Source: Alphaproteobacteria bacterium (GTDB lineage Bacteria; Pseudomonadota; Alphaproteobacteria; Bin95). Taken from it: DNA of 64,000 bases. The stretch is taken from the NCBI GenBank assembly GCA_965205265.1, contig CBDBGH010000003.1:5024001-5088000 (forward strand), written 5' to 3'. The position numbers and the translations under genes are program-made. Below, piece by piece: positions 1 through 64,000 of the stretch. Below the pieces are notes generated by a model. The model was not told the origin of the DNA and searched no databases. It was given only the letters and a program-made list of their open reading frames with translations. Numbering within the stretch: the stretch's first letter is position 1; each line of letters starts with the position of its first letter.

Positions 1-271
1 CTCCGCCCAGATCCGCGTTCTGGAAACCGAGGGCATCGAGCGAGGAATCGACGACGATTCCCCGGAAGTCCCGCTCGCCGGCGGCGTAGCGGTTGCGGAC
101 GTCTTCGGGAGTTGTCGTCGGCATCGGCAATGACCTTCTTGCGGGCACCCATCATGGGACGGTTCCATGAAATAGGGAAACCGTGGTTTGGGGTTTTCAC
201 CTGGCCGGGGGATAGTCGCGCGGGGCCTGCGAGGCCCGCGGCCGCGGGCAGACCATTCGGGAGGATCGGAT

Positions 272-1225
272 GTGAAGGATTTTACCGGAATGAGCGTGGC
301 TGGACTACGGAAATACGTGCAAACCGGGGGATCCGTCACCGCTTGCGACAGGAGCGGCGCGACTTTGCTGCATGCGGCGGCGCTTCTCGGGGAGGCGGAA
401 ACGGTCCGGGAGCTGCTGGCGGCAGGTGCCGACGCCGGTGCCGGCGACAATGGCGGACACACGCCGCTCCATCTTGTGGGACAGGGCGAGGCCGTGGAGG
501 TCATCGGGGCCCTGGTCCAGGCCGGGGCCGACGTGAACGCGCGGGGGCGGTACGGCCAGACGCCGTTGCATGAAGTGGTGGGTTTCAAGGAGAACTTCAG
601 CGACCGGGCGCGAGAGGCGGCCGCACAGGCGCTTCTCGATGCGGGAGCCGATCCGAATATCCGGTCGCGGATCGGCCGGACGCCGCTCGGAAACCTGGCG
701 GGGGCCGGCGCCGCGCAGGTGCTGCTCGACGGCGGGGCCGATCCGAATATAGGCGATGTGGACGGCTTTACGCCCCTGCACCAGGCGGTATTCGCAAATG
801 TCGAGGGACCCGCCTATCGGGACCGTTACCAGGCCTACCTCCGGTGCCTGATCGGTGCCGGCGCCGACCCGAACATGCCGGACAGGGACGGCCGGACACC
901 CCTGCACTGGGCCGCCGGCCGCTTCGGCGACCTGGATTCGCTTCAACCGCTTCTCGACGGTGGCGCGGATCCCGACGTCCGGGACAATTTCGGGTGGACC
1001 CCTCTTCACAACGCCGCCTGGAAATCCGATGCGGACTCGATCCGGGTCCTGCTCGGGGGAGGCGCGGACCCGGGAATACCGACCCTGGAAGGCGTGACCG
1101 CTCTTGAGATGGTGGGCGGCATAAGCGTGTTGGGAGACCGTGACGGGCTGGAGGAAGACACCGCGGCGGCCCGGGAAGTCCTCGAAGGCGTCGATGACGG
1201 TCTGTCGGCGCCCGGTCCGGGATAA
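272..1225 (+). CDS. Ankyrin repeat protein
   Basis: Multiple GxTPLHxA...LLxxGADPN repeats in ORF 188..1225; GTG at 272 downstream of GGGAGG is the likely start. Confidence 0.9.
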   Translation: MKDFTGMSVAGLRKYVQTGGSVTACDRSGATLLHAAALLGEAETVRELLAAGADAGAGDNGGHTPLHLVGQGEAVEVIGALVQAGADVNARGRYGQTPLHEVVGFKENFSDRAREAAAQALLDAGADPNIRSRIGRTPLGNLAGAGAAQVLLDGGADPNIGDVDGFTPLHQAVFANVEGPAYRDRYQAYLRCLIGAGADPNMPDRDGRTPLHWAAGRFGDLDSLQPLLDGGADPDVRDNFGWTPLHNAAWKSDADSIRVLLGGGADPGIPTLEGVTALEMVGGISVLGDRDGLEEDTAAAREVLEGVDDGLSAPGPG

Positions 1226-1338
1226 CGAGGTGTAGAGGTCCAGAGGTCCGATGAATGCGCCGGAATGGACGCGCCTCGGACGCTGAAATATAGTTACGTG
1301 CGACGGATATATCCGGAACGGGAAAGGGGTTCGGGGCA

Positions 1339-2706
1339 ATGGTGCAACTGGAAATGAGTTCGGACTGGGGATCGATCCGCGCACGGGAGCATGAGGTCAG
1401 GTTGAAGTGCCGGCCCGGCGGGGAATGGGCACCTGAGCGTCTGGGCCGCGGCTTTTCGGACCGTCGGCTCGTGATCTATGCCTCCGCGACCGAACCGGGG
1501 CGGGCTGTTTTCGATCTCGAGGTAGGGGGGGACGACGCGGAACAGTTTCCGGACCTCTGGACCAGGCTGGACCCCGTTGCCCTGATTCGTTCGGACAGCC
1601 TCCAGGAGGGATTCTACGCACCCCGGAACGGTGAGTTTAGCATTCCGGCGCCGGATGGCAGATACACGGCGACCCGCATTCTCGAGACGAGGCCCGAGAC
1701 GGTCGAGTTCCAGGATCTCCAGAGCGCCATGCCCGGGCGTCGCCCCCGCATCGTGTTGTATGAGCATGTCGCGGAGCCGGACAATGTGGTCTTCGCCCCC
1801 GGCATGCACGGGGCGAACTGGTGCCACTTCGAACCTGTCGCCCTTGCGCATGCCCCCGAAGGGCTGGTGTACGACGAGACGCGGGGATGCTGGATGTGTC
1901 CGGCCGAAGGGGAGCTGTTCGATGCGCGCGCAGTCCGGTCAGGAAAGACCCCGGTGGAGATACGCGAAATCGTGGAATTCCCGTGGCCCCGGAGGTACGG
2001 ACCTGGCGTGGCGGCATCCCCGCTATCGGAGCATGTCAGAAGCAGCGCCGACCACTACAGATCGTCTATTGCGACCAGACGGCATGTCATCTTCATGCGG
2101 CCGGGCATTCCCGGCACGGCGCAGTTCGACGTCAATGTGAATCGTCCATTCCGATGGACGTCGGACTGGCTTGCCTACCAACCGGCAGGCCTGGTCGAGG
2201 GGCGTTGGCTTGTCTGGCCGTGGCAAGACCGGATGACGGTGGCCGTGAAGGACGCTGAAGGGAAGATCTGCGATGCCGACGATGTCATCGCGGGGAGAGC
2301 GGCGGGAGTGACAGCGGAGCGGCTGGACAGGCCGACGCCTGCGGAAAGGGAAGCCCCTATCGGCTGGCTGCGGCGCCGCGCGCTGCTCCGGCCGCGGTGG
2401 GTGGACGAGGACCGGCGTGAAGACACCGTGGGTGTTCGTTGGCATGTCATCTACGGGAGCATGGGGACGCGGGAAAGGCCGTTTTTCGATGTCGACTGGG
2501 CTTGCGGCGGTTCCGGGCACTCGGGGACACTCTACGATTATGAACCGATCGCGCTGGTGCGCGGGAAGGGCCTGGGATCGCCGGCGAGGCGCCGGGTGTC
2601 GAGTTGCGGATGCTCACGGCAACCGCGTAGGGAGGGGCCCTCGCCGGCTTGTCCCGTCTCTCAGAACGCAGGAGCCTCCGGTCCGGCATCGGCCTCCTCG
2701 CGGTAG
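1339..2706 (+). CDS. Hypothetical protein with internal repeated motif
   Basis: 455-aa ORF with recurrent FD(L/V)x(V/W)...(D/Q/E)P(V/A/I)(A/G)L motif; its 3' end overlaps the convergent gene, so the C-terminus is uncertain. Confidence 0.6.
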   Translation: MVQLEMSSDWGSIRAREHEVRLKCRPGGEWAPERLGRGFSDRRLVIYASATEPGRAVFDLEVGGDDAEQFPDLWTRLDPVALIRSDSLQEGFYAPRNGEFSIPAPDGRYTATRILETRPETVEFQDLQSAMPGRRPRIVLYEHVAEPDNVVFAPGMHGANWCHFEPVALAHAPEGLVYDETRGCWMCPAEGELFDARAVRSGKTPVEIREIVEFPWPRRYGPGVAASPLSEHVRSSADHYRSSIATRRHVIFMRPGIPGTAQFDVNVNRPFRWTSDWLAYQPAGLVEGRWLVWPWQDRMTVAVKDAEGKICDADDVIAGRAAGVTAERLDRPTPAEREAPIGWLRRRALLRPRWVDEDRREDTVGVRWHVIYGSMGTRERPFFDVDWACGGSGHSGTLYDYEPIALVRGKGLGSPARRRVSSCGCSRQPRREGPSPACPVSQNAGASGPASASSR

Positions 2707-3365
2707 AATTCCGGGTTGTGGCAGCTCTCGGCGAAATCCCAGGTCAGGTGGCGTTCTTCGGCTTGTCGCCGGACCCGGTCCCAGTCCAACTGCCTGCGGT
2801 CCATGCGGTCCAGGTAGGCCTCGATCTCCGACTTGAAGGCGGCCAGTGGCCGGATGGATTCGCCATCCTCTTCATACCAGGCCCGGTTCGGGGCGCGCGG
2901 CATGTCCTTTCTGCGTTCGGGGGCCAGCCATATCCCGCCATGGCTGGCCGTGCTGACCATGGCGATGCCCGGCGCCAGCACCTCGACATGCTGGATACCG
3001 CCCCAGGGACTGCTGTCTCCGTCCTTCGGATAGGGCCAGGGTTCGGGAATGTCACGCGGAGTGCCGCGTGCGCCCCGGAAATCGGCCCAGCGGAACATCG
3101 TGCCGTAGAAATCGGTTCCCGAGATGTCGGCCCCGTCGAAGACGGGCCCGAGCCCGAAAAGGTGTTCGCCGCGAAGAATGGCGCCCCGAAGGGAGCAGCC
3201 CGAGAAGTCGGTATTGCGGAAGTCTGCATCGGCGATCGTCGCACCATCGAACCGCGAGCCCTGGAACGAGGCGCCGGCGAACGACCCGTCGCACAGGACT
3301 GACTCCGAGAAGTCGGCCCCGTGGAGAACGGCCCCCGCCAGGTCGGGCTCGCCGAGCAACACGGT
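2661..3365 (-). pseudogene. Pentapeptide-repeat protein with C-terminal DUF7007-like domain; 3' part, interrupted by IS1634
   Basis: ADFS/ASFQ/ADFR pentapeptides, then SPWG...STASHGGIWL...WYEED; joins in frame to 8079..8140 once the IS and one TSD are removed. Confidence 0.85.
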
Positions 3366-3468
3366 CCTGACTTCGACGGTTGATTCGCATAAGTAGTTGA
3401 TATTGCCTGGTTCTCATTTCGGCTAGGCACTACATCCGGCATTTCTTCGAGCCGTGCTTCGTCGACGG

Positions 3469-3791
3469 TCAGGCGAGTTGATACGGGGTGATCGTCAGGG
3501 GCAGCCCCATGGTTGCGTAAATCTGCTCCGCCGCCGGTGTCGGCTTCGAGGGGATGACGTAGCGGTTGCCCGATTGCCGACAGCGCAGCAGGGAGCACTG
3601 GCGGTGGACGAGGGCGGAGCGGATGACCTCCGGGGACATCCGCCGCTTCTGGATGGCGACGCGGTACGCAAGGTGTCGAACGCAGGCGAAGGCCAGGAAG
3701 GCGATGGCGATGTGAGCGCGGATCCGGTCCGGGTTCCAGTGCCAGATGGGACGTATCTTCAGGTCGTGTTTGGTGATCCGGAAGCTCTCCT
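3469..3791 (-). pseudogene. IS1634 transposase, C-terminal fragment
   Basis: ESFRITKHDLKIRPIWHWNPDRIRAHIAIAF continues in frame from ...LWQVEE at 6583. Confidence 0.9.
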
Positions 3792-4052
3792 TATAGCGCG
3801 ACAATCTGGGTGAGAGCCGCGCGTCAATCAGGATGAGATTCCCCGGCGGCATCGGCGAGTTGATGATTGTCGCGCGGGGCGCGGATTGCAAGCGGTTTCG
3901 GATTTTGATTGTCGCGGCGCGACAAACAAGGTTTTCGGAGAGCGTTTTGATTGTCGCGGGGGGGCCGTCGGGTCGGAGAAGAGACGGCCCGCGGAGGCGA
4001 TTCCCGCGGGCCGTGAGTGTTGTGGCCGCTGGGCCGATCTGGCGGCAGCGGT

Positions 4053-6400
<2,348 letters not shown>

Positions 6401-6469
6401 CTACTCGGAAAAACGTCACCGTTCGCCCAGCCGACCGACCCCGCCAGAAGGTCCAGGAAAAATTTTTTG

Positions 6470-6528
6470 AGGCGGCGGCCCGGAACTCCGGTCGGGCTAC
6501 GCCCTCCCTCCGTTCCGGGCCGCCGCCT
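6470..6528. repeat. Stem-loop element in the IS21 leader
   Basis: 17-bp stem enclosing TCCGGTCGGGCTACGCCCTCCCTCC; nearly the same core at 42203-42227. Confidence 0.7.
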
Positions 6529-6582
6529 TCCCCCGTCTCATCCTGATTGTCGCCAGCGTCTCAAGCTGATTGTCGCGCCGCA

Positions 6583-7921
6583 TCTCCTCGACCTGCCAGA
6601 GCCCCTGGTAGTGAGCCATCACTTCGGTGACGCGCGCGTCGCGCAGATTGGTGATGACGCCGGTGAGCCCGTCCCATCGTGCGGCCTCGGCGATCTTCTC
6701 CGGGTTCACCGTGAGCCGTGCGTCGCCCTCGACGGCGATGAAGCGCTTCGCCCCGTGATTGGAGAGCAGTTCCCTGGGATTGTCGCTGCGGGCCAGCCTG
6801 TCGAGCAGGCGTTCCACCTGATGGCGGCGCTCGTGCGCGTCCTTGCGTGCGCGCTGGGGGCAGAAGACGACGATCAGGCGACGGCCCTTGTACTCCCACT
6901 CGCCGACCCGGCGGTCCTGTGAGCCCTCCAGCGGGGCATAGGTCCCGGGGTCGAGAACCTGCCCCAGCAGCGCGAGCGGCAGCTTGCGCAGCCGCGCGCC
7001 GACGACATACTCGCCGCCGATGGCGTCCATGGCGTCGAGGTTGTCGGCGCTCAGCATGCCCCGGTCGGCCACGCATACCGTGCGCTCCACCTGGTGGCGG
7101 CGCTGCATGTCCTGCAGGACCGGGACCATGCTGTGTCCCTCGTAGGTGGCGCCGGGGAAGACCTCGTAGCTGATCGGCAGCCCTTCGCGCGTCACCATCA
7201 GCGCCAGCAGAACCTGCGAGTCCTTGTGTTTGCCGTCCTTGCTGAAGCCGTGCTGGCGAAGCTCGTCCTCGGCGGCCGTCTCGAAGTAGAGCGTGGTGCA
7301 ATCGAAGAAGAGGATCGCGACCGGCTCCGGCAGCAGCGACCGGCTCGCCTCGCCGACGCGCGTGCGCAGTCGCTCGATCACCGTCGCGTCGAGCTGATCC
7401 ATCATCCGGTAGACCTTCTCGAGCGGAAGACTCACGCCGAAGTCCTCCTCGAGCCGGCGCACGCTGCCCCGCTTGCTGTCGGGGTTGGCTACCCGCGCCA
7501 TCACCACATGGAACAGCGCGTCATGGGAGGCCCGGTAGCGCGAGCGCGGCAGCAGCGCGTCGAGGCCCAGCAGCCGGTAGATCTCGCCATAGACCTCGTG
7601 GATGCCTGTGATCAGGCGCTGCTCCTCTTCAAGCTGCTTGAGGTCGACCGGGAGTTCCTCCTTGCCGTCCCCCCGGCGGCCGACACGGATCGCCTGCTCA
7701 GCGATCTTCTCGGGCGCAAACAATGCCGGCTGACGCTCGTCCTCCAGCTTCGCCTTGACGTACTCGCCGAGCTGCCTCAGGCGCTCGAGCTCGTCCTCGT
7801 CCATGGCCACGCCGACATGGCGGACGATGCGCTGTCGGACCTTGCCGCCGTCGCGCACGGCCTCGACGATCTGGACCGAGCGTCGCGGGCTGTTGGGGGA
7901 GGTCTTGATGCGCACGAACAT
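6583..7921 (-). pseudogene. IS1634 transposase, N-terminal part (interrupted by IS21)
   Basis: FFDCTTLYFE, GFSKDGK, VADRGML, YQGLWQVEE motifs. Confidence 0.92.
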
Positions 7922-8078
7922 GGGGGGAGTGTAGCGCGTGGCGGAGGCATTGACAGTCTCAAAGATTTACTAGGCACTACAACGCAGCTTGACCGCACCG
8001 CAACTGCCAACTCATTGGCTTTACTGAAAACTCCAGACGCGAGATCGGTCAGAAGTCAGCCCAACCGTCGAAGTCAGG

Positions 8079-8140
8079 ACGGTCTTCCGGAAATCGCGCT
8101 CGCCCGCGGCGTAACGGGCGAGCAGGTCTTCGTCGGTCAT
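8079..8140 (-). pseudogene. N-terminus of the interrupted pentapeptide-repeat gene
   Basis: MTDEDLLARYAAGERDFRKT is a typical pentapeptide-protein start; RBS-like GGAGG upstream. Confidence 0.85.
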
Positions 8141-8306
8141 GCGGGGCACCGTTCCCTCCGGGTTTCCGGCCAGTGCGCGCATTATGCGCCGGAGGTCTGA
8201 AAGGGCATAGCCGCGCTGGCGCCTTGGCTGCTTGCGGGTATTGCGGAGGTGCTTCGCGCGAATGGAAGCCGCCTGCCGGGCGGACGCGGGGATTCCCGCC
8301 TGTCGG

Positions 8307-8633
8307 CTACTCCTTCTCGAGCGTCAGCTGCAGGGGATGTTCGTGCCGACGGGCCAGGTCCACAACCTGCGTCACCTTGGTCTCGGCTACCTCGTAGGTA
8401 TAGACGCCGCAGAGACCGATGCCCCGCTGGTGAACCGTCAGCATGATATTCGTTGCCTCCTGCGGGCTCTTGTTGAAGAAGGCCTGCAGGACGTGGACGA
8501 CGAACTCCATCGGCGTGTAGTCGTCATTGAGCATGATGACCTTGTACAGCGACGGCTTCTTCGTCTCCGGCCTGGTCCTGACGAGGACGCCCGTATTCGG
8601 GCCGTCGTCTCCGCTTCGCCGTTCGCCGCTCAT
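8307..8633 (-). CDS. clpS: ATP-dependent Clp protease adaptor ClpS
   Basis: [23 protein letters not shown]...[11 protein letters not shown]...[10 protein letters not shown]. Confidence 0.97.
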
Positions 8634-8982
8634 CCCTTCCATCCCACCCAGGGTGGCGTCCGCAAGCGTAGCACAACCGGGCTGTCGAAGCGGGGAGTGG
8701 GGTTTGCGGTATGCCGAAATTATCCTGTAATCAAGAAGCGCTCGGAATTTTGTGGCACAATTCGCCTTTCGGAGTGGTGGCCGATAATTCCGGGAATTCC
8801 CGAATTCCAACAATTTATCCGAAATCGACCGCGCCGCAGACTGCGCGGTTGGCGTGTGGGCACGCTCCCGGAGCGCCGCCCGCGCACACGAACTGCGATG
8901 GCCTTCCCTTGATTTTCCGGCGTGTTTCGGCTACTTTGAGGCTCTCCGGGCTACATGCTTTCGGAAGGATCGGATCAAGACC

Positions 8983-9222
8983 ATGCGCCATCGCCACCTG
9001 GTCGATACGGAAGTTGCCGCCCGGTCGCCTACGGCGGTCGATGACATCATCGAGCGCGGCCTGATGGATGACTGGCTGAGGCTTCGCCGGTGGTGTACCG
9101 AGGATCCGGGGCTGCTGGACGTCGTGGAGCAGGTCTGCAACATGCATGTCGCCGATCCGGGCGCGCAGCGCCACCATTTCTGGCTGTTCTGGGCCCGGAT
9201 GCGCCGCGATGCGGCAGCCTGA
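8983..9222 (+). CDS. Small protein, putative antitoxin partner of the nucleotidyltransferase
   Basis: 79 aa MRHRHL...AVDDIIERG..DW; overlaps the downstream NTase gene. Confidence 0.65.
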   Translation: MRHRHLVDTEVAARSPTAVDDIIERGLMDDWLRLRRWCTEDPGLLDVVEQVCNMHVADPGAQRHHFWLFWARMRRDAAA

Positions 9223-10009
9223 CTGGGAGCGGGTGATTTCCGCCGCTGCGCGTCTGCAGCGGCATTTCCCCGAAGCGGTTCTGGTTGGCGGAACCGCGGC
9301 CAGCATTCATTCGGGGCATCGTTTTTCCCAGGATGCCGACCATGTGGTTGTCGATCTTCGGGAACGGTTCGACGAAGTTCTCGCCAGTCTGGAATCCGTG
9401 GCGGGCTGGAAAACCGCACGTATCAGGCCCCCTGTATTGATCCTGGGGTCTCTGGATGGGATCGAGACCGGGATCAGGCAGCTGATACGCACCGACCCCC
9501 TGGAGACGGTCGAGATGGTCTGCCACGGCGAAAAAGTCGTGGTTCCCACCATAGAGGAAACGCTGCGCATCAAGGCCGTCCTGATCCTGAAGCGGAACGC
9601 CTTGCGCGACTATCTCGACTTTGCGGCGATCGGGGCAAGCCTTGGACATGACGGCATTGCGAGGGCGATGTCCTCCTTCGACGAGTTGTACCCGCAGGAC
9701 AACGGCCAGTCTGCAACTCAGCAGTTGCTGGCGCAGCTGTCCAATCCCCTTCCCGGGGACCTGGGAAAGGAAGGAACTGCGATCTTCAGCGGCCTGGCGG
9801 AAGACCTGCAGGAGTGGAGTGCGGTGAGCGACCGGTGCCGCTCCATCGGCGCCATGCTCTTCGACGGGTTTCGCGACCCGGCTTCGGGGCCGGCGGGCCT
9901 GTCCGGCCGGCAGCCAGCGAGGAGGCGGGAGGGATCGGACGCCAGCGCTTGGACGCCGCCGACACTCAAACCGCCCGGCAACACGGATGACCCGTTCGGG
10001 ACGGATTAA
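9209..10009 (+). CDS. AbiEii/AbiGii-like nucleotidyltransferase (type IV TA toxin-like)
   Basis: VLVGGTA...HRFSQDADH and K...RNALRDYLD motifs. Confidence 0.8.
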   Translation: MRQPDWERVISAAARLQRHFPEAVLVGGTAASIHSGHRFSQDADHVVVDLRERFDEVLASLESVAGWKTARIRPPVLILGSLDGIETGIRQLIRTDPLETVEMVCHGEKVVVPTIEETLRIKAVLILKRNALRDYLDFAAIGASLGHDGIARAMSSFDELYPQDNGQSATQQLLAQLSNPLPGDLGKEGTAIFSGLAEDLQEWSAVSDRCRSIGAMLFDGFRDPASGPAGLSGRQPARRREGSDASAWTPPTLKPPGNTDDPFGTD

Positions 10010-10212
10010 TGCTGCCGTCCCTGTCGCGCGAGAGGTAACGGGGCGCGAGAAAGGATGCGCCGCAGCCTGCCGTTCAGGTCGCCTTAATCCGGCCGGTTCA
10101 ACGCAATCGGGTCAGAGCGGTCTCAACGCCGATGCCGGATGTGCCACAAAATTCCGAGCGGCTCTCTGTAATCAGGAGTCGACGTCCTTTCGCAGGGATA
10201 CGGACCGGGGCC

Positions 10213-10452
10213 ATGCGCCATCGTCACCTGGTCGATACGGAGAGCGCCGCCCGCTCGCCGACTGCGGTCGATGACATCATCGAGCGCGGCCTGATGGAAG
10301 ACTGGCTGAGGCTTCGCCGGTGGTGCACCGAGGATGCCGCCCTGCTGGACGTCGTGGAGCGGGTCTGCAACATGCATTGTCGGGGATCCCGGCGCGCAGC
10401 GCCATCATTTCTGGTTGGGCTGGATCCGGATGCGCCGCGAGTCATGCTTGAC
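10213..10452 (+). pseudogene. Frameshifted duplicate of 8983..9222
   Basis: Near-identical DNA up to about 10377, then an indel; no NTase gene follows; end approximate. Confidence 0.75.
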
Positions 10453-10624
10453 GCCCATGGGCAGGGTATCCCTCCCCAATAGCTGACCGAGAACTTGTTC
10501 CTGCGGGACTGCGTCCGGGTTCGACCGGCCGGGCCGTTGAGGTGCCGCAGGCGTTTTCGGTTTTCACGCCCTCAGCGCATGATGGAACCGGGATCGGGCA
10601 TCCGGCGGTGGAGAACGCGGGGCA

Positions 10625-11479
10625 GTGACAGGCAACAACGATGCGGGAGCGGTGCTGCGGACCGCCGCCTGGAAAGGCGATATCCCCGGCCTGAAGCAAT
10701 TGCTCGCCGACGGTGCGGACCCGGACGCCGTCGCGGATGACGGATGTGCGGCCCTGCATCTGGCGGCGGAGGCAGGCCGTCCTGAATGCATGCGGGTTCT
10801 GCTCGAGGCCGGAGCCGACCCGAATGTCCAGGATGATTCGGGTCTTGCCCCGCTGCATGTGGCCTCGCTCACCGGACATGTCGGAGCGATCACCCTTCTG
10901 GTGAAGGCCGGGGCCGATCCGGAAATGCGGGATGAAGAGCGCGGCGAGACACCGCTTTGCTGGGCGGTTGCCGGCGTCAACGAAATGGAGGCGGTTCGCG
11001 GCATATGCACTCTGGTCGGCGCCGGTGCGGACCCGAATGCGCGGAACGGGCTGGGTTGGACGCCGATGCAGAGGTTGTGCGCAAACCCCGGTCACGGAGA
11101 GGTCCTGCGGTGTCTTCTGGCCGCGGGCAGCGATCCGGATGGGACCGATGAGGATGGTTTCACTGTCCTGCACCATTTGGCACTTGCGCTTCCATTCGAC
11201 TCCGAAAGGCTCTCGATACTGGTTTCGGGCGGCGCCGATGTGAATGCCCGTGACGGGAAGGGGCGGACACCGCTGTATCTGGCGGCGGAGCGCGGACAGG
11301 TCGAATGGGTGCAGGCTCTTCTGGGAGTCGGCGCCGACCCGTCCATTCCGGGCAAGGCAGGCGTGCCGGTGGATGCGGTCATGCAGCGCCCGGCCGAAGG
11401 CGACACGGAACGGCGCGAGACGATTCTGGAGATGTTGCGCGAGGCGGTCGGGCACGCGGCGCCCGAACCGGGACCGTAG
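10625..11479 (+). CDS. Ankyrin repeat protein
   Basis: Repeated G(x)TPLH/AALH...GADP units. Confidence 0.92.
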   Translation: MTGNNDAGAVLRTAAWKGDIPGLKQLLADGADPDAVADDGCAALHLAAEAGRPECMRVLLEAGADPNVQDDSGLAPLHVASLTGHVGAITLLVKAGADPEMRDEERGETPLCWAVAGVNEMEAVRGICTLVGAGADPNARNGLGWTPMQRLCANPGHGEVLRCLLAAGSDPDGTDEDGFTVLHHLALALPFDSERLSILVSGGADVNARDGKGRTPLYLAAERGQVEWVQALLGVGADPSIPGKAGVPVDAVMQRPAEGDTERRETILEMLREAVGHAAPEPGP

Positions 11480-11483
11480 CGGA

Positions 11484-12422
11484 ATGATGGAGCGGAACTC
11501 TCTGCAGGACCGGTTGGAAGCGGCAGTGCAGGATGGCGATGTTGCGGCGGTGAGGACGCTGCTGGAATCGGGTGCGGACCCGAATGCCGGTAACGAAGAG
11601 GGCGCGACCGCCGTTCATGCGGCGGCCAGGGGCTCGAGTCCGGACTGCCTGCGCGTGCTTCTTGAAGCCGGAGGCAGTCCGGACGGCAGGACCGGTGAGG
11701 GGTGTTCATCATGGCTGGAGGCGCCGCTTGTTTCAGCGGCTTTCAAGGGACGGGCGGATATGGCGCTGGCGCTTGTCGAAGCCGGGGCGGACGTGAATGT
11801 GAAGGCCGGCAACCGGGAAACGCCGCTGCACTGGAGCGTGCAGGATGCCGAAGGCGTCCTGACGCGGCGTCTTCTCGAAGCCGGTGCGGATCCGAACGCC
11901 CGGAACCTCATGGGCGAAACCCCGCTCCACGCGGCCGCATGGGTGGGGAATGCCGACGGCATCCGGATACTCGTCGAGGCGGGCGCCACGGTGGATGCGG
12001 AGGACGATGAAGGCATGTCGCCGCTGGCCTGCGCCTCCATGGGCGCAAGCGGCTGCGTGCGGGCGCTGCTCGCGGCCGGGGCCGATGCGGGAGCGAAGGC
12101 CGGTCCGGGCCGGACAGCGCTGGTCCGGGCCTGCTGGCACGGGCTTGAGGACAATGTCCGCATGCTGCTCGAGGCCGGGGCCGACCCGGACGGTGTGGGC
12201 GACAGCGCTGAATCTCCGCTTCATGCTGCGGCCTGGGACGGCAACCCGGCCATTGTGGGGATGTTGCTTCAGGCCGGTGCAGACCCGGGGGTCACGGCCT
12301 CGGGCAGGGCCGGAACGCCCGGGGAGTGGGCGCGGGCCAGGGACAATGGCGAGGCCGCCGCTCTTCTCGGGGAAGCTCTCGGAAGCGACAGGGAGCAGGG
12401 CCGATGCGGGCCGGAAGCGTAG
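11484..12422 (+). CDS. Ankyrin repeat protein
   Basis: Ankyrin units; start at MMERNS just after the upstream stop codon. Confidence 0.92.
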   Translation: MMERNSLQDRLEAAVQDGDVAAVRTLLESGADPNAGNEEGATAVHAAARGSSPDCLRVLLEAGGSPDGRTGEGCSSWLEAPLVSAAFKGRADMALALVEAGADVNVKAGNRETPLHWSVQDAEGVLTRRLLEAGADPNARNLMGETPLHAAAWVGNADGIRILVEAGATVDAEDDEGMSPLACASMGASGCVRALLAAGADAGAKAGPGRTALVRACWHGLEDNVRMLLEAGADPDGVGDSAESPLHAAAWDGNPAIVGMLLQAGADPGVTASGRAGTPGEWARARDNGEAAALLGEALGSDREQGRCGPEA

Positions 12423-12469
12423 AAGCGGCGGATCGGGCAAGGGCCGACGCCGCCGGGATGGGGTGAGAG

Positions 12470-13860
12470 ATGAGTGAACCTGTGACGCGCGAGCGGAATC
12501 TCACGGCACGGCTGGTGCATGCGGTCGGAGCCGCCATCGACCGCGAGGCGGTCAAGAACGTCTCCGCGGCACTCGAGGCCGGGGCGGACCCGAACGGCGT
12601 CCATATCCTCGAATCCGGCGTCAGCAGGACGCCGCTGACGGCGGCGGTCGACTTCGCGAGCGTTCCCGCCGCGGTCAGTGTGCTTCTCGATGCCGGCGCC
12701 GATCCCGATCAGCCGGGACAGGACGGGGCGGCTCCCCTGCACATGGCTGCCCGCGACCCGGAAGGGACCGCTGCGGCGGCTGTCCTGTTGCTGAGGGCCG
12801 GCGCCGGTGTTGCTGTCCGGGACAGCAAGGGAGCCACGCCCCTTCACCATGCGTGCGGCGAAGGCAGCGAAGCGGTGGTGGCCGTGCTCCTTGCGTCCGG
12901 GGCGGATCCGGAAGCGAGGGACAACCGGGGCAGGACGCCGCTGCATCTGGCCTGCAGCGGCGGAGGCGTCGGGGCGCGGCTGCTTCTCGATACAGGGGCC
13001 GCTCCCGACCCCGTCGACGAAAGCGGACGGACTCCCCTCCACGATGCGGCGCTGGGAGGCTGGAGAGAGGCGGTAGAGATCCTGCTGGAGTTCGATGCCG
13101 ACCCGAACCGCCGGGCCGGACCGGCGGACCGGTCGCGCACGCCGCTGCATTTCCTGGCGGAGGGACGGGGCGGCGACATGGCCGCCCATGCCCTGCTCGC
13201 CGCCGGGGCGGATCCCGCGGCGACCGATGACAAGGGCGATCTGGCCCTGCATCTGGCGGCGCGGACGGGAGCGGACAGGGTGGCGCTGGCGCTCCTGGCG
13301 AGGAAGCATCCGCGGAAGTCCTCGACGGGGAAGGCCGCACGCCCTTGGCGATCGCGGTGGAAGAGGGCAATGGCGACATAGCCTCCTTCCTGGTGCATGC
13401 GGGAGCCGACCCGAACACGCGGTCCGAGTCGGACTGGACCGCCCTGTTCGGCGCCATAGCGGCCGACAGGGATTACGTGGTCGGGAAGCTTCTGGAAGCG
13501 GGCGCCGATCCCAACCAGAGGTTCGGCGAGGAAGCGGCACTGCACCAGGCCGTGGGCGCCCCGGTCGATATGCGGCCGGAGGAATGCGCCGCGGAGATGG
13601 TGAGGGTGCTTCTCGACGCCGGTGCGGATGCGAATGCGCGTGACGGTGCGGGCGTGACGCCGCTGCACCATGCTGCCCACCAGGGCCGGGTGGACTGCTT
13701 GAAACTCCTGCTCGCCGCCGGGGCGGATCCCGAGATGGCGGACAATGCCGGCCGGCGTCCGGCGGATGAGGCCGCGCACGGTCCGGCCCACGACGAGATA
13801 TCCGGCCTTCTTGCACAGGCGGCCCGAATTCGGGCCGGGTCGCCGGATCCCGGCATGTAG
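12470..13860 (+). pseudogene. Ankyrin repeat protein with a frameshift near 13300
   Basis: ORF 12470..13381 loses the ankyrin pattern at about 13300, where another frame reads AEVLDGEGRTPLAIAVEEG and continues to 13860; real frameshift or sequencing error. Confidence 0.8.
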
Positions 13861-13878
13861 AAGAAAGGGAGACAGGCA

Positions 13879-14802
13879 ATGGTCGATTTCCGGGATATGC
13901 GGGGGAACGAAATACGCCGGTTCCTGGCGGATGGCGGCAGGATCGATGCCAGGGACGACATATTCGGCGAGACGCTCCTGCATGTCGCCGTTCGGCTGGA
14001 CGATGAGGGCCTTGTCAGGGAACTGCTCGCCGCCGGGGCCGATCCCAATGAAGGAGACGGGAAGGGGAGGACACCGCTCTTTGCGGCGGCCCACATCGGG
14101 GACGCGTCCGTGGTGAAGGCCCTGCTGGAAGGCGGGGCCCGGCCGGACGAGCGCGATGTGGAATATACGACCGCGCTGCATCTGGCGGCGCAGGGAGGCA
14201 GTGTCGCCAACATCGGGCTTCTGCTCGCCGCCGGCGCCGATCCGGAAGCGCGGGACGAGTTGGGCGCAACGCCATTGCATCTGGGGGCCCTGAACGGTCG
14301 GCTCGACAGCGTGCAGGCGCTTCTCGGGGGAGGGGCCGATGCGAGCGCACGCACGAGGGCCGGCGGCGAAACGGCGCTTCACTGGGCGATGACGGTCGAG
14401 GGAGGCCGGGGTGAGGAGATTGTTGCCGCTCTTCTTGGGGCGGGAGCGGATCCGAATACGCGGAACGGGATGGAAGAGACGCCGCTTCACTGGGCGGCGT
14501 CGGGCCTCGAGGAAGGCGGAAGGATCGCGGCGCTTCTGGAAGCCGGGGCCGACCCCGGCGCGCGCAACAAGTGGGAGGCGACTCCCCTGCATGAGGCCGC
14601 CCAGGCGCGCAAGGCGGACGCCGTGCGGATCCTCCTCGCCGCGGGCGCCGATCCCGATGCCACGGACGACGAGGGTAAGACGCCCATGGAGTGGGCGATG
14701 CCGGTCGTGGGCGACAATTCGGAAGTGATGGGCCTGCTGGAGAAAGCGGCGGCAGACCGCAGAGCCGCCGCCGGACTTCCGGAGCCCGTGTCGGGTGGCT
14801 GA
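13879..14802 (+). CDS. Ankyrin repeat protein
   Basis: About 8 ankyrin units. Confidence 0.93.
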   Translation: MVDFRDMRGNEIRRFLADGGRIDARDDIFGETLLHVAVRLDDEGLVRELLAAGADPNEGDGKGRTPLFAAAHIGDASVVKALLEGGARPDERDVEYTTALHLAAQGGSVANIGLLLAAGADPEARDELGATPLHLGALNGRLDSVQALLGGGADASARTRAGGETALHWAMTVEGGRGEEIVAALLGAGADPNTRNGMEETPLHWAASGLEEGGRIAALLEAGADPGARNKWEATPLHEAAQARKADAVRILLAAGADPDATDDEGKTPMEWAMPVVGDNSEVMGLLEKAAADRRAAAGLPEPVSGG

Positions 14803-14914
14803 CCTTGCCAGGAGCTGCGGGTGATGGCGCGTGCCAACGCTTCCGGATCGGCGCTTCCCCGTGCCTTCCCGGTTCAGGGACTACAGGGCGGCCTCGTGGA
14901 AACCCGGGCGCCGG

Positions 14915-15259
14915 TCAGCCTTTGCCGGCCTCGGCGTTCCCGTCTGGCGCCGCCGGATCGGCAGCGAACAGTCGCACGGCCTTCCCGATGAAGTCCCTGG
15001 CTTCGTCGTCCGACAGGTATCCGGCGTCGAACGGTCCCTCGCCATAGGGCTCGCCATACATCCAGACCTCCTCGGCGGGAAGGTGGATCGGGTGGGTCGG
15101 GGAGCGGTGGCGCGATATCTCCACGGTCCACGCACTGCCGCGCGCCCTGAAGTAGAAGCGGTGTCCACCGCAGCAGGTCCCCTCGGCCTGCACGGGGCAA
15201 TAGCCGCTGATCGTCTCGATCTCGAGCTGCGGCCGGGTGAGCTTTTCCCGGAGTCCCAT
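14915..15259 (-). CDS. Hypothetical protein
   Basis: GYCPVQAEG...FYFRARG..W ORF with protein-like composition; start uncertain. Confidence 0.7.
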   Translation of the reverse strand: MGLREKLTRPQLEIETISGYCPVQAEGTCCGGHRFYFRARGSAWTVEISRHRSPTHPIHLPAEEVWMYGEPYGEGPFDAGYLSDDEARDFIGKAVRLFAADPAAPDGNAEAGKG

Positions 15260-15317
15260 GTGCGTTTTCCCGTCCGGTCCCGTTTCCGTGTCCGACGACG
15301 CCCGCCTCACGCGGTCT

Positions 15318-15824
15318 TCAGGTCTGGAGTCCCGGTTCCGGGAGGTCCTCGCCGACAGGAGCGGGGGTTGCCTGCCAGGATGCGCTGTCCGCCTGGATCG
15401 ACCGTTGGCCGATATCGATGTCGGCGGAGAGGCCCGGTCCGGAGCGGCTGATGGTGATCCGCCCCTCGGATCCGGCTTCCGCGTCCCAGCCGCCGAAGTC
15501 CGCCTGCAGCATGGCGTCGCCCATCATGGCGAGGGCCTGGTCCAGGCGCATGGGCGGACAGGCCTCGCGGGTGGCGTCCTGGTAATAGGATCCGACGACG
15601 CGCTGGAGGCCGGTAACGGTAATGCCCCTGGCATCCTCGACATCGAGTTGGAGGTCGCCGGCGTCCGCCGTGTGGCCGAGATGCGTGAGTGCGATGACAT
15701 GCGCGTCCATGCGCCCGTCGAATTCGACCTCCATCGTGTCGATGGCGAATTCCTCGAACAGCTGGTCGAGCACCGAAAGGTTGTGGGCGCTCGCTGTGCG
15801 CATTTGTTGCTCGCCTGTCGGCAT
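15318..15824 (-). CDS. DUF6878-like paralog (divergent)
   Basis: HNL..L...F.IDTMEVEFDG...FGGWDAEAGSEGRITI, shared with the paralog family. Confidence 0.65.
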   Translation of the reverse strand: MPTGEQQMRTASAHNLSVLDQLFEEFAIDTMEVEFDGRMDAHVIALTHLGHTADAGDLQLDVEDARGITVTGLQRVVGSYYQDATREACPPMRLDQALAMMGDAMLQADFGGWDAEAGSEGRITISRSGPGLSADIDIGQRSIQADSASWQATPAPVGEDLPEPGLQT

Positions 15825-15986
15825 GCGGGGGCTCCTCCGGCCATCGATTCCGCAAGGCTAGGGGAAACGCCTGAAAACCGGAAGCCGGGCATGCCGCGCG
15901 GCGGAAATAACACACAATCGGATTGACACGATAAGCGGATTATCATAGCAATCCGTTCCGACCCTGGAACGAGGGGGAGACAGCCG

Positions 15987-17192
15987 ATGGGCCGCCGGAC
16001 GGTTCAGGTCGATTATGGCGAGACCGTCAGGATGATGGAGCCGATGGTCCTGTCCCCGGGCGACGACGGGATGGACAGGCTTGTCCACCTGGTGGTGGAT
16101 ATGGACCGCGGGAACGGGGACCTGCAGCGGCTTCTTCCGGAGGCGCTGAAGCGGCCGCTGATCGCCCTGCTGCGGGTTGTCGATGCCCATTTCGGCGACG
16201 CGATGGGGATGCTGCATCCCCTGCATCCGGAGGACATCGAAGGAGGCCTCCAGGGAAGGTTCCTGAACTGCGCACGGGACAGGGCCCGGCAGTGTGAGGC
16301 GGTCGCCCATGTGCGGGCCGCGGAATGGCTCGACCGGGAGACGGCAAACTATCACCCCGCCGGCGAATACGTCCTCGGCACACTTCACCGGTTGCTCGGT
16401 GAGGAAGGGTTCCCGGAAAACCGGCCTGCATTCGACCCGGGCCGCTACCGGAGGGACACTGTGTCCGTGGGAGCGCACGATCCCGTGGGCCCGGAGGACG
16501 TGCCGCGCTGCATGCGCCGCTTCGAGGACACCTATACGGTCCTGTCACCGTCGGATACGATGATGAATGCGGCGGCGATGCATCACCGCCTGCTGTGGAT
16601 CCATCCGTTCCGGGACGGGAACGGGCGAGCCGCCCGTCTGGTGACACGGCAGTTCCTGTCCGGCGCCATGGGGTCGCTCTACTGGTCGCTGGCACGGGGA
16701 TTGGCCCTGGAGAAGCCGGCCTATTTTTCCTTCCTGAAGGTCTGCGACCGCGGGCGGTTCGACAGCAGGGACGGGCCGGGCCCTCTGAGCCGGGGAGCCC
16801 TGGTGGCGTTCACGGAGTGGTTCCTGACGGCCTGCATCGGCCAGATCGGCTTCATGACCGAGTGCTGCACGCCATCGGTTCTGCAGGACCGGATCCGGCG
16901 GTGGGCGGCGGAGGAAGAGGCGGCAGGGCGTCTTCCCGAGGAAAGCGGAACGGTGCTGGTCGCCGCGATGGATGAAGGTTGCCTGACGCGGGGCCGGGTA
17001 GGGGAGATCGCGGGCCGCGGCATCCATCACGGTCGTCTGATCGTCAAGATGCTGCAGGCGCGCGGGCTGCTGGCAACGAGGCACGGTCCGCGCTCGCCGC
17101 TGCATCCGGCGCTGCCGGTTTCGGCGGCTCGGGCCTGGTTTCCGGGCCTCTTCCCGGCATTGCAACAGGCGGAGGAAGGAAAAGCCGCATGA
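15987..17192 (+). CDS. Fic family protein with C-terminal winged-helix
   Basis: Intact HPFRDGNGRAAR motif. Confidence 0.9.
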   Translation: MGRRTVQVDYGETVRMMEPMVLSPGDDGMDRLVHLVVDMDRGNGDLQRLLPEALKRPLIALLRVVDAHFGDAMGMLHPLHPEDIEGGLQGRFLNCARDRARQCEAVAHVRAAEWLDRETANYHPAGEYVLGTLHRLLGEEGFPENRPAFDPGRYRRDTVSVGAHDPVGPEDVPRCMRRFEDTYTVLSPSDTMMNAAAMHHRLLWIHPFRDGNGRAARLVTRQFLSGAMGSLYWSLARGLALEKPAYFSFLKVCDRGRFDSRDGPGPLSRGALVAFTEWFLTACIGQIGFMTECCTPSVLQDRIRRWAAEEEAAGRLPEESGTVLVAAMDEGCLTRGRVGEIAGRGIHHGRLIVKMLQARGLLATRHGPRSPLHPALPVSAARAWFPGLFPALQQAEEGKAA

Positions 17193-18052
17193 GTGAAACG
17201 GAGAAGCCATACTCCCCGCACGACCGGATGGTTGGACGTATGAGCCCAGGGGAGTGCGCCGCCCTGGCGGAAGCGATAGGACGGCGCCGCGCCGAACTGG
17301 CAAACCGTGACGCCGCCATCGTCCTCCGGTCCGCCGACTTTCGGCCGTTGCCGGAGACATATCCCTACGATCCCGAGAGGAATGTCTGGCGGTTCGATCC
17401 GGATCTGTGGACCCTGACCTATGACTACTATGAAATCGACCTGGAAGGCGACAGGTTCCGGACCGAGGCGGGCGCCCTGGGCTCGGTATTCGATATCGGC
17501 AGGAAAACCTGGGCCTGTCTGCCAATGGTCACGACGGACCTGCTTGCCGCGCTCGACTGGCTCCAGCCCTGGCACCCGGACAGGGTGCCGGCCGGCCTCG
17601 ACGAGTCGATGTCCGGAGCGGCCGCCCGGAGGGCGGCCAACCCGAAGCCGACCTGGCTGGAAACCGCCGTCCGGAAGCTGCGGACAGGGAGGTATTCGAT
17701 AGAACGAAGGGGTCTCGGGTGCCGCTATATGGGTCGGGACTGGGAGTTCAATTGGGATGGGCTGCTCGAATTCAATTCCAGGCTCGGCGCGCGCCGGCAC
17801 TTTTTCCGGGTCGTGTCGCATCCGCTCAGGCCGGGCGAGGACTGGGGCGGCGGCACATGGGGAAATTCCGGCGCCCTGTCGGATTCCCACAGCGAAGAGG
17901 AACGCCGCGCGGCAATCGCCGCAAAGTGCTGGGATATCATCGACAACGAGCCGGGGATCACGTTCGGAATGGTACAGGAAGCCTTGCGGGAGATCGATCT
18001 GGAGTTGATCCGGACGCCTTGCATCGCCCCTCGGCAAGAGGAGACCGGTTGA
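17189..18052 (+). CDS. Hypothetical protein
   Basis: ATGA overlap with the Fic gene; protein-like composition. Confidence 0.7.
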   Translation: MSETEKPYSPHDRMVGRMSPGECAALAEAIGRRRAELANRDAAIVLRSADFRPLPETYPYDPERNVWRFDPDLWTLTYDYYEIDLEGDRFRTEAGALGSVFDIGRKTWACLPMVTTDLLAALDWLQPWHPDRVPAGLDESMSGAAARRAANPKPTWLETAVRKLRTGRYSIERRGLGCRYMGRDWEFNWDGLLEFNSRLGARRHFFRVVSHPLRPGEDWGGGTWGNSGALSDSHSEEERRAAIAAKCWDIIDNEPGITFGMVQEALREIDLELIRTPCIAPRQEETG

Positions 18053-18089
18053 CCGGGCCCGCTTCCCGGAACCGGACAAGACGCGGGCC

Positions 18090-19118
18090 ATGAACCGTAT
18101 CCTGCAGGGCGTTATCGCGCCGAGCGCGGCCCTTGCCGTCAATCCCCGGCTGATGCGGCACTGGGCCGATCTGGACCGTGCGCCGCAGGTTGGCGACGTG
18201 GTGTATGGACGGGTCCTGCATATCGGGGAACATGACAGCCTCGAGAACCGCCACGGGCGCGTTCACATGATTGCTCCCGGCAGCCGGGCCGTCTTCGTGT
18301 ACGGCGCGCGCTATGCGCCGGACGTCTTCGAGGGCCGCGTGCCGGAGCATCGGCTCCGCGAGGTGGACCTTCTGGCGAAGTCCGGCCTCATCGGGGTCGT
18401 GCACAGCAAGAACCATCTTGTGAAGGACCCGAGCAGGATCGAGATACTCGGCCATGTCGTGGACGGCAACGGGGCTCCCCTGAACACGCGCGACCATCCG
18501 GTCGCCATGCCGAAAAGACCCCTGCGGCGCGTCCGTCGGCGCGCCAGGATGGTCCTCAATGTCGGGACCGCGATGAACTCGGGGAAGACGACCTCGGCGA
18601 TCACCTGCTGCGCCGCCCTCACCGGCCTGGGCCATGCCGTGCGGGCAAGCAAGGTGACGGGGACGGCGAGCCTGAAGGACATCTTCCACATGCAGGACGC
18701 CGGTGCCGAGATCGTGTCCGACTTCACTTCGCTGGGTTTTCCCTCGACCTACCTCCTCGGTGAGGAGGAACTGTTCGGCATCTTCGAGAACCTGGATGCC
18801 AAATACGGCAACGATCCGGCCAAGTTCTGGGTGGTGGAACTGTCGGACGGCATCCTGCAGCGCGAGACCGCGATGCTGCTGCAGAATGCCTGGCTGCGCT
18901 CGCGCATCCACCGCCTGGTGTTCTCCGCCGCCGACGTTTTCGGGGCGCTCGGCGGGATACACGTCCTGCGCGACCGCTTCGGCCTTGTGCCCGATGCGAT
19001 TTCGGGCCGCTGCTCCTCCTCGCCGCTGTCGGTGCGGGAGCTGGCGGAGCAGACCGATATACCGGTCTTCGACAATATGCGCCGGGATCTTCGCCGGCTG
19101 GCGGAGATCCTGCTGTAG
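18090..19118 (+). CDS. DUF1611-like P-loop NTPase
   Basis: GTAMNSGKTTSA, KVTGTA..KD, VVELSDGILQRET. Confidence 0.75.
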   Translation: MNRILQGVIAPSAALAVNPRLMRHWADLDRAPQVGDVVYGRVLHIGEHDSLENRHGRVHMIAPGSRAVFVYGARYAPDVFEGRVPEHRLREVDLLAKSGLIGVVHSKNHLVKDPSRIEILGHVVDGNGAPLNTRDHPVAMPKRPLRRVRRRARMVLNVGTAMNSGKTTSAITCCAALTGLGHAVRASKVTGTASLKDIFHMQDAGAEIVSDFTSLGFPSTYLLGEEELFGIFENLDAKYGNDPAKFWVVELSDGILQRETAMLLQNAWLRSRIHRLVFSAADVFGALGGIHVLRDRFGLVPDAISGRCSSSPLSVRELAEQTDIPVFDNMRRDLRRLAEILL

Positions 19119-19215
19119 CGTCCCCCTCTGCCCGCACCGATCCAGGAGCATTCGGTTTTTCAGCGGAACGCCGTAGAGTGGGCCGAAGTCGAACGGCGAG
19201 GAGGCGGGTGCCGTC

Positions 19216-20286
19216 ATGGACAGCTACATCGAGAATGGCGAGCGGTGGTCGGTCCTGCGTTTCGACGCCGACGGGGTCGAGGAACTGATGGCCCATGCAC
19301 GGTCGTGCGACCGCCACAGCATGGGTTTCAGCGAACGCGAGCGCGTCTATGGCAAGGGGGTCTGGGACCCCCAGCCCGACGAGGAGGAGAGGGCGCCGAC
19401 GACACTGGTTCTGGTCAAGAACGAAGGCATCTACCTGGTGTCGAGCGGGGTGCCGTATATGCCTGATCCGGACGATCCGAAATGTGCGAAGGTCGTCTAT
19501 GCCCAGGGATACGACCCGACCAAGGCGGACCGGATGCAGGTCTGGGATGCCGCCCGGGCGGCGGTGGGCGGTGCCGACTTCTCGGAGTATTTCGATCTGG
19601 ACACCTTCGAGGCGCCGCTGGCCGCCGCCCGGACGAAGGCGGGCCGCGGCATGGTCGAGATGCATGTCTCGGAAACCGGCATCAAGATGATGACGCTTGC
19701 GCCGGCCGGCGCGGCCCCGCCCCGGCCGGCCGCAGCCGAAAGCGCTCCGGTTCAGGCGCAGGCGAAACCGGAGGAAACGGTCGCGGAGCTGTATCGGACC
19801 TCCCGCGAGAAGTTTGCGGCCTGGGCCGCCTGGCTCCTGTTGGCTTCGCCGAGCCCGCTGGTGCAGTGGCAGGGTGACGATTTCGTCCGGGACGCCGGGG
19901 TGCTGGCCCTGAAGGCTTCACAGGGAGAGCGGGTCACGCAGAAGGCGGTGACGGATCTGCTCCGCACATACCGGCGGCTCGGGAAAGAGCAGGACAGCGC
20001 CATGGACCCGCTCTCCAGCGCGCGGCGGGCCGCAATGTGGTTCCTGAGGACACTGGACCCCAAGAAGGACGACATGGAGTGCCCACACAACATGGTTGCC
20101 GCGACGTCGCGGGCCGCATTGATCGGCAACGCGAACGCTGCCGCGATGCCATCGGTGGACCAGCGCCGCGAATATCATGACTGGCTGTACAAGACCATGA
20201 ACGATGCGGCGAACTCGATCAGGGAGACAGCAGGCAAGCGGGCGCGGCAGGACGATGCCCCGTCTCCCGACGGGCCGGGCCTCTGA
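19216..20286 (+). CDS. DUF3085 domain protein (plasmid/ICE type) with C-terminal extension
   Basis: LVLVKNEGIYLVS...VYAQGYDP...GGADFSEY. Confidence 0.75.
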   Translation: MDSYIENGERWSVLRFDADGVEELMAHARSCDRHSMGFSERERVYGKGVWDPQPDEEERAPTTLVLVKNEGIYLVSSGVPYMPDPDDPKCAKVVYAQGYDPTKADRMQVWDAARAAVGGADFSEYFDLDTFEAPLAAARTKAGRGMVEMHVSETGIKMMTLAPAGAAPPRPAAAESAPVQAQAKPEETVAELYRTSREKFAAWAAWLLLASPSPLVQWQGDDFVRDAGVLALKASQGERVTQKAVTDLLRTYRRLGKEQDSAMDPLSSARRAAMWFLRTLDPKKDDMECPHNMVAATSRAALIGNANAAAMPSVDQRREYHDWLYKTMNDAANSIRETAGKRARQDDAPSPDGPGL

Positions 20287-20308
20287 AGCCTCCCCGGGCG
20301 TCCGGCTT

Positions 20309-20626
20309 TCAGGGGGATGGACTGGGGTCGTCGGGTTCCTCCTCCCGGGAGGAGAGGTCGTCAATACGTTCGAGATCGACTTCCTCGCTTGCCATCCAGG
20401 TGTCGTACTGGAGCTGCAGGCGGCCCCAGTAGTCGGATGACATGCCGAGCGCCTTGCCCAGGCGAACGGAGGTCTCCGGGGATATCGCCCGCCGCCCGCG
20501 TATGATCTCGTTTATGCGGCCGGGAGGCACATCCATCGTCTTCGCCAGACGGTATTGCGTGATACCGAGTTCCTCAAGGATTTCCGCGAGATGCTGTCCG
20601 GGGTGAATTTGGTAAGGGGGTGTCAT
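20309..20626 (-). CDS. higA: HigA-family antitoxin (HTH-XRE), no higB adjacent
   Basis: IHPGQHLAEILEELGITQYRLAK...INEIIRGRRAIS...YWGRLQLQYD. Confidence 0.88.
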   Translation of the reverse strand: MTPPYQIHPGQHLAEILEELGITQYRLAKTMDVPPGRINEIIRGRRAISPETSVRLGKALGMSSDYWGRLQLQYDTWMASEEVDLERIDDLSSREEEPDDPSPSP

Positions 20627-20838
20627 TTTTCGGGTCCCGGATAGGTTGAAATGGCCCCATGAAAGAGGCATTCGTGATGAACCTTGCCGTGCTGCGGCCA
20701 TAACGACAAGTATTACGCTTGACATTCATATATATCGAACGTGCATAGAGGCGGCGCGGATGGCGACCACCATCCTTCCGGTTACGGCGTTTGCCGCGGG
20801 ACCCGCCGGCCTGCCTTCACGATGCGCATCGGGGCGAC

Positions 20839-21777
20839 TCAGACCCCGGGGCCGGGCTCGTCCCCTGCGTCGTCGAGCGTGAGGTCCCTGTGGGAGGCAA
20901 GCGCGACCGGAACCGGGCCGGCATCGGTGTCGATCCGGAACTCGGCGGCCAGCTCCCAGGCCCGGGGATCTTCGGGAAAACAGCAGGGATCGGCGCCGGC
21001 GCCGAAGGGCGGGCCGCCCTCGAGAAAGAGCAGGCGTCCGTCGGCCAGACGCATGAAATCCGCCGTAAAGCTCCTGCTGTCGCGGGGCCAGTGCCGATCC
21101 GCCCCGGGCGGATAGACGATGTCCCCTTCCGGCAACTGTTCGGAAAGCCGGCAGGAAAGGTTCACGGCCTCCGTGAGGTCCGTGCGGACCCGGGCCCCGT
21201 CGGGCAGGTCGCGCTGCGGATAGTAGCTGGAGACCCCGCGAGGCCGCCCGTCGAGCATGAAGACGCGATACTCGACCGGATAGCCGTCGACGAGGTCGGC
21301 CTGGACCCAGGGGCGGCGCCAGACGGTCACGCCTTCTCCCGGATATTCGAACAGCAGCTCGAAGGCCCGCGGGTCGTCGACCGTGAACCCGTCGAGAAAG
21401 CGCTCGGACCATTCCGGACGTCCCCGCGAAAGGTGGAGCTTCACGTCCATCGGGGCGCACATGTCCCAGCGCAGCATGGTTCGGGGCTGCTTGGCATTCT
21501 CGATGGCGGAGAAAAAGCGCCTGATCTCCTCGACCTGCCCGTCGTCCGGTTCCTCCCAGTTCAGGAGGGATTCGATGTCTCCCGTGACCACAGGCTCCGC
21601 GGGAACATGGTCGATGCCGGCACGCTCGCAGGCCTCGATCCAGGCGCCGAGCGACACGAGCCGGAAGCCGTGGGCGTCCTTCCAGGCGTTGCGCGGCGGA
21701 TTGCGCCGCGCCTCCTCAAGCCGGGCCTCTATGGCCTCCATCGGAAGGCGCTTCGGCTTTCGCTCACTGTCGCTCAT
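20839..21777 (-). CDS. Hypothetical protein, possible R2K/Cdc123-like ATP-grasp
   Basis: RPW...EYRVF...GVSSYY...FTADF...LFLEGGP pattern. Confidence 0.55.
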   Translation of the reverse strand: MSDSERKPKRLPMEAIEARLEEARRNPPRNAWKDAHGFRLVSLGAWIEACERAGIDHVPAEPVVTGDIESLLNWEEPDDGQVEEIRRFFSAIENAKQPRTMLRWDMCAPMDVKLHLSRGRPEWSERFLDGFTVDDPRAFELLFEYPGEGVTVWRRPWVQADLVDGYPVEYRVFMLDGRPRGVSSYYPQRDLPDGARVRTDLTEAVNLSCRLSEQLPEGDIVYPPGADRHWPRDSRSFTADFMRLADGRLLFLEGGPPFGAGADPCCFPEDPRAWELAAEFRIDTDAGPVPVALASHRDLTLDDAGDEPGPGV

Positions 21778-21980
21778 TCAGGCCCACCCCACAAACAGTG
21801 ACACGATGACCACCAGAGCCGATAGTTCCCCGATGGCCGGCTAGGTTATCCGCCTGTCGATTCCAGGAGTCTGGGCAGGAGGCGTGAAAACGCCAAATTG
21901 CGGTCCAGGGGGGAGGAAAGACGACAGCCGCCGGACGATACCGTCCGGCGGCTGCCGGGAACCGGACTCAGGCTGAAAGT

Positions 21981-24173
21981 TCAGCCGTTGCCCCGCGCCT
22001 CGAAGAGTCCGCCTCCGTGGTGGGACGTGCGGCCGAGCATGACAGGCCCGGCCTGGGCGGCCCGGAAGGTGAGCCGGACCCACGCGTCGATGCCGCCCCG
22101 CTCTCCCGTGACGATGGAGGTTCCGAGAATGTCGATCTTCTCGGCCGCGGGCAGCCGGGCCCGATGCATCTCGGTCCTGATGTCCTTCTCGACAAGGGCC
22201 GGAACCGGCCGGTTCCTTTCGATGAACCGGGTGACCCGATAGGGGGTAATCGTCTCCCATACGCGGCTCGGGACAAACAGCGGGTCGCTGTCGGCCCGGA
22301 CGGGGACCGGCTCGGTGCCCAGGACCCCTTCGGCGCCGGCGACGATCTCCCTCATGCCGGACACGGCCTGTTCCACGAGCCTGTGGCCCTCACCGATCTC
22401 GTCGGGGAAGTTGCCATCGGCATTGCGGTGACCGGGCGCCAGCCACAGGATGCGGCGGCGCGCGAGATCCGTGCAGATGAACACATGCCGGTGCCTGCCG
22501 TCGCGCGAGCGGATCGGGCCGCTCGAGTTGACCGGATGACCCGACACATAGGGTGGAAGCCGACGCCGGCGGCCGATCAGGTCCTGCGCGCGGGCCATCA
22601 TGGCCCGCCGCGCGGCCTGCGTGACGGCCATCGGGTCCGCATCCCGCCCGATATCGGAAACGATCTGCAGTGCCGTGATGCCGGAGGTCTGCTCCTCGGG
22701 GCGCATCAGCCCCAGCCCGAGAAACCGGCCGTCGCCGACAAGGACGGGACCGGAAACGGGTTTCGAGAACTCGATTTCGGCATGCCAGAGCCGGGACTGC
22801 GAGAACCGGGTTCCCGGTGAGAAGGAGCGCGAATGAAGCCCCTCGTTGTCGGGGGAGGTGCGCCGCACGGCAACGGACAGGGCCGGGATGGTGATGCCGG
22901 CATAGCGGAGCGCCTTCCGCACGGCCTGCACCGCATGCTGTTCGCCGCGCCTCACATCGGTGCCCGAGACGGCGCCGCGCTTCTCGCGCGGCCGCTCCGG
23001 CACCGCGATCGGGGTGACGGTGCGCCAATAGCGCGACCTGCCCTCGTACCGCTCGACCATGCGGCGGCTGCCGCCCGGGTGGAGTTCCGCCCGGACCGAG
23101 CCGTCTTCACGGGTCCACGCAATCTGGGAGAAAGCCCAGGAGACCTCGTCGCCGGGAATCGGGCAGGAGCGCGGCACATAGACGGCCACACGCCGGATCA
23201 TCATGTCGGAGTCCAGGTGGCCTATCGAGGGGAGGGGAACGATGCGCACCCTGGACAGGGCGTCGTCGCGCTGGACGCCGCGGCCGATCAGGAAACGCTC
23301 GACCGTGTCGGCGAGGTCGGGAGAGTTCTCCCGGATCAGCCCGGCGGCCCGGTCGCGGATATCCTCGACGAATGCCACCGCACGGTCGAGCGTGGTTGCC
23401 GAGTAACCGCGTCCCTCGCCGTCCAGGACGTCGAACAACAGGCGCTCGTCGGGCGTATTGTAGCGCACGGGTGCAAGCGCGGGCTTGGCGGGCTGCTCGA
23501 AGACAGCGACGTCGTTCCGGCCCAGGCGCTCGCGCGAAAAACGCGACAGGTTCTGCCTGTGACGCCTGCGCAGACTTTCGAGGGAGCCGGGTTTGGGGCA
23601 CAGCAGCGATGGCCCGGCGCGGCCCCGGTCGGAAGGGGTATAGACGACGATCCCGGGCTGCTGGAACAGGAGGTCGCGTTCCTCGGTGTCAATGATCTTC
23701 CCGGAACCCCAGGCCTGATCGAAACCCCGTCCGAGCTGGTAGATCGCCCTGGCCGCGTCGCAGACCTCCCGGGCGTAGCCGGTCCGGTCCCCGTTATTCC
23801 CGATATCCCAGCAATAGTGGATGGGGATGGCCTCATCGAAGATCCGGTATTGCTGCGGTTTCGGCACCTTGATCGAGGCAAGCGCCTCGTTGAGGTCCAC
23901 CGACGGCCCTCCCGGGATGGCGGAGTCCATGTCGTTGTTCGGGACATAGGGCGTGACGCCTTCATGCCGGGTCGCCGGCGGGGCGCCGATGACAGGCGGT
24001 GCGAGGCCCTCGAGCCAGCCGAGAGCCTCGAGCAGGCCGGGGCGGACGGTGCCGCCCTCGGCCGACCCGGCAATCAGCGCCTGGAACACACGGCCGGGCG
24101 CCGGAGGCCAGTCGCCCGTGCCATGGTAGCGTCCTTCGCCGAACCGGACGCTCAGGAGGAGGGACCGGCTCAT
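21981..24173 (-). CDS. csb2: Type I-G Csb2 (Cas5/Cas6 fusion)
   Basis: GRYHG..DWPPAPGRVFQALIAG; QLGRG; GPVLVGDGRFLGLGL and GPVMLGRTSHHGGGLF glycine-rich loops. Confidence 0.93.
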   Translation of the reverse strand: MSRSLLLSVRFGEGRYHGTGDWPPAPGRVFQALIAGSAEGGTVRPGLLEALGWLEGLAPPVIGAPPATRHEGVTPYVPNNDMDSAIPGGPSVDLNEALASIKVPKPQQYRIFDEAIPIHYCWDIGNNGDRTGYAREVCDAARAIYQLGRGFDQAWGSGKIIDTEERDLLFQQPGIVVYTPSDRGRAGPSLLCPKPGSLESLRRRHRQNLSRFSRERLGRNDVAVFEQPAKPALAPVRYNTPDERLLFDVLDGEGRGYSATTLDRAVAFVEDIRDRAAGLIRENSPDLADTVERFLIGRGVQRDDALSRVRIVPLPSIGHLDSDMMIRRVAVYVPRSCPIPGDEVSWAFSQIAWTREDGSVRAELHPGGSRRMVERYEGRSRYWRTVTPIAVPERPREKRGAVSGTDVRRGEQHAVQAVRKALRYAGITIPALSVAVRRTSPDNEGLHSRSFSPGTRFSQSRLWHAEIEFSKPVSGPVLVGDGRFLGLGLMRPEEQTSGITALQIVSDIGRDADPMAVTQAARRAMMARAQDLIGRRRRLPPYVSGHPVNSSGPIRSRDGRHRHVFICTDLARRRILWLAPGHRNADGNFPDEIGEGHRLVEQAVSGMREIVAGAEGVLGTEPVPVRADSDPLFVPSRVWETITPYRVTRFIERNRPVPALVEKDIRTEMHRARLPAAEKIDILGTSIVTGERGGIDAWVRLTFRAAQAGPVMLGRTSHHGGGLFEARGNG

Positions 24174-24177
24174 CGGG

Positions 24178-25257
24178 TCAGGCCGCCTCGTCGGCGGGGA
24201 GGCCGATATCGCGGCGGGCCCTCGCGCGCTCGTAGGCAACCGACCGGCTCGGCCCGACGCCCCATTCGGCCGCCGCGGCGCGGGCGACTTCGACCGCATT
24301 CCCGGCATTGAGGTCGAGCGCCTCGCGCTGGCCGTTATGCATCACGACTTCCCATGACGCCGTCCTGTCCGGATCCAGCGTCAGCAGGCAGCCCTGCCGG
24401 AGGAACAGGTTCGATGGCGTGGTGGCCGCGACAACAGCGAGGCCGAGCAGGTAGCGGCGCATGGCTTCGCCCTTCTCGCCGCGCAGGCGGCGAAGGGCCA
24501 CCAGGTTGATCGTGGTGGAGCGGATGATCTCGCCATGCACGATGACGCCGCCAAGCTCCTCGCCGACGCTCGGCACCGTGGAATAGCCGCGCCCGGAGAG
24601 GTCGTTCTTGTGCCTGACGGCCTCCTCGTCCGTCACGATGCCTTCCTCGCGAGCGGAGATGGTCGGATTGTACACGGAGCTGCGCTCGATTTCGTGGGCA
24701 TCGGTTGCCCGGATCACCGACTGGATGATCCGCGGAATCTTGACGCCGCTCGCGCGGGAATCCCAGCAACCGAACAGGGCCGATGTCGGGGCCATCTTGA
24801 CGAGTGCCGTATAGTCGTCGGCATCCTTGATCGTCAGGAAGATGGTCTGGATTTCCCGGTCGAGTTCCGTGCCGCGAAGGGTGGCGTCGGCGAGCCGGTG
24901 CGCGAAGGTCAGGATCGAGGCCACGCGGTCATTGCCATGCGTGACATCGATCTGCGGCACGAGATCCGCCAGAGGGTTCTCCTCGCCGTGCCGGCGCATG
25001 AAGACGGGTTCCATCTGGTTGGCCTGGCTCGCCACGCTGTCGATCGTCACGATCGTGCTGCCGTCGCCGAGCGTGTCGATGTTGTACCTCGACCTTTTCC
25101 CCGTCGGGTCCTTTTCGGACCGTGGATAGGACGGGGGGAAAATCACGGAGTGGTGGCCTTCGACCGGCATCAGCGCCTGCTGCAGCGTCAGCGCAACCGG
25201 GCCGTCGCGGTCGTTCGCGCAGAGCGTCGCGAACGCGGTATCGAATTCCGTTGTCAT
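24178..25257 (-). CDS. csb1: Type I-G Csb1/Cas7u backbone
   Basis: VIFPPSY, IDSVASQANQME, HRLADA, PTSALFGCWDSR, LRQGCLL. Confidence 0.93.
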   Translation of the reverse strand: MTTEFDTAFATLCANDRDGPVALTLQQALMPVEGHHSVIFPPSYPRSEKDPTGKRSRYNIDTLGDGSTIVTIDSVASQANQMEPVFMRRHGEENPLADLVPQIDVTHGNDRVASILTFAHRLADATLRGTELDREIQTIFLTIKDADDYTALVKMAPTSALFGCWDSRASGVKIPRIIQSVIRATDAHEIERSSVYNPTISAREEGIVTDEEAVRHKNDLSGRGYSTVPSVGEELGGVIVHGEIIRSTTINLVALRRLRGEKGEAMRRYLLGLAVVAATTPSNLFLRQGCLLTLDPDRTASWEVVMHNGQREALDLNAGNAVEVARAAAAEWGVGPSRSVAYERARARRDIGLPADEAA

Positions 25258-26141
25258 TGAGTCCTCTCTTCGGTTACCTGGTTGATGGACCTCGCCCGGT
25301 TCGGGCCCTGAGGTTCGCCGCATACGACGCGGAACAGGCGGAATGCCTGTCCCGGGACGACCGGTTTGCGCATGCCCAGGGCGGCGCGCAGGAATATCGG
25401 GTCGTGCAGCTGCCCGTTCTCGATTCCAGCGACGCCGTAACTGAACAGCAGCCGCGTGATATGGGCGGGCCGGGCATGCGTCAGGCCGATGGCTGCCAGC
25501 ACCTCCACGAGGGGGTAGCCTCGCGTGGTCATGGCCTTGCCATGGGCATTCAACGAGAAACCGATCTCGACCGGGATATAGTCCGACCGCCAGTCGAAAC
25601 GCATCCGGCGGCCGCCCACCCGAATGGACGACATCGAGAAAGGGTCTTCCGCATGGTCGAGAATGCCCTCGTCCCGGGCCGCCTCGAGACAGTGCTGGAC
25701 GATGAGGGCGCCGGGCGCCCCGCCCATCCCCGTCCAGAACTTCGCTGTCTCGCGTCGGGCCTCGTCGCCCCAATGGTCGATGACGATCCGCTGGGCGCCG
25801 TCGTCGAGCAGCGCAGGCAGCTTTGCCGGCGTATCGAGATGGGGCATCGGGAAGGCAATGCCCGGCGTAACCGAGGTCTCGACCTTCTCCGCCCAGCTGC
25901 CCAGCACGCAGGGAGAGCCGGGCGGCAGGAGCATCGAGACCCTTGCGTTGTCGAGAAACTCCAGCACCCTGCGGACCGGGTCCACCTCTCCGGGCGTCTC
26001 GATTTCGAACCGGCCTTCGGCTTCGCACCAGGAGAAGCCGCCCATGGCTTCGCCCGCAAGACTGTTGGCGGCCTCGAGAAATCCCAGGCAGGCAAAGACC
26101 TGGCCGGGATTCAGCAGGTCGACCGGAATCGACTGTCTCAT
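25254..26141 (-). CDS. cas8u2: Type I-G large subunit Cas8u2/Csb3
   Basis: IPVDLLNPGQVFACLGFLE...KFWTG...FDWR...GFS...VEVLAAIGL; ATGA-coupled on both sides. Confidence 0.88.
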   Translation of the reverse strand: MRQSIPVDLLNPGQVFACLGFLEAANSLAGEAMGGFSWCEAEGRFEIETPGEVDPVRRVLEFLDNARVSMLLPPGSPCVLGSWAEKVETSVTPGIAFPMPHLDTPAKLPALLDDGAQRIVIDHWGDEARRETAKFWTGMGGAPGALIVQHCLEAARDEGILDHAEDPFSMSSIRVGGRRMRFDWRSDYIPVEIGFSLNAHGKAMTTRGYPLVEVLAAIGLTHARPAHITRLLFSYGVAGIENGQLHDPIFLRAALGMRKPVVPGQAFRLFRVVCGEPQGPNRARSINQVTEERTQ

Positions 26142-28894
26142 CGGTAGGCCTCCTCGATGGCCGCCTGGAACTGCGCGCGCGAGGCGCGGTAGTTCGCCGA
26201 GCGCAACAGGGATTCCCACCACGCCAGTCCCCATGGTCCCCAGATGCGTTGTTGCCGCGCATAACGCTGTGCGATCGCCAGGCCTTCGGTGGCGGCGTGC
26301 CGGGGCGGGAGGTCATCGGCGCCCTTGATGCCTATGACCGGACGGGCCTGGCCGTGATGCGACGCGATCAGGTGCAGCGCCAGCTCGAAGCGCGGGTCGT
26401 CCCGGGCAAGATCGAGGCCGTTCCTCGCCGCCAGAACTGTCGAGACGAACTCGTGGCGGTAGCGCGACAGCATGCTTCGTTTCAGGCGTTTGGCGGACTT
26501 GGCGTAGGGGTTTGCCGCCCAGTCCGAAGGCACGCCATAGGCGCGCTGCCACCGCCGCACGGCCTTGCCGTCGTCGTGGTGACGCGCCGCGGTGACCAGC
26601 ATGGCCCTGTCGGCCGCCTGTAAATCCAGGGCATCGGCGATATGGGCGGCTTGACCGCATACCTCGCGCACATGATCCTGGAGCGTTTCCGCCTTCAGCG
26701 AGGTGGCCCGGTGCCGTTCGCCGGACTCCGCTCCGTCGCGCGCCTGCACGGACAACCAGCGCAGGGGCATCTCGTCTTCGTCCAGACGCCACACGAACGC
26801 ATCGATTTCCTGCCATACGACGCCGTCCTCGACGATGGCGCCGCGGTCGGCTCCTGTGGAGACGCGGATCCGGTAGGGCGAGGCCGGAAGGTCTCCGGAG
26901 GCCTCGTTCCCTAGGCCCCAATTGTCTTCGGGGGTCGAAACGGCGGTGTCCGCCTTGATATCCAGGTGGCCGGCGGCGAGCCCGCCAAGACGGGCATCGA
27001 CGACGAGACGCCGTCCCCATAGCCGCCGGCTGAAATTGTCCTGCGCGGCCCGTGAGGCCCGCGACAGGTTAATCAGGTCCCGGTGGACGAGCATTTCCCG
27101 AAAGCTGCCGCTCTGGCTGAGCACCACGGCGACCGGTGCGTCGGGGCGCTTGAGCGGATAAAGGTCGTCATGGACCGGTTCGGGTTCGGCGGTTGCGCCC
27201 GCGACTGCCGCCACCCTGGACAGCAGCCAGGCCAGCACGTCGGCGCTGTCGGCCCAAAGGGTTTCGGCCTGCAGTGATCGGGCGGCCTCGAAAAAGGTCT
27301 CGACATGGTAGCCGTAGGGTGGGGAAAAACGCCGTCCGCGGTCCGTGTCCTGCATGATGACCGGCAGATAGTGGCGCCAGAGCACGGATGTGCGCGGCGC
27401 GCGTTCCTGCCAGCCATGCAGCCAGGGCCCTATGCGAGGCCGGCCGGTATGGGAGAAAAGGGATGTCATGGACCAGGAATCGACTGTCGCCCGTTCCAGG
27501 TCCGGGTAGAGCGGCACGGACGGGGCGGCGGCCCGGACGGACCGGCGAAGGTCCTGACACCGGTAGATGGCCGACAGGGCTTCGGGTCCGGCCTTCACCA
27601 TATCCGCTCCGGCCGGCGGGAGGCCGGAGAGCAGGGAGCGCACGGCGGTGATCGCGGGGTCCACCCGTTTTTCGTCCGCGGTCCTGTCGATGACGGCAAT
27701 GCGCGCCGTGCGGTCGCCGCTGCGCCCGACCCGGCCGAACCGGCGCACCATGCGCGGCCAGTCGCCCACAAGGTCGCAGACCATGGCGTCGGCGTCGAGA
27801 TCGCTGGCGATTTCCCCGGCCAGGGTGGAAATCAGGAAGCGCGGAGCGTCCATGTCGCGGGGGCGGCCATCGCCTGTAAAGCCGCTCTCTGCAAGCCACT
27901 CCGAAAGTTCGCGGCGCTCGCGGGTGCGCTGGCCCTCGAGCAGGAGGGCGGAATGTCGGCCCGCCGGCTTTTTCCCGAGATACCGGTTGATGCCGGCCAG
28001 GATGCGCAGGGCATCCTCACGCGCATCGACGAAGATCAGGATGCGCCGTTCCCCGTCCTCCGCATACGCCCGCGCCCGGTCCACGACTTCGGAAGCGAAG
28101 GCGGCGCCCCGCGCCGGACAGCCATGGACCGACAACTCCTTGTCGGCTGCCAGGCGCTTGGCGATAACCGGATGGGACAGGTCCTCGGCTTCCAGGGTGA
28201 AGAGGCCGGTAGTGGCGCGGTTCACCTGGCCCGAGCTCGCCATGGCCATGACGCGCAGCCCCGGCAGGAGATGCCTGTTGGCCGAATCCGGGGCGCCGAA
28301 CTCATGGGCGCCACGCTCGATTCGGCGCAGCAGGCTCTCGAAAGACGGCATGAGGTCGCGGTCATCGAGCACGATCAGACAGTCACAGGCGAGATTGGCG
28401 GCGGCCAGGGACCGCACGGAGCGATGAAGCCCGTATCCGCTGAAGAGCAGGGCCGAGCCGATCATGTCGACGGAACCGACTATGACCGACGGCAGGTGGG
28501 GATGATAGAGCCAGTCCGAGGAATCGACCCAGGCGCCGCGGAGCGTCGCGATGGGCAGATGTCCGTCCTCGTCCAGACCGAGGCCCTTCCGCAGGGCTTC
28601 CGAGCCCTGGACGGCGGCATGGGCCGCCTCTGCAAGTGCTGTCGCCCGGTCGATGACCGCGGCGCTGTGCACGACATAGGCAAGGCGGCGCGGCACGGGA
28701 GCCCCGGCGGCTCGCGCGGCGAGCCAGACGGCCATCACGGAAGCGCGTCCGCTTCCCGCCGGAATATCCACGACGGGCGGAACGGCACCGCCCATGAAAC
28801 CGTCATGAAGACGTTCGTGCCAGGGAAGGGGCGGGTGCCCGGTTACAGCCTCGAACAGTGCGCTCAATGATGGATTTCCGGCTTTCTGCTGCAC
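26138..28894 (-). CDS. cas3: Type I-G Cas3 (helicase + C-terminal HD) with degenerate catalytic motifs
   Basis: I-G architecture with C-terminal HD (LQDH, HHDDGK, RHE, HHG, GPWGLAWWESLLR); Walker A GSGRA, motif II LDDRD; GTG start at 28894 after a GAGGA RBS. Confidence 0.92.
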   Translation of the reverse strand: MQQKAGNPSLSALFEAVTGHPPLPWHERLHDGFMGGAVPPVVDIPAGSGRASVMAVWLAARAAGAPVPRRLAYVVHSAAVIDRATALAEAAHAAVQGSEALRKGLGLDEDGHLPIATLRGAWVDSSDWLYHPHLPSVIVGSVDMIGSALLFSGYGLHRSVRSLAAANLACDCLIVLDDRDLMPSFESLLRRIERGAHEFGAPDSANRHLLPGLRVMAMASSGQVNRATTGLFTLEAEDLSHPVIAKRLAADKELSVHGCPARGAAFASEVVDRARAYAEDGERRILIFVDAREDALRILAGINRYLGKKPAGRHSALLLEGQRTRERRELSEWLAESGFTGDGRPRDMDAPRFLISTLAGEIASDLDADAMVCDLVGDWPRMVRRFGRVGRSGDRTARIAVIDRTADEKRVDPAITAVRSLLSGLPPAGADMVKAGPEALSAIYRCQDLRRSVRAAAPSVPLYPDLERATVDSWSMTSLFSHTGRPRIGPWLHGWQERAPRTSVLWRHYLPVIMQDTDRGRRFSPPYGYHVETFFEAARSLQAETLWADSADVLAWLLSRVAAVAGATAEPEPVHDDLYPLKRPDAPVAVVLSQSGSFREMLVHRDLINLSRASRAAQDNFSRRLWGRRLVVDARLGGLAAGHLDIKADTAVSTPEDNWGLGNEASGDLPASPYRIRVSTGADRGAIVEDGVVWQEIDAFVWRLDEDEMPLRWLSVQARDGAESGERHRATSLKAETLQDHVREVCGQAAHIADALDLQAADRAMLVTAARHHDDGKAVRRWQRAYGVPSDWAANPYAKSAKRLKRSMLSRYRHEFVSTVLAARNGLDLARDDPRFELALHLIASHHGQARPVIGIKGADDLPPRHAATEGLAIAQRYARQQRIWGPWGLAWWESLLRSANYRASRAQFQAAIEEAYR

Positions 28895-28967
28895 CTGTCG
28901 TCCTCTGTCTCGGTGTTGGACCAGAACGTCCCTTGCGACGCTAAAACGCTTGTCACCCTCATAAATC

Positions 28968-28996
28968 ATAATACGAATATAATTCGTCCCTGTCAA
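28968..28996 (-). promoter_or_regulatory. Sigma70 promoter of the cas operon
   Basis: TTGACA (28996-28991), 17-bp spacer, TATTAT (28973-28968) in an AT-rich patch. Confidence 0.85.
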
Positions 28997-29039
28997 CCCG
29001 CCGGCCGTGTGGTGCGATTTGTTGTTTTTTGTCATGGTG

Positions 29040-29048
29040 TGCTAGGAT
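29040..29048 (+). promoter_or_regulatory. Possible extended -10 promoter of the mini-array
   Basis: TGCTAGGAT shortly before the first pseudo-repeat, preceded by a T-rich tract. Confidence 0.4.
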
Positions 29049-29063
29049 GCATCCGCGCTGGAA

Positions 29064-29178
29064 AGCCTTCAGGTCATGACGGCGCCGGGCGATATTGAAG
29101 GGCATTGTGATTCATGAGCCGGTCTGCTGATCGGCGATGGTTTCACAACCGGAGCGGATGCTCCGGTCTCATTGATGT
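29064..29178 (+). CRISPR. Single-spacer degenerate mini-array (crRNA-like regulator, CreR-type)
   Basis: Pseudo-repeat ending ATTGAAGG (29094-29101), about 38-nt spacer, then a second repeat with stem ACCGGAGC-GGAT-GCTCCGGT and CTCATTGATG; spacer 5' end matches the cas promoter. Confidence 0.82.
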
Positions 29179-29181
29179 GTC

Positions 29182-29209
29182 GGCCCGGGAGAATGCGGGC
29201 TCCCGGGCC
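29182..29209 (+). terminator. GC-rich hairpin after the mini-array
   Basis: GGCCCGGGAG / CTCCCGGGCC 10-bp stem; weak U-tract. Confidence 0.45.
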
Positions 29210-29411
29210 GCGGTTGTTCTGTGTGATAGCCGCTCCGGATTTCGTGGGGAACCCGGTCCCGATATTGTGGAATAGCCGTTTCAGAAACTGCAGTGCCTTG
29301 TGTTTCAGCTGACACCGGAATTCGCATGGCGGATTTCCGGGCCGGAGTCGACGCCAATTCCCGCTCGGTAGTGGAGACGAGGGTCGTCCCGTGTTATGAG
29401 AAGATGTGCCC

Positions 29412-29534
29412 GTGACCTTCCACACCGATGTGCTCCGCGAGCCGCGGAAGCGGCTGTGGGAGATGCTGGGCGGCACGCCGCCGGGCTTCGTCCTTTACGG
29501 AGGCACGGCCCCGGCATTGAGGCGGCTGGGGTAA
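29412..29534 (+). pseudogene. Truncated AbiEii-like nucleotidyltransferase remnant
   Basis: Reads VTFHTDVLREPRKRLWEMLGGTPPGFVLYGGTAPALRRLG then stop. Confidence 0.6.
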
Positions 29535-29539
29535 TCAGG

Positions 29540-30565
29540 ATGCGCGACAAACCGATTGGCGCGATCTGGCGGCCGGTGCGGGATCTGGCTCCTGAGCATC
29601 GCGGCTTTTCGCATGAGCCCGCCCGGCAGGCGGCTCGCCGCTGGCAGGAGAGCAGGAAGAAGCTCGAGGACCCGGAGATCGACCGGTCCTCCATGGATGT
29701 GTGGCTCCGGTCGCAGAGACGGGCCTTTGCCATCGAGACCGGCCAGATCGAGGGCCTTTATCTGTTGCGCCGGGGCGTGACCGAGACCCTGATAGCCGAA
29801 GGCTTCGACAACGTCCGGGGGGCCCATTCGGCAGGCGACATTGACGATGACACCATCAAGGGGCTGCTACAGGATCAGGAGACAGCCCTTGAGATGATGT
29901 TCGCGCATGTCAGGGAAGAGCGCCCGCTGACGACGTCGGCGATCAAGGAGTGGCACGCGCTCCTGACGCGGCACCAGGACACGGCAACGGGCATCGACCC
30001 GTTCGGGAAGAAAATCGAGATACCGCTGCGCCGGGGCCAGTGGAAAATACGGTCGAACAATCCCCGCCGGCATGACGGGATCATCCACGAATACTGTCCG
30101 CCGGAGCAGGTGGAAACGGAGATGGAGCGTTTCCTGAAATTCCACGAGGAACACGCTGGCCTGAACCTTGCGCCGGAGACGGAAGCTGCCTGGCTACACC
30201 ACGAATTCGTGCGCATCCACCCGTTTCAGGACGGCAATGGCCGTATATCGCGGCTGCTGATGGCTTACGCCTATGCCAGGGCAGGTGAGTTCCCGCCCGT
30301 CATTCCGGCGGAAAGGAAGGATGACTATATCGATGCCCTCGATGCCGCGGATGAAGGAAACTTCCCGGCGCTGGTCGAGTATCTGGGCGATCTGGCGGCA
30401 GGCCGCTCAAGGGCGGCGGCGCTTCGGGCAGAAGGCATCGTGGCCGGGCGTACGCAGTACCGTCACGGCAATGGCGGCATCACCTCGAAGGGCACTTACC
30501 GTTCACTTGAGGCCCTGGGCAGTGACTGGGAACCGCCGTCGCCGTCGCCGTTCGACGATGATTGA
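29540..30565 (+). CDS. Fic family protein
   Basis: Intact HPFQDGNGRISR; AIETGQIEG inhibitory-helix-like motif. Confidence 0.92.
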   Translation: MRDKPIGAIWRPVRDLAPEHRGFSHEPARQAARRWQESRKKLEDPEIDRSSMDVWLRSQRRAFAIETGQIEGLYLLRRGVTETLIAEGFDNVRGAHSAGDIDDDTIKGLLQDQETALEMMFAHVREERPLTTSAIKEWHALLTRHQDTATGIDPFGKKIEIPLRRGQWKIRSNNPRRHDGIIHEYCPPEQVETEMERFLKFHEEHAGLNLAPETEAAWLHHEFVRIHPFQDGNGRISRLLMAYAYARAGEFPPVIPAERKDDYIDALDAADEGNFPALVEYLGDLAAGRSRAAALRAEGIVAGRTQYRHGNGGITSKGTYRSLEALGSDWEPPSPSPFDDD

Positions 30566-30989
30566 GGGGGCAGGTGAGATTCCGGACGAGATCCTGCTTG
30601 GGGTGGCGCGGCGGGTGGTCTGGTTCCAGCCGCCGCAGGAGACGCTGCAGGACGAAGTCCAATTCCTGAGCCATGTCATGATCTACGGCCTGCCGGAGGA
30701 TGTGGTCGCGGTCCGCGATGCCTATGGCGACGAGGCATTCCGCAACACCTTGCGCAACGCCTGGCCCGGCATTTTCGACCCGCGCTCCTGGTTCTACTGG
30801 CACACGGTGCTCGACATGCTGCCCGTGCCCCCGCTTCCCGTCCGCCGCTTCCCTGTGGCGCCGGGGGAGCCGCCCCTGGAGGTGCATCCTTCCCTGCAGG
30901 GGCATGGCGGGCCGCCCAGAGGGCGCAGATATTCGACCAGCGCCGGCATGGTGCCTCGCCCTCCCCCGGGAGGAAGTGCGGCAGTCTAG
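30558..30989 (+). CDS. Small hypothetical protein of the kind found next to AbiEii genes
   Basis: ARRVVWFQPP...FLSHVMIYG...PGIFDPRSWFYWH. Confidence 0.65.
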   Translation: MIEGAGEIPDEILLGVARRVVWFQPPQETLQDEVQFLSHVMIYGLPEDVVAVRDAYGDEAFRNTLRNAWPGIFDPRSWFYWHTVLDMLPVPPLPVRRFPVAPGEPPLEVHPSLQGHGGPPRGRRYSTSAGMVPRPPPGGSAAV

Positions 30990-31864
30990 AGGAAGCTCGG
31001 CTGGGGTTGGCGTTCGGCGGCAAGCGGATTGAGCCACAGCACCTCGGTGCGTTCCAGGGCGCCGTCGGCGAGGCTGGCGCGCTCGACTTTCGTCCAGCCA
31101 CGCAGCTGCCGGTCGTAGAGCCGGGACGGGTAGGCCGAGAGAATGACCATGCCGTGCAGGCGCTTCAATGCGTTCAGGAGCGCGCGATGGTCGTCGGTAC
31201 TCATCTCGTGCGGGTAGGAATGGTAGCGTTCGCCCTTCTTTTTCTTCGTTGACCGGGTTCCGGGAAGGTAGGGCGGATCGCAGTAGAAAAGGGTTTCCTC
31301 CCCGTCGTGCATGGTCATGACCCTGATCGCGTCCCGTTTCTCGATCACGACCCCGCGAAGCCGTTCGGTGAAAGCGGGAAGGGCATCGGGATAATTCATC
31401 CAGTCGCGCGAGGCGGTCGTGCCGGACTGGTTCACGCGGGCGCGGAAACCCGTCCTGACGGCCCGGTTGTGCCCGTCGGACCCGAATCCCATGAGTGAGC
31501 GCACGACAAGGCGGCGGGCGGTCTCGTAGGGCTCGTCCGTCGGCTCGTAGGCCTCCTCGAACTCGGTGCGCGAGAAAGGCGTAAGCTCAAGAAGATTCCG
31601 AAACCGGGCGGCCTGAACAGGGTCCCGCAATATCCTGAAAAGCGCGACCGCCTCGTCGTCGAGATCGTTGTATATCTCCACGGGCGCGCGCGCCTTCCTG
31701 AGGAGGACGGATGCAGCGCCGCCGAAGCTCTCGACATAGCGCTTGTGCTCCGGGAAATGGGACACGATCCACGGCGCCAACAGCCACTTGCCGCCATGCC
31801 AGCGCAAGACCGGTCGCTTGGGAGGACAGGGAGGCGGCGCGGTAAGGAGATGGCCGTCATACAT
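30986..31864 (-). CDS. D12-class DNA adenine methyltransferase (orphan)
   Basis: LRWHGGKW, YVESFGGAASVL, YNDLD, FYCDPPY. Confidence 0.92.
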   Translation of the reverse strand: MYDGHLLTAPPPCPPKRPVLRWHGGKWLLAPWIVSHFPEHKRYVESFGGAASVLLRKARAPVEIYNDLDDEAVALFRILRDPVQAARFRNLLELTPFSRTEFEEAYEPTDEPYETARRLVVRSLMGFGSDGHNRAVRTGFRARVNQSGTTASRDWMNYPDALPAFTERLRGVVIEKRDAIRVMTMHDGEETLFYCDPPYLPGTRSTKKKKGERYHSYPHEMSTDDHRALLNALKRLHGMVILSAYPSRLYDRQLRGWTKVERASLADGALERTEVLWLNPLAAERQPQPSFL

Positions 31865-31898
31865 CTTCGGGGAAACCGTCTCTCCGCGGTGCCGGTGG

Positions 31899-32930
31899 CT
31901 ATCCGGGCCCGGGCGCATCGTCGAGGGCGGGCCCGGAGCCATTGTCCGGAAGGCGGACCGGACGGTCGGCCGCCCGGAATTGCACCGTCTGCCGGACGTC
32001 TTCGTTGACTTCGAGCAAGGCCCCTTCGCCTGCCGAAAAGACAATGCGGGCTTCGGCGTCGATGTCCTGGCTCCAGCGGGGGAAATGACAATCGACAACG
32101 CGCCGCGCGATTTGCTGGAGAGCGCGCCTGAATGTCATGTCATCCAGATCGCGCCGTTCCCCGAGAACCACGTCGAACATGCCCCGGACGGTTATGGCGT
32201 CAAGGTTGACCTCCGGGTCGGGGCCATCGGCGGCCGCAACCATTGCCATATTCCCGAGGTGGACCCTCTCACCCGGGTCGCGGCTTTCCAGGAAAACGGA
32301 GATGGTATGGATGCCGGCGTCCTGCATCGCCTCGGTAAGGCAGGCGAGATTGTGACGATGGCCCTCCTGCGCCAGACGCCGGTGAGCGGCCTCGCGGGGT
32401 TCGTTGCGAATTTCCTCGTCCGAAAGCGGGGCAAGCAGCGGGGTCTGTTTCCAGGCCTCGGACGTCCACTGGAGGTCGGCCCGTTGGAGCCGGATGTCCG
32501 CTTCGTTCGTGCGGACGGTGATTTCGGCCTCGCCGCCGAAGTCCTCGGACCAGCCGGAATACGATGCGTCGAGCACCTCGTCCAGAGTGTGTTGCAGCGC
32601 CTCCACGAAGCTGAGCGAGGACATGGGTAGCCGGGCCCACCGGCCCGACTGCCCGTGAACCAGTTGCTGGAGGCCCGACACGGTGATCTGTGGCGGCCGG
32701 TCCGTCAAAGGCTGGCCCGAGGCCGGAACATAACGGACCGGGCCGACGGTCACGTTGCCTTCGTGGCCGGAAATGCAGGCCTCGATCTCGGCTATGCCCG
32801 CAATCTGCATGAAGCTCGTCAGCACCGCGAGATTATGGCGGGCGATGACGGCGGGGAGATCGTCGTCGGTCGCGGGGCCCGGTGGAGTCCTGAAATAGTG
32901 GGCTTCGGAGATGCTGCGTTCGCTGGGCAT
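31899..32930 (-). CDS. Tandem-domain DUF6878-like paralog
   Basis: Two copies of HNLA.L...M..AGI..I...(Y/F)..WS(E/Q)D..(G/A)EA.I. Confidence 0.7.
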   Translation of the reverse strand: MPSERSISEAHYFRTPPGPATDDDLPAVIARHNLAVLTSFMQIAGIAEIEACISGHEGNVTVGPVRYVPASGQPLTDRPPQITVSGLQQLVHGQSGRWARLPMSSLSFVEALQHTLDEVLDASYSGWSEDFGGEAEITVRTNEADIRLQRADLQWTSEAWKQTPLLAPLSDEEIRNEPREAAHRRLAQEGHRHNLACLTEAMQDAGIHTISVFLESRDPGERVHLGNMAMVAAADGPDPEVNLDAITVRGMFDVVLGERRDLDDMTFRRALQQIARRVVDCHFPRWSQDIDAEARIVFSAGEGALLEVNEDVRQTVQFRAADRPVRLPDNGSGPALDDAPGPG

Positions 32931-32995
32931 GTCAGCGGTCCTCGGTCAGGGCGTCGGCGCGTCATGATGCGGCGAAGCCGTGAAATGCCGAAACC

Positions 32996-34027
32996 TCATG
33001 GGCCGTCCGGCCCGGCCGGTTCGCGGGCTCCGGAAGGGAAGGCCAGTTTGACGCCCAGCACCTCCGCCAGAGGGGCCAGGGTCCGGGAAAGGTCCGGACC
33101 CGGGCCTTCCGGACCGATCTGGCCGAGTATCTCCTCCGGAACGGCGACGACGGTCTGTCCGTCGGATCCGTCCTCCAAGCGGATGGCGTGGAGTCTGTCC
33201 TCGAGACCGGGCGAAAGCGCCGGAAGCGCGGCCCGGAATTCGTCGCGGATCCGGGCGCGCAGAAAGCCGTCGCGCCATTGAAGCATCCGGTCTTCCCCGT
33301 AGGTCCGGGACATGAAGTCCATGGCGTCGAGGGCCGCCTGTTGCGCCTCTGGCTCGCCGACCCGGATGGCCAGGTCGAGCAGCGAGAGCGGTGCGCGCTC
33401 CCGGATGACCTCGCGCACCGGTTCCAGCTTTTCCCAAACTTCCCGGGGCGCGCCCCCGTAGGGAACGCCGTCCCACACGAAGACCTCGTGCCAGATATCG
33501 CCGACCCCGACCCGGGGACGTTCGGTCGGCGGGAGCAGGATACAGTATTCGCCGGGCGCATCGACGGGCTCGAACCCGTCGATATTGCCGCGGTTCACGC
33601 CGGACAGGGCACAGACGGCCGTGAATGCCGGGATGCCGCCGTCCCCGAACAGCGGCACGGAAGGACCGTGCCCGGGTTCGTTCAAACAGCCGACCAGCGG
33701 CATGGTTTCGTCGAGCCAGGAACGCAGGCCCCTCACGGCCTCGCGGGACCGCCACAGGATATCGCCGACCGGGCCGTGCCAGTCGAGGTCCCGGCTTCCC
33801 GGGTCCAGGCCCGCCTCGGCGCCCTCGAGATCGCCGGCGGCGTCGAGAAGCCGGATGTTCTGGTCGCCGGTCCGGTCGACATAGTCGTCCATGACCCTGT
33901 TCAGCGCCCGGACGTCCTCGAGGCCTGTCTGCTGCGAGCGCCCGATCGTGCCGTGCAGGCACTCTTTCAGGCGTTCCGTAGGATCGGCGGCGGTCGAGGC
34001 GGCGGCTATCGTCGAGGCTCTGGCCAT
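32996..34027 (-). CDS. Hypothetical protein
   Basis: 343-aa acidic ORF with GGAG RBS, co-oriented with its neighbours. Confidence 0.7.
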   Translation of the reverse strand: MARASTIAAASTAADPTERLKECLHGTIGRSQQTGLEDVRALNRVMDDYVDRTGDQNIRLLDAAGDLEGAEAGLDPGSRDLDWHGPVGDILWRSREAVRGLRSWLDETMPLVGCLNEPGHGPSVPLFGDGGIPAFTAVCALSGVNRGNIDGFEPVDAPGEYCILLPPTERPRVGVGDIWHEVFVWDGVPYGGAPREVWEKLEPVREVIRERAPLSLLDLAIRVGEPEAQQAALDAMDFMSRTYGEDRMLQWRDGFLRARIRDEFRAALPALSPGLEDRLHAIRLEDGSDGQTVVAVPEEILGQIGPEGPGPDLSRTLAPLAEVLGVKLAFPSGAREPAGPDGP

Positions 34028-34114
34028 GCGGAGAGGCTCCTTCGGCAGGGCAAAAGTATATGCGTATTCGATTGTCCGGACAATCCGCTTGTTGCGGCTG
34101 TCGGAGTCGGGGCT

Positions 34115-35107
34115 CTAGAAGAACGGCGGTTCGTATTCTTCCTCGGGCAGCGGTTCGCCGGCGTCCAGGGAGCGCCAGATGTCTTCAGAGAACCGGCTGC
34201 GCGACGGGATGGAAAGGATAGCGGGCCGACGGTCGGCATCCTTTCCTACATAGACGCTGGTCGCGAGCCAGTCGCTTTCGGCTTCCGGGTCGTCGGTCTC
34301 TATCCACCACACCTTGCCGGCCGGCAGATGGTCCGGGCGCCAGTGATAGCCGCGGTCCTTCATGACCTCGCGCGCCTGGAACGGGGCGCCTTCCGCGCAG
34401 ACCAGCCAGCGCGGCGTCTTGGCGGCGGTGTACATCTCCGCGAACAGGGGATGGCCGTCCGGCGACCGCCGTGTCAGGAGTCCGAGGACCGCCCGGCAAT
34501 CCTCGAGGGCATCGTGCGGGTTGTAGAAGAACCCGAATTCGGTGGCCAGACTCTCGAGGCTGCGGGAATTGAAGCCGTGGTCCTGCCACGCGATATCCTC
34601 CAGCGAGCAGGCCCAGGAACGATTCCTGAAGACGGGCCAGTGTTTTTCGACCATGGGCCGGTCAAAGGAGGCGTGATGGGCGACAATGATGTCCGCCTGT
34701 TCGACCAGGGTCTGGACCTTGCGGGTGTTGACGCTCTTTCCCTGAAGCATTTCGGGGGTGATGCCATGAACCGCCTGGGCTGCCGGGTTCATTTCCACCT
34801 TGGGCTCGCGCAGGCCGACATAGGTCGATTTCTCGCCGGCCACGCAGAGGCGGCCGGTCGACGGCTCAAAGGAGAACGGCAGGAGCGCAAGCTGGATCAC
34901 CTCGTCATAGGACAGGTCGGTACCCGTGGTTTCGGTATCCACCACCAGGCCGATCGCCCGGGGGGCTCCGGTAGGCTCGTCGAGCTGCCTGGGAAGTTTC
35001 AGCCTGCGAAGCAATTTCCAGTCTTCGGGACCGGCTTCGGGGTCGGGGCGGATAACGGCGGTGTTCGGGATGGAAAAGATATTGTCGGGTTGCAGCTGTG
35101 CGCCCAT
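34115..35107 (-). CDS. DEDDh 3'-5' exonuclease (DnaQ/epsilon-like)
   Basis: VVDTETTG, VAHHASFDRP, HDALEDC. Confidence 0.9.
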   Translation of the reverse strand: MGAQLQPDNIFSIPNTAVIRPDPEAGPEDWKLLRRLKLPRQLDEPTGAPRAIGLVVDTETTGTDLSYDEVIQLALLPFSFEPSTGRLCVAGEKSTYVGLREPKVEMNPAAQAVHGITPEMLQGKSVNTRKVQTLVEQADIIVAHHASFDRPMVEKHWPVFRNRSWACSLEDIAWQDHGFNSRSLESLATEFGFFYNPHDALEDCRAVLGLLTRRSPDGHPLFAEMYTAAKTPRWLVCAEGAPFQAREVMKDRGYHWRPDHLPAGKVWWIETDDPEAESDWLATSVYVGKDADRRPAILSIPSRSRFSEDIWRSLDAGEPLPEEEYEPPFF

Positions 35108-35491
35108 TCGGTCCTCCGGATTCGGCGGGTCTTGGAGCGAAGCTAGGTCCGGGCGGTGAAAATTCAAAAAGCGAAGGGACGGTGCCGTCGGGCGGAGCTT
35201 GCACCGGAAAGTTTCGGGCTGCACATTATGCGCCCCTCGCTCGCGCCCCTGGGTGCGGGGCGGGGCCGTTGTTTGTCAGCGTCGATCAATCGCCCGAAGC
35301 TGCGGCCGCGAAGCGAGCGGTCTGGCGGCGCCGGAACCCCCGGGGCCGCTCGAAAGTGTTACGGGACAAGGCTTCCAGGTCCGAATTCCGTGTTTGCGCG
35401 CGTCCAGGAAATGCCAGGACGGGTCATATCCGGAGGACCGCTCGAAAACTGGCCGCCCGAGCCTTGTCAGGCAAGGCTTTTCGAGGCGGCT

Positions 35492-36261
35492 CTCTCCCCG
35501 GCGTGATCGCCGGGTTCCCATTGAAGTCGCGCGAATCGAGCCGGCAGACCCAGGCATTCGTGAAACTCTCCCCGGCGTGATCGCCGGGTTCCCATTGAAG
35601 TGAGACGAGATGAACAAGGCAGCCTGGGATCGTTACGCACTCTCCCCGGCGTGATCGCCGGGTTCCCCATTGAAGTGCATCCGATTGCGCCAAAGCTCCA
35701 GCGCTTCGGCTCCTCTCCCCGGCGTGCTCGCCGGGGCCCCACATTGAAGTTCGTAGTAACAGACGTTTTTCGGCGGGCCCTTGGTGACCTCTCCCCGGCG
35801 TGCTCGCCGGGGTCCCCATCATTGAAGAAGCCGTCAACAGGATGCCGACGATGACGAGCAGCGCCGTGCTCGCCCCGGCATGATCGCCGGGGCTACCATT
35901 GAAGCGGTCAAATATGCCACCGCATAGCGAGCCCAAGCAGCCCCCACGCCGGCCTGCGGGCCGGATGCATACATTGAAGCCTCGGCAAACGCGTTTCGGA
36001 GCCACCGAATGTTCGGAAGTTTGCCCGGCCTCCGGGCCGGACACATTGAAGCCCTCATATTTCCGCCGCGGCAAGGCCCTCCGGGCAGGGCACTCGCACA
36101 TTGAAGCCGCCCCGAATCCCGGCAAGCTATGGTTCAATCGAAGAGATCTCCCCGGCCTCTGGCCGGGCACACCACACCACACATTGAAGGTAGGCAACAC
36201 CAGGCTTGATTGCCCCCTGGTTTGCCGGCCCCGGCGAAACTGCCGGGGCTCGAATTGAAGC
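35492..36261 (+). CRISPR. Type I-G CRISPR array, 11 repeats / 10 spacers, progressively divergent repeats
   Basis: 36-bp repeat CTCTCCCCGGCGTGATCGCCGGGTTCCCATTGAAGT at 35492 and 35566; variants at about 35640, 35713, 35789, 35869, 35941, 36020, 36071, 36146 and 36224, all ending ATTGAAG. Confidence 0.95.
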
Positions 36262-36353
36262 AACTGCGCCGCCCGGCGACGGTCGGTTTATGGACGCGGC
36301 GCGCAATGTCGCGTATCTGCGCTGCGGTCTGCCCGTGGCCGGGAGATGCGTAC

Positions 36354-36767
36354 ATGCCGGAATTCTCATTCAGGCTTGAGGACTATGCGCATTTCATCCG
36401 TGCCAACGGATCGGACCGGGACGGGATCTACCGCAAACTGGTGCATGAGATTCCACGGTTCCTGATGGCTCTGCACCCCGACCGTAGAGCGGAGGTTCTG
36501 GCGTCGGCGCCGAGCCTGACAGCAACAGGCTGGGACGCCCTGCTTGCAGGAGTTGCCGAGCATCTTGCCGGCTTGCATGGCCTTCCGGTCCCGGAGTGGT
36601 GCAATGAGCCGGGACGGTTCATCGATCCGGTCTGGATCGTCTGTCCGGCGGTTGCCGAAAGGGCGCGTTTCGCGCCGCCGGCATTTCTGCGCCACGGTGC
36701 CCTGCCGGACCCGATGGATCTCGATGAAAGGGGGGGAGAGGCCGTCCCCTTCCGGCCCGAGCCCTGA
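36354..36767 (+). CDS. Hypothetical protein (TA-associated-like)
   Basis: P.LT..GWDALLAGVAEHLA...PEW....RF...W...PPAFLRHG. Confidence 0.65.
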   Translation: MPEFSFRLEDYAHFIRANGSDRDGIYRKLVHEIPRFLMALHPDRRAEVLASAPSLTATGWDALLAGVAEHLAGLHGLPVPEWCNEPGRFIDPVWIVCPAVAERARFAPPAFLRHGALPDPMDLDERGGEAVPFRPEP

Positions 36768-36791
36768 ACGGACTGCGCGCGCCCGGAACCG

Positions 36792-37532
36792 CTACGGGAT
36801 GACCTCCGCGTCCGCTTCGGGCGGTTCCGGTACCAGGAAGACCGGGAGCTCTCTGGCTATCGACTCAATGCGCCAGCCGAACTCGAATTTGGCAATATCC
36901 GGCGTGACGGTGATCGTGCCGGCGCTGCCCTCGCCGAGCTCCCAGCCTGGATAGTGTTCGTCGGCAACCTCGACGGCGAACGCCTCGCATATGTCGGTGA
37001 GGGTCTCCTTGCCCAGGGAGACCGGGCCCATGTCCGGCGGCGTCGTGGCCAGCAGGTCGCCAAAACCCCGATCTCCGTAACCGCTGACCTGAAGCCGGAT
37101 TTCCATGATGCCGTGCTTCTGCATCGCGTGACGGAGGAGGCCGAGAGGCTCCGCGGTTCCCGTGAGCAGAACGGGAGTCTCGGCGGTGTATTTTTCGTCG
37201 TTCCAGCCGATCTCGAGCCGGGCTTCGTCCGGGGTGACGGTGATCGCGCCGCTGCCGCCATCGCCCAGTTCCCATCCGGGATAGCAGTCGCTCGTTATGT
37301 CCGCCCCGAAATGCTGGCAGAAGTCCTCGAGCGTGCCGCCGTCGATCTCGATGGCCCCGGCCTCCGGGGGATCGATCGCCTCCAGCTCGGCGTGTCCCTG
37401 ATCGTTGTAGCCGTTCACCGCGATACGGACGGTGGCGATTCCATGGGCGCGCATGACGTTCTGGAGGTCGCCGAGGCCGGCCGCCTCGACGGGTTCAGGC
37501 GCTTGCGCCGAAGTGGATTCCTGATGTTCCAT
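36792..37532 (-). CDS. Tandem DUF6878-like protein
   Basis: Two copies of M..HGI..(V/I)...GY(N/G)D.G...YPGWELG.G..G.ITVTP. Confidence 0.8.
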   Translation of the reverse strand: MEHQESTSAQAPEPVEAAGLGDLQNVMRAHGIATVRIAVNGYNDQGHAELEAIDPPEAGAIEIDGGTLEDFCQHFGADITSDCYPGWELGDGGSGAITVTPDEARLEIGWNDEKYTAETPVLLTGTAEPLGLLRHAMQKHGIMEIRLQVSGYGDRGFGDLLATTPPDMGPVSLGKETLTDICEAFAVEVADEHYPGWELGEGSAGTITVTPDIAKFEFGWRIESIARELPVFLVPEPPEADAEVIP

Positions 37533-37541
37533 GATTCCCTC

Positions 37542-38253
37542 CTATGGCCCATGCTCCGCCCGGGGTTCACCCGGGCCGGACAGGAGCGGGATAATCCGGT
37601 AATCGATTTCCGGGCGGCGCCACGCGAACCGGAGCGCCGCCTCGTCCTGCGTGAGCAGGATTGTTCCCGTGCTCCCGGCCCCGTCCTTCCACCGGGGATA
37701 CAGGGTATCCAGGACGTCGGTCGACAGGCGCTCGACAAAGTCCTGGAACCGGGTGCCGGCGATGTCGCTGTCGGGCGGACGCGGCCAGGGTCCGTCCATG
37801 TCGTCGATCTCGGCATAGCCGTCGCCGCGTCGTCCGTGAAACGCCACTTCCATGCCGGAGATCGCGTTGAGCTGCATCCAGGAGTGCAGCCGCCCGAGAG
37901 CGCGGGCCGTACCGGCCGGCATGCGGGGATGGTCCCGAAGGCCGACGGACTCGATTGCCGCCGGCGCCATCCGGCGCTGTCCGAACTCGATAACCGCGCC
38001 GTCGGCAAGGACGGCAATGCGCCCGTGGCTGCCGTCATTGACCTCCCAGCCGGGAAAATCGGCCTCGATGACGTCCCGGATGACATCATCGGCGAAGGCG
38101 AGGGCAATCCGCTCGAGTTGCGGGTCATGGGTCCCGGAACCGGGCGCGGGCCTGACGACGGATACCTCGCCCTCGTCGCCATAGCCGTCGATCTCGATCT
38201 CCACGATTTCATCGCCGGTCTCGTGCATCCGGTCGCGGAGTGCCGCCAGCCGG
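37542..38253 (-). pseudogene. Tandem DUF6878-like gene, 3' part, interrupted by IS21 #2
   Basis: DGYGDEG...FPGWEVNDGSHG; joins in frame to 42340..42382. Confidence 0.82.
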
Positions 38254-38347
38254 TGTTAGCGACGGTTAGGAAGGGCGTTTATTTGCTGGCGCGGAACGGC
38301 CGGTTTGTGCGGCTTGCGAGCAGCGTCGCATGGGTTAGGTGTTGCGT

Positions 38348-39241
38348 TCATCTGATTGGGCGGTCATCGGTTTCGAGCGGCTCGCCGTCGCGGTCACGGA
38401 TGAGCATGTCGTTCCAGTCCTGGTTTTCGAGGGCCGGTCGCATTCGGACGATTCTTGTGTCGTTGTCTTGCATGCGGCGGGCGGCGTGATCGCCGTATCG
38501 TGTAGCGTCCCAGGCACAGAAGATACGGCGCGGGTTCCAGGCCTCGACCCATTTGGGGATTCTGGCCGTGATGGCGCCGGTGGAGACGACGGCGCATTTG
38601 CTGCGTTTTTCCGGGACGAGGTGGAGGGAGAGGATCGACAGGGCGTCGAGGGCGCTGCCGGTGAGGATGACGGTGCCGGGCCAGTCGGGCTCCCATGACA
38701 TCCAGAAGCCGCCGTCTGCGGCCGGCTCCTGCGCTGCGGGGAGGGTCTCTATGCCGACCACCTTGCTGGCGGCGTTTCGGCGGAGGAACACGGGATTGCC
38801 GCGCCGGTCGGCACGGATCAGGCCGAGGCCTCGGCATAGCTCGACGAGCGCGTCGGCGAGGCCGCGCTGCTCGATGAGGTATTGCCGCAGCGCCGGCCAG
38901 CGAGGGTCCTGGCACGAGGGCTCCGCCTCACAGCGACTGTTCGGGAGCCGTGAGTGGCGCGGCAGTTGGGCGAGGAAGTCGAGGGCTTCGGTCGTTGGGC
39001 ATCCGAGCGCATGAACCGCCAGCTGGATGGCCCCGGCGCCTCCCTCTCCGCGCAGATGGTCGTAGAACATGAAGCGGTTGATGGAGAGGACCGAACCGGC
39101 TCGTCTCCAGCGCGCGGCATCGGCGGGATCGCGGCGATAGCCGAGGGCGTGGACCACGTCTTCGAGGGGGCAGCTTCGCAGCCCCTCGGCCCGCAGGCGG
39201 CGATCCCATGGATGCAGATGCTGCACGGCTGGCTCAGGCAT
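38348..39241 (-). CDS. IS passenger: DUF3991/Toprim-like protein
   Basis: [38 protein letters not shown]...GD..A, QDWNDML. Confidence 0.7.
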
Positions 39242-40019
39242 CCCCCGTGTCTTGCGCCGTGCTCTTGCCCGCTCCTTTTGCCGATCGCCGCCGGCGGCGA
39301 TCGGCGCTGCGCTGCTTCTGGCGTTCCTCGGCCTCCTTGCGGCGGTATGAGTCGCCGTCGATGGCGAGGATCTCGGCATTGTGGACGAGCCGGTCGACAA
39401 GGGCCACGAGGCAGGCGGCGTTGGGGAAGGCCTCGCTCCACTCGGCGAAGGGGCGGTTTGTGGTGATGATGGTGGAGCGCTGCTGGCTGCGGCTTGAGAC
39501 GATATTGAACAGCAGGTCGGCATGACGGTTGGAGTAGGAGAGATATCCGACTTCGTCGATGACCAGGAGGTGCTGGCGGGCGTAGAAGCGCAGCCTGCGC
39601 TGGAGCATTGTGTCGGAGTCGATGGCGGCGAGCTCGCCGAGCAGGCTGGCGGCGGTTGCGAAGCGCACGGTGTGGCCTTCGAGGACGGCGCGGTGTGCGA
39701 TATTGGCGGCGATTGTGGACTTGCCGACGCCGTTGGGGCCGATGAGGACGACATTGGCGCCCTCGCGGAGGAAGTTGAGGGTCATGAGGTCCTCGACGGC
39801 CATGCGGTCGCATCGCCTTGGCCAGTCCCAGTCGAAGTCGGCGAGCGGCTTGAACTGTCCGAGGCGGGCGGCGGTGAGGCGTCGCCTGAGGCTTCGGCTT
39901 CGCCTCTCTTCCTCTTCCCATGCGATCAGGGGCGGGAGCCAGTCGCGCTCCGCAACCTCGCTCCAGTGGGCGAGGAGGCCGTGCAGTCCGAGCGCCGTGG
40001 CGCGGTCCTTGAGGGTCAT
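39234..40019 (-). CDS. istB: IS21 helper ATPase IstB
   Basis: [36 protein letters not shown]. Confidence 0.95.
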
Positions 40020-41521
40020 TCTTCGCTGTCCTCCTCGTGGTGGCTTGCGAGCCCGTCGTATCCGCCGAGGTCGTGATCGCGGACCGCGATATCGCGCAGT
40101 CTTGGATCGCCGGGCAGGTCGATGGGGATGGGTGGTGGCTCGTTGCGCTGTTCGCGCCGCCGGTTCAGGCTGAAGCGCACCGCATTGGGATGGGGGACGC
40201 CGCGCTCAAGGGCTTCATCGATGGCGGCTTCGAGTTCGACGGCTCCGTAGTCGTCGAGCAGGCGCAGCAGGGAGGCGACGGTTGTGCCGATATTGCCGCC
40301 GCGCCTGGCGGTCTCGGCAAGCAGGCGCTCGCTGTCGGGGGCGGCCTGGAGAAGGCGGCTCTGCCCGCGCAGGCGGTGGGCGTGACGTTTGAGCCTGACC
40401 AGCTCCTCGATGTGCTCGGGGGTCTCGATGCGGGCCGCCTTGTCGAAGCTGCGCGGATGACGGGCGACGGTGTCGGCGCCGTCGAGGATGCGTACCTCCT
40501 CCAGTGTCGCGACCACGGTGAGGGTGCGCCGCGTATGGGTATGCGGGACGCTATAGTCATTGAGGTCGAACCTGGCGTAGGGGGTCTTGCCGATCCTGAC
40601 CTCGACCCTCTCGTCGACGGGGGGCCGGTCGTCGGGCAGCGCCATCAGGGAGCCGCGCTCGCGCTCGAAGGCCTCGCGCACGGTGAGGGAGCGGTCGTCC
40701 GGCCAGCGACGGTCGGCGGCGACGCCGTCGCACCAGGCGCGGGCCCGGGCGTTCAGGTCGTCGAGGTCGCGCCAGGCGCGGGCGGCGAAGAAGTTGTCGC
40801 GCACATAGCGTATGGCGCGCTCCACGCGCCCCTTCTCGTTGCCGCGCGCGACCGCGACCGGCTTGGGCAGGAAGCGGTAGCGGGCGGCGAAGTCGAGGAG
40901 CCGGGGGTTGAACCGGATGGCGTCGCCCTGGCGCTCCAGCACGACGCTCTTCAGGTTGTCGTACCATAGCTCGCGGGGCACGCCCTGCCAGGCCTCGAAG
41001 GCCTCGACATGGCCGCGCAGGAAGTTGTCCATCGCGGCATTGAGGTAGAAGTGCAGGAAGATGCGGCGCGAGTAGCTCAGCACCATCACGAAGCCCATCA
41101 GCGGGCGCTCCGCGCGCCCGATCCTCACCTTGCCGAAGTGGGCCCAGTCCACCTGGGCCAGCTCGCCGGGCAGGGTCTTGAGGCGCAGATAGGCCTCGGC
41201 CACAGGCCGCGGGCGCTCCGGCGCGATCATGCGCCGGAAGTGGCTCTGGCTGCCCCGGTAGCCGCGCTCGACCGCCATCTGGTAGAGCCGGCTGGCTGGC
41301 AGCCTGGGCCAGACCGCCAGGGTCTGGCGGATGAAGGGCCGGAACGGATCGATCATCGAAGCCCTGCGCCGCCTCTCACGCGCGGGCGCCCCGGCGGCCG
41401 CTACCGCGCGCTCGACCGTGCCGTGGTGGACGCCGAGCTGGCGCGCGATCGTGCCGATCCTCCACTTCTCGGCAAAATACAGCCGCTGGATCTCGGCACG
41501 GGTCTGCTTGTCGATCGCCAT
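40016..41521 (-). CDS. istA: IS21 transposase IstA
   Basis: PGELAQVDW, LWYDNLKS, NEKGRVER; start at MAIDKQ. Confidence 0.95.
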   Translation of the reverse strand: MAIDKQTRAEIQRLYFAEKWRIGTIARQLGVHHGTVERAVAAAGAPARERRRRASMIDPFRPFIRQTLAVWPRLPASRLYQMAVERGYRGSQSHFRRMIAPERPRPVAEAYLRLKTLPGELAQVDWAHFGKVRIGRAERPLMGFVMVLSYSRRIFLHFYLNAAMDNFLRGHVEAFEAWQGVPRELWYDNLKSVVLERQGDAIRFNPRLLDFAARYRFLPKPVAVARGNEKGRVERAIRYVRDNFFAARAWRDLDDLNARARAWCDGVAADRRWPDDRSLTVREAFERERGSLMALPDDRPPVDERVEVRIGKTPYARFDLNDYSVPHTHTRRTLTVVATLEEVRILDGADTVARHPRSFDKAARIETPEHIEELVRLKRHAHRLRGQSRLLQAAPDSERLLAETARRGGNIGTTVASLLRLLDDYGAVELEAAIDEALERGVPHPNAVRFSLNRRREQRNEPPPIPIDLPGDPRLRDIAVRDHDLGGYDGLASHHEEDSEE

Positions 41522-41522
41522 C

Positions 41523-41957
41523 TCACTCCCTTCGCGCCTGGCGCAGGCCCGGATAGACCGCCAGGCCGCAGAACCGACCGCAGCGCTCGCAGCGGAACAC
41601 CCGGGCGGGACGGTCGGGCCCGAAGGGCCGGGTTCCGGACCGCCCCGCCGGTATGCGCGCCACATCAGGACGCCGGCGCGCGACGGTCAAAGGGTGATGC
41701 GTCACTTTCTGCGCGATGGCCCGAACTGCCGGCTGCCGCACACGGCGCCGTTCGCGGTAGCGCCGCTGGCGCTCGGCATGCTTGTGACGGCCCCGGCGGC
41801 TGTTCTGGTAGCGCTGCCCCGCAAGGCGCACCGACCGACGCCGCGCCCGCCCGCTGCAACGCGGCGAACAGTAGATATGGCCAGAGTCGCAGCGCCGGCA
41901 GAGAACCACCTGGCGGCGGCACAGGGCGCAGGTGAACAGGCGGGCGGCGTTCCTCAT
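41523..41957 (-). CDS. Cys-rich basic IS21-associated protein
   Basis: CALC...CRRCD.G.IYCS.RC and Arg-rich helix upstream of istA. Confidence 0.65.
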   Translation of the reverse strand: MRNAARLFTCALCRRQVVLCRRCDSGHIYCSPRCSGRARRRSVRLAGQRYQNSRRGRHKHAERQRRYRERRRVRQPAVRAIAQKVTHHPLTVARRRPDVARIPAGRSGTRPFGPDRPARVFRCERCGRFCGLAVYPGLRQARRE

Positions 41958-42186
41958 CGCGACCGATGAGAACGGGGTGGACCCACGCCCGGACGCGCAC
42001 GATACTGCGCTTCCGGGCCGCGCCTTGCATGGCTCGGGGGGTGCGGCGCCGGTCGTTGCCACCAAGCCAACGGGGCCGGCGCCGCATCGTTCTCAGAAGC
42101 CCCAGTCTACCCCCTGCCGCAGCCCGGGAACGGCCAACCCGGTCGCCAGGACGTCGCCGCCCTCCGGGAGGCGAAAATCTCAACGC

Positions 42187-42243
42187 GACGGGGGCCGAGG
42201 ACTCCGGTCGGGCTACGCCCTCCTTCCGTCCTCGGCCCCCGTC
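42187..42243. repeat. Stem-loop element in the IS21 #2 leader
   Basis: 16-bp stem enclosing TCCGGTCGGGCTACGCCCTCCTTCC. Confidence 0.7.
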
Positions 42244-42339
42244 ATAAACCCGGCCGCGCCTGTCTCACGCTGTTTGTCGTGCGCACCACAAAAGCGCGCT
42301 ACGCCAGCAAATATGCGCCCTTTATGATAATCACCGACA

Positions 42340-42382
42340 GCCGGGGGATGCAGACCGGATCGGACATGTCGGCGTCGGGCAT
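42340..42382 (-). pseudogene. N-terminus of the interrupted DUF6878-like gene
   Basis: AGGAG RBS, then MPDADMSDPVCIPR continuing as LAALRDRMHETG at 38248. Confidence 0.78.
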
Positions 42383-42406
42383 CGGGTTTTCTCCTGTACC
42401 GGAACG

Positions 42407-43144
42407 CTAGGGTTCCGACGTGTCCGGCGCCGGCAATCCAACAAGCCGGAGCGGCGGGTCGTAAACGGTTGTCTCCTCGTAGAACCCCATATGCAGGGTA
42501 GCCTCGTCGGGAGTGATGGTCACCGTGCCGTTGCCGCCCTCGTTGGTCTCCCATCCGCGATAGTGGTGACTGACGGTGCCGGCTGCGAAGCCTACGGCGA
42601 AACGGTCGAAGGAGGTCCCGTCGCCGACATCGAGATGGCGGGCGGTCTCGGGCACGATGTGCCGGAGTTGAATGTTCCCTTCGTCGCTGTAGCCGGAGCA
42701 CTCCAGCTCGACACGTTCGACATTGTTGGCGCGCATCCATGCCTGGACCTTGCGGGTGGCGGGACTGCCCGAGAGGTCATCAGGATCCCGCAGGGCAAGC
42801 TCCTGCTCGTAGCGTCCGAAAGCGAGCGTGGCCTCGTCGGGCCCGATCGAGACGGTCCCGTTGCTGCCCGTGTCGATCTCCCAGCCCCTGCGGTGCTCGT
42901 GGAGCACGTCGTAGCCGACACGACGGGCAAAGTCTGCCAGGGACCTGTCGCCGACTTGCATGTCCAGGGCCTCCGGCGGCGAAACGCTGCGAAGATCCAC
43001 CCGCCCTTCGTCCCCATAACCGTCGAATTCGAGTTCGACGCCCGTGACGGCGTTCTCCTGCATCCACTCCTGCAGCCGAAGCAGTGCGGGGGGCGCCAGC
43101 CCCTCAAGCGTGGGCCCGGGACCGTCGGGAGCGTATCCGGTCAT
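42407..43144 (-). CDS. Tandem DUF6878-like protein
   Basis: Two copies of WM..N.V..VELE..GY.DEG...GWE...G.NGTV. Confidence 0.82.
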   Translation of the reverse strand: MTGYAPDGPGPTLEGLAPPALLRLQEWMQENAVTGVELEFDGYGDEGRVDLRSVSPPEALDMQVGDRSLADFARRVGYDVLHEHRRGWEIDTGSNGTVSIGPDEATLAFGRYEQELALRDPDDLSGSPATRKVQAWMRANNVERVELECSGYSDEGNIQLRHIVPETARHLDVGDGTSFDRFAVGFAAGTVSHHYRGWETNEGGNGTVTITPDEATLHMGFYEETTVYDPPLRLVGLPAPDTSEP

Positions 43145-43161
43145 CGCGATTCCTTCCCGGG

Positions 43162-43914
43162 TCAGGGCGAAGGGGCCTCTCCGGCCGCGGGCGCCGGTTC
43201 GGCTTCGAGACGGATCGGGTCCCGTACCTTGAAGTCCTCGTCATAATAGCCGAGCGAGATTACCGCCGAGCCCGGCTTGACCACGAGGGTGCCGTTACCG
43301 CCGAAATTGTTCTCCCAGCCGGGATAGAGCTTGTCCGCGAGCGTGCAGCCCAGCCGGTCGATGAACGGAGCCAGATTGTCGCCGTCGATCCCCGTGGCCG
43401 GCCAGTCCGGCTGGACATTCGTCACGGTGGCCCGGCCGGTGTCGCCATAGCCGTCGAGCCCGATCTCCACCTCCGGGATGCCGTGCTGCTTCATCCAGCT
43501 CTGCAGAACGGCGAGTTCGGGTGCGAGCGGATTGCCGTGGAGTTCCACCGCCTCGCGCTCCTGCATGAACATGTTCCGTGTGCCGAATTCCAGCTCCGCC
43601 GCGTCGGGCCTGATGACAATGTTGCCGGCACTGCCGTCATTGTCCTCCCACCCGAAGAAATGCCGGTCCAGGATGGCGACCGCCAATTTAGCGACGAAGC
43701 TGTGGAGGTCCTTCCCGGCGATCTGTACGCCCGGGTCCTGCTTCGGATGGATGTCCAGCACTTCGGCGCTGCCATTGTCGGAATAACCGTCGAACGTGAC
43801 TTCGATGATTGTGACGCCGCGCTCCTTCATCCAGTTCTGGAGAACGGCGAGTTCGGCGGACACCTTCAGCGGCTGGAGCGGTTCCGCGGAAGCGCTGGAG
43901 TCTTCTTGGGTCAT
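43162..43914 (-). CDS. Tandem DUF6878-like protein
   Basis: FDGYSDNG...GWEDNDGSAG; LDGYGDTG...PGWENNFGGNG. Confidence 0.82.
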   Translation of the reverse strand: MTQEDSSASAEPLQPLKVSAELAVLQNWMKERGVTIIEVTFDGYSDNGSAEVLDIHPKQDPGVQIAGKDLHSFVAKLAVAILDRHFFGWEDNDGSAGNIVIRPDAAELEFGTRNMFMQEREAVELHGNPLAPELAVLQSWMKQHGIPEVEIGLDGYGDTGRATVTNVQPDWPATGIDGDNLAPFIDRLGCTLADKLYPGWENNFGGNGTLVVKPGSAVISLGYYDEDFKVRDPIRLEAEPAPAAGEAPSP

Positions 43915-43931
43915 CGGCTGTGTTCCTCGTC

Positions 43932-44660
43932 TCAGGGTGAAGGGGCGGTCTCCGGCTCCGGGGCGGGGACAAGGGCCCGCTCCTCGTAGCGGAACCTTTC
44001 CTCGCGCCGGCCGAATTCGAGCAGGGCGCTCTCCTGGGTGAATTCGATCCCGCCTTCCCCGCCCAGATCGTCCTCCCAGTCGCCGTGCGTCCGGGAAAGG
44101 AGTTCGTCGAGGAAGGTCATGAAATGGTCGAAGTCTTTACCGGCTATTTGGATATTGCGGGCCTCCGGCGGGTCGGTGTCCCGGACCTCCACCACTCCCT
44201 CGTCATTGTAGCCATTGATGGAGACGAGTATGCCGCGGACGCCGTTCTCCTTCATCCACCCGTGAAGGATGGCGACCTCGGGCGCGCCGGTCTCGGCCAG
44301 ATCGACCGGCTCGCCCCATTGGATCTCCTCGCTGCGCTTGCCGAAATTCAGGGACGCCATTCCGGGCTCGATATGGATGCTGCCGGAAGCCCCCTCGTCG
44401 TCTTCCCAGCCGTCCGCAAAGGCATTGAGTATTTCATCGCCGAAATCGACCACCGATTTCTCGAGATCCTGACCGTTGATCCGCAGGGAGCGGGCGTGGC
44501 GCGGGGCGATGTCCGCCATCTCCACTTCGCCTTCATCCCCGTAGCCGTGGAAACCGACAACGATGGTCTCGACGCCGTTCTCCCTCATCCACGCCTGAAG
44601 TGTGGCCAGGGAATGGGGTGCCTCATATGGCGGGGCTGCTGTCTGGGGAGGTTCGTTCAT
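43932..44660 (-). CDS. Tandem DUF6878-like protein
   Basis: FHGYGDEG...GWEDDEGASG; NGYNDEG...DWEDDLGGEG. Confidence 0.82.
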   Translation of the reverse strand: MNEPPQTAAPPYEAPHSLATLQAWMRENGVETIVVGFHGYGDEGEVEMADIAPRHARSLRINGQDLEKSVVDFGDEILNAFADGWEDDEGASGSIHIEPGMASLNFGKRSEEIQWGEPVDLAETGAPEVAILHGWMKENGVRGILVSINGYNDEGVVEVRDTDPPEARNIQIAGKDFDHFMTFLDELLSRTHGDWEDDLGGEGGIEFTQESALLEFGRREERFRYEERALVPAPEPETAPSP

Positions 44661-44697
44661 CGGTCCGGTCTCCTTGTCACGGCGATAGGGTGGCCTG

Positions 44698-45099
44698 TCA
44701 GGGCCCTGGTTGGACCTCTTCGGCCCGCTCCTTCGGGCCGCCGACAACCAGGTCGGGTTGAGCGACCAGCTCGCGCCAGCCGAATTCGATACGCGCGCCG
44801 TCGGGCGTGAACTCGATGGCCCCGCCGCTGCCGTCATTGTCCTGCCAGCCGGAGTAGAATTCGGCGAGCATGTCGCTTGCGAGACCGCATACGAACTCTT
44901 CAAGTTCCCGGCCGCTTATGGACCGTTCGAAGGCGTCCTCCGGCTCGCTCTCCACGCCGTAGACCGACCCCTCGTCCCCGAAGCCGTTGAAGGCGACGCC
45001 GAGCGAGGAGACATTCTGCTCGCGCATCCAGGCGCGCAGCGTGTCGAGATCCCCGAAATTGCCGGGGACAGGCTCGGTCGGACGGGCGGAATCGCTCAT
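44698..45099 (-). CDS. Single-domain DUF6878-like protein
   Basis: FNGFGDEG...YSGWQDNDGSGG. Confidence 0.82.
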   Translation of the reverse strand: MSDSARPTEPVPGNFGDLDTLRAWMREQNVSSLGVAFNGFGDEGSVYGVESEPEDAFERSISGRELEEFVCGLASDMLAEFYSGWQDNDGSGGAIEFTPDGARIEFGWRELVAQPDLVVGGPKERAEEVQPGP

Positions 45100-45113
45100 T
45101 GCGTTGCTCCCCT

Positions 45114-45914
45114 TCAGGGCTGCGGCAGGCCCGCCGGGGTAGCGGGCCCGGCCTCCTCGCGGGGGTCGGGATCGAAGGTTAGCCAGAAGGTGTCGCCGTC
45201 GATATGGACCCGGGCCTCGCGGTCCGCGTCGAACCATCGGGGATGTTCAACCAGCAGAAGGTCCAGGGAAAGCTCCTTAAGGAGCTGGCCCAGTTCCCGG
45301 TCCGAGGTCTTCCACGGTCTGGTCGACCACGTTCCGTCGTCCGGGTCTCGGGACAGGTGCCGGATGCCGTCGAGCGCCGGGGCCGGATGCCTCAGCTTCT
45401 CCGGATGCCGGTCCACGACGATTTCATCGAGCCGCAGTTTGCCGTTTGTGGATTCGAACCTCACTTCGATCCCTCCCAGCTCGTGCCGGCGCAGGGTTGC
45501 GAGCAATTGCTCGAGGTTCCCGGTGGCCAGGTCGCCGGCCATGCGCAGATGGCTGGTCGTCATGTCGAGATCGGTCGAGATGAAGGGAAGATAGGCGAAA
45601 CTGGCCGCCAGCGGGCTGTTATGCCCGAAATAGGACATGAACGCCCCGTGCATGGCTTTCCTCACCTCGGGGGTGTAGCGGTGCAGGGGCAGAGTGCTCC
45701 AGGTCTTCAGCAGGAAGGCCTGCTGACCGGAGGTCCGGACATGAACCCCCGGACCGTCATAGGCGTCATCCTCATAGGCGATACGCACCAATTCGCAGGC
45801 CGGGCCCCGGCTGTCCGGATCGGGGTCGGCCGTCCGGCGCGCGAATTGCCGGAGGAACTCGATATCGCGGGCGGCCTTGCGCCCCGTGACGGTGTTCAGC
45901 AGCTTCTCCATCAT
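45114..45914 (-). CDS. Hypothetical protein, divergent member of the paralog family
   Basis: LVRIAY N-domain plus NLEQLL..LR..E...IEVRF...EHP; similar to 45911..46765. Confidence 0.7.
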   Translation of the reverse strand: MMEKLLNTVTGRKAARDIEFLRQFARRTADPDPDSRGPACELVRIAYEDDAYDGPGVHVRTSGQQAFLLKTWSTLPLHRYTPEVRKAMHGAFMSYFGHNSPLAASFAYLPFISTDLDMTTSHLRMAGDLATGNLEQLLATLRRHELGGIEVRFESTNGKLRLDEIVVDRHPEKLRHPAPALDGIRHLSRDPDDGTWSTRPWKTSDRELGQLLKELSLDLLLVEHPRWFDADREARVHIDGDTFWLTFDPDPREEAGPATPAGLPQP

Positions 45915-46765
45915 GGCGAGGGGCCGTCCTCGTCATGCACGCTGCCAGGTTCGCGTTCCGGTTCGAAGACCAGCGGTCTGAAGCTGATCGAGACAATGGC
46001 GGTGCGGGGGTCGCCTGCACTGTCGCCCAGGCCGGAGAGCACGATGGAGCAGTCGGCGTCCGTGCCGAACAGTTCGGGGTGCTCGAGGCAGACCGTGTCG
46101 ACCGCAACGCGGAACAGCATGTCCCAGTAGTCCGCTTCCGGCTCGTTCCATGGCATGGCGGACAGGGTGCCGTCGGGCTGCATGACCGGCTGCTCGAGCC
46201 CGTCGGGCGGGGGTTGGGCGGAATCGATTTCCGTGTCCCTGGGAACGTGGTCGATGCGGTTTACCCAGAGGTCCCCGCCAACGGACGAGAAGTCGATGCG
46301 GAAATGAACGACATTCTCGCGGAGGCCGGGCAAAAGGCGCTCCAGGTTGCGCTCCGCGACGGCCTTCAGGACTCCGGGCAACGCTTCCCGTTCTCCGGGC
46401 TCCATAATGCGGACCAGATCCTGCGTCGGCGACGGGAAGAACCCGTAGCCCGCCTGGGCCAGATGGTTTCTGGCGGCGCCGACGGCGTCGCGGACGGCCG
46501 GTGTCTGCCTGTGCGGCGGCATCCGGCGCCAGACATGCAGGCAGGCGGCGAACTCGTGCGGGTCGCGCGGCTCGATGCCGGGGTCGGCACGGTTCCCGCG
46601 TCCATAGGCAAGGCGCACGAGCCGGGCCGGAGCGTCGTAACCGGCGATGTCCAGGTCGTCGAAGCCGTCGGGAAAGTCCTCCCGGAATCCCTGCTCCAGC
46701 AGGAACTCGACATCCTCCGTCAGCTGCTCGCGCGACGCGCCGGATATGGAGGCGGGGAGGGCCAT
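45911..46765 (-). CDS. Hypothetical protein, paralog of 45114..45914
   Basis: LVRLAY...W...P.HR.TP.VR; NLERLL..LR...EHP. Confidence 0.7.
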   Translation of the reverse strand: MALPASISGASREQLTEDVEFLLEQGFREDFPDGFDDLDIAGYDAPARLVRLAYGRGNRADPGIEPRDPHEFAACLHVWRRMPPHRQTPAVRDAVGAARNHLAQAGYGFFPSPTQDLVRIMEPGEREALPGVLKAVAERNLERLLPGLRENVVHFRIDFSSVGGDLWVNRIDHVPRDTEIDSAQPPPDGLEQPVMQPDGTLSAMPWNEPEADYWDMLFRVAVDTVCLEHPELFGTDADCSIVLSGLGDSAGDPRTAIVSISFRPLVFEPEREPGSVHDEDGPSP

Positions 46766-47556
46766 CAGGGGGCCGGGGCCTCCGGCCTGTCGTCGAGCGG
46801 TGCCGGTTCGGCATAGACGATGGAACCGGCATAATCGGGATGCACGAGCCTTTGTTCCCGGATGCCGAGATCCAGATTGGCCTCGCCGCCTTCCACCATG
46901 ACGGTGGCGCGGCCGCCCGGTCCGTTGCTCCAGTCATCATTGGCGCGGTCAGCGATGTCCCGGGCAAGCATCTTCATGGCGGCCGCGAATGCGAGCGGCC
47001 CGGCCGGTTCGCGTATCCATGTGTCGTCGGGACCGCGGACGACAGCCTGAAAGCCGTCGACTACCGTGATGCTCCCGTCGGCCGAATCCGGCGAGACCGC
47101 GATGTCCTCAAGAGTGGCATGGCCGTCCCTGCCGTTGAGCGTCACCGCGATTTCACCGATGTCCTGCCCCTCCATGAGAGAAGAGAGGATTGCCAGGTTG
47201 TGGCCGTTGGCGACCGCGAGCGCTTCGACCCTTGTCCGGGCATCCACGGGATCCCGGAAGAGATCTTCTCCGGTTCGCAGACCGAGAAGGCGCCTGGCGT
47301 CCGGCCCGGCCCGGCCAGGGTGGATCCTCAGCTCGGAAGCCGGCTGGCCGGGGGCGTCGTAGAAGGCGTGGCCGATCTCGACGGCGCCGGCGATACGGTC
47401 GGACATATCGTCCGGTTCCGCGGGTCTCCAGGCAACGCCCATCGAGAGCAGCTGCATGGCCTGGTTGGCAGCGTCGCCCACCTCCCAGAAACGGCCTCCG
47501 TCCTCAAGCCAGACGGTGCCGTCGGTCCGGTTTTCGTAGAGTCTGCGTTCGCCCAT
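46765..47556 (-). CDS. Hypothetical protein with divergent DUF6878-like C-domain
   Basis: RRLYE..D..VWL N-domain; HNLAIL..LM...I.EI.V...DWSNG.GG. Confidence 0.7.
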   Translation of the reverse strand: MGERRLYENRTDGTVWLEDGGRFWEVGDAANQAMQLLSMGVAWRPAEPDDMSDRIAGAVEIGHAFYDAPGQPASELRIHPGRAGPDARRLLGLRTGEDLFRDPVDARTRVEALAVANGHNLAILSSLMEGQDIGEIAVTLNGRDGHATLEDIAVSPDSADGSITVVDGFQAVVRGPDDTWIREPAGPLAFAAAMKMLARDIADRANDDWSNGPGGRATVMVEGGEANLDLGIREQRLVHPDYAGSIVYAEPAPLDDRPEAPAP

Positions 47557-47655
47557 GGAACGATTCTCCCCTGGCCGCTGCCCGCGCACGGGGAAGAGTA
47601 ATCCCGGACCGTGAAAACTCACACAGGGCCGCAGGCGCCATGCGGCCGGTCCGCG

Positions 47656-48465
47656 TCAGGGGGACGGGCTGTCCGCCGGTTCGTCCGCCGGCAACTTCCG
47701 GTGTGCGCCGGAAAAGGTCGTGCCGACCTGGGCCGTTTCGACCTGCCTCATGCTGACGGACAGATGCGCCTCTCCCTCGGAAAAGGTGATGACGCCGACG
47801 CTTCCAAGCTCGTCGTTCCAGTCGCTGTCGAAGAGATCGAGCATATCGAACGAGAGACGGCCGAGCGCCGCCTCAACGGTGCAGGACGGGGCCGCCCGGC
47901 GCGTCCACATGCGGGCATCGTCCGGAACGACCTCCTGAAGGCCGCGCAGGCGGGTTCCGAGGAGGTCGTAGGCAGCGGCGTCGGGATTGCCGGTGATCGA
48001 AACGACCTGGCCGGCCCGGTCGCGGCCGCGGAATTCCACGGAGATGCTGTGGACCCCGCCTTTTTCCATGCGGGACAGGATCTGGTGGAGATTGTGTTCG
48101 GTGGCCCTGTTGCGTTCGTCGAAATGTCGCCGCCAGGATCCCTTCGGGGGCTCCGGGTCATGTGTGACCTCCGTCCCGAAACCGAAAGCCCGATGCCCGG
48201 CCGGCCCCATGCGATCGAAATGGACCTGGAGATGGTCGGCATTGCGGTTCGGCGGCGTGAATTCGGAAAAGGCGATGACCGTGGCGCGGTCGAGCGCTTT
48301 GTGCGTGATGCCCCGCGCCGGGGGATAACGGTCTTCCCGGTCGACGCCGTGAAAGAGCGCAGCGCTGGCTGTGTTCATGCCGCCGGTGAGATTCCACACC
48401 TTCCCGGCGTCGTCCAGGAGCCACAATTGCTGGTCGTCGGTTTCGTAGAGTCTGCGCAACGCCAT
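47656..48465 (-). CDS. Hypothetical protein, paralog of 46765..47556
   Basis: RRLYETDD..LWL; HNL..IL..M...GV..I.VEF...DWNDELGSVG. Confidence 0.7.
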   Translation of the reverse strand: MALRRLYETDDQQLWLLDDAGKVWNLTGGMNTASAALFHGVDREDRYPPARGITHKALDRATVIAFSEFTPPNRNADHLQVHFDRMGPAGHRAFGFGTEVTHDPEPPKGSWRRHFDERNRATEHNLHQILSRMEKGGVHSISVEFRGRDRAGQVVSITGNPDAAAYDLLGTRLRGLQEVVPDDARMWTRRAAPSCTVEAALGRLSFDMLDLFDSDWNDELGSVGVITFSEGEAHLSVSMRQVETAQVGTTFSGAHRKLPADEPADSPSP

Positions 48466-48622
48466 GACTGCCGTTCCTCCTGTGCCCGCGAATCAGGTGG
48501 GGTAAGATATAGGCGACATTCCTGAAAGAGCCGAATGCGGCGCGCCCCTGCGGGCGCGTTTCCGGAACAGGAAAAGACCGCCCGGCGCGGTGTCGGCGGC
48601 GGATTTGGAAAGGAAGGGGCCT

Positions 48623-49087
48623 GTGACCAAGGTCGAGATCTTCACGGACGGTTCCTGCCTCGGCAATCCCGGTCCCGGCGGCTGGGCCGCCCTTCTGCGT
48701 GTTGGCGGGAAGGAGAAGGAACTCCTCGGCGGCGAGGCCGCCACCACCAACAACCGCATGGAACTGATGGCGGTCATCGCCGCGCTCGAGGCGTTGAAGC
48801 GCCCGTGCGAGGCGGAGCTGTTTTCCGACAGCCGCTATGTGCTCGACGGCATCACGAAATGGATGGCGAACTGGCGCCGCCGGAACTGGAGGACGGCCTC
48901 GGGAGATCCGGTGAAGAACCGGGACCTGTGGCAGCGTCTGGACCGTGCTGCCGGTCCGCACCGGATCGGATGGAACTGGGTCCGCGGCCATGACGGACAT
49001 CCCGAGAATGAACGCGTCGACGGGCTTGCCAATGCCGAGGCCGCCCGTCAGGCGGAGAAGCGCGCCCCGGCGGCGCCCGCTCTCTAG
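48623..49087 (+). CDS. rnhA: Ribonuclease HI
   Basis: [48 protein letters not shown]. Confidence 0.97.
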
Positions 49088-49191
49088 CATTGCAATCCGA
49101 TTGACATGGCAATCGGGCAAGCATAGACACGGCAATATCGGGAAAGACCATGCCCGGGAGTCGCCCCGGTTGTCCGGGAAGGGGGAGGCGG

Positions 49192-50052
49192 ATGGAAGAA
49201 TACACCCAGGCCGAAGCCCATATCGTCCGTCTCTGCGGAACAGAGGGGCTTCCGGGCATACAGGCAGCCGGCCGCGACTGGTCGTGGCTGCAGGACGGCG
49301 AGGGCAACCGGGCGGAAGGTTTGCCCGAGCCGGAAGAGCAATACGGGTTCCGGCGATATGAATGGCCGGACGGCTCCGCCATCGTCACGTCGGGGAAGGA
49401 GTGGTTCTTCGGTTTCCACCGCTCCTGGATGGGCTATGACGAGGTCCGGTTCGGCGTCGCCGATTCGGGCGAGAACATTCCCGCGGAATTCACCAATCCG
49501 GCCACGCTCGGTATGGAGGACATGATTCGTCCGCGGGGCGGCCCGGGCCCGTCGGGCACCGCCCGACGGGAACCGGACCCGGGCGGAGGCGGCCAGGAAA
49601 GCGGCGCGGCGGCGCCGGAAACGGCAGGCGTGCCGGTGGAGGCCCCCGGGGCGGGCCGTGGAGCGTCGGAGGACGAGTCCCGGACCGGGTCCCCCGGATC
49701 CGATCGGGGGCAGGCCGGGGCAGGCCCTGAAACCCGCGAGGGCGAGCCTCTTGACGAAGTCATGGGCAGCTTTGAGGAACGGACCCCGAAGCCGGACGAT
49801 CCACCGGACGCCGCGATGGGGGCAGGTGGGGAACAGGACTCTTCGGCAGCCCGGCGCCTCCCTGCGGGGGACGGAGCGGAGAGCCCGCCCGGATTGCCGG
49901 AAATACTGACCGACCGGGACCGCCTGATCTATGTCGCCCTCGAATTCGGGCGTCTCTGGGAAGCGGCGCAGCGCGAGGACGACCCCGCTGTGCGTCTGCG
50001 GGCCGCACGGCTTCGTTCCATCCTGGACTATGGCGAAGGCCGGGACGGCTGA
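49192..50052 (+). CDS. Hypothetical protein with low-complexity middle region
   Basis: GGAGG RBS; globular ends with a Pro/Gly/Glu linker. Confidence 0.6.
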   Translation: MEEYTQAEAHIVRLCGTEGLPGIQAAGRDWSWLQDGEGNRAEGLPEPEEQYGFRRYEWPDGSAIVTSGKEWFFGFHRSWMGYDEVRFGVADSGENIPAEFTNPATLGMEDMIRPRGGPGPSGTARREPDPGGGGQESGAAAPETAGVPVEAPGAGRGASEDESRTGSPGSDRGQAGAGPETREGEPLDEVMGSFEERTPKPDDPPDAAMGAGGEQDSSAARRLPAGDGAESPPGLPEILTDRDRLIYVALEFGRLWEAAQREDDPAVRLRAARLRSILDYGEGRDG

Positions 50053-50123
50053 CGCTTCCGCCACCCGGACGCAAGCCGGTCCGGGACGATATCTGCTGAC
50101 GACCCGGTATCCATGCCAACGGG

Positions 50124-51893
50124 CTATCCGGCCAGAGCGGCATCCGAAAGGACAAGCTGGACAGACTCCTGGCCGCGCCAGTCGTCGGCGCGGAGCGTGC
50201 CCGCGACGTGCAGGGGCCCGCCACCGGTATTGAGCAGCGCCTGGCCGAGCGGCGTTTCGGCGGAACGGAAAGCGATGGCCGCGAGCCGCCCGGGGCCGGC
50301 GTCGGCGAAATCGGCCCGGATGTGATTCTTGCCGACGATGCGGGCGTAGCGCACGCGCAGGTCCGGGAAGGCGAACACCGGTTCCGGATTGCCTCGTCCG
50401 AAGGGCTGAGCCGCCTCGATGTCGCGGAGGAGGGCGCGCGACGCTCCCGCAACCGACAGGCCCGCGTCGATATCGAGAGGAGGCGTATGGCCGCCCGCAG
50501 GGACCAGCGGTCCGAGGCGCTCTGCAAGGAAGGCCTCGAACGCCGCCCGTTTCCCGGCTTCCAATGTGAATCCCGCCGCCATGTCGTGGCCGCCGCCCGC
50601 CTCGAGCAGGCCGGCATTGCGGGCCTCGAGAATTGCGGGACCGATCGGCACGCCGGGGATCGACCGGGCGGAGCCGCGCACCTGTCCGCTGTCGACGGCG
50701 CCGACGAAGGCCGGACGCCGGTACCGGTCCACCAGGCGGCTCGCGACGATGCCGACAACCCCCGGATGCCAGCCTTCGCCGAACGCGAAGACAAGGGGGG
50801 CGTCATCTGCCGGCGAACAGGCAAGGGCGCTGCCGAGCACGTCGGCCTCCACCTGCCGGCGCGCGCTGTTGAGGCGGCTCAGAATGTCGGCGATGCTGAT
50901 TGCCTCCTCCGTGTTCTCGGTGGCAAGCAGTCGTGCCCCCAGGCCGGAGTCGCCTATACGTCCGCCGGCATTGATGCGCGGACCGAGAAGAAAGCCCAGA
51001 TGATAGGCGGTAGGCCGCCCCTCGACGCCGGCGGCGGCGAGCAGGGCGGTGATGCCGGGATTGCCTCGCCGGTCCATCACGTCCAGGCCACGGGCCACGA
51101 GGACGCGGTTGAGTCCGTTCAGCTCCATCACGTCGGCGACCGTGCCGAGCGCCACAAGATCCAGCCAGACGCGCGGGTCCGGTTCCGGGCGGCGGGCATC
51201 GAAGTGGCCGCGCCTGCGGAGCACCCGGTTGGCGGCGACGACGAGCAGAAAGGCAACCCCGACCGCCGCGAGACCGCCGAGGGCGCCGGTCTCGTCCTCG
51301 CGGTTGGGGTTTACGAGCGCCAGAGTGCGGGGCAGGCGGGCCTTGGGCAGGTGATGATCGACCACGATGCAGTCGAGCCCCAGACCGGCGGCATGCTCCA
51401 GCGGTTCCAGAGCCGTTGTGCCGCAATCGACGAGAACCACCAGCCGGTGACCTTCAGCGGCAAGGCGGTCGAGAGCCGTCTCGTTCGGACCGTAGCCTTC
51501 GGTCATCCGGTCCGGAACATAGAGCCGGACATTGCCGCCGACGGCCCGCAGGAAGCGCGCCAGCAGGGCGCCCGAAGTGGCGCCGTCCACATCGTAGTCG
51601 GCGAATACGGCGATGGTCTCGCCGCCCTGCGCGGCGTCGGCGATGCGTTCCGCGGCGGTGTCCATCTCCTTCAGGGAGGAGGGGTCGGGCAGCGACGTCT
51701 TGAGCCGGGGCTTGAGGAAGCCCGCCACGGTGTCCGGAGTCACGCCGCGGTTGGCGAGCACGCGCGCCGTTATCTGCGGGAGTCCCTCGGCGCGGGCGAT
51801 CGCGGCGGCGGCGCGTGCGTCCCCCGGGCGCTCGCGCCAGACGCGGCCCGAGAGCGAGCGCGAGACGCCGAGAAAAGGGGAGGAGGCGTTCAT
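50124..51893 (-). CDS. recJ: ssDNA-specific exonuclease RecJ
   Basis: DYDVDG, VDCG, DHH, LGTVAD, PRINAGGR, GSARS, GGGHDMAAG. Confidence 0.97.
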   Translation of the reverse strand: MNASSPFLGVSRSLSGRVWRERPGDARAAAAIARAEGLPQITARVLANRGVTPDTVAGFLKPRLKTSLPDPSSLKEMDTAAERIADAAQGGETIAVFADYDVDGATSGALLARFLRAVGGNVRLYVPDRMTEGYGPNETALDRLAAEGHRLVVLVDCGTTALEPLEHAAGLGLDCIVVDHHLPKARLPRTLALVNPNREDETGALGGLAAVGVAFLLVVAANRVLRRRGHFDARRPEPDPRVWLDLVALGTVADVMELNGLNRVLVARGLDVMDRRGNPGITALLAAAGVEGRPTAYHLGFLLGPRINAGGRIGDSGLGARLLATENTEEAISIADILSRLNSARRQVEADVLGSALACSPADDAPLVFAFGEGWHPGVVGIVASRLVDRYRRPAFVGAVDSGQVRGSARSIPGVPIGPAILEARNAGLLEAGGGHDMAAGFTLEAGKRAAFEAFLAERLGPLVPAGGHTPPLDIDAGLSVAGASRALLRDIEAAQPFGRGNPEPVFAFPDLRVRYARIVGKNHIRADFADAGPGRLAAIAFRSAETPLGQALLNTGGGPLHVAGTLRADDWRGQESVQLVLSDAALAG

Positions 51894-52189
51894 CCCCGGG
51901 CCTTGAAGGCGTTGTCGAACCACTCGCCGAGGGAGCGGTCGCAGAAACCGGAGAACCGGGCGATTTCGAAGACGGCGCCGGTCGGGGGATCTTCCCGGTC
52001 GCCGTCCCGCCTTTTCCGGATGCCTGCGGCGGCAAGGATATCGTCCGGCACCGTGCCGTGACGGGCCGGAACCAGGAAAGCGGCGGGAGCGAAGGCCCAG
52101 GTGCCCCGATAGGCGGCGGACAGGCGCTCCTTCACCGCGTCGGCGGCCTGCGCCGACTTCTCCTCGAGGATGACGACGAACGGGATCAC
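51890..52189 (-). CDS. Hypothetical protein
   Basis: 99 aa, coupled by 4-bp overlaps to both neighbours. Confidence 0.65.
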   Translation of the reverse strand: MIPFVVILEEKSAQAADAVKERLSAAYRGTWAFAPAAFLVPARHGTVPDDILAAAGIRKRRDGDREDPPTGAVFEIARFSGFCDRSLGEWFDNAFKARG

Positions 52190-52992
52190 CGGGTGCCGCC
52201 CCCCGCGGTTTCGCCAGGCTCCGGAGGATGGTTCATTGCGTAGCTTGCCTGGACGGTAACGGTAAGAAGGACTCCCTCACCGGAATGGATGGCGATATCG
52301 GGGGCGACGGCAGCGCTCGGGGGCATACCGGATTCCGCACGGACCATCGCCTTTCCCATGGACATTCTGGCGGTGGGGGCGAGGGCGATGCTCATCGCAT
52401 CGCCCAGAACCATACCGGCGGCCTCTGCAAGGGCGTCGGCCCGCCTTGCGGCGTCCGCAAGGGCCCGGGTCTCGAGTTCCTTTTCCTTGCTGAAACGCTT
52501 CTCCGCATCCACCGTGAAGGTCAGGCTGCGGAATCCCGCCGCGCCTGCCGCGAGAACCTGGCGCAGGAAGCGGGGCGCGGCCTCGGCGTCGTCCGGATTG
52601 ATGGGCCGCGCCACCTCCATGGAGAGACGGGCGACATGGACAGGCATCCGCATCCGGTCGCCGGAGGTCGACCTGAGGTTTTCCTGCCTGACATGGAGAT
52701 GGAGGCCGTGCGTCCTGACTTCGCTGGCCAGGTCGACCCCGGAGCGCCCGAGAGCCTTCTTTACCTCCCCGAGCCGTTCGGCGAGCTGGTTGTAGGCACC
52801 CAGGGGGTTCTCCGTGCTGCGGCCCTCGACGTCGATGTCTATGCTGATGCGGTCGGGCGGGAGATAGGCGCTGGCCGCGCCGTAGGTTTCGATGGTGTGA
52901 TGTACCGGGGCGGTCGCGCCCGCGTCACCGCCGCCGGACAGGATGAAGGCCATGGCGCCGACGGCGAGCAACCAGTTTCGGAGAGCGGTCAT
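52186..52992 (-). CDS. SIMPL (DUF541) domain protein
   Basis: Signal peptide; G.A....PD...I; RALADAARRADALAEAAG..LG. Confidence 0.85.
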   Translation of the reverse strand: MTALRNWLLAVGAMAFILSGGGDAGATAPVHHTIETYGAASAYLPPDRISIDIDVEGRSTENPLGAYNQLAERLGEVKKALGRSGVDLASEVRTHGLHLHVRQENLRSTSGDRMRMPVHVARLSMEVARPINPDDAEAAPRFLRQVLAAGAAGFRSLTFTVDAEKRFSKEKELETRALADAARRADALAEAAGMVLGDAMSIALAPTARMSMGKAMVRAESGMPPSAAVAPDIAIHSGEGVLLTVTVQASYAMNHPPEPGETAGGGTR

Positions 52993-53173
52993 CGGCGAGA
53001 GTCCCTTGCGTGTGGAATCGTGAGGGTCAGGCGGATTTCACGCCAAGGGTATGCAAACTGGATTGTCAATGCAATCGGATTATGTATTTTCGCTCGTCCT
53101 GTGCGTCGGGCCGGGTGACCGGCCGATCACTCGACCATTGCGGAATCTTCACATGAGGGGCCGTGGCGGACCC

Positions 53174-54439
53174 ATGAAGGAAGTCCGGGAGATCGAGGTT
53201 TGTGTCGGGCGGCAGGCCGTCCCGGCAGGAACACTCCATTTCGCGAATGACGGCAAACGCCAGCAGAGCGTGTTCCGGTATCGCATGTCGTGGCTGGAAC
53301 GCGCCGACAGCTTCGCCCTCGCCCCGGACCTTCCGCTGACGGACAGCCCTCATGCCCGGTCCGGGCGTGGAGCGGAGGTCCGGACGGCGCTGCCCGGCGC
53401 CCTTGCGGATGCGGCCCCCGACAGCTGGGGCCGGAGGCTCCGCCGCAAGGCTCTCGGGCGCTGGGCCAGCGAACTCGACCATCTCCTCCTGGCCAGCGAC
53501 GAAACCCGTCAGGGAGCCTTGCGGTTCCGGGATGAGCGGGGCGGCCTCTGTTCACGGCAACAGCGGGACATTCCGGAACCGGACGACCTCGCGCGCGTGC
53601 GGTGGCTGGTGGATCTGTGGGAGAACGACCCGGACGGCGTCGATGAGGCCTCGGTCCGGGAACTGGCCGACTGGATCGGGTCGCTTGGAGGCGCCAGGCC
53701 GAAGGCCGGTATCAGGGATTCCGGCGGGCTGTATCTCGCCAAATTCACCTCGGTATGCGACACGCGCCCGGTTGCCCGCCTTGAGGTGGCGACGCTGCAG
53801 CTCGCCGGGGCCGCCGGAATCGGGGTCCCCCCGGCCCGGCTTGCGATGGGCCGGACGGCGCGGCCGGTCGCGGTCATAACGCGCTTCGACCGCCGGGCGG
53901 AGGACCGGATCCCCTATCTCTCGGCTCGCTCCCTTCTGGGAATGGGACACGAGGGGGGCGGATGGCACACGGATATCCTCGACGCGATGCTGCGTCACGC
54001 TCCCGATCCGGCGCGGGAGATGGAGGAGCTTCACCGTCGCCTGATGTTCTCCATCCTGGTGTCCAATACGGACAACCACCTCCAGAATATCGGGTTCCTG
54101 TACGCTGGCCAGGGTCGGTGGCGTCTGGCGCCGGCCTTCGACATCAATCCGCAGCCGGACCGGGAGCGGCAACTGAAGACGGGAATTGCGGAGGAGTATG
54201 GCAGGGACGCCTCGATCGAGGCGGCGGTCGAGGCGGCTCCCTACTTCGATCTGGACGAGGACCGGGCTCTCGCCAGTCTGCGCGCCATGGTGTCCGTCAT
54301 CCGCGACCAGTGGGAAGCCCGTCTGCGGGGAACCGGCCTGACGGGTCGGGAGATTGCGGCCTGCAGGGCGGCGTTCGAACATGACGAGACCGTCAAGGCC
54401 GGGCGGATGACGGCTGCGCGGGTTGCGGCATCCCGGTAG
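53174..54439 (+). CDS. hipA: HipA-family kinase toxin
   Basis: APDSWGR, GSLGGARPKA, RFDR, NTDNHLQN, RLAPAFDINP. Confidence 0.92.
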   Translation: MKEVREIEVCVGRQAVPAGTLHFANDGKRQQSVFRYRMSWLERADSFALAPDLPLTDSPHARSGRGAEVRTALPGALADAAPDSWGRRLRRKALGRWASELDHLLLASDETRQGALRFRDERGGLCSRQQRDIPEPDDLARVRWLVDLWENDPDGVDEASVRELADWIGSLGGARPKAGIRDSGGLYLAKFTSVCDTRPVARLEVATLQLAGAAGIGVPPARLAMGRTARPVAVITRFDRRAEDRIPYLSARSLLGMGHEGGGWHTDILDAMLRHAPDPAREMEELHRRLMFSILVSNTDNHLQNIGFLYAGQGRWRLAPAFDINPQPDRERQLKTGIAEEYGRDASIEAAVEAAPYFDLDEDRALASLRAMVSVIRDQWEARLRGTGLTGREIAACRAAFEHDETVKAGRMTAARVAASR

Positions 54440-54496
54440 CCCGGGGGCCGGTATCGGCCCGGCAGCCGAAATCCGGCATGGAAACGGTTTCGGCGT

Positions 54497-55222
54497 CTAT
54501 CCGGACTTCGTTCCCTGGGAACTCCAGTTCTCCGCCGGGATGCGCCGGTACAGCGTGGACCGGCTGATCCCGAGCTGTTTGCATACCTCGGCAACGGGCA
54601 CGCCCTCCCGAAGCAGTTTCAATGCCGCCCTGTCTTCCTTTGCCGTGACGGGCGAGCGCCGTTTGCGCGCCGATTCAGCGCCTGTCCCCGTGGCATCGTC
54701 GTGCTGTGCGGGATCCGGCGGCGGCGCGGCAGCGTCCGGCTCTTCGCCGACCATGGCCGCGACCAGCCGCCCGGCCATCGCCGTGTCCATGCGCGCCGTA
54801 TCGATGTCCTCGGCGAGAGAGCGCAGATGGCACCCGCTTCTGGCGAGGCTGTCGAGAACCGAGGCAAGGTCGGATGCCGACGACACGAGGTGATCGAGGC
54901 CCGGCACGACCAGGGCGGCCCCGGGCGGCAGGGAGGCAACAAACGGGGCCAGCTCGGGCCGGCTTCCGTCCGGCTGCACGGTTTCCGCCACGGTGCGGCT
55001 GCAGCTCTCCTGAAGGGCGGCAAGAGCGGCGCGGTGCCGATTCCGCGCTTCGGTCCCGGCACCCGCGGGGCCGGAGGAGTAGCCGAAGAGTTCAACGGCA
55101 ACTGCCGGGCCGGATGTCGAAGCGCCGCCGTCTGCGGCCGCGGGCTTCGCGATGGAAGCGACGCCCCGGCGCAGGGATTGCAGAATCCGGCCTGCCATGG
55201 TCTGGGTGCGAGCTGCGGGCAT
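54497..55222 (-). CDS. Degenerate serine-recombinase/resolvase-like protein with C-terminal HTH
   Basis: RPEL...L.PG..LVV..LD.L, LRSLAEDIDT, LGISRSTLYR; the YARVS and DRLxR motifs are altered. Confidence 0.7.
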   Translation of the reverse strand: MPAARTQTMAGRILQSLRRGVASIAKPAAADGGASTSGPAVAVELFGYSSGPAGAGTEARNRHRAALAALQESCSRTVAETVQPDGSRPELAPFVASLPPGAALVVPGLDHLVSSASDLASVLDSLARSGCHLRSLAEDIDTARMDTAMAGRLVAAMVGEEPDAAAPPPDPAQHDDATGTGAESARKRRSPVTAKEDRAALKLLREGVPVAEVCKQLGISRSTLYRRIPAENWSSQGTKSG

Positions 55223-55351
55223 CTCCTTTCCCCTTCTCTACTGTTATCCTGCTGCGGTTGATTATAGGCTGAAATACCCGGAGCCGTGGCTTGGGATTTT
55301 CTGGCGCCCCGGATAGGGTCCGGATCCGGACGTGCAGCGGAGGAAGGGCAG

Positions 55352-55726
55352 ATGGACCGCGAATATCCCGATGACAGGGACATCCTGTTTCACCTGAAGC
55401 GCCGTCTTCGGGAAAAGCTGGACGGAGACAGGGACCATCTTCTCAGGATCGCCGGGGTCGAGTGCTCCGTCGATGCGCTCGGTGCCCATGTCGGCGCCGT
55501 GGTCCCGGACGACTATCGCCGGCTGGGCCTGATCCTGGCGGAAACGCCGGATCTGGGGTTTCCTGACGAGGTCTATCTGGGTGACGACAGCGTTTTCGCC
55601 ATCATCCGGAGGAGCATCGGGACAGAGCTGATGAAAGAGGCCGAGGCCTGGTTGGAGGCGGCACAGGAAGAAGCGGAGGCGGGACGGGAACGGGACGGGC
55701 TTCCCGAGCCGGCGCCGACGGCGTAG
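55352..55726 (+). CDS. Hypothetical protein (paralog pair)
   Basis: RDILFHL.R.LR...VP.D.RRLGLILAETP.LGFPDE, shared with the next gene. Confidence 0.75.
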   Translation: MDREYPDDRDILFHLKRRLREKLDGDRDHLLRIAGVECSVDALGAHVGAVVPDDYRRLGLILAETPDLGFPDEVYLGDDSVFAIIRRSIGTELMKEAEAWLEAAQEEAEAGRERDGLPEPAPTA

Positions 55727-55776
55727 CGGGCGCCGTCGTCCGCCTGCATGGGACATGAAACCATAGGATTCCAGGA

Positions 55777-56136
55777 ATGCCGGCTAGAGAACCCGAGAGG
55801 GATATCCTGTTTCATCTTGAGCGCGAATTGCGCGCCGACATGGAGAATTACAGGGGCGAATTGGTCGCCTCCGGTTCGTCCGACGAAGAAGAGGCCGAAC
55901 TGCACGCTCTCGTCGAGGCCCTGGTTCCCGAGGACCACCGGCGCCTGGGCCTGATCCTGGCGGAAACGCCGACGCTGGGATTCCCGGACGAGGGCGTGAT
56001 CGAGGACGACAATGTCTTCCCGGTAATCCAGAAGTCCATCTACCGCCACCTCATGTCGAAGGCCGATGTCATTCTCCAGCAACTCCGGGAAGAGTCCCGC
56101 CATGACCTGCCGGAACCGGCTCCGGGGGGTTGCTGA
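55777..56136 (+). CDS. Hypothetical protein (paralog pair)
   Basis: Tandem paralog of 55352..55726. Confidence 0.75.
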   Translation: MPAREPERDILFHLERELRADMENYRGELVASGSSDEEEAELHALVEALVPEDHRRLGLILAETPTLGFPDEGVIEDDNVFPVIQKSIYRHLMSKADVILQQLREESRHDLPEPAPGGC

Positions 56137-56373
56137 AGGGATCCACAAGGAAAGGGTGGGGTCGATGAAGGAAACGCAGGGCCGGGACGGATCGAACGGC
56201 CGGCGCCGGGAGCCGGCGAGCGCGGGCGGGGCGTTTCGCGATGCCGGCCTGGAGAGATTCCTTTCGGAATCAAACGCGGCAGACGCCGGCCTGTTGCTGG
56301 TCGAAGAGCGCCGATCCGTGTCCTGATCCACTGTCAGGCGCCGTCCGGCATTCGTGTGCCGGGTTGAAGGAAG

Positions 56374-56493
56374 ATGCTGGAGGCCGGCATCGCCTTCGAC
56401 ATGAAGTCGGGCAGCGTCGCCTCGATCCTGGAGGCGCTGGGCCCGCGACGCCCGGCCCGTATTCGAGGACATCAGGAAGGAATCCCAGGATGA
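56374..56493 (+). pseudogene. Possible HipB-like HTH remnant
   Basis: MLEAGIAFDMKSGSVASILEALG; ATGA overlap with hipA. Confidence 0.35.
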
Positions 56494-57893
56494 CGCTCCG
56501 GGTCTGGGTCAATGATCGCCCTGTAGGCCGCCTCGACAGACATGGCAGGGGGACGACCTTCGTCTATGACAGGGATGTCGATCCGGCAGACGCCGTGAGC
56601 CTGACGATGCCCGTCAGGATCGCCTCCTATGACAGCGCCTGGGGCCTCCTTCCGGTTTTCGACACGAACCTGCCGGAAGGGATCCTGCGGCACAGGATCG
56701 AGACGTCCCTCGCGAAGGCCCATGGGCGCGTGGAACCGATCGACATCCTCCGCCTGACCGGGCGGAACCAGATCGGGCGCATCAGGGTCCTGCCGAAAGA
56801 TGAAGCCCCGGTGCGCCAGACTTCCGTCGGCAGCATCGACGAACTTCTCGAACGAAAGGCCACCCAGGCCCTGGTGGACCGGATGATGGACCGTTACGCA
56901 GCGCATTCCGGCGTGTCCGGGGCGATGCCGAAGGTCCTCGTCGAGACCGGTCCGGGCGCCGGGGCAGGGGACCGGGACGGCCGGGAGCCGCGGCATACGA
57001 TCCAGGCCCGGGCCTACATCCTCAAGTTCGACACGGAGGAACTCCCGGGCCTGTCCCTGAACGAGTTCTTCTGTCTTGAGGCGGCCCGGGAGGCCGGAAA
57101 CGACACGGCCCGGGCCCGGCTCAATGCCGACGGGCGCATGCTGGCCGTGCGCCGTTTCGACGGTGCCGACCCCGGATCGGGAACCGGGGCAGACTGGCGC
57201 CTCGGCTTCGAGGACCTCGCATCGCTCAACGCCAGGACGGCGCGGGACAAGTATTCCGGCAGCATGGAACGCGACCTCTTCAGGCGCGTCGGGGAGTTTT
57301 CCGGAGACCGCAGGAGGGAGAACCTGGAGGCCCTCTTCAGGCTCTGCGTTACCAATATCGCCATCCGGAACGGGGACGCGCACCTCAAGAACTTCGCCCT
57401 GCTGTTCGAGGATGCCGACAGGGGCCCGTTCACACTGGCCCCAGCCTATGACCTTGTGACCACCACGGCCTGGATCAAGGCGGACATGATGGCTCTGACC
57501 TTGGGGGGCTCGAAACGCTGGCCAAAGCCCTCCGCCGTCCGGCAGATGGGCGCCAGGGCCGGTCTGTCCCCGAAGGCAACCCGGGACATCGTCGCGGAGG
57601 TCGGGGCCGGCCTGCGCGCCGTCATGCCGGCCATGCTCGAGGCGTTCGAGGCGCATGGGGAGGGCGCGACCGGACGCAGGGTCGCGGCCTCCTGGAACGA
57701 AGGGCTCACAACGTCCCTCGGCGAGGAGCCGGGAATCGCGGCCACGAAACAGACCCGGGGCGGGCTTTCGCGGGGACAGGCAGGGGAACCGCCCGCTGAC
57801 GCGGTTGCCGCCTATCCTCCCGCAGTGGCAGGGAGCCGGTTCCTCCCGGAGCCGTCCCCGCCGGGTGACCCGACGGACCCGTTCAGTACATGA
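56490..57893 (+). CDS. hipA: HipA-family kinase toxin
   Basis: VSLTMP, NLPEG, SGVSGAMPKV, NGDAHLKNF, LAPAYD. Confidence 0.92.
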   Translation: MTLRVWVNDRPVGRLDRHGRGTTFVYDRDVDPADAVSLTMPVRIASYDSAWGLLPVFDTNLPEGILRHRIETSLAKAHGRVEPIDILRLTGRNQIGRIRVLPKDEAPVRQTSVGSIDELLERKATQALVDRMMDRYAAHSGVSGAMPKVLVETGPGAGAGDRDGREPRHTIQARAYILKFDTEELPGLSLNEFFCLEAAREAGNDTARARLNADGRMLAVRRFDGADPGSGTGADWRLGFEDLASLNARTARDKYSGSMERDLFRRVGEFSGDRRRENLEALFRLCVTNIAIRNGDAHLKNFALLFEDADRGPFTLAPAYDLVTTTAWIKADMMALTLGGSKRWPKPSAVRQMGARAGLSPKATRDIVAEVGAGLRAVMPAMLEAFEAHGEGATGRRVAASWNEGLTTSLGEEPGIAATKQTRGGLSRGQAGEPPADAVAAYPPAVAGSRFLPEPSPPGDPTDPFST

Positions 57894-58042
57894 TGTTTCC
57901 CGCAGACTTTGTGGCGGCCGTCCGTCGTTGAAAGAGCGGGGCCCCGGCGCGGGAATCCCCATAAATCGTCCCGGCAAGACAGTGGCGCCGGCAAATTTGA
58001 CTCTATGGTGCATCGATGGAGTCGATAGCCCGGAGGCACGGG

Positions 58043-59893
58043 ATGTCCACGCATGATTTCGGATCCGGTCCCGTAGCAGCCCATCGTCACCCGAATGGCG
58101 GCGGCTGGGTGGCCGAGACGGCATGGGTGGCCGACACGGTCTGGGTCGCGCCGGAGGCCACCGTGGCGGAATTCGCCCGGATATGGGACGAGGTAAGGTT
58201 GCTCGGGCGCGCCCGTGTATCCGGGCAGGCATGCCTGATGCAGCATGTCGTCGTATCGGGCGACGCTGCGGTGCGCGGCTCGGCGCGGGCGTTCGGGCAT
58301 GCCAGGATTGGCGGGCATGCCATCGTCGAAGGCCGGGCCACCCTGCTGGGCGGGGTAGTATTGGGAGGACACGCGCTCCTTTTCGGCTTTGCGGTAGCCT
58401 CGGGGCGTGCCGTTATGCAGGAGTGGTCACGGGTCGGCGGGGGCGCGGTCCTGGGCGGTCATGTGCATGTCCGCGGAGAGGCTCTGCTCGCCGGAATGTG
58501 TCAGGCCAGGGAGCACGCCGTGCTGGCAGGCCAGGTAAGGGCCATAGGCTCTTGCTATATCGGCGGCCACGCCGTGCTGGACGGAGTCGTGCGCATGGAT
58601 GGCAGTCCGGTTATCTGCGGCCATGTCGTGGTTTTCGGGTCGGGAGACGGCGTGCGGATCACCGGCCGGAGTCGACTTCAAGGGGCCCCCCGTATCAGCG
58701 GCAGCCCGCGGTTCATGGATGGGTGTTTCGTTTCGGGACATCCGGTGATCCGCGACAGGGTGGTCCTGCGCGACAAGGCGCGTGTCACCGGCGCGGCGCG
58801 GCTTGGCGACGATGTGCAGGTCACGGGCAACGGGGCCGTGGACGGGTCCGCGGAACTGCGCGGCGACCTGGTCGTGGATGGCGCCACGCGGCTCGGTGAC
58901 GACCTTGATGACCTCTTGCCCCCGCTGGACGCCGACGAGGGTCCGGGTCCCGCTGCAGCCGCAATGGAGCGGCAGGAAGTCACCGCGGGGTCGGCCGATG
59001 ACGAGAGGCGGCGGGCGGAATTCGACGAGATGCTGGAGGCGGCGGATTTCGGCTTGCCGGAAGAGGATGGACAGGACGGGGACCGGGGCGCGGCGCCACC
59101 GCGCGACGATGCGGAGCATGATGAGGAATGGGAGAGGTACAGACAGCGGCGGCTATGCCGGGTGTCGTCTCTCGAGACCGGGGGGCTGCGCGGGGATGCC
59201 GTGGATGGCGGACTGATTCTGAGCGCCGTTCCGCCGGCCCTGCGCCGGCCGAAGGAGCCGGAGCGGGCCGCGCCGGCCCGCCTGGAAGGGCCGGTCCCTT
59301 CCGAAGAGGCGCCGACGCAAGCGCCGTGGTGGCTTTCCGGCGCGGCGCCGACAATCGACGATATCCTCGAGCCTCTGGAGGCCTTGGCAAAAGAATTCGA
59401 GGATATCTCCGAACGCCCGGACGCCGCGGGACATGAGGAACCGGCTCCGGTGGAATTGATCTGCGTCAGCAGGGTTTCCCGGGAACACGGCCGGACCGGG
59501 TGGGCTACCCTGGCGGTCGGCCCCACGGAGGACGGCGGGGTAAGGGGCGGCTGGAATTCGGGGGACGCGCGGCGCCGCGCCGAGCTGATGTCGGTTATTG
59601 CGGGACTCGAGGCGCTGGAGGGCGCGGCGGATATCCGTGTGCGTTGTCCCAGTCACTATCTGCTGGACGGGGTCACCAATTGGGCGCGCGAGGCCCGCAC
59701 GAGGAACTGGCGCGGGAAACGCGGAACCAGGATTGCGCATGATGACCTGTGGCGCAGGCTCTTCGCCCTTACGGACGGGCGAAGCATAAAGTGGCTGTCC
59801 CGTCCGGACAGCGACAGCGCGGGGTGGACGGCCGTCCTGGCGGAAGCCGAACGGCAGGTCGCCGAAGCGCCCCGGGAAGATCGCACCTGGTGA
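58043..59893 (+). CDS. Beta-helix (hexapeptide-like) repeat protein fused to an inactive RNase H-like domain
   Basis: HRHPNGGGWVA followed by many (V/I)xG(H/D/R)A hexads; C-terminal RAELMSVIAGLEAL..SHYLLDGVTNW...NWR...HDDLW. Confidence 0.8.
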   Translation: MSTHDFGSGPVAAHRHPNGGGWVAETAWVADTVWVAPEATVAEFARIWDEVRLLGRARVSGQACLMQHVVVSGDAAVRGSARAFGHARIGGHAIVEGRATLLGGVVLGGHALLFGFAVASGRAVMQEWSRVGGGAVLGGHVHVRGEALLAGMCQAREHAVLAGQVRAIGSCYIGGHAVLDGVVRMDGSPVICGHVVVFGSGDGVRITGRSRLQGAPRISGSPRFMDGCFVSGHPVIRDRVVLRDKARVTGAARLGDDVQVTGNGAVDGSAELRGDLVVDGATRLGDDLDDLLPPLDADEGPGPAAAAMERQEVTAGSADDERRRAEFDEMLEAADFGLPEEDGQDGDRGAAPPRDDAEHDEEWERYRQRRLCRVSSLETGGLRGDAVDGGLILSAVPPALRRPKEPERAAPARLEGPVPSEEAPTQAPWWLSGAAPTIDDILEPLEALAKEFEDISERPDAAGHEEPAPVELICVSRVSREHGRTGWATLAVGPTEDGGVRGGWNSGDARRRAELMSVIAGLEALEGAADIRVRCPSHYLLDGVTNWAREARTRNWRGKRGTRIAHDDLWRRLFALTDGRSIKWLSRPDSDSAGWTAVLAEAERQVAEAPREDRTW

Positions 59894-59909
59894 CCGGACC
59901 CCGGCGCTG

Positions 59910-60374
59910 TCATGGTCCGGTCCAGAGGCCGAGATCGTGCAGTTCGCGACGCAGGGACTCCGGAAGCCCGCCATCGTGGTGAACGCCGCCGGCGAGGTCC
60001 GGGGGAGCATCCCTGCCCTCGAGATAGCGCCAGCCGCGGAGGAAGCGCACCGGCCGCGGCTCGACCGCGACATGATGGGGCGAGCACATAATGGCGAAGT
60101 GATTTTCGAAGAACGGATCGTACCGGGTGGTGAATTCGCGCACCGGCTCCACCCCGACAAACGGCATCCGGAACATCGTATGGTTCCGATAGACGAAATA
60201 GACCGACCCGCCTTTCAGTTCATCGACCCTCCTGGGGCGCTGGCGCGCCCATGATCCGTAGAGGGTCCCCTGCCGTTGCCAGAGACGACAGCGGCGCAGC
60301 CAGACCTCCAGTGTCGTTCGCTCCCCGTCGAGGAACATCGGCAGCCGCTGCAGCAGGTGCAGTCGGCTGCTCAT
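59910..60374 (-). CDS. DUF1489-like protein
   Basis: P.R.DEL.GGSVY.V...V.VEPRP.RF.RGWRYLE..DAPPDL...LR.EL.DLGL. Confidence 0.75.
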   Translation of the reverse strand: MSSRLHLLQRLPMFLDGERTTLEVWLRRCRLWQRQGTLYGSWARQRPRRVDELKGGSVYFVYRNHTMFRMPFVGVEPVREFTTRYDPFFENHFAIMCSPHHVAVEPRPVRFLRGWRYLEGRDAPPDLAGGVHHDGGLPESLRRELHDLGLWTGP

Positions 60375-60426
60375 GCCGGAGAGGACCGGGTCCATTGCGC
60401 GGGCTGGGGAGTGTCCGGCAGGCCGG

Positions 60427-62769
60427 TCATGCGGGTCCCGTGATCCGCTCGAAGCTGTCCCGGACGACGTCCGGCCAGGGCGGGGGAACGCCGGACACCC
60501 CGAAATCGCCGCTCGCATCGTCCCGACCGGGGGCGGGACGGGGCGTGTCCGGAGCGTGCCGGTAGAGCCCGAGGACGCGCTTCGAGTCCGGCCGGGAAGC
60601 GGCAATGACCACGGCCATTGTCATGGGGCGCAGCAGGTCCGGATCCTGGGAGCCGGTCTTCAACCGACGGGAGAACCCCCAAAACCGGTGCAGGGTTGAC
60701 ATGACGCGTGAGGAGACGCTTTCCACGACAACGGCCGGCCCGCCGTCCTTCCAGACCGATGTGAGACGGCTCATGCCCTTGCGGATCGACGATCTGTAAC
60801 GTTCGGGTTCGGCCATCTTGAACACCGGATGGTTGACGAGATCCATGGCCAGGAACCGCTCAAGCTTTTCCTGCGGCATGCCGCCGGCCGCCATGGCGTT
60901 GACACGGTCCCGGAATGTCGCCCAGCGCGCCGGGTCATGCCCGAGATATTCCCAAGGGGTCATGTTGCCCTTGGCCTCGTTTTCCTCGATGCCGCAGAGC
61001 GTCTTGTTGTTGAAACTGTTCCTGTGGCTCGGGACCCGGGAACGGGGCCAGATATGGTCGATATTGTAGCGCGGGGTGCGGCCGAACAGGGCGTCGAAAG
61101 AAATGGTGGCCCCCGTGTAGGGGCACCGCTTGCCTGTTTCTACCCAGAGCAGCCAGCGCTCGATCTGGTTGTCGGAAGGCTTCCGGATGCCGTTCCTCGC
61201 AAGGTCGTCCTTGGCGGCGTTGCGCTGGACGATCCGCCGGCGGCGCGCGATCTCGGCGATCCGAGGGTCCGGGTCCATGGCCAATTCGGTGGCAAACAGC
61301 GCCCGTACACGGTCCGGGCGTCCGAACCGGTCGGAAAGCGAGCGGGCGAGCGTACACATCAGATGGAAGGAATCGGCAGGCCGGTTCCGGCCGTCTTCGG
61401 CGTTGTCCTCCTGGCCGGGGAACACCGTCCGGCGCCACTGCTTCCATTCCTCGGTGTTGAGCAGGGTCGAGAAGCGGATGCCGCGCTCCAGCTGCGGAAG
61501 TATCGTTTCGAGGGCTTCCGCAGAGAACGGTTCCGCCCCGGCGCTCATTTCGAGCGCGGCGAGCGCCTCGGCCCGCCGGGCGGACAGACCGTACTCGCGG
61601 CAGAACCGCTGGGCGGCCGCGCGGCGCAAGGCGAGGCGCTCACCGACGGGCCGGACGATCGGCCGGTTATTCCCGTTGGCCCGGTAGTCGGCCTCCCAAA
61701 GCAGACCGGAAACCCGTTCGCGTATCTCGTCCCTGCGCGGATGGCGGTTCCATCGCTCGCCGAAAGCGGTTTGCAGGGCAACCTCGACCGGGTTGGCGGT
61801 CAGGCCGGCCTCGCCACCCTCCTCGAAATTGAACCGGGGCGGAATGAGGGTGCGGGAGTTGGCCCGGCCAACCGTTCCGGCCTCGCCCAGGGTGCGCCAT
61901 GCCTCGTCCCAGGACAGCGCTGCGCTGTTTTCGAGGGCTTCCCTGGCCTTGCGGCGCCGCTCCTGGCCTATCGGCCCGAGAATGTCCCGCACCTCGTTCC
62001 AGGACAGGAAATGACGGGCGCGAAGGGCATCAAGCAGCGCCGTCCGTTCAGGGTCCGAAAGCCTTCGGTCCTGCGGATAGACGATCGAAAGCGCATTGAG
62101 CTTGTCGAGCATCTGCTTTTCACGGGCGAGCCAGGTGCTCTTGGGGCAGAGTGGGGCCCCCGGCACGAAGGGACATTGGCCCGGGAACCGGTTGGGCGTC
62201 CAACTGTGCGGGCTGTCGGGGACCAGCGCGGCCTTGAGGCTCTGCCGCACCCCCGGAGCGGACAGCCCGTCATGATGGACCGCCTGACTGTCCCAGAGGA
62301 CATCGAATTCCTTCAGGAGATCCTCGCGGCATCCGGGTGGGCCCGGGAGGCTGTCGCGCCCCGACAGGCCCGTCCGGACCGCGCTGCCGGAGGCGATATA
62401 GAGGTCCTCGCCACGGCGGTGCTGCACAAGCTGAAAGAGGAGCCGCCCGAATTCCCGGCGCGCGAGCGCCTCGCCCCGGGCGGCTCGCAGCCGCAGGTGA
62501 GCGAGATCGCCGGTATCCGCGACCAGCCAGCGCCACTCGGCGGTATGCTGGTCGGGCAGGAGGCGGTGGGCGGCAAGCAGGCGTCGGGCCTGCCTGCGCC
62601 GGCCCAGGCCGTATCGCCGGGCGGCGCGGCGACGCGCCGGTCCGGCGACGATGTCGACGGGTTCCAGGCCGACCGAAAGGATCCGGCCGCCGTCCCCGTC
62701 GCCATCGCGTTCGACCACGGCATAGCCGACAAGGTTCGGTTGGACATTGAAACCGAAGGTCAGGGTCAC
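60427..62769 (-). CDS. Truncated type II-C Cas9 derivative (RuvC inactivated, HNH intact), 780 aa
   Basis: RuvC-I-like FGFNVQPNLVGYAVV, Arg-rich bridge helix, REC GQCPFVP..P..PKS...MLDKLNAL, HNH CPYTG..IDHIWPRS..NSFNNKTLC...NEAKGN.TPWEYL; GTGA-coupled start. Confidence 0.88.
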   Translation of the reverse strand: MTLTFGFNVQPNLVGYAVVERDGDGDGGRILSVGLEPVDIVAGPARRRAARRYGLGRRRQARRLLAAHRLLPDQHTAEWRWLVADTGDLAHLRLRAARGEALARREFGRLLFQLVQHRRGEDLYIASGSAVRTGLSGRDSLPGPPGCREDLLKEFDVLWDSQAVHHDGLSAPGVRQSLKAALVPDSPHSWTPNRFPGQCPFVPGAPLCPKSTWLAREKQMLDKLNALSIVYPQDRRLSDPERTALLDALRARHFLSWNEVRDILGPIGQERRRKAREALENSAALSWDEAWRTLGEAGTVGRANSRTLIPPRFNFEEGGEAGLTANPVEVALQTAFGERWNRHPRRDEIRERVSGLLWEADYRANGNNRPIVRPVGERLALRRAAAQRFCREYGLSARRAEALAALEMSAGAEPFSAEALETILPQLERGIRFSTLLNTEEWKQWRRTVFPGQEDNAEDGRNRPADSFHLMCTLARSLSDRFGRPDRVRALFATELAMDPDPRIAEIARRRRIVQRNAAKDDLARNGIRKPSDNQIERWLLWVETGKRCPYTGATISFDALFGRTPRYNIDHIWPRSRVPSHRNSFNNKTLCGIEENEAKGNMTPWEYLGHDPARWATFRDRVNAMAAGGMPQEKLERFLAMDLVNHPVFKMAEPERYRSSIRKGMSRLTSVWKDGGPAVVVESVSSRVMSTLHRFWGFSRRLKTGSQDPDLLRPMTMAVVIAASRPDSKRVLGLYRHAPDTPRPAPGRDDASGDFGVSGVPPPWPDVVRDSFERITGPA

Positions 62770-63230
62770 GGGAGCCTGCCAGGGGAGACGTCGGCGGCAC
62801 CGGCCTCCCGGGAGGACGAGGAGGGGCGACCGAACTCCTCCTCCACTTCCTCGAGCCAGGTCTGCACGCAACGGCGCGCATGGGCGCGCTGGATTTCGTC
62901 CGCATCGGCATAGCCGGGGATGCGTGACCAGTCGCCTGTAGTGACGGCGCGGTGCGCGTCCGCCGGGGACAATACGGCTCCTCCGCCGCGCGAGCAGTGG
63001 ACCGCGAGGACCTGGTCGTCGCGCGTGGTTCCGGAATCATCGGACCAGTAGATGTAGTATTCGGAGCGCACGAATCCGTTGCGCTCGCGCCATTCGGCCT
63101 GCAGCCGGGCACGTTCGTTCATCCGGGTGTCGAAGCCGGCGGCGTCAACGGTCTTCCCGAGACTGTTGTACTGGTCATGCTGTGCCGCCGTCGGTCCGGG
63201 CAGCAGGGCGCTCCAGCGCGTGTAGGACAT
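62766..63230 (-). CDS. Hypothetical protein (paralog pair upstream of the Cas9-like gene)
   Basis: MSYTRW..LLP.PT.AQ...NGFVR..YYIYW...DQ.L..H...DWS.IPGY. Confidence 0.78.
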   Translation of the reverse strand: MSYTRWSALLPGPTAAQHDQYNSLGKTVDAAGFDTRMNERARLQAEWRERNGFVRSEYYIYWSDDSGTTRDDQVLAVHCSRGGGAVLSPADAHRAVTTGDWSRIPGYADADEIQRAHARRCVQTWLEEVEEEFGRPSSSSREAGAADVSPGRLP

Positions 63231-63256
63231 GGGTGATCTCCGGCCGGGAACCGCTG

Positions 63257-63685
63257 TCAGCCGCCGGTTTCCGGGGCGGGCGGTGCCGGGTATTTCGCGA
63301 CCACGTCCGCAATCCACTGGCCAACGCAGGCGCGGACATTGGCGCGCTGGACTTCCCCGCATTCCGTGTAGCCCGGCACGCAGGACCAGTCGTCACCGTC
63401 CAGCGCGTTCCGGGCCTGTGCCAGGGTGATCCGGGTGCGCGCCCAGGGGCCGCAATAATGGATGCAGAGAAGCTGGTCTTCGCATTTGTCTCCGGACCCG
63501 GCGTCCCAGTAGATGTAGTGGTCGGCGCGCACGAACCCGTTCGCCCGGCACCACTCGTCAATGCGCTCGCCGTAACTCTCGACCCATTCGAGCGGCGATC
63601 CCGCCCGGGCATAGAGGTCCAGATACGCATCGAGCTGGGCCTCCGTGGGTTCGGGGAGCAGACTGATCCAACGCGAGTAGGCCAT
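63257..63685 (-). CDS. Hypothetical protein, paralog of 62766..63230
   Basis: MAYSRWISLLPEPTEAQ...NGFVRADHYIYW...DWSCVPGY. Confidence 0.78.
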   Translation of the reverse strand: MAYSRWISLLPEPTEAQLDAYLDLYARAGSPLEWVESYGERIDEWCRANGFVRADHYIYWDAGSGDKCEDQLLCIHYCGPWARTRITLAQARNALDGDDWSCVPGYTECGEVQRANVRACVGQWIADVVAKYPAPPAPETGG

Positions 63686-63724
63686 GGTTCCTTCCCTTTG
63701 TCCGGCGTGCATCGGCGTGTCGGC

Positions 63725-64000
63725 TCAGCCGACTTCGCCGCCCCAGAGATCGGCGACGAAGATCTGCCATGCGATCCTCTCGCGAAGCAGCCAGCCCTCG
63801 ATCTCGCCCCTCGGGACGTCGGACAGAGGTCCCTGCGGATGCACGAGGTGCCAGAGTTGGTGTTCCCCGGTCTCGTCGGCAAGGGGGACGAAACCGCAGG
63901 ACCGGGCCAGGGCCTGGCTGTCCCGGGGGACCGCCCGGAGCATGTAGTGCTTGTGGAGGCGGTCATCGCCGGCGTTCTCGCCGGCGAGGATGAGGAGATC
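63725..64000 (-). CDS. Hypothetical protein, 3' end (runs off the window)
   Basis: Open frame from the window edge to the stop at 63725. Confidence 0.5.
   Translation of the reverse strand, partial: DLLILAGENAGDDRLHKHYMLRAVPRDSQALARSCGFVPLADETGEHQLWHLVHPQGPLSDVPRGEIEGWLLRERIAWQIFVADLWGGEVG

Follow-up and report, generated by a model that had tools for sequence, protein, structure and literature searches.

The 64,000-nucleotide window analysed here, a stretch of an Alphaproteobacteria contig, contains a type I-G CRISPR operon whose Cas3 lacks the residues for ATP hydrolysis and for coupling hydrolysis to translocation. We favor, with some reserve, the interpretation that this helicase-dead Cas3 persists as a structural part of a type I-G effector that does not degrade its target. 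Cas3 is what makes a type I CRISPR system a shredder of DNA; the system described here, the second I-G system of its genome and a stripped-down one, probably binds or nicks DNA instead of shredding it.

A type I-G operon with full-length cas3g

The cas3g gene occupies positions 26138..28894 on the minus strand (a plus-strand reading of the same interval contains stops) and encodes a protein of 918 aa from a GTG start, with an N-terminal helicase bearing degenerate SF2 motifs and a C-terminal HD domain. It is also readable as a longer ATG form, up to 29035; the public record of the product (P0459) is the 918-aa form. The product matches TIGR02621 at 453 bits (cut-off 400) over model positions 3-854 of 854 and is thus a full-length Cas3g; the Pfams DEAD, ResIII and Helicase_C gave no match, and Cas3-like_C_2 matched only below its cut-off. 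The AF2 model (pLDDT 89.7, pTM 0.90) has Cas3 structures as its top fold matches. A phmmer search of the protein against the PDB gave 0 matches, and a profile search of the PDB reached distant Cas3 proteins and SF2 helicases only, with no I-G Cas3 structure among them. Upstream of the GTG a sigma-70-like promoter candidate, TTGACA-17-TATTAT (11/12, a match to consensus only), lies at 28968..28996 on the minus strand; GAGGA is positioned 7 nt ahead of the GTG, among the Shine-Dalgarno sequences of the operon.

Three further genes follow on the minus strand, in the order cas3g, cas8g2, cas7g, csb2: cas8g2 (25254..26141, 295 aa, encoding the I-G large subunit in its small form; TIGR04106, 172.7 bits, cut-off 125), cas7g/csb1 (24178..25257, 359 aa; TIGR02570, 111 bits, cut-off 38) and csb2, a Cas5-Cas6 fusion (21981..24173, 730 aa; TIGR02165, 279 bits, cut-off 45). 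The type I-G signature set (csb2, cas7g and cas8g) is therefore present, and all four ORFs are intact. ATGA overlaps at both the cas3g/cas8g2 and cas8g2/cas7g junctions, the cas8g2 ATG overlapping the cas3 stop, together with a csb2 start 4 nt past the cas7g stop, confirm the translational coupling that an earlier note, made from the DNA letters, had described for an intact 918-aa ORF. A cas8g2 homolog lies downstream of cas3 in 55 fetched loci.

Several candidate peculiarities of the locus were rejected. The tandemly duplicated C-terminal half of Csb2 proved to be usual in this I-G variant, in which Csb2 homologs are usually 716-768 aa. A count of conserved Csb2 columns was set aside, its 118 references forming one tight clade that does not allow comparison. 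The ORF at 20839-21777, downstream of csb2, considered as a replacement effector, has sub-threshold ATP-grasp matches, no PADLOC match and no counterpart in the same-genus canonical I-G locus (G015).

Altered helicase and HD motifs

Walker A (motif I; residues 45-51, minus-strand codons 28742..28762, coordinates derived from residue numbers) reads PAGSGRA where the family has PTGLGKT, a change of GKT to GRA. Motif II (residues 176-181, minus-strand codons 28352..28369) is LDDRDL for family LDEAHL: the Asp is kept, and the catalytic Glu and the His have both become Asp (DEAH to DDRD). Motif III has gone from SAT to ASS, and motif VI (residues 384-391, minus-strand codons 27722..27745) reads RRFGRVGR against QRLGRVNR, with Gln replaced by Arg and all three Arg kept. 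HD motif V has Asn for Asp at residue 901 (minus-strand codon 26192..26194). Eight motifs are altered together. The losses comprise the arginines of motifs Ia and Ib, Glu and His of motif II, motif III, Gln of motif VI and, in the window lineage, Lys and Thr of Walker A; the Walker A glycines, motif II Asp, motif V Glu and every motif VI Arg remain. The motif strings listed in the earlier note are all present (IPAGSGRAS, V-HSAAVIDRA, VLDDRDLMP, AMASSG, MVRRFGRVGRS and LRSAN), and the motifs that it gave as expected agree with our computed consensus (PTGLGKT, VDRRAVVDQA, LDEAHL, LSATG, QRLGRVNR and LRAAD).

We scored these positions in an alignment of 270 rows, the window Cas3g and 269 homologs; excluded from it were P0121, which is a Cas8g2, and the identical fragment P0122. 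The window Cas3g is off-consensus at 12 of 21 scored catalytic positions, the homolog P0001 at 8 of 21, and the next-worst homologs at 4 and 3. Among the 269 homologs the Walker A Lys column holds 263 K and 6 gaps, and the Thr column 262 T, 1 S and 6 gaps, so that the window Arg and Ala are each unique; the motif II Glu column holds 263 E, 1 S, 1 D and 4 gaps, the motif VI Gln column 267 Q, 1 R and 1 L, and the HD motif V Asp column 265 D, 1 N (P0001), 1 G and 2 gaps. Another 83 Cas3g genes, taken from fetched loci, are canonical at 11 of 11 positions checked. Asn at HD motif V was found in none of 72 C-terminal Cas3 fragments, one of which stops short of the motif. We checked in the homolog alignment and the locus genes for a circumstance that would have refuted the earlier note, namely that active I-G Cas3 proteins commonly carry these variants, and such carriers are absent.

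The note had also called the HD site altered. This stands for motif V, which in Cas3 is a ligand of the site-1 metal (PMC3727216), and not for the rest of the site: H741, H773-D774, H814 and H846-H847 are kept. Since six of seven ligand residues are retained, nicking is possible.

Location of the losses and age of the degenerate state

At least 90% conservation was seen in 136 alignment columns, of which the window Cas3g keeps 112. The losses are concentrated in the helicase core, with 22 of 83 such columns lost in residues 1-395 versus 2 of 53 in residues 396-918 (Fisher p=4.5e-4). With 22 of 24 lost columns falling in residues 1-395, the suggestion that catalytic residues were lost specifically, and not through general decay, is borne out. 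Identity to P0002 is 45/44/53% for helicase core, middle and HD, compared with 62/46/56% for a canonical Cas3g pair at equal middle and HD distance. Partitioned branch lengths were dropped as evidence; their N/C contrast is modest and confounded by rate heterogeneity, and column counts were preferred. Outside the helicase core the branch from ancestor to tip is 0.99 versus a sister mean of 0.64, and it is long throughout the protein, so that constraint on Cas3g may be weaker overall.

One homolog, P0001 (intact, 913 aa, 49% identical to the window Cas3g), is the sole one with the same pattern. It is altered at 16 of the changed columns of the window protein, 11 of them to the identical residue, including the HD D>N and the Q>R of motif VI; both proteins also have N>G in motif VI. 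That 11 derived residues are shared with an intact homolog so distant suggests that the state outlasted a long divergence without frameshifts. Each lineage later lost more helicase residues by itself, eight in the window Cas3g, all in the helicase core; the two cores nevertheless still share 48% identity, unlike what neutral drift over such a distance would give. The catalytic Glu is Asp in the window Cas3g versus Ser in P0001, and the motif II His is Asp versus Glu. From these comparisons the helicase-degenerate state appears to be old and maintained, with two lineages known.

A full-length Csb2 (P0268, 51% identical to the window Csb2) is on a contig equal in size to that of P0001. The P0001 contig itself was not recovered, either from genome contigs (3 loci, none closer than 39%) or from metagenome contigs (best 41% among the 80 loci kept), and a search for shorter Cas3 fragments missed the Cas3 of the contig bearing P0267, a Csb2 of 74% identity. 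A second public assembly has the same cas3g in two pieces (P0460 and P0122), one nucleotide of a GGG run being deleted; the cause could be faulty assembly or a genuine knockout. Three other runs (X3, X4 and X5) contain identical sequence only, with no variant letters.

Cas3 and its predicted contact with Cas8g2

Published work on a type I-G system (PMC9638904) reports that Cas3 is a stable subunit of Cascade needed for stable R-loops, that its co-purification with Cascade requires Cas8g, and that a near-complete target shift requires Cas3. The earlier note had Cas3 joining Cascade via Csb2; the contact given in that report is Cas8g. The reported system has a large Cas8g1 and the window locus a Cas8g2. 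The complex of Cas3(219-918) with Cas8g2 was predicted with custom alignments and with Cas3 residues 1-218 omitted. Its ipSAE was 0.84 versus 0.20 for the best of 3 controls; among solved complexes 58 of 80 attained that mark, among mismatched pairs 2 of 110. Runs shared at least 94% of contacts, with partner pLDDT at least 81. The predicted interface on Cas3 comprises residues 460-496 and 852-883, and its conserved columns are all kept (P461, W474, T477, G484, R485, P486, P490, L492, G494 and R877). Outside the helicase core the protein is conserved, and this includes the surface predicted to dock Cas8g2 as well as six of the seven HD ligands. The scaffold role that had been proposed for Cas3 is plausible given this interface and the reported R-loop requirement (PMC9638904).

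Array, adaptation genes and genome context

The CRISPR array at 35492..36261 on the plus strand has 11 units, each a hairpin plus ATTGAAG, at a spacing of 55-83 nt; 11 of the 15 ATTGAAG sites in the window fall inside it. Units 1-2 are identical, and distal units have unrelated stems and irregular spacing (55 and 83 nt), in keeping with the atypical arrays described before. Over the 30 nt ahead of the handle, mean ungapped identity across the 11 units is 0.37. The 32-mers upstream of the handle fold at <= -12.4 kcal/mol in 11 of 11 cases, compared with 11.4% of 4000 random 32-mers. The array thus keeps hairpin and handle despite complete stem turnover. A CAS-associated-type DEDDh exonuclease adjoins the array leader.

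No TIGR00287 (cas1) or TIGR01573 (cas2) match was found in the window, and tblastn with G015 Cas4/Cas1 gave no remnant there (best E=0.19). The absence of cas1/2/4, which had been taken to fit a non-destructive system, holds for the window and is not diagnostic of one, since many loci with intact Cas3 lack Cas4/Cas1: of 32 related loci having at least 4 kb upstream, all with intact Cas3 motifs, 17 have them.

Protospacer searches gave, in the genome itself, nothing beyond self matches and short GC-rich stretches (<=23 nt), only matches at E>=0.04 in plasmids and phages, and noise in 60 relatives, in which sister arrays were found; an exact scan of viral contigs with spacer 1 gave 0 matches. 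Seed-anchored partial targets numbered 0 in the window (0.5 per shuffle) and 1 in the genome (0-3 per shuffle). The silencing or regulatory role that had been suggested thus gains no support from self, plasmid, phage or seed-anchored targets.

A complete canonical I-G system, with an array of 34 repeats and an active-looking Cas3g at C3:3418923-3421433, lies elsewhere in the genome, so the window copy could be redundant. The two Cas3g proteins are about 25-30% identical, the Csb2 open frame is 557 aa in the canonical locus versus 786 aa in the window locus, and the repeats of both arrays terminate in CATTGAAG. Orphan arrays lie at 5227505-5227802, 5280013-5280164 and 5293120-5295646 of the same sequence (C3 of G000). 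The island around the window operon is IS-rich and plastic. Besides insertion sequences it bears Fic, methyltransferase, DUF6878 and toxin-antitoxin-like genes, and none of the window ORFs scanned was identified as a conjugation or phage gene.

Interpretation

The module is, on balance, best described as a derived I-G interference unit of cas3g, cas8g2, cas7g, csb2 and a static array, without adaptation genes, in which Cas3 would be a pseudo-helicase. We read Cas3 as a retained structural subunit because published I-G Cas3 is an integral Cascade subunit whose Walker mutants still bind and nick: K39A and D164A retain binding and nicking and abolish degradation (PMC9638904). The window Cas3g would be incapable of processive 3'-5' degradation, and would be retained as a Cascade subunit that in type I-G is built in, sits on Cas8g and is needed for a stable R-loop. 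Guided by crRNAs that Csb2 would cut from the heterogeneous array, the complex would bind its DNA target stably and make at most one nick of the displaced strand via the altered HD site. Interference would then proceed through blocking or a single nick, not shredding. Conceivable targets are host genes, foreign elements and competing mobile elements.

A real rival to this retained-subunit reading, rather unlikely in our judgment, is that the operon is a decaying relic: adaptation genes lost, another complete I-G system present, and the module drifting to pseudogenes, Cas3 first, with nothing dependent on it. The missing cas genes of the window, the degenerate array, the plastic neighbourhood, the long Cas3g branch in all partitions, the frameshifted copy, the negative protospacer search and the canonical 34-repeat locus would all fit. 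Such a relic would not be expected to have four intact and coupled ORFs, to keep 51 of the 53 conserved columns in residues 396-918, or to share 11 identical derived residues with an intact P0001 that itself has a full-length Csb2; nor does it sit well with the 48% core identity of the two lineages or with array hairpins that persist through stem replacement.

Alternatively, the Cascade may use a nuclease in trans (the canonical Cas3g or another enzyme, with dead Cas3 sitting on Cas8g2), or the operon may be a mobile-island decoy titrating canonical I-G crRNAs or components, anti-CRISPR-like. The active-looking Cas3g, the shared repeat terminus, the gene content of the island and the DEDDh exonuclease beside the leader lend this some appeal; we consider it improbable given how far the Cas3g and Csb2 proteins of the two loci differ and the absence of conjugation and phage genes from the ORFs scanned, and a full effector set is superfluous for a mere decoy. 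Lastly, the window Cas3g could still be a working helicase-nuclease with unorthodox motifs (Arg for Lys, Asp for Glu). The changes of Lys to Arg and of Asp to Asn are mild enough to make residual activity conceivable, the chemistry is conservative at several positions, and the kept residues of Walker A and motifs II, V and VI and the nearly complete HD site agree. Full function, though, is very improbable: neither Arg nor Ala occurs in Walker A in any of 263 aligned homologs or 83 locus genes, eight motifs are affected simultaneously, and a single Walker A or Walker B change abolishes degradation by I-G Cas3 in the published system (PMC9638904). The differing Glu and His replacements in the window Cas3g and P0001 moreover point to relaxed selection, not to a new catalytic solution.

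More tentatively, the retained-subunit reading may be extended. Cascade with helicase-dead Cas3 might form a natural, compact type I effector working as an RNA-guided DNA clamp or single-strand nickase, with hard-wired crRNAs from heterogeneous arrays (the window array and the three orphan arrays) spread across about 270 kb of chromosome. The ancestral step would have been loss of the catalytic Glu with P-loop and arginine fingers kept, as is still so in P0001; this could have locked Cas3 ATP-bound and gripping DNA, turning a motor into an R-loop lock. If the retained-subunit reading is true, a type I-G system can become non-destructive while still holding on to Cas3, and the cause would lie in the structural need for Cas3 in R-loop formation. 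The four genes could then serve as a natural scaffold for CRISPRi or nicking, and the inactivating substitutions that the protein tolerates could be used in I-G engineering.

Comparison with known systems

The same-genus canonical Cas8g2-variant locus (L103 of G015) and the Thioalkalivibrio system, as described in PMC9638904, agree with the window operon in their four effector genes and in gene order. Canonical I-G shares the Cas3g architecture, hairpin plus ATTGAAG repeats and an array divergent from cas3; the window differs in its degenerate Cas3 motifs, its HD motif V Asn and its lack of cas4/cas1-cas2. G015 has 27 or more identical repeats, whereas those of the window are heterogeneous. 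Identities to G015 (Cas3 42.7%, Cas8g2 50%, Cas7g 51%, Csb2 44.9%) suggest that the whole module is evenly diverged from that locus.

The window Cas3g would be expected to have the phenotype of the engineered K39A and D164A I-G Cas3 (PMC9638904), namely target binding together with Cascade and a nick with no ATP-dependent degradation. Those are laboratory point mutants, whereas the window state is natural, spans many motifs and two lineages, and alters the HD site too; when we searched full-text literature for a Cas3 inactive by nature, engineered mutants were all that turned up. Type I regulatory mini-arrays and cr-like RNAs (PMC10120712) also involve degenerate repeats near cas loci, with Cascade alone repressing and Cas3 dispensable; as reported there, an active Cas3 is present as well and the RNAs work by partial pairing with promoters close by, whereas for the window system no seed-anchored target was found. 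Cas12m (PMC10442227, PMC11013384), a different protein family, is described as binding and silencing under RNA guidance without target destruction. Type IV-A with DinG (bioRxiv 10.1101/2023.06.23.546257, PMC11551745) likewise performs RNA-guided silencing, is without an acquisition module and is linked to mobile elements; by those accounts its helicase is still active and Cas3 is missing. The likeness to Cas12m and type IV-A is functional only, the four window proteins belonging to type I-G families, and the parallel would fit a repeated conversion of CRISPR effectors to binding-only roles.

Catalytic residues of Cas3g

The cas3g gene (26138..28894, minus strand) encodes 918 aa from a GTG start; an upstream ATG would extend the ORF to 965 aa, and public records carry the 918-aa form. 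NCBIfam model TIGR02621 for type I-G Cas3g matches the protein end to end (453 bits, cut-off 400), and a Pfam scan of it found no DEAD, ResIII or Helicase_C domain, the Cas3 C-terminal match being the only one and sub-threshold. We built a 270-row Cas3g alignment from 120 word-indexed homologs, the top 150 hits obtained when 1.84 billion cluster representatives were searched exhaustively with phmmer, four genes from the same genus and the second Cas3g of the window's own genome; P0121 (a Cas8g2) and P0122 (an identical fragment) were excluded. The window protein deviates at 12 of the 21 catalytic or near-invariant positions: in the Q-motif (Q>H), Walker A (K>R, T>A), motif II (E>D, H>D), motif III (S>A, A>S, T>S), helicase motif V (G>A), motif VI (Q>R, N>G) and HD motif V (D>N), the last metal-ligand motif of the HD nuclease. 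The motif strings quoted in the earlier note are all present in the protein, and the family consensus that it gave agrees with the one computed here.

Such variants are not common in active I-G Cas3 proteins. Within the alignment the Walker A changes occur in the window protein only, with 263 other rows having K at the Lys position and 262 T plus one S at the Thr position. P0001, a homolog with 49% identity, deviates at eight positions and the next sequences at four and three; P0001 alone approaches the pattern. In fetched loci, another 83 Cas3g genes have the canonical residue at each of the 11 positions examined, and none of 72 C-terminal Cas3 fragments has Asn at HD motif V. The Asp of that motif is a site-1 metal ligand in Cas3 HD structures (PMC3727216); Asn901 should weaken the site-1 metal site and need not abolish it.

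Specificity and age of the losses

The losses fall specifically on catalytic residues, as had been proposed. At 136 columns, conservation among the other 268 rows is 90% or more; the window protein retains 112 of these, against a median of 134 for 251 full-length others. Residues 1-395, the two RecA-like domains, hold 22 of the 24 lost columns, and the remaining 523 residues have lost just L881Q and D901N (22/83 versus 2/53, Fisher p=4.5e-4); the same regions of P0001 give 25/83 and 4/53. Identity between the window protein and P0002 is 45, 44 and 53% in the helicase core, middle and HD regions, whereas the canonical pair P0002/P0014, at equal middle and HD distance, shows 62, 46 and 56%; the core therefore no longer shows the additional conservation that is usual for it, and the rest behaves normally. 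An AlphaFold model made from 46 aligned rows has high confidence over its whole length (pLDDT 89.7, pTM 0.90), and its closest PDB fold matches are Cas3 structures.

In a FastTree phylogeny (53 rows, 780 columns), P0001 (913 aa) and the window protein form a long-stemmed clade, sister to a clade containing the same-genus Cas3g genes, whose motifs are all intact. The two proteins have 16 conserved columns changed in common, 11 of them to the same new residue (V81I, Q83R, S116A, R148A, A220S, T221S, G363A, Q384R, N390G, L881Q, D901N) and five to different ones (T46 to A/G, R77 to S/N, R78 to A/N, E178 to D/S, H180 to D/E). Eight losses are private to the window protein, among them Q26, K50 and T51, and every one is in the helicase core; P0001 has also lost further helicase residues of its own and still has GKT. 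The simplest reading would be that the common ancestor of the two lineages had already stopped hydrolysing ATP and that drift has altered the motif residues from then on. Both proteins carry Asn at HD motif V and keep the six remaining HD ligand residues; from these comparisons, the Asn looks selected and not the product of drift.

P0001 and P0268, a full-length Csb2 51% identical to the window's, lie on contigs of equal size (302,850 bp). A closer relative exists, represented by P0267, a Csb2 with 74% identity; its Cas3 was sought and not recovered. The four window proteins are evenly diverged from the same-genus canonical locus (42.7, 50, 51 and 44.9% identity), so the module is an old lineage and not a freshly broken copy.

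Operon organization

The cas3g gene is the first of a tight four-gene operon. Just upstream of its GTG are GAGGA and a sigma-70-like site (28996-28968), the latter resting on an 11/12 consensus match only. The ATG of cas8g2 (25254-26141; 295 aa; TIGR04106, 172.7 bits) overlaps the cas3 stop, cas7g (24178-25257) has an overlap of the same type with cas8g2, and csb2 (21981-24173) follows cas7g after 4 nt. Directly downstream of csb2, a 312-aa ORF (20839-21777, minus strand) has sub-threshold R2K ATP-grasp matches only; it has no counterpart at the canonical I-G locus of the same-genus genome G015.

CRISPR arrays and adaptation genes

The absence of cas1/2/4, noted earlier, holds: the window contains no cas1 or cas2 family match and no Cas4/Cas1 remnant. 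At the G015 locus these four genes are succeeded, in divergent orientation, by cas4/cas1 and an array with 27 or more identical repeats; the equivalent place in the window has Fic, a Dam-type methyltransferase, unknown ORFs, a DEDDh exonuclease and then the array. It is not rare for a locus to have no adaptation module next to it: Cas4/Cas1 occurs in just 17 of the 32 related loci whose upstream sequence reaches 4 kb or more.

The window array (35492-36261) has 11 units, each a hairpin followed by ATTGAAG; units 1 and 2 are identical and the stems of distal units are unrelated. All 11 of the 32-mers upstream of this handle fold at -12.4 kcal/mol or lower, versus 11.4% of 4000 random 32-mers, and 11 of the 15 ATTGAAG sites in the window lie inside the 770-bp array. 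A contig from X3, one of the DNA runs compared with the window, lacks 74 nt at 35491/35566. The missing stretch, between the two identical first repeats, equals exactly one repeat-spacer unit and reflects either collapse during assembly or a variant without spacer 1.

Three orphan arrays outside the window, on contig C3 of its genome (5227505-5227802, plus strand; 5280013-5280164 and 5293120-5295646, minus strand) have 3 to about 26 units of the window-array design (variable hairpin + CATTGAAG). They are very heterogeneous, with partly irregular spacing (110-202 nt), and have no I-G family cas genes nearby. The genome has only two I-G effector sets, the window's and, near 3.41 Mb, a canonical set that comes with 34 uniform repeats. 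Cas4/Cas1 of the G015 locus (C1:5338000-5357999) is 80% identical to that of this second set (C3:3407783-3409516) and the repeats are nearly alike; the Cas3g proteins next to them fall into different subfamilies, at about 30% identity. By these sequence relationships, adaptation and effector modules appear to have been shuffled.

Spacer targets

The spacers match nothing above chance in their own genome, and searches of PLSDB (plasmids), INPHARED (phages) and 60 genomes of relatives gave no such match either; a single exact scan of IMG/VR, made with spacer 1, gave 0 matches. Seed-anchored partial matches are described as a signature of regulatory cr-like RNAs in PMC10120712, and those of the window spacers are no commoner than for shuffled spacers. 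With no excess of spacer or seed-anchored matches, the label 'regulatory' given in the earlier note is unsupported.

Genomic neighborhood

The surroundings are IS-rich with many accessory genes, including many IS21-family copies, HigA, two HipA and ankyrin proteins. A 4.1-kb IS21-family element (38250-42344) encoding IstA (rve and Mu-transposase C-terminal domain) and IstB has about 17 near-identical genome copies; multiple copies also exist of a second IS21-family pair (4053-6388) and of a DDE transposase (6497-7921). The 4.1-kb element sits among six scattered DUF6878 paralogs, all partial matches (31899-32930, 36792-38228, 42407-43914, 47656-48465), which share the island with DUF3085 (19216-20286), two Fic genes, HigA and the two HipA. 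The DEDDh 3'-5' exonuclease (34115-35224, minus strand; NCBIfam PRK09182, 252 bits) also matches the PADLOC CAS-associated DEDDh model (E=7.7e-27) and is divergent from the array leader. An 814-aa ORF (60427-62871, minus strand) has an HNH_4 domain, as in Cas9; it is 34% identical to a copy at C3:5128130-5130457, which lies near cas1/cas2 matches and an array of 36-nt repeats.

Proposed retention of Cas3g as a Cascade subunit

We lean towards the view that the effector binds or nicks DNA and keeps its helicase-dead Cas3 as a subunit of Cascade. A rationale comes from Shangguan et al. 2022 (PMC9638904), in whose I-G system Cas3 is already a stable subunit before target binding, its co-purification with Cascade requires Cas8g, the contact, and near-complete gel shift of a target duplex requires Cas3. 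There, Cas3 without ATP makes one nick of the non-target strand in the R-loop, and the K39A and D164A proteins keep binding and nicking with no degradation. That system has the large Cas8g1, unlike the 295-aa Cas8g2 here. With this published rationale the scaffold role proposed earlier is plausible, and the contact is to be corrected from Csb2 to the published Cas8g.

We predicted the complex of Cas8g2 with Cas3 residues 219-918, with an alignment for each and residues 1-218 omitted for size. Its ipSAE was 0.84 (best control 0.20), a mark that 58 of 80 solved complexes attained, as did 2 of 110 mismatched pairs, with at least 94% contact agreement between runs and partner pLDDT of at least 81. 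The predicted interface on Cas3 spans 460-496 and 852-883; the window protein retains every conserved column of these two segments, and L881Q, the change shared with P0001, falls inside the interface. The prediction lends support to a putative Cas3-Cas8g2 binding.

A possible objection is that the module is a decaying relic. Branches of the P0001/window clade are longer than its sister's in every partition, and degenerate Cas3g is known from two lineages only; both count against retention. In another public assembly, a 1-nt deletion in a GGG run at codon ~389 (window ~27728) splits cas3g on a 43-kb contig into ORFs of 432 aa (P0460) and 487 aa (P0122), and this reflects either an error of assembly or a genuine knockout; the X3 contig spans the site intact, and the cas3g sequence is identical across three DNA runs. 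Against decay, the helicase cores of P0001 and the window protein are still 48% identical and neither has accumulated a frameshift, and we regard a relic as unlikely. A trans-nuclease or decoy role seems less probable again, and residual full Cas3 activity very improbable.

For the retained, helicase-dead Cas3 that we favor, the evidence bears on the 'non-degradative' part of the proposal and not on the 'regulatory' part. A full-text literature search for inactive Cas3 returned engineered mutants only and no natural case; the closest functional analogues of the proposed effector are Cas12m and type IV-A.

Follow-up and report, generated by a model that had tools for sequence, protein, structure and literature searches.

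A degenerate mini-CRISPR beside a type I-G cas operon and its partial match to the predicted cas3 promoter

Guide RNAs that regulate their own Cas effector

Subtype I-G, earlier named I-U, has to our knowledge the least studied of the type I effectors, and we know of no detailed description of its self-regulation. In the available text of 10.1101/2022.08.08.503147, the PAM of type I-G is given as TTN, the Csb2 cut is placed 4 nt 3' of the repeat hairpin, which yields an 8-nt handle, and every sixth base of the crRNA is described as flipped out.

In types I-B, I-E and V-A, degenerate mini-CRISPRs termed CreR bring the effector, through partial pairing, to the promoter from which it is expressed (Liu et al., 10.1101/2023.03.10.532045). 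According to the available text of this preprint, pseudo-repeat 1 of a CreR keeps the 5' handle and pseudo-repeat 2 the 3' handle, and a manual search had turned up creA-like elements for I-D, I-C, I-E, I-F and I-U (Figure S7). The CreA RNA of CreTA (type I-B haloarchaea and relatives) likewise uses Cascade as a repressor through partial pairing, and its target is a toxin gene. Shmakov et al. (10.1101/2023.03.03.530964) described mini-arrays of types I-E, I-F1, I-D and I-B, which stand alone near cas3, resemble repeats and have spacers of partial complementarity to cas promoters; one of these mini-arrays was validated, for I-F1. The terms I-G and I-U are absent from the main text of that study; its supplementary tables may list I-G cases. 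In the type II-A system of Streptococcus pyogenes, tracr-L is a natural guide of short complementarity that makes the effector repress its own promoter.

Here we analysed a 64,000-nt stretch of DNA, hereafter the window, in which a mini-array unit (29054-29220, plus strand) is located between cas3 and a divergent Fic-domain gene, in a G+C trough of 45-60%. The element is laid out like a CreR. It is a degenerate mini-CRISPR in a cas locus, 6 kb from the array, with two degenerate repeats around one spacer-like stretch; the 8-nt 5' handle is kept by pseudo-repeat 1 and the hairpin by pseudo-repeat 2. The 5', PAM-proximal part of the spacer alone is complementary to a TTC-flanked site, and this site lies in the computed promoter of the effector cas genes. 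In contrast to the CreR RNAs in the available text of the preprint, the element belongs to a type I-G system with Cas8g2, is known from sequence alone, and would repress an operon that begins with cas3. Its predicted pairing extends over 17 nt, as three 5-nt blocks next to a TTC PAM, whereas that of Salmonella I-E covers 15 consecutive nt.

With CreA, as far as it is described in the available sources, the element shares the RNA anatomy and the presumed use of Cascade as a repressor by way of partial pairing. CreA, however, silences a toxin gene, whereas the promoter in the window reads into cas3 and no toxin was recognised. The element also resembles the mini-arrays of Shmakov et al. in being a stand-alone repeat-like sequence near cas3 whose spacer is partly complementary to a cas promoter. 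tracr-L, from what is available on it, differs in its class 2 single-protein effector, its RNA scaffold and its 11-bp match.

An earlier note on this DNA had regarded CreA and CreR RNAs as known in other CRISPR subtypes. This is correct for I-B, I-E and V-A. It is not correct that I-G was left out, since elements for I-U were already stated in the CreR preprint, and the element in the window belongs to that known kind. In the literature searched, supplements aside, no paper was found that treats CreR together with I-G, and CreTA and I-U occurred together in the CreR preprint only. As far as the literature searches reach, a quantified three-block rule for type I-G, as set out below, is not in print.

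The I-G operon, the mini-array and the predicted cas3 promoter

The source genome has 5.7 Mb and 68% G+C. Profile searches in the window revealed a minus-strand operon of four genes, cas3g-cas8g2-cas7g-csb2, from which the mini-array unit diverges. Each of the four interference genes has an open frame and a score higher than the curated family cut-off:

26138-28894, minus strand: cas3g, first gene of the operon (TIGR02621, 453 bits, cut-off 400)
25254-26234, minus strand: cas8g2, large subunit of the GSU0052 type, exact start uncertain (TIGR04106, 172.7 bits, cut-off 125)
24178-25260 (upper end approximate), minus strand: cas7g, also called csb1 (TIGR02570, 113 bits, cut-off 38)
21981-24308 (ORF bounds), minus strand: csb2, a Cas5-Cas6 fusion (TIGR02165, 279 bits, cut-off 45, residues 50-538)
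35492-36261, plus strand: degenerating CRISPR array of 11 repeats (hairpin, short variable linker, ATTGAAG), 6 kb from the cas operon

By its predicted proteins (Cas3g, Cas8g2, Cas7g and Csb2 encoded together) the operon is type I-G of the Geobacter GSU0051-0054 variant, in agreement with the earlier note. The nearest Cas3g among 5.8 billion proteins was 49% identical. Translation of cas3g likely starts at the GTG at 28894-28892, which has GAGGA upstream; the predicted N-terminus agrees with the alignment consensus of 36 Cas3g proteins. A start at 29035, which would give a cas3 ORF of 965 aa, was rejected as misleading, as this longer ORF crosses the promoter and the TIGR02621 match begins only at its residue 58. 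We also discarded a 712-aa 'Cas7' ORF (24178-26316) as over-extended, its first ~355 residues being an out-of-frame reading across cas8g2. The other Csb1 of the genome aligns to this ORF from residue 371 onward, and the TIGR02570 match spans residues 22-194 of the trimmed cas7g ORF. The C-terminal part of the csb2 ORF (21981-22700) holds a second in-frame partial Csb2-like match (profile positions 254-490), which may be a duplicated Cas6-like domain; Pfam gave nothing for that part.

No cas1 match was found in the window, no cas1, cas2 or cas4 stands beside the operon, and the genome's five cas1 matches all lie away from it. As judged from its predicted genes, the I-G module of the window is interference-only. 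Because adjoining adaptation genes are missing and the array is decaying, the genome could be in the course of losing this system.

Several other features of the window were noted. The ORFs at 29396-30565 and 30986-32098 cover the Fic/DOC-domain gene, which diverges from the mini-array, and a D12-class adenine methyltransferase gene, which sits between the cas operon and the CRISPR array. Against the NCBIfam XopAC/AvrAC subfamily the Fic gene scored 44.6 bits, far under the cut-off of 450. Positions 10700-14700 hold a long run of imperfect repeats, spaced mostly by multiples of 99 or about 210 nt, with a motif that we take to resemble ankyrin repeats.

The mini-array and its target comprise the following features:

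29040-29048, plus strand: possible extended -10 TGCTAGGAT for the mini-array, a weak lead found by eye
29054-29101, plus strand: pseudo-repeat 1, an imperfect predicted helix (29054-29091) and then the 8-nt handle
29094-29101, plus strand: 8-nt handle ATTGAAGG
29102-29147, plus strand: spacer-like stretch (46 nt), target match limited to bases 1-17 (29102-29118)
29148-29177, plus strand: pseudo-repeat 2, with an 8-bp stem closed by the loop GGAT and, after CTC, the degenerate handle ATTGATGT
29181-29220, plus strand: terminator-like hairpin (29181-29210, 11 pairs) with the tail CGGTTGTTCT
28991-28996, minus strand: -35 hexamer TTGACA of the predicted cas3 promoter (promoter scan)
28975-28977, minus strand: PAM 5'-TTC, immediately 5' of the protospacer on the non-target strand, read from the sequence
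28968-28973, minus strand: -10 hexamer TATTAT of the predicted cas3 promoter (promoter scan)
28958-28974, minus strand: protospacer-like target of 17 nt that takes in the -10 box and the expected start of transcription

The handle, the spacer and the second repeat with its 8-bp stem, as first described in the earlier note, were recovered with the same coordinates and letters. In pseudo-repeat 2 the stem arms (29148-29155 and 29160-29167) are followed by CTCATTGATG at 29168-29177. The sole Rfam match was that of CRISPR-DR16 to pseudo-repeat 2 (18.4 bits, E 0.21), under the family threshold. Pseudo-repeat 1 has no repeat-like hairpin. Its predicted helix ends 2 nt before the handle and not 4 nt as under the Csb2 rule, so that an RNA 5' end at 29094 is a prediction. 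On the plus strand, the promoter scan of 28700-29500 yielded no promoter for the mini-array at its threshold.

The handle ATTGAAGG is comparable to those of the local array, in which ATTGAAG is followed by T, A, C or G. The handles of the mini-array are spaced by 76 nt; in the local array, the ten corresponding intervals measure 74, 75, 74, 78, 77, 75, 72, 55, 83 and 71 nt, eight of them within 71-78. The 46 nt from the first guide base to the stem of pseudo-repeat 2 exceed the corresponding distance in the local array by about 3 nt.

The genome is heavily armed with CRISPR. Arrays similar to the local one were seen outside the window at C3:5279500-5280600 and C3:5292800-5296200. The stems in these three arrays vary widely and look drifted with compensating changes, each repeat keeps a hairpin and ATTGAAG (mostly CATTGAAG), and spacing is irregular toward one end. 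Further sets of two and three repeats occur at C3:4943358, 5227645 and 5308416-5318124. In addition to the five cas1 matches the genome holds at least four repeat families, namely one of the ATTGAAGC type, one of the GTCGCCCCCCGCGCGGGGGGCGCGGATTGAAAC type that occurs at four sites, and two more.

A second, canonical I-G locus (L096, C3:3404001-3423500) encodes a Csx17-type Cas8g (520 bits), Csb1, Csb2 and a fused Cas4/1, and its array comprises about 33 identical repeats with CCTCATTGAAGC at their end. Since its handle is almost the same as that of the mini-array, cross-loading between the two is conceivable. Upstream of cas3 in L096, the handle motif ATTGAAG was not seen by eye.

We then compared the guide GCATTGTGATTCATGAG (29102-29118, plus strand) with the minus-strand target GTATTATGATTTATGAG (28974-28958). 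The two are identical at 14/17 positions, with mismatches at 2, 6 and 12, TTC before the target, and no similarity beyond base 17, all as the earlier note had read them. Counting non-sixth positions only, the guide matches at 14/15. The one remaining difference, at position 2 in the seed, is a C-A mismatch that could weaken or abolish binding.

The target was also said to cover the TATTAT of a TTGACA-17-TATTAT promoter, and this minus-strand promoter was indeed the sole site of the promoter scan in 28700-29500 (11/12; shuffle mean 0.3 sites). It is predicted 75-100 nt upstream of the cas3 start, with the target at about 75 nt and a leader of 67 nt. These distances indicate that the obvious product of the promoter is the cas operon.

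A 32-codon ORF (28864-28962, minus strand) begins about at the expected transcription start, with ATG at 28962-28960 and then AGG; its frame differs from that of cas3, whose start it overlaps. The existence of this ORF and the similar anatomy of CreA and CreR, as given in the available text of 10.1101/2023.03.10.532045, raise the alternative of a CreTA-type addiction module, in which a CreA-like antitoxin RNA would silence a toxic product such as this ORF. We consider this very unlikely, as the promoter, with its 67-nt leader, points to the cas operon, and the small ORF runs into the cas3 start, has no ribosome-binding site and has nothing known that suggests toxicity. Of a coupled toxin gene, which CreA has and CreR lacks, none was recognised at the locus, with the 32-codon ORF at the predicted start site as an improbable candidate. 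The preferred reading of the element is a Cas-regulating RNA of the CreR type.

To gauge the match, we scanned both strands of the 5.7-Mb genome with the guide 17-mer, counting the 15 non-sixth positions. Apart from the guide, which scored 15/15 against itself, the scan returned the site in the promoter at 14/15 and one further site at 13/15. Of 11.4 million positions, the best non-self match is thus a mere 128 nt away from its guide. The handle core ATTGAAG is rare, with 352 occurrences over the two genome strands (0.031 per kb per strand). The 17-mers after all 352 occurrences gave 1959 sites at 14/15 or better, 33 of them with a TTN PAM. Most of these guides are G+C-rich coding stretches, and among the 352 handle-adjacent guides the mini-array and the cas3 promoter form the only local TTN-flanked pair. 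We conclude that the guide-target match is more than chance. A wider regulon was not apparent, the guides of the other degenerate arrays of the genome having no local or convincing TTN-flanked self-match.

The ORFs that overlap the unit (29069-29476 minus, 28913-29098 plus and 29169-29357 minus) had no Pfam match. When 41 related genomes were searched at the DNA level, the mini-array intergenic region had no homologue in them; the only other match, of 34 nt (query bases 367-400), lay outside the mini-array element. In three of four further contigs compared, 28700-29500 was identical, which is uninformative on natural variants. Patterns built from handle and guide had no match in metagenome contigs or viral contigs, so that neither variant copies nor a phage mimic were seen.

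The design in other type I-G loci

Because the locus has no close relative, we sought the same design in other I-G loci. A first set of 80 loci was collected by Cas3g alignment from species-representative genomes, and 76 of them had at least 300 nt upstream of cas3. Each TTGAA[AG]N on either strand of the last 1 kb upstream of cas3 was taken as a handle (n=107), and the next 17 nt were matched against the guide's own region, scoring the 15 non-sixth positions. Ten guides were significant at p<0.01 when all other positions of their own region served as mock guides. A nearby match of at least 13/15 was found for 13/107 guides, in 12 loci. A TTN PAM flanked 12/13 of these strong matches, compared with 4/94 for the weaker guides and 92/2436 for control mock guides with equally good matches; the TT dinucleotide background was 4.7%. 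This enrichment is unbiased, as the PAM had no role in choosing the sites.

The register of the mismatches was examined with 18-nt guides in which three positions were ignored, comparing the mask 6/12/18 with the five other 6-periodic masks. With the mask 6/12/18, four guides reached 15/15, eight reached at least 14 and 13 reached at least 13, against 0, 2-3 and 4-6 guides at these levels with the other masks.

A second set of 80 metagenome contigs (69 usable loci, 77 guides) gave a similar picture. Matches of at least 13/15 were found for 9/77 guides, in 9/69 loci, and 8/9 of these had a TTN PAM, compared with 4/68 weaker guides; the exception was a palindromic stretch. The mask 6/12/18 yielded 2/5/9 guides, the other masks 0/0-2/3-6. 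In both sets the PAM is thus the 5'-TTN that the earlier note had assumed for type I-G and that the available text of 10.1101/2022.08.08.503147 states. All guide sequences differ, and the guide-target pairs are therefore independent. This is the outcome of the spacer/promoter covariation check proposed earlier: as far as can be judged from the DNA, independent I-G loci repeat the design with unrelated guide and target sequences, a covariation at the level of the family. The design is frequent yet not universal (12/76 and 9/69 loci).

The two 17-mers of the window can also be described as an imperfect inverted repeat, about 127 nt apart in an AT-rich intergenic region (G+C 45-60%), and such a repeat could be a chance similarity or could serve a DNA-binding protein or a mobile element. 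We regard this explanation as extremely unlikely. The match starts exactly past the 8-nt handle and exactly past TTC, and no other non-self site in 11.4 million positions is as good. In its mismatches at 6 and 12 and in its end at 17, it follows the pattern of 20 other loci with unrelated sequences. Moreover, a protein operator would not account for the repeat-like hairpin or the CRISPR-like spacing.

We also compiled a position profile of 14 pairs: the 12 TTN-flanked matches of set 1, the pair of locus L057 (12/15, TTC, added by hand) and the pair of the window. A GGA-flanked second match in L092 was excluded. Of the 14 pairs, 10-14 match at each of positions 1-5, 7-11 and 13-17, three at position 6, five at position 12 and one to six at each of positions 18-36. 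Since the score by which the pairs were picked ignores positions 6 and 12, the dips there are in part a product of the scoring; the drop after 17 is not. Owing to this choice of pairs by score, the unbiased evidence consists of the mask test and the PAM counts rather than the profile. A mismatch at position 2, which in the earlier note was suggested to tune the strength of the circuit, occurs in only 3/14 profiled pairs, the window and two other loci.

These data also bear on whether the element is an inert relic, that is, a formerly functional regulatory or self-targeting mini-array beside a decaying, adaptation-less I-G module. The degenerate repeats of the local array, the missing cas1, cas2 and cas4 by the operon (the five genomic cas1 matches being elsewhere), the poor pseudo-repeat 1 and the seed mismatch at position 2 would all suit a relic. 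Nevertheless, the four interference genes are open and above their family cut-offs, and the 14/15 match at constrained positions, the PAM, the hairpin of pseudo-repeat 2 and the terminator are intact. The mismatches fall mostly at positions tolerated in the family, and the one at position 2 is found in two other loci as well. We therefore consider a relic unlikely and retain the reading as a Cas-regulating guide.

The 13 other loci of the profile belong, as their records are titled, to Pseudomonadota, Planctomycetota, Verrucomicrobiota and Acidobacteriota. A Cas8g2-like protein follows cas3 in 10/10 loci tested, nine of them above the cut-off and one (L038) at 123.9 against 125. These 13 loci share a common layout. 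A first repeat with a well-kept handle precedes the spacer-like stretch, after which come a strong hairpin and CCYCATTG with either a spoiled handle or a T-run; the asymmetry of the two repeats is as in the window. Targets lay within 15 nt of a promoter-like site of at least 9/12 in 5/13 cases, compared with 99/3040 random places. L091 repeats the geometry of the window, with a -10 box that overlaps PAM and seed.

Among I-G loci of the same genus (L012-L014, Cas3g 44-46% identical), no significant guide-target pair was found. One of them, L013 (genome G015), contains a look-alike mini-array about 390 nt upstream of cas3, between that gene and cas4/1, consisting of ATTGAAGC, 44 nt, a 9-bp hairpin and CCTCATTGGGAC. 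Its best candidate target (TTA PAM, three G-T wobbles) was not significant with wobble allowed (p = 0.18).

Proposed autorepression of the cas operon

The local match, its TTN PAM, the 6/12/18 register and the end of pairing at about base 17 lead us to read the element as CreR-type. We consider it probable that 29054-29220 (plus strand) is a degenerate two-repeat mini-CRISPR that encodes a Cas-regulating RNA for the adjacent I-G module. The RNA-guided autorepression suggested in the earlier note fits all in silico checks of architecture, spacing, PAM register and recurrence.

Given the sequence anatomy of the element, the genome-wide uniqueness of its match and the recurrence of the design in unrelated I-G loci, the following mechanism can be proposed. 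The mini-array would be transcribed away from cas3, possibly from the weak, perhaps extended -10 promoter TGCTAGGAT, and transcription would end at the hairpin 29181-29210. Csb2 would bind the hairpin of pseudo-repeat 2, and the RNA would be trimmed to begin with the handle AUUGAAGG. A complex of Cas7g, Cas8g2 and Csb2 loaded with this RNA would recognise TTC at 28977-28975, and guide bases 1-5, 7-11 and 13-17 would pair with the promoter of cas3 on its template strand. The resulting short three-segment R-loop would lie over the -10 hexamer and the start site of Pcas3 and could in this way shut out RNA polymerase. Because pairing would end after three Cas7 segments, Cas3 would not be licensed to cut.

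The expected outcome is negative feedback on the entire operon, cas3 included. As cas3 is the first gene, nuclease and complex would be held down together. By analogy with the CreR RNAs of other subtypes, for which this was shown, repression would be relieved when crRNAs titrate the effector or when anti-CRISPRs block it.

If this is true, the guide puts cas3 itself under feedback by the effector in this genome. As the second I-G system has a near-identical handle, the cas3 promoter might even sense the load of both effectors. CreR-type feedback would be extended to type I-G with an operon that begins with cas3, which would explain how a Cas3-containing operon is kept at a safe level yet stays responsive to anti-CRISPRs.

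The survey turns the single observation into a testable rule at the level of the family. We tentatively propose, while giving it somewhat less than even chances, that self-regulating guides of Cas8g2-type I-G systems in at least four phyla pair in exactly three 5-nt blocks after TTN, leave positions 6 and 12 unpaired and do not pair at position 18 or beyond. The window and the 20 TTN-flanked pairs of other loci would then be natural examples of the pairing needed to bind without cutting, and the three-block rule would be usable for type I-G gene silencing tools. If the limit is selected, the three blocks would mark the R-loop length that divides 'bind and repress' from 'license Cas3'.

Follow-up and report, generated by a model that had tools for sequence, protein, structure and literature searches.

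Type I-G (formerly I-U) CRISPR systems have been described in Thioalkalivibrio sulfidiphilus (PMC9638904) and Bifidobacterium animalis (bioRxiv 10.1101/2022.08.19.504415). Canonical arrays of this type consist of mostly uniform repeats of ~36 nt, with a GC-rich hairpin of 7–8 bp and a 3′ ATTGAAG, separated by spacers of ~36–40 nt. For the Thioalkalivibrio enzyme, a 7-bp stem, a 4-nt gap and an 8-nt handle have been measured, and Csb2 cuts between stem and handle (PMC9638904). The array at positions 35492–36261 (+ strand) of the 64,000-nt stretch of alphaproteobacterial DNA analysed here (the window) resembles canonical I-G arrays in repeat length, hairpin, ATTGAAG and spacer length, in its homologous leader, and in the accompanying set of cas3g, cas8g2, cas7g and csb2. 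It differs in that 10 of its 11 repeats are distinct, with a linker of 4–15 nt between stem and handle, in that cas4/1 and cas2 are absent from the locus, and in that the helicase motifs of Cas3g are substituted. It is a genuine type I-G CRISPR array and an unusual variant of a known system.

Eleven repeat–spacer units (R1–R11) run head to tail on the + strand, each closed by ATTGAAG, which starts at 35520, 35594, 35669, 35743, 35821, 35898, 35973, 36045, 36100, 36183 and 36254, giving spacings of 74, 75, 74, 78, 77, 75, 72, 55, 83 and 71 nt. The window contains 15 copies of this heptamer, a count reached by 0 of 100 shuffles and exceeding the 3.3 expected; 11 of these copies lie in the array. 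Repeats R1–R6 occupy approximately 35492–35527, 35566–35601, 35640–35676, 35713–35750, 35789–35828 and 35869–35905, and R7–R11 approximately 35942–35980, 36017–36052, 36068–36107, 36148–36190 and 36223–36261. R1 and R2 have the same sequence, to which R3 adds a single C, and R4–R11 are each unique. Full-length spacers measure 36–40 nt; spacer 8 (36052/3–36070) has just 18–19 nt, and its unit spans 55 nt versus 71–83 nt in the others. In R10, the linker carries a threefold CACAC expansion (36168–36182), which sets ATTGAAG 15 nt from the stem (14 nt if counted to the C preceding ATTGAAG); linkers across the units differ in sequence as well as in length and depart from the uniform 4 nt of the family. 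The eighth handle base is C in five units, T in four, and A and G in one each. The sequence-only reading of this DNA had described an 11-unit array with ATTGAAG throughout, two identical leading repeats followed by differing ones, a spacer of ~19 nt and a CACAC expansion in R10, and all of this was borne out. It had also expected standard finders to miss the distal units: the tandem-repeat finder TRF reported 2.5 copies and a general repeat search 6–7, and Rfam gave no match at gathering thresholds across the whole window or at E ≤ 1 across 35300–36400. A scan of 35000–36500 for sigma-70 promoters and intrinsic terminators, which is uninformative at this GC content, found none.

Upstream of R1 lies a leader (35272–35491, + strand) identified by homology to other I-G leaders. 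It aligns with the 220 nt preceding the canonical I-G array and three orphan arrays of the same genome, and with that preceding the array of a relative, G002, which is 71% identical to window positions 35327–35489. The leaders have in common GAGCGG, CCGCTCGAAA (twice) and a CCTTG..CAAGG hairpin right before repeat 1. A covariance model of the I-G repeat, built from 36 other loci, matched 7 of the 11 units at E ≤ 0.015 (16–27 bits; R1–R6 and R8) and missed R7, R9, R10 and R11. The hairpin of this family is itself strongly supported across the 36 loci, since 97.2% of cells are paired, both partners have changed in 66 cells, and none of 500 shuffles reaches this level. We assign the array to type I-G because its leader is homologous, I-G cas genes are found at a distance of 6.5 kb, and seven units match the model. 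R1 consists of a 7-bp stem, 5 nt and then ATTGAAGT, a layout close to that of the Thioalkalivibrio enzyme, where the gap after the 7-bp stem is 4 nt (PMC9638904). The 48 distinct repeats collected from other loci all end in the same nine bases, CATTGAAGC, and vary little at the three positions ahead of these (in most, GCC then T or C); the family linker between stem and handle has 4 nt (CC, then T or C, then C). Within the 8-nt handle ATTGAAGC, the ATTGAAG part is present in 11 of 11 units here, and the eighth base is C in 5 of 11 units versus 48 of 48 repeats elsewhere. The closest array-bearing relatives, L114 and L115, have the same layout, with the array pointing away from cas3g; they carry cas4/1 between cas3g and the array, and their uniform repeats score ~47 bits on the family model.

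The repeats fall into two blocks. In the younger one (R1–R6, 35492–35905), pairwise identity outside the handle is at least 75%; in the older one (R7–R11, 35942–36261), each repeat is only 47–65% identical outside the handle to every other repeat, with stem and ATTGAAG kept. Identity decreases as distance in the array grows (Spearman −0.46, permutation p = 0.0034), and R11 is closer to R6 than to its neighbours. Most arrays in 80 genome loci have a mean repeat identity of 0.97–1.00, and the canonical array of this genome reaches 0.99. Every repeat nonetheless forms a hairpin, with the arm sequences exactly as the sequence-only reading had listed them: the longest perfect stems of R1–R11 are 7, 7, 7, 8, 8, 8, 6, 6, 5, 7 and 8 bp, versus just 2–5 bp in the ten spacer windows. 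That reading had named stems no better conserved than this GC content would predict as grounds for abandoning its view; among 20,000 random 36-mers of the genome, stems of at least 6, 7 and 8 bp occurred with probabilities of 0.054, 0.016 and 0.005, and the stems of the array are much longer than those of such random sequence. The 30 nt preceding the handle fold with a mean energy of −15.7 kcal/mol, compared with −4.5 for spacer windows and −7.1 (sd 3.4) for 266 other genomic ATTGAAG sites by the same measure. Random 40-mers already average −11.8 kcal/mol, so the folding energy of 40 nt was dropped as a test and perfect-stem length was used instead.

The stems vary, as had been claimed, although less than was implied, since a CCGGC...GCCGG core is common to 10 of the 11 repeats. 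With the functional part defined in advance as R1's own 7-bp stem plus the 8-nt handle, departures from consensus occupy 25 of 220 cells in stem and handle versus 54 of 150 elsewhere (Fisher p = 2.8e-8); a post-hoc version based on the core gives 6 of 170 versus 73 of 200. Changes are thus concentrated outside the stem and handle, which therefore look constrained. Covariation within the array is weak: there is almost no variation in the five core pairs, and a single inner pair switches (CG 4, GC 4, GU 1), a level reached by 15–18 of 500 shuffles. The location of the changes hence supports the proposal that selection keeps old units processable; compensatory changes support it only weakly. With gaps of 4–15 nt and a spacer of 18–19 nt, dimensions that a nuclease of the ruler type and a Cascade of fixed size might be unable to accommodate, certain distal units may be defective.

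The cas genes lie on the − strand: csb2 (21981–24308; TIGR02165, 7.4e-83), a cas5–cas6 fusion of the long three-domain form; cas7g, or csb1 (24178–25251; TIGR02570, 4.9e-32); cas8g2 of the Csb3/GSU0052 type (25254–26234; TIGR04106, 1.3e-50); and cas3g (26138–29035; TIGR02621, 3.3e-135). The start codons of csb2 and cas7g are not fixed. All four reading frames are intact, with coding-type GC3 of 0.79–0.85 and neither a stop codon nor a frameshift in ~2,420 codons. A DEDDh 3′–5′ exonuclease gene (34115–35224, − strand; Pfam RNase_T, 5.8e-15) abuts the leader, and is further supported by PADLOC (CRISPR-associated DEDDh, 7.7e-27) and NCBIfam (3′–5′ exonuclease, 4.6e-75); the ORF at 32996–34027 had no usable match in the protein atlas.

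The sequence-only reading had envisaged a catalytically dead system, and for the helicase of Cas3g this idea is supported. Across 239 columns in which 79 relatives are at least 90% conserved, Cas3g deviates from consensus at 54, the median of the others being 6. Motif I reads GSGRA, not GLGKT; motif II DDRD, not DEAH; motif III ASS, not SAT; and motif VI RRFGRVGR, not QRxGRVNR. With motif Ia also changed, motifs I, Ia, II, III and VI are all substituted, and the DNA-unwinding motor appears to be switched off. In the HD domain, the last aspartate (HD motif V) is replaced (D948N), and the other residues (H, HD, H, HH) are present. A metagenomic relative whose Cas3g is 50% identical, P0001, has likewise lost motifs Ia, II and III and has the same motif VI and D-to-N change, yet retains GKT; of 145 full-length cluster representatives, no other is short of four of the five motif patterns. 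Among genome and metagenome contigs, the best Cas3g relative reaches 41% identity; none was found in viral contigs, and no close relative was found among 160 loci.

Other components depart to different degrees. Cas8g2 differs at 3 of 48 conserved columns, Cas7g at 20 of 94 versus a median of 2, and Csb2 at 18 of 100 versus a median of 4; for Cas7g and Csb2, these sequence departures could mean general decay. Csb2 aligns over its full length with a profile of 72 relatives, all of which have its C-terminal extension, so that this extension was ruled out as a novelty. At near-invariant histidines, it carries H469Y and H695F, with H509 and D526 retained, and the loss of histidine at 695 is common to the relatives P0025 (74% identical) and P0026 (51%). 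Judged from these two substitutions, the array's own processing enzyme may be inactive. Published catalytic residues are H503 (PMC9638904) and, for Bifidobacterium, H520/D530 (bioRxiv 10.1101/2022.08.19.504415); a PDB sequence search with Csb2 and Cas3g gave no match.

No Cas1 match was found in the 64-kb window, the nearest lying ~37 kb past its end; Cas4/1 is within the flanks in 89 of 160 related loci. The canonical I-G locus of the same genome is 1.6 Mb away. Four runs, all from near-identical strains, were compared: the array is complete in X3, present as fragments in X5 and X6, and short of one unit in X4. X4 skips from 35491 to 35566 and so is without the leader-proximal unit, which is flanked by the identical R1 and R2. 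This fits the idea of recombinational loss and recent spacer gain equally well. The array is therefore not wholly fixed, and the earlier suggestion of fixed guides becomes doubtful. The identity of R1 and R2, together with the X4 polymorphism, would require adaptation in trans. At least four further heterogeneous orphan arrays with homologous leaders occur in the same genome. At 5293608–5293717 of contig C3, two orphan units resemble R4 and R5 (83–84% over ~40 nt). The largest orphan array shows clear decay, with truncated repeats and mutated handles; 16 of its 25 units fold at ≤ −12 kcal/mol, a level also reached by 47% of random 40-mers. In a pattern scan of the canonical array, altered repeats appear only among the last three of 34. 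R1 is 59% identical to the canonical repeat, with the same handle. No spacer is common to any two I-G-type arrays of the genome; its type I-C arrays share many. Canonical spacer 19 matches C3:5102687, 15 kb past the window, at 33 of 36 nt, and the surroundings of the array are rich in transposases and other mobile-element genes.

Guides of known regulatory modules match their targets only partly. Eleven spacers, namely the ten internal ones and the stretch following R11, were compared with the 5.7-Mb genome, and only two TTN-flanked, 5′-anchored seed matches (12–13 nt) were found; shuffled spacers gave as many or more, of up to 12–15 nt. The regulatory guide set that the sequence-only reading had proposed is thus not supported, no spacer having a TTN-flanked, 5′-anchored seed of at least 11 nt in the host above the level of shuffled spacers. 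Other matches to the own genome were short, GC-rich chance matches, the best plain one covering 19 nt of the GC-rich spacer 5, at its end away from the PAM. The search of plasmids and phages recommended there also gave nothing significant: in a distant-mode comparison of the whole array with 72,556 plasmids and 50,697 phages, all matches had E ≥ 0.06, the most notable being that of spacer 3 to the TraV gene of two Delftia plasmids (23/23 nt, E = 0.8). In 60 relatives, and then in 36 genomes of the order (all among the 60), only the leader (G002), the start of the downstream gene (G010, G011 and G015) and weak matches to spacer 5 were found. Separately, a mini-CRISPR-like element lies at 29094–29175 (+ strand), 59–140 nt upstream of cas3g and divergent from it. 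It comprises ATTGAAGG, ~37 nt, and a repeat-like hairpin (7-bp stem, 4-nt linker) ending in ATTGATG; the I-G repeat model matches 29149–29175 at 13.5 bits (E = 0.1). Comparable solitary units stand upstream of cas3g in L034, L112, L113 and L114/L115. Within the window, the best anchored match of this element is 10 nt, with no PAM.

Based on these findings, we propose as the somewhat more probable account that this is a slow-turnover type I-G array of a rare derivative that has no adjoining adaptation genes and has lost the helicase motifs of Cas3g. Because new units would be added rarely or never, the repeats would no longer be homogenized by duplication of the first repeat, and each would drift. 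Purifying selection from the effector alone would then keep the parts needed for crRNA biogenesis and loading, presumably the 5-bp CCGGC/GCCGG core gripped by the Cas6-like part of Csb2 and the ATTGAAG handle, and the 5′ flank, loop, linker and last handle base would be free to change. Units with diverged flanks would survive better, since repeat–repeat recombination could not remove them, and the old distal block would persist. The crRNAs would most likely guide Cascade (Cas8g2, Cas7g and Csb2) to foreign DNA, which would be bound, and perhaps nicked by the HD domain, without being shredded, as Cas3g could not translocate. Cas4/1–Cas2 of the canonical I-G locus, whose leader is homologous, probably added the last few spacers in trans. 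A bolder and tentative extension, which we regard as rather unlikely, is a small undescribed I-G derivative in at least three lineages (that of this genome and those from which P0001/P0026 and P0025 come) that combines a helicase-dead Cas3g, missing adaptation genes and a changed Csb2 with guided DNA binding that silences or nicks rival mobile elements. Its guides would be nearly frozen, and repeat drift would act as a mutational scan of the minimal crRNA determinants (5-bp stem core and seven handle bases); the diverged repeats would also allow old guides to persist.

Among the alternatives, the one with the best prospects, though unlikely, is a relic in decay, in which array and cas genes are losing function and the core and handle are either the last to go or the features by which the units were defined. 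The departures of Cas3g, Cas7g and Csb2 from conserved columns point this way, as do the missing adaptation genes, the short spacer, the variable linkers and microsatellite expansion, the decayed largest orphan array, and the lack of a close relative among 160 loci. Against it stand ~2,420 cas codons free of stops and frameshifts, and handle and stem in all 11 consecutive units, though the other positions of R7–R11 are near saturation; in the degenerate arrays of L033 and L087, stems are far less well preserved. The losses in Cas3g and Csb2 are, moreover, common to relatives at 50–74% identity, and the state has therefore persisted through long divergence. A mosaic, stitched by recombination from I-G arrays with different repeats in this genome or in incoming elements, appears improbable. 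It would account for the other heterogeneous arrays with homologous leaders, the C3 units resembling R4/R5, the proximity of R11 to R6 and the abundance of mobile-element genes, but R7–R11 differ from one another as much as from all else, so that five donors would be needed; the I-G-type arrays share no spacer, whereas the I-C arrays share many, and identity declines along the array, which is what growth from one end should produce.

A fixed set of regulatory guides directing a nuclease-dead complex to host genes, in the manner of CreR or CreA, seems less probable again. The lost helicase motifs and the separate mini-CRISPR-like element in the cas3g promoter region would suit such a role, and degenerate repeats are typical of regulatory mini-CRISPRs (PMC9458426). 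The seed matches, however, do not exceed those of shuffled spacers, one unit differs between near-identical strains, and a normal leader with 11 units and 36–40-nt spacers contrasts with the one or two degenerate repeats of the known modules described there (PMC9458426). We give least credence to an RNA decoy, that is, repeat mimics of a mobile element that would soak up Csb2 and Cas7 of the canonical I-G system: the handle equals that of the canonical array, hairpins are kept, the region looks mobile and canonical spacer 19 matches nearby DNA, but R1 is only 59% identical to the canonical repeat, the units score far below the ~47 bits of L114/L115, and the array has a leader, normal-length spacers and its own Cascade genes near.

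If crRNAs are made and used in the slow-turnover array that we favour, retention of a full-length but motor-dead Cas3 would be possible in a type I system, and binding-only CRISPR could arise in a way distinct from simple loss of Cas3. The array would then reveal the few repeat positions that a type I-G effector really needs, and would represent a natural multi-guide array built from non-identical repeats, as engineers design against recombinational collapse. If crRNAs are not made, it is a well-documented case of CRISPR locus decay after loss of adaptation genes.

Ordinary degeneration of trailer repeats is usually confined to the last one to three repeats. The array resembles it in that divergence rises toward the leader-distal end and the most recent repeats do not differ from each other, and is unlike it in that 9 of 11 repeats are affected, five of them near saturation, with stem core and handle intact. 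That degenerate repeats give stability against recombination, the principle put forward in the sequence-only reading, has already been published for CreTA (PMC9458426), whose degenerate repeats still work with Cascade. CreTA/CreR consists of one or two repeats at an ectopic site and a pseudo-spacer that targets a promoter close by (PMC9458426); the present locus has a leader, 11 units and no self-target that could be detected, and so falls outside this class, which the element at 29094–29175 resembles more than the array does. The Racr class comprises solitary repeat mimics carried by viral genomes (PMC10651486); here, the handle is shared, identity to the canonical repeat is only 59%, and the mobile-element context is suggestive only. 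The available part of the 2025 CRISPR classification mentions no such I-G variant, the term I-G being absent from its main text. CAST, type IV-A, V-M and V-C systems, reviewed in PMC12669027, bind DNA but do not degrade it, and have likewise lost the adaptation module and destructive effector activity. In those systems, Cas3 is gone or other types are involved, whereas this locus has a full-length Cas3g with its helicase motifs replaced.

The array is a real, atypical type I-G array tied to a rare, helicase-dead I-G derivative. It occupies 35492-36261 on the forward strand and comprises 11 head-to-tail units (repeats R1 to R11, numbered from the leader), each closing with ATTGAAG. Units measure 71-83 nt, apart from one of 55 nt. 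The sequences of R1 and R2 do not differ, R3 carries a single additional C, and R4 to R11 all differ from one another. The longest perfect stems of R1 to R11 are 7, 7, 7, 8, 8, 8, 6, 6, 5, 7 and 8 bp, respectively; perfect stems of at least 6, 7 and 8 bp form in 5.4%, 1.6% and 0.5% of random 36-mers from the same genome, and the array's own spacer windows, serving as a control, reach merely 2-5 bp. The window contains 15 copies of ATTGAAG where 3.3 are expected. This excess, together with the stem lengths relative to random 36-mers and spacer windows, indicates that the pattern is not due to chance. The gap between stem and ATTGAAG ranges from 4 to 15 nt, and the eighth handle base, elsewhere an invariant C, reads T, T, T, T, A, C, C, C, C, G, C from R1 to R11. 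The observation made in the sequence-only reading, an array of divergent repeats with a kept hairpin and handle, is thus confirmed as a whole, including every stem that it listed, the short spacer (18-19 nt) and the CACAC expansion in R10 (a run of CACAC x3).

R3 to R11 do differ, as had been claimed, but by less than that list of stems suggests: a stem core, CCGGC...GCCGG, is common to 10 of the 11 aligned repeats, R9 being the sole exception. With the R1 structure as reference, the five core pairs are nearly constant, one inner pair flips between C-G (four repeats) and G-C (four repeats) with one G-U, and the outer pairs are present in some repeats and missing in others. The covariation score within the array was matched by 16 of 500 shuffles; there is thus some compensatory change, but it is thin. 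The placement of changes is the stronger signal, with 25/220 cells off consensus in the R1 7-bp stem plus 8-nt handle versus 54/150 in all other columns (Fisher p=2.8e-8), and 6/170 versus 73/200 for a narrower core picked post hoc. With the handle excluded, any two of R1 to R6 share at least 75% identity, and R7 to R11 share 47-65% identity with all repeats, one another included; the farther apart two repeats lie in the array, the lower their identity (Spearman -0.46, permutation p=0.0034).

The cas genes lie 6.5 kb from the array on the opposite strand and comprise cas3g, cas8g2, cas7g and csb2, the GSU0051-0054 form of type I-G. The 220 nt upstream of R1 align with the leaders of the array at the genome's canonical I-G locus (a second locus, outside the window), of three orphan arrays, and of one array in a same-genus relative. 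Directly before the first repeat, a hairpin (CCTTG, 5 nt, CAAGG; 35459-35473) is kept in 6 of the 7 I-G leaders compared. In 48 distinct repeats taken from other I-G loci, the last nine bases, CATTGAAGC, are invariant, and the 36 repeats in one register contain a strongly covarying 8-bp hairpin (97.2% of cells paired, 66 two-sided changes, equalled in 0/500 shuffles). A covariance model built from these 36 matches R4, R8, R6, R1, R2, R3 and R5 at E<=0.015. R7, R9, R10 and R11 went undetected by this model, which bears out the prediction that finders would miss the distal units.

The nearest relatives with an array, L114 and L115 (a single locus that turned up twice), likewise have the array directed away from cas3g, with cas4/1 in the middle; the window instead carries there a Fic gene, a Dam-type methylase, a DUF6878 gene, an unknown ORF and a CRISPR-associated-type DEDDh exonuclease. 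At least six DUF6878 paralogues, all on the reverse strand, flank the array (31899-32930, 36792-37532, 37542-38228, 42407-43144, 43162-43914 and 47656-48465). Further copies nearby were seen by tblastn, an IS21 element (39234-41665) sits among them, and the window also holds two Fic genes, two HipA genes and more transposases. An 814-aa ORF on the reverse strand (60427-62871) matches Cas9 (TIGR01865, 1.1e-54, model positions 206-661 of 1070) with an HNH_4 domain and may encode a type II effector that is short or truncated. On the forward strand, opposite to cas3g and 59-140 nt upstream of it, a mini-CRISPR-like element (29094-29175) consists of ATTGAAGG, about 37 nt, and a repeat-like hairpin (7-bp stem, 4-nt linker) ending in ATTGATG. 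Solitary repeat-like units occupy the same site in L034, L112, L113 and L114/L115; a search of the window for a target of the element found no match.

The proposal of a catalytically dead system has substance. In cas3g (26138-29035, reverse strand), helicase motifs I (GLGKT in relatives, GSGRA here), Ia (DRR, HSA), II (DEAH, DDRD), III (SAT, ASS) and VI (QRxGRVNR, RRFGRVGR) are substituted, as is the last HD aspartate (D to N); the remaining HD residues are kept. Of the 239 columns conserved to 90% or more among 79 relatives, Cas3g is off consensus at 54; the others' median is 6, and only L049, whose match is over-long, and the truncated L072 come near or above the Cas3g count. The departures of Cas3g are concentrated in the helicase motifs. 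A search of 5.8 billion proteins returned one closer relative, the metagenomic protein P0001 (50% identity), which has likewise lost motifs Ia, II and III, has an identical motif VI and the same D-to-N change, and retains GKT. Of 145 full-length proteins that each represent a cluster at 50% identity, P0001 is the only one missing four of the five motif patterns. For Csb2, relatives were found at 74% (P0025) and 51% (P0026) identity, the longest contig for P0026 being 302,850 bp, the same as for P0001. All three Csb2 proteins lack a histidine that 57 of the 58 aligned family members possess, and a second near-invariant histidine is Y in the window Csb2 and P0025. H509 and D526 are retained and may correspond by position to H520 and D530, given as catalytic in a Bifidobacterium preprint (bioRxiv 10.1101/2022.08.19.504415); a PDB search with Csb2 gave no match. 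Cas7g and Csb2 are unusually diverged from their relatives, and Cas8g2 is not. Because the derived losses are common to relatives at 50-74% identity, these comparisons argue that the helicase-dead, Csb2-altered state is maintained and not a recent accident.

Elsewhere in the genome, the canonical locus has cas4/1 and a uniform 34-unit array, and at least four further arrays within ~260 kb beyond the window (5, 3, about 25-30 and 3 units) combine the handle seen here with homologous leaders and heterogeneous repeats; heterogeneity is thus a trait of this repeat family in this genome and not of one array. Such orphan arrays lie at contig positions 5137100-5137290, 5227438-5227801, 5280014-5280231 and 5293308-5295713, and also at 5308578 and 5317861. 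Their eighth handle base is mostly G, and IS66 and IS21 transposases, a RecQ helicase and an antitoxin are among the genes around them; the largest array has differing stem blocks, shortened repeats and mutated handles. No further Csb2 or Cas3g family match was found elsewhere in the genome, and its I-G-type arrays have no spacers in common. Among 80 genome loci, arrays are mostly uniform, with the exceptions of L033 (five units immediately upstream of cas3g, at a locus lacking cas4/1), L068 and the second array of L087; stems in the L033 and L087 arrays are less well kept than here. Canonical spacers 19 and 6 match the genome's own DNA at contig positions 5102687-5102722 (33/36 nt; 15 kb past the window) and 3788604-3788638 (31/35 nt), with flanks (CTC, CAG) that are not TTN; these sites are likely integrated elements formerly targeted by the canonical system. 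Type I-C-like arrays of period 67 occur as two pairs (3251072-3254933 and 4047038-4050072), which have numerous spacers in common, identical and equally ordered; this suggests a large duplication including a CRISPR locus.

The interpretation is thus supported in part: the dead-system idea has a basis in the Cas3g motifs, and the regulatory half has so far found no support, as no spacer has a host match of a regulatory kind. Plain matches to the host genome are short and GC-rich, TTN-flanked, seed-anchored ones are no more numerous than for shuffled spacers, and no significant protospacer was found in plasmid and phage collections or in 60 relatives, nor was the array itself found in those relatives. 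Public runs containing the array come from near-identical strains and differ only in X4, which lacks exactly one leader-end unit (35491 skips to 35566). This reflects either a recent gain, presumably via Cas4/1-Cas2 of the canonical locus, or a loss between the only identical repeats; in both cases the array is not entirely fixed, contrary to what had been supposed.

Arrays normally stay uniform because new repeats are copied from the first one and old units are lost. The most likely course here is that, with rare acquisition and no local integrase, every repeat ages, and the effector is the only constraint left, visible as the conserved stem core and handle. Old units flanked by diverged repeats could not be deleted by homologous recombination and would accumulate as a block, whose persistence is a survivorship effect for which selection for stability is unnecessary. 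A complex with motor-dead Cas3g would bind, and perhaps nick, its target without shredding it. The main rival is that the whole locus is in plain decay, to which the unusual linkers, one short spacer and the divergence of Cas7g and Csb2 all point; however, all four cas reading frames are intact with coding-type composition, the derived state is common to relatives, and the handle is intact in 11/11 units.

A stabilising effect of degenerate repeats has been published for CreTA (PMC9458426). The sections of the 2025 CRISPR classification drawn on here (PMC12669027) cover variants that lost Cas3 and include none that retains a motif-dead Cas3g; judged by its substituted motifs, the present locus may represent a separate I-G variant, hitherto undescribed.

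What the first reader, a model, noticed from the sequence alone, without database searches (positions are those of the whole stretch)
59910..63685. Orphan minimal Cas9 derivative (dead RuvC, intact HNH, no PAM-interacting domain) embedded in a novel operon
Seen: a 780-aa Cas9-like protein in which the RuvC-I Asp is Asn (FGFNV), the RuvC-II IELAR-equivalent reads ALFATE and the RuvC-III HHAxDA-equivalent reads LRPMTMA. The HNH residues (DH...NNK...NEAK), a bridge helix and the REC blocks are retained. It stops cleanly just after the PPPWP segment, so WED/PI is missing. It is GTGA-coupled to two paralogous unknown genes and followed by a DUF1489-like gene, with no cas1/cas2, array or tracrRNA visible nearby. 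Inference: an exapted Cas9, such as an HNH nickase, a guide-RNA sponge/anti-CRISPR decoy against host II-C systems, or an RNA-guided binder using a distant RNA.
Basis: partly seen in the sequence, partly recalled or inferred. Interest (0 to 1): 0.86.

Follow-up and report, generated by a model that had tools for sequence, protein, structure and literature searches.

The report
Truncated RuvC-dead Cas9 gene module
A shortened relative of the Cas9 gene-cutting enzyme, keeping only one of its two blades and lacking the part that picks DNA targets, is conserved with two unknown partner genes on a strain-specific island, so it looks like a re-purposed enzyme and not a dead gene.

Summary
Window 60427-62769 (-) encodes a 780-aa Cas9 homologue: TIGR01865 scores 186 bits against a cut-off of 100, and the predicted fold matches II-C Cas9 structures. 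All five RuvC catalytic positions are replaced (N/L/R/P/M), whereas 59-60 of 60 full-length relatives keep D/E/H/H/D. The HNH catalytic residues and the invariant bridge-helix arginines are kept. The last ~270 residues (end of RuvC-III, WED, PI) are absent, with no remnant nearby.

It is not a decaying pseudogene. One other protein among ~15 billion (807 aa, 58% identical) shares every substitution and the truncation. Homologues of the upstream small acidic protein (56%) and the downstream DUF1489 protein (64%) sit on an ENA contig of the same length, 7340 bp. That implies a conserved three-gene module.

"Orphan" is true only locally. The genome has three full cas9 loci, one ~40 kb away and from the same Cas9 clade.

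The function is unproven. My best guess (0.36) is a PAM-independent, RNA- or hybrid-directed HNH single-strand nuclease. The rivals are a crRNA/tracrRNA decoy, as proposed for a phage RuvC-dead Cas9 in 2023, and an HNH toxin held by an acidic partner. I rate it a new variant of a known kind.

The parts
60427..62769 (-). Truncated Cas9 derivative ('tCas9'), 780 aa, GTG start. RuvC-like scaffold with all catalytic residues replaced, Arg-rich bridge helix, REC lobe, intact HNH; no end of RuvC-III, WED or PI.
60952..61125 (-). HNH nuclease domain of tCas9 (residues 549-606 of the 780-aa protein), with D571, H572, N588, N597 and K600 kept.
   Evidence: The Pfam HNH_4 match at residues 583-640 of the 814-aa reading equals 549-606 of the 780-aa protein. 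Residue tally.
62766..63230 (-). Small acidic protein, proximal paralogue (154 aa, pI 5.4). Its TGA stop overlaps the GTG start of tCas9 (GTGA).
   Evidence: No Pfam, PHROG or PADLOC family.
63257..63685 (-). Small acidic protein, distal paralogue (142 aa, pI 4.6), 38% identical to the proximal one. Its only database homologue (P0162, 56%) is on a 7340-bp ENA contig.
59910..60395 (-). DUF1489-family gene (161 aa), 31 nt downstream of the tCas9 stop. It is a divergent extra copy: the genome has three. Its best homologue (P0164, 64%) is on a 7340-bp ENA contig.
63725..64000 (-). 3' part of a 273-aa ORF that runs off the window (to window-equivalent 64546). It lies 40 nt upstream of the distal paralogue on the same strand. 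Whether it belongs to the module is uncertain.
   Evidence: no family found

Best explanation
This is a conserved, re-purposed descendant of a type II-C Cas9. It sits on a strain-specific accessory island and is encoded in a three-gene module: small acidic protein(s), truncated Cas9, DUF1489 protein.

**Shown.** The protein keeps the parts of Cas9 that hold a guide:target duplex (bridge-helix arginines, REC lobe, strongly basic overall) and the HNH nuclease that cuts the strand paired to the guide. It has lost RuvC catalysis and the WED/PI part that reads a PAM and opens double-stranded DNA.

**Inferred.** It cannot perform canonical PAM-dependent interference. It most likely acts as a PAM-independent HNH nuclease or nickase on single-stranded or already opened nucleic acid paired to an RNA. 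Candidate substrates are ssDNA, R-loops or RNA:DNA hybrids, and possibly RNA. This would be the 'DNase H' and RNA-cleaving side activities of II-C Cas9 made into the main activity. The RNA could be borrowed from the resident Cas9 locus 40 kb away or be any transcript. The small acidic protein and DUF1489 would be regulatory or targeting partners. The likely arena is conflict between mobile elements, or between element and host.
For: **Identity and domain state**
- Cas9 identity rests.
- RuvC D/E/H/H/D is replaced by N/L/R/P/M here and by H/L/R/P/M in P0003, against 59-60 of 60 relatives that keep them.
- HNH residues are kept in both members.
- R48, R51 and R52 of the bridge helix are invariant in 62 of 62 rows.
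- The C-terminal ~270 residues are missing in both members, with no remnant nearby.
- pI is 10.1, like the resident Cas9A at 9.9.

**Constraint**
- Identity to P0003 is highest in L1+HNH (69%) and in REC (53-64%). It is lowest in the RuvC-II remnant (40%) and the tail (39%).
- The two members form a 100%-supported pair on a long stem (1.32) with short tips (0.26, 0.37). They are nested in a 98%-supported clade of 14 Cas9s that includes the genome's own Cas9A.

**Conserved module**
- P0003, P0162 and P0164 are each the best or only non-self homologue, and each lies on an ENA contig of 7340 bp.
- The proximal small gene and tCas9 overlap as GTGA.

**Mechanistic precedent**
- II-C Cas9s have an RNA-dependent ssDNA-cleaving 'DNase H' activity that needs neither tracrRNA nor PAM (PMC6282386, passage read).
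- II-A and II-C Cas9s cleave ssRNA without a PAM (PMC5796797, abstract and passages read).

**Context**
- The island also carries an extra RNase HI, a beta-solenoid-RNase H fusion convergent with the module, an extra RecJ and an RNase T-like exonuclease. This is circumstantial only.
Against: - No guide RNA, anti-repeat or structured RNA was found. No match longer than 13 nt to any of the three repeats tested (the two host type II repeats and the window's mini-array repeat) lies in C3:5076000-5102000. Rfam gave nothing but tRNAs and chance hits on locus L024 (C3:5084001-5102000) and nothing in the window. The largest nearby gap folds no better than shuffles (z 0.56) and looks coding.
- WED and part of REC1, which I recall as holding the repeat:anti-repeat duplex in II-C Cas9 structures, are missing or shortened. 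Guide binding may therefore be weak or changed.
- No expression data exist.
- Only two family members are known, and I could not obtain DNA of the second. There is therefore no dN/dS estimate and no comparison of non-coding sequence.
- The conserved acidic partner fits an inhibitor-nuclease pair just as well.
Confidence: 0.36

Rival explanations
1. Anti-CRISPR decoy. The protein soaks up crRNA:tracrRNA of the resident II-C system (Cas9A), or competes with Cas9A, and so protects the island. This is the role proposed for a phage-encoded RuvC-dead II-C Cas9.
For: - Published precedent: PMC10910872 and PMC11656645.
- The genome has three full cas9 loci. tCas9's clade sits inside the clade of Cas9A, which is 34% identical over the whole length.
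- The island is absent from 16 of 16 congeners, apart from paralogue hits.
- One spacer of another host array matches the island region at 33 of 36 positions, at C3:5102687.
- One Cas9A-array spacer has a perfect 30/30 match elsewhere in the same chromosome. That pattern is often seen where interference is blocked.
- tCas9 cannot itself cut dsDNA in the canonical way.
Against: - Two features of the published case were tested and not met. No anti-repeat to any host type II repeat lies within ~10 kb. The only SNF2 gene is 1.5 Mb away.
- Loss of WED and shortening of REC1, 34% identity to Cas9A and a long stem branch all argue against tight mimicry of Cas9A's RNA binding.
- A sponge does not need strict retention of HNH catalytic residues, though the published case keeps them too.
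- A sponge does not explain the two conserved partner genes.
Confidence: 0.27
2. Guide-independent HNH effector held in check by its acidic partner, working as a toxin-immunity or abortive-infection type module. The Cas9 scaffold serves only as a DNA-binding body, the small acidic protein is the inhibitor or sensor, and DUF1489 is an accessory.
For: - The small upstream gene overlaps the nuclease start (GTGA), as in many two-gene toxin-antitoxin operons.
- The partners are acidic (pI 4.3-5.4) and the nuclease is strongly basic (pI 10.1).
- The partner is conserved with the nuclease.
- Its predicted core fold resembles two small uncharacterised phage proteins (E 6.6e-4 and 1.7e-3).
- Two HipA toxin-like genes and a resolvase lie just beside the module, so this is a region of addiction or defence genes.
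Against: - The REC lobe and the bridge-helix arginines, which serve guide:target duplex binding in Cas9, are as conserved as HNH. That would be unnecessary for an unguided nuclease.
- No known defence family matches any partner.
Confidence: 0.2
3. Non-functional relic of a cas9 gene that happens still to be open.
For: - All RuvC catalytic residues and the C-terminal third are lost.
- There is no cas1/cas2 or array beside it.
- The family is very rare: two sequences among ~15 billion proteins.
Against: - Two members at 58% identity both keep open frames of 780 and 807 aa, identical domain architecture and all HNH residues, with conservation uneven across domains.
- Codon third-position GC is 0.81, like neighbouring real genes.
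- Neighbouring genes are conserved alongside.
- Real decaying relatives (P0021, P0049) show frameshift tails and loss of the HNH His.
Confidence: 0.05

Closest known systems
Phage-encoded type II-C Cas9 with inactivated RuvC and active HNH (Altae-Tran et al. 2023, Science, PMC10910872; reviewed in PMC11656645)
   Same: - A II-C Cas9 derivative with the RuvC catalytic motifs inactivated and HNH kept.
- No CRISPR array beside it.
- It sits on foreign or accessory DNA in a host that has its own active-looking II-C system.
   Different: - This protein also lacks the C-terminal ~270 residues (end of RuvC-III, WED, PI).
- No SNF2 helicase neighbour.
- No tracrRNA-like anti-repeat nearby.
- Instead it is conserved with a novel small acidic protein and a DUF1489 protein.
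- I could not see the paper's supplementary figures, so I cannot say whether their protein is full length or related in sequence.
Canonical type II-C Cas9 (Nme1Cas9, GeoCas9/ThermoCas9; the genome's own Cas9A at C3:5127293-5130463)
   Same: - Same fold and domain order: RuvC-I, bridge helix, REC, RuvC-II, HNH, RuvC-III.
- Phylogenetically nested within a II-C clade.
- Passes the TIGR01865 cut-off.
   Different: - RuvC catalytic residues are all replaced.
- A ~22-residue deletion lies before RuvC-II, the REC1 segment and bridge helix are shorter, and there is a ~30-residue insertion in REC.
- WED and PI are absent.
- No cas1/cas2, array or tracrRNA in the locus.
OMEGA IscB with inactive RuvC and active HNH, found beside an inactivated Cas12 (mentioned in PMC10910872, passage read)
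   Same: An RNA-guided nuclease lineage in which RuvC is dead and HNH is kept, suggested there to be a nickase.
   Different: From recall, not tested here: IscB is small, lacks a REC lobe and carries its own omega-RNA. This protein has a full REC lobe and is nested inside Cas9.
Nuclease-dead exaptations of RNA-guided nucleases (TldR from TnpB, 10.1101/2023.11.30.569447; Cas12k and Cas12m, PMC11656645)
   Same: Loss of the RuvC active site with retention under selection for a new role.
   Different: Those have no active nuclease and keep their target-recognition parts. This one keeps an active-looking HNH and has lost the PAM-reading part. For the TldR paper I saw only the search listing and the start of the abstract. 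For Cas12k and Cas12m I read passages.

Membership tests
Cas9 (type II effector, TIGR01865) | Sequence and fold homology over RuvC, bridge helix, REC and HNH | tested here: met
   TIGR01865 scores 186.1 bits against a cut-off of 100. The first ten Foldseek hits are all Cas9, E ~1e-22 to 1e-21. The alignment with Cas9A is collinear, 34% identity over 741 residues.
Cas9 (type II effector, TIGR01865) | RuvC catalytic residues: D in motif I, E in motif II, H-H..D in motif III | tested here: not met
   N, L, R, P, M at the five positions, where 59-60 of 60 relatives keep D, E, H, H, D.
Cas9 (type II effector, TIGR01865) | HNH catalytic residues | tested here: met
   D571, H572, N588, N597 and K600 are kept here and in P0003. 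HNH_4 scores 59 bits.
Cas9 (type II effector, TIGR01865) | C-terminal WED and PAM-interacting domains | tested here: not met
   The protein ends ~20 residues after PxPW, while relatives continue for ~270 residues. No remnant in C3:5070000-5102000. Pfam RuvC_III (PF18541) is listed for the full-length hits but not for P0002 or P0003.
Cas9 (type II effector, TIGR01865) | Locus with cas1/cas2, CRISPR array and tracrRNA | tested here: not met
   The nearest cas1 is ~38 kb away. The nearest type II array is ~37 kb away. No anti-repeat near the gene.
Phage/MGE RuvC-dead II-C Cas9 'biomimicry' anti-CRISPR (PMC10910872) | RuvC inactive, HNH intact, no array | tested here: met
Phage/MGE RuvC-dead II-C Cas9 'biomimicry' anti-CRISPR (PMC10910872) | SNF2 helicase neighbour | tested here: not met
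   The only SNF2 match in the genome is at C3:3538882.
Phage/MGE RuvC-dead II-C Cas9 'biomimicry' anti-CRISPR (PMC10910872) | Nearby tracrRNA with an anti-repeat to the host repeats | tested here: not met
   blastn-short with the two host type II repeats and the mini-array repeat gave no match above 13 nt in C3:5076000-5102000. The same search found Cas9A's own anti-repeat (22 nt, 95%) upstream of cas9A.
Phage/MGE RuvC-dead II-C Cas9 'biomimicry' anti-CRISPR (PMC10910872) | Encoded on a phage | tested here: inconclusive
   The region is strain-specific and carries IS elements, a resolvase, HipA genes, an adaptation-less I-G system and a 28-tRNA array. I found no phage structural, integrase or conjugation gene in the ORFs I scanned, and not all ORFs were scanned.
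Phage/MGE RuvC-dead II-C Cas9 'biomimicry' anti-CRISPR (PMC10910872) | Inhibits host Cas9 immunity | not testable with these tools
   Needs an interference assay.
Type II-D Cas9d (NF049971) | Score above the family cut-off | tested here: not met
   61.3 bits against a cut-off of 375.

The most novel reading that the evidence does not exclude
This would be the first natural Cas9 derivative that works without a PAM-interacting domain: a dedicated RNA- or hybrid-directed 'DNase H' or nickase. It would use only HNH and, with a novel acidic protein and a DUF1489 protein, form a previously unrecognised three-component system of mobile elements that attacks single-stranded or R-loop DNA (or RNA) of the host or of rival elements.
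Probability: 0.3. Interest if true: 0.85.

Novelty: new variant of a known kind. Interest (0 to 1): 0.64.

Why it matters
Natural Cas9 relatives that have been turned to another use are very rare in print. The one described case is a full phage Cas9 with dead RuvC, proposed to be a decoy.

This one goes further. It has lost the whole PAM-reading and wedge part yet keeps an intact HNH site, guide-duplex-binding parts and two conserved partner genes.

If active, it would show what a Cas9 core can do without PAM recognition. It would give DUF1489 and a novel small protein fold a first functional context. It would also offer a compact (780 aa) natural HNH-only scaffold.

If it is a decoy, it would be a second, independent and more reduced example of Cas-protein mimicry. 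Reviewers of the field have noted that such mimicry is puzzlingly rare (PMC11656645, passage read).

Tried and rejected
- **DNA of the second member.** P0003 and the P0002+P0003 alignment were scanned against genome contigs, metagenome contigs (twice) and viral contigs. These returned only distant ordinary Cas9 or HNH matches, or nothing. So I have no dN/dS, no direct view of gene order on the 7340-bp contig and no comparative RNA search.
- **Relatives.** 0 of 36 other genomes in the family (which equals the order) have an orthologue. All matches are full-length cas9 at 42% identity or less.
- **Phage and plasmid collections** gave only distant ordinary cas9. A 25-kb megablast against plasmids gave two ~100-bp hits.
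- **Complex prediction** for tCas9 with the proximal small protein returned 'no answer' (score 0.00). This is not evidence either way.
- **Sequencing runs.** No RNA holder is listed. Contigs of three other runs carry pieces identical to the window, so there are no variants for a selection test.
- **The small protein.** No Pfam, PHROG, PADLOC or NCBIfam family. No usable Atlas hit. No PDB fold match at E <= 0.001. No profile similarity to Cas9, so it is not a detached WED/PI (probability 0.2).
- **DUF1489.** No PDB sequence match. The Atlas returned only DUF1489 clusters. No paper in the library mentions it.
- **Other short hits in the representative search** (P0018, P0021, P0040, P0049) are contig-end fragments or frameshifted genes, not further members.
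- **P0017** is a full-length Cas9 with RuvC-II and RuvC-III substitutions, but it is not sister to this clade.
- **Promoter and terminator scans** gave nothing above shuffles near the module.
- **Literature.** Two broad searches on truncated, orphan or inactivated Cas9 mostly returned therapy reviews. The Zhang 2015 'DNase H' paper is not held, so I cite it only through PMC6282386.

Full report
**What is there.** Window 60427-62769 (minus strand) is a 780-codon ORF starting at GTG. It is identical to the protein the reference collection calls at this place (P0002).

It is a true Cas9 homologue:
- NCBIfam TIGR01865 scores 186.1 bits against a curated cut-off of 100, aligned to profile positions 206-661 of 1070.
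- Pfam HNH_4 scores 59 bits.
- The best PDB sequence matches are Nme1Cas9 chains (E 1.7e-19), in three collinear segments: N-terminal RuvC-I/bridge helix, REC, and RuvC-II/HNH.
- An AlphaFold2 model built on a 62-row alignment has mean pLDDT 83.9. Its first ten Foldseek hits in the PDB are all Cas9 structures (ThermoCas9, Nme1Cas9, SaCas9, HpaCas9) at E 1.3e-22 to 7.7e-21.

**Which parts are kept and which are lost.** I aligned the protein with its one close homologue (P0003) and 60 full-length relatives.
- The 60 relatives comprise 55 full-length (997 aa or longer) representatives picked from the top 90, with shorter rows left out. To these I added P0004, P0007-P0009 and the genome's own Cas9A.
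- At the five RuvC catalytic positions, 59-60 of the 60 relatives have D, E, H, H, D. This protein has N, L, R, P, M, and P0003 has H, L, R, P, M.
- The HNH positions D571, H572, N588, N597 and K600 are kept in both.
- Three bridge-helix arginines (R48, R51, R52) are invariant in all 62 rows.
- Relative to Cas9A and P0004, both short proteins share five differences:
  - a shorter bridge helix;
  - a shortened REC1 segment;
  - a ~30-residue REC insertion;
  - a ~22-residue deletion just before RuvC-II;
  - an end about 20 residues after the PxPW motif, where the full-length proteins continue for about 270 residues.
- By recall of solved II-C structures, those missing residues are the last RuvC-III strand, WED and PI.
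- tblastn with that missing part of Cas9A and of P0004 finds nothing in C3:5070000-5102000 (best E 0.45). The loss is therefore clean and not a frameshift or a split gene.
- The protein remains strongly basic (pI 10.1, against 9.9 for Cas9A).

**Not a pseudogene.**
- A word-indexed search of 5.8 billion clusters found one close relative: P0003, 807 aa, 58% identity over 95% of the query, on a 7340-bp ENA contig.
- A full HMMER pass over 1.84 billion 50%-identity representatives found no second cluster of this kind. The next hit is an ordinary 1061-aa Cas9 at 40%.
- The four short hits I inspected are contig-end fragments (P0018, P0040) or frameshifted genes (P0021, P0049). P0021 shows what decay looks like: D->V in RuvC-I, H->F in HNH and an Arg/Pro/Gly-rich out-of-frame tail.
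- The two short proteins keep open frames, the same architecture and every HNH residue.
- Their identity is uneven in the way constraint predicts: 69% in L1+HNH and 53-64% in REC, but 40% in the RuvC-II remnant and 39% in the tail.
- In a maximum-likelihood tree they form a 100%-supported pair on a long stem (1.32 changes per column) with short tips (0.26, 0.37). The pair is nested in a 98%-supported 14-row clade that includes the genome's own Cas9A. That fits a burst of change after the loss of function, followed by conservation.
- I could not obtain the DNA of P0003, so there is no dN/dS estimate.

**The module.**
- Upstream on the same strand are two paralogous genes: 142 aa at 63257-63685 and 154 aa at 62766-63230, 38% identical, E 2e-30.
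- The proximal one ends in a TGA that overlaps the GTG start of the Cas9-like gene.
- The distal one ends 26 nt before the proximal ATG, which is preceded by GGAG.
- Thirty-one nt after the Cas9-like stop begins a DUF1489 gene (161 aa; 83-84 bits against a cut-off of 25).
- The only database homologue of the small protein (P0162, 147 aa, 56%) lies on an ENA contig of 7340 bp. So does the best homologue of this DUF1489 copy (P0164, 151 aa, 64%). That is the same length and source as the contig of P0003.
- I take this as a conserved three-gene neighbourhood. The inference rests on equal contig length and source, not on seeing the contig.
- P0162 looks like a single copy that resembles the distal paralogue in its first half and the proximal one in its second half. 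The duplication may therefore be specific to this genome.
- The small proteins are acidic (pI 4.3-5.4) and have no family in Pfam, NCBIfam, PHROGs or PADLOC.
- The small-protein model (pLDDT 80.2) has no PDB match at E <= 0.001. It resembles two small uncharacterised phage proteins (E 6.6e-4, TM 0.71 on the target; E 1.7e-3). It shows no profile similarity to Cas9.
- DUF1489 here is a divergent extra copy. The genome has a canonical one (158 bits) and a third (73 bits) elsewhere.

**Surroundings.** The window is G000:C3:5024001-5088000.
- None of 16 congeners has this stretch. Matches to window 44001-64000 are only to paralogues (recJ, RNase H, hipA, the HNH of their own cas9, DUF1489).
- None of the 36 other genomes of the family has an orthologue.
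- The window also carries:
  - IS21 istA/istB, a DDE transposase and a resolvase;
  - two HipA genes;
  - an extra RecJ, an extra RNase HI and an RNase T-like exonuclease;
  - a D12 methyltransferase, Fic and ankyrin proteins;
  - seven DUF6878 ORFs.
- It holds a complete type I-G effector set without cas1: cas5-6g at 21984-24308, cas7g at 24308-25257, cas8g at 25257-26234 and cas3g at 26141-29035.
- It has a small CRISPR-like array near 35.5 kb.
- About 8 kb beyond the module lies an array of 28 tRNA genes.
- A spacer of a host array at C3:3410098 matches C3:5102687-5102722 at 33 of 36 positions, just past the tRNA array.
- I therefore call the region a strain-specific accessory island, probably of mobile-element origin. 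I found no integrase, phage structural or conjugation gene in the ORFs I scanned.

**Is it an orphan?** Locally, yes: there is no cas1 and no type II array within ~36 kb. The genome, however, has three full cas9 genes.
- Cas9A (1056 aa) is at C3:5127293-5130463, 40 kb away. It has cas1, an 11-12-repeat array and an anti-repeat upstream.
- Two identical copies of a second, more distant Cas9 (1150 aa) have long arrays.
- tCas9 is 34% identical to Cas9A over its whole length, slightly closer than to any database protein except P0003.

**What it probably does.**
- Shown: it keeps what Cas9 uses to hold a guide:target duplex and to cut the strand paired to the guide. It lacks RuvC catalysis and the PAM-reading and wedge part.
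- Inferred: it cannot open double-stranded DNA in the canonical way.
- II-C Cas9s are reported to cut ssDNA paired to an RNA without tracrRNA or PAM, the 'DNase H' activity (PMC6282386, passage). II-A and II-C Cas9s cut ssRNA without a PAM (PMC5796797, abstract and passages).
- The most economical reading is that this side activity has become the main one: a PAM-independent, RNA- or hybrid-directed HNH nuclease acting on ssDNA, R-loops or RNA, with the acidic protein and DUF1489 as partners (confidence 0.36).

Against this reading:
- I found no guide. No anti-repeat to any host type II repeat lies near the gene, although the same search recovers Cas9A's own anti-repeat.
- There are no Rfam hits other than tRNAs, and no unusually stable fold in the largest nearby gap, which looks coding.
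- The WED loss should weaken scaffold binding.

**Rivals.**
1. *A decoy that sequesters the host's crRNA:tracrRNA* (0.27). This was proposed for a phage-encoded II-C Cas9 with inactive RuvC, active HNH, an SNF2 neighbour and a tracrRNA matching the host repeats (PMC10910872; PMC11656645).
   - The setting fits, and a Cas9A spacer with a perfect 30/30 self-match at C3:4761995 hints that Cas9A interference may be blocked in this cell.
   - Two features of the published case were tested and not met: no SNF2 neighbour and no anti-repeat. The divergence and WED loss also sit badly with mimicry.
2. *An unguided HNH effector held by its acidic partner*, in toxin-immunity style (0.20). The GTGA overlap and the charge complementarity fit. 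The conserved REC lobe and bridge helix do not.
3. *A relic* (0.05), for the reasons given above.

The complex prediction gave no answer and no RNA run is listed. Neither counts for or against any reading.

**Novelty.** The general idea, a RuvC-dead, HNH-intact II-C Cas9 on foreign DNA without an array, has been in print since 2023. Three things are new here:
- the further loss of WED/PI;
- the different and conserved partners (a novel acidic protein and DUF1489);
- the lack of a linked tracrRNA.

I found no description of a PI-less natural Cas9 in four searches. The supplements of PMC10910872, which I could not see, may bear on whether their protein is also shortened. I rate it a new variant of a known kind, with interest 0.64.

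Noticed in passing
window 21984-29035 (-) and ~35492-35900: A complete type I-G (I-U) effector set: cas5-6g, cas7g (GSU0053), cas8g and cas3g. There is no cas1 in the window. About 6 kb away is a small array of 3-6 copies of a 36-nt hairpin repeat ending ATTGAAGT, with ~37-38-nt spacers. It looks like an adaptation-less, island-borne CRISPR system. Its two clean spacers have no match in the genome.
   Followed up: partly
L024 10894-17696 (G000:C3:5094894-5101696), ~8 kb beyond the window end: Twenty-eight tRNA genes in 6.8 kb on one strand, interrupted by a nucleotidyltransferase (NTP_transf_8) gene. Arrays of this kind are known from large phages and some integrative elements (recalled).
   Followed up: no
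G000:C3:5123544 (spacer) and C3:4761995-4762024 (target): Spacer 3 of the Cas9A array has a perfect 30/30 match inside a 443-aa ORF elsewhere on the same chromosome. This is self-targeting, which suggests that Cas9A is inactive or inhibited. The spacer is very GC-rich.
   Followed up: partly
G000:C3:3411449 (spacer) and C3:5102687-5102722 (target): A spacer of the array at C3:3410098-3412303 (36-nt repeat ending ATTGAAGC) matches the island just past the tRNA array at 33 of 36 positions.
   Followed up: no
G000:C3:3783551-3786247 (+) and C3:5452265-5454961 (-): Two cas9 genes with identical 1191-aa stop-to-stop translations, each with a cas1 of identical score but with arrays of different length (28 and 49 repeats). 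This is either a large duplicated element or an assembly issue; contamination is estimated at 7.3%. Two of their spacers resemble spacers of the array at C3:3410098.
   Followed up: no
L025 5517-7279 (G000:C3:5125517-5127279): A UPF0236-type transposase-like ORF (a second copy is at C3:5119685-5121067) and a DUF6788 ORF sit between cas9A and cas1.
   Followed up: no
protein P0017 (database, 1027 aa): A full-length Cas9 of the same 14-row clade with RuvC-II E->K and RuvC-III H->R and D->T, but intact RuvC-I and HNH. It is not sister to the truncated pair, so RuvC inactivation has happened more than once in this clade.
   Followed up: partly
window 48590-49087 (+), 50124-51923 (-), 58016-59893 (+): The island carries an extra RNase HI (160 bits) and an extra RecJ (~76% DNA identity to the chromosomal copy). 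It also has a 625-aa beta-solenoid protein with a C-terminal RNase H domain, convergent with the module.
   Followed up: partly
window 31902-48465 (-): Seven ORFs of 228-343 aa with DUF6878 matches form a tandem paralogue family interrupted by an IS21 element (istA 40016-41665, istB 39234-40019).
   Followed up: no
L024 4547-6092 (window-equivalent 64547-66092): Several small ORFs share a C-terminal motif (CRDRRWR..S.C.WP), and one looks like a zinc ribbon (seen by eye). This is an uncharacterised small-protein family upstream of the module.
   Followed up: no
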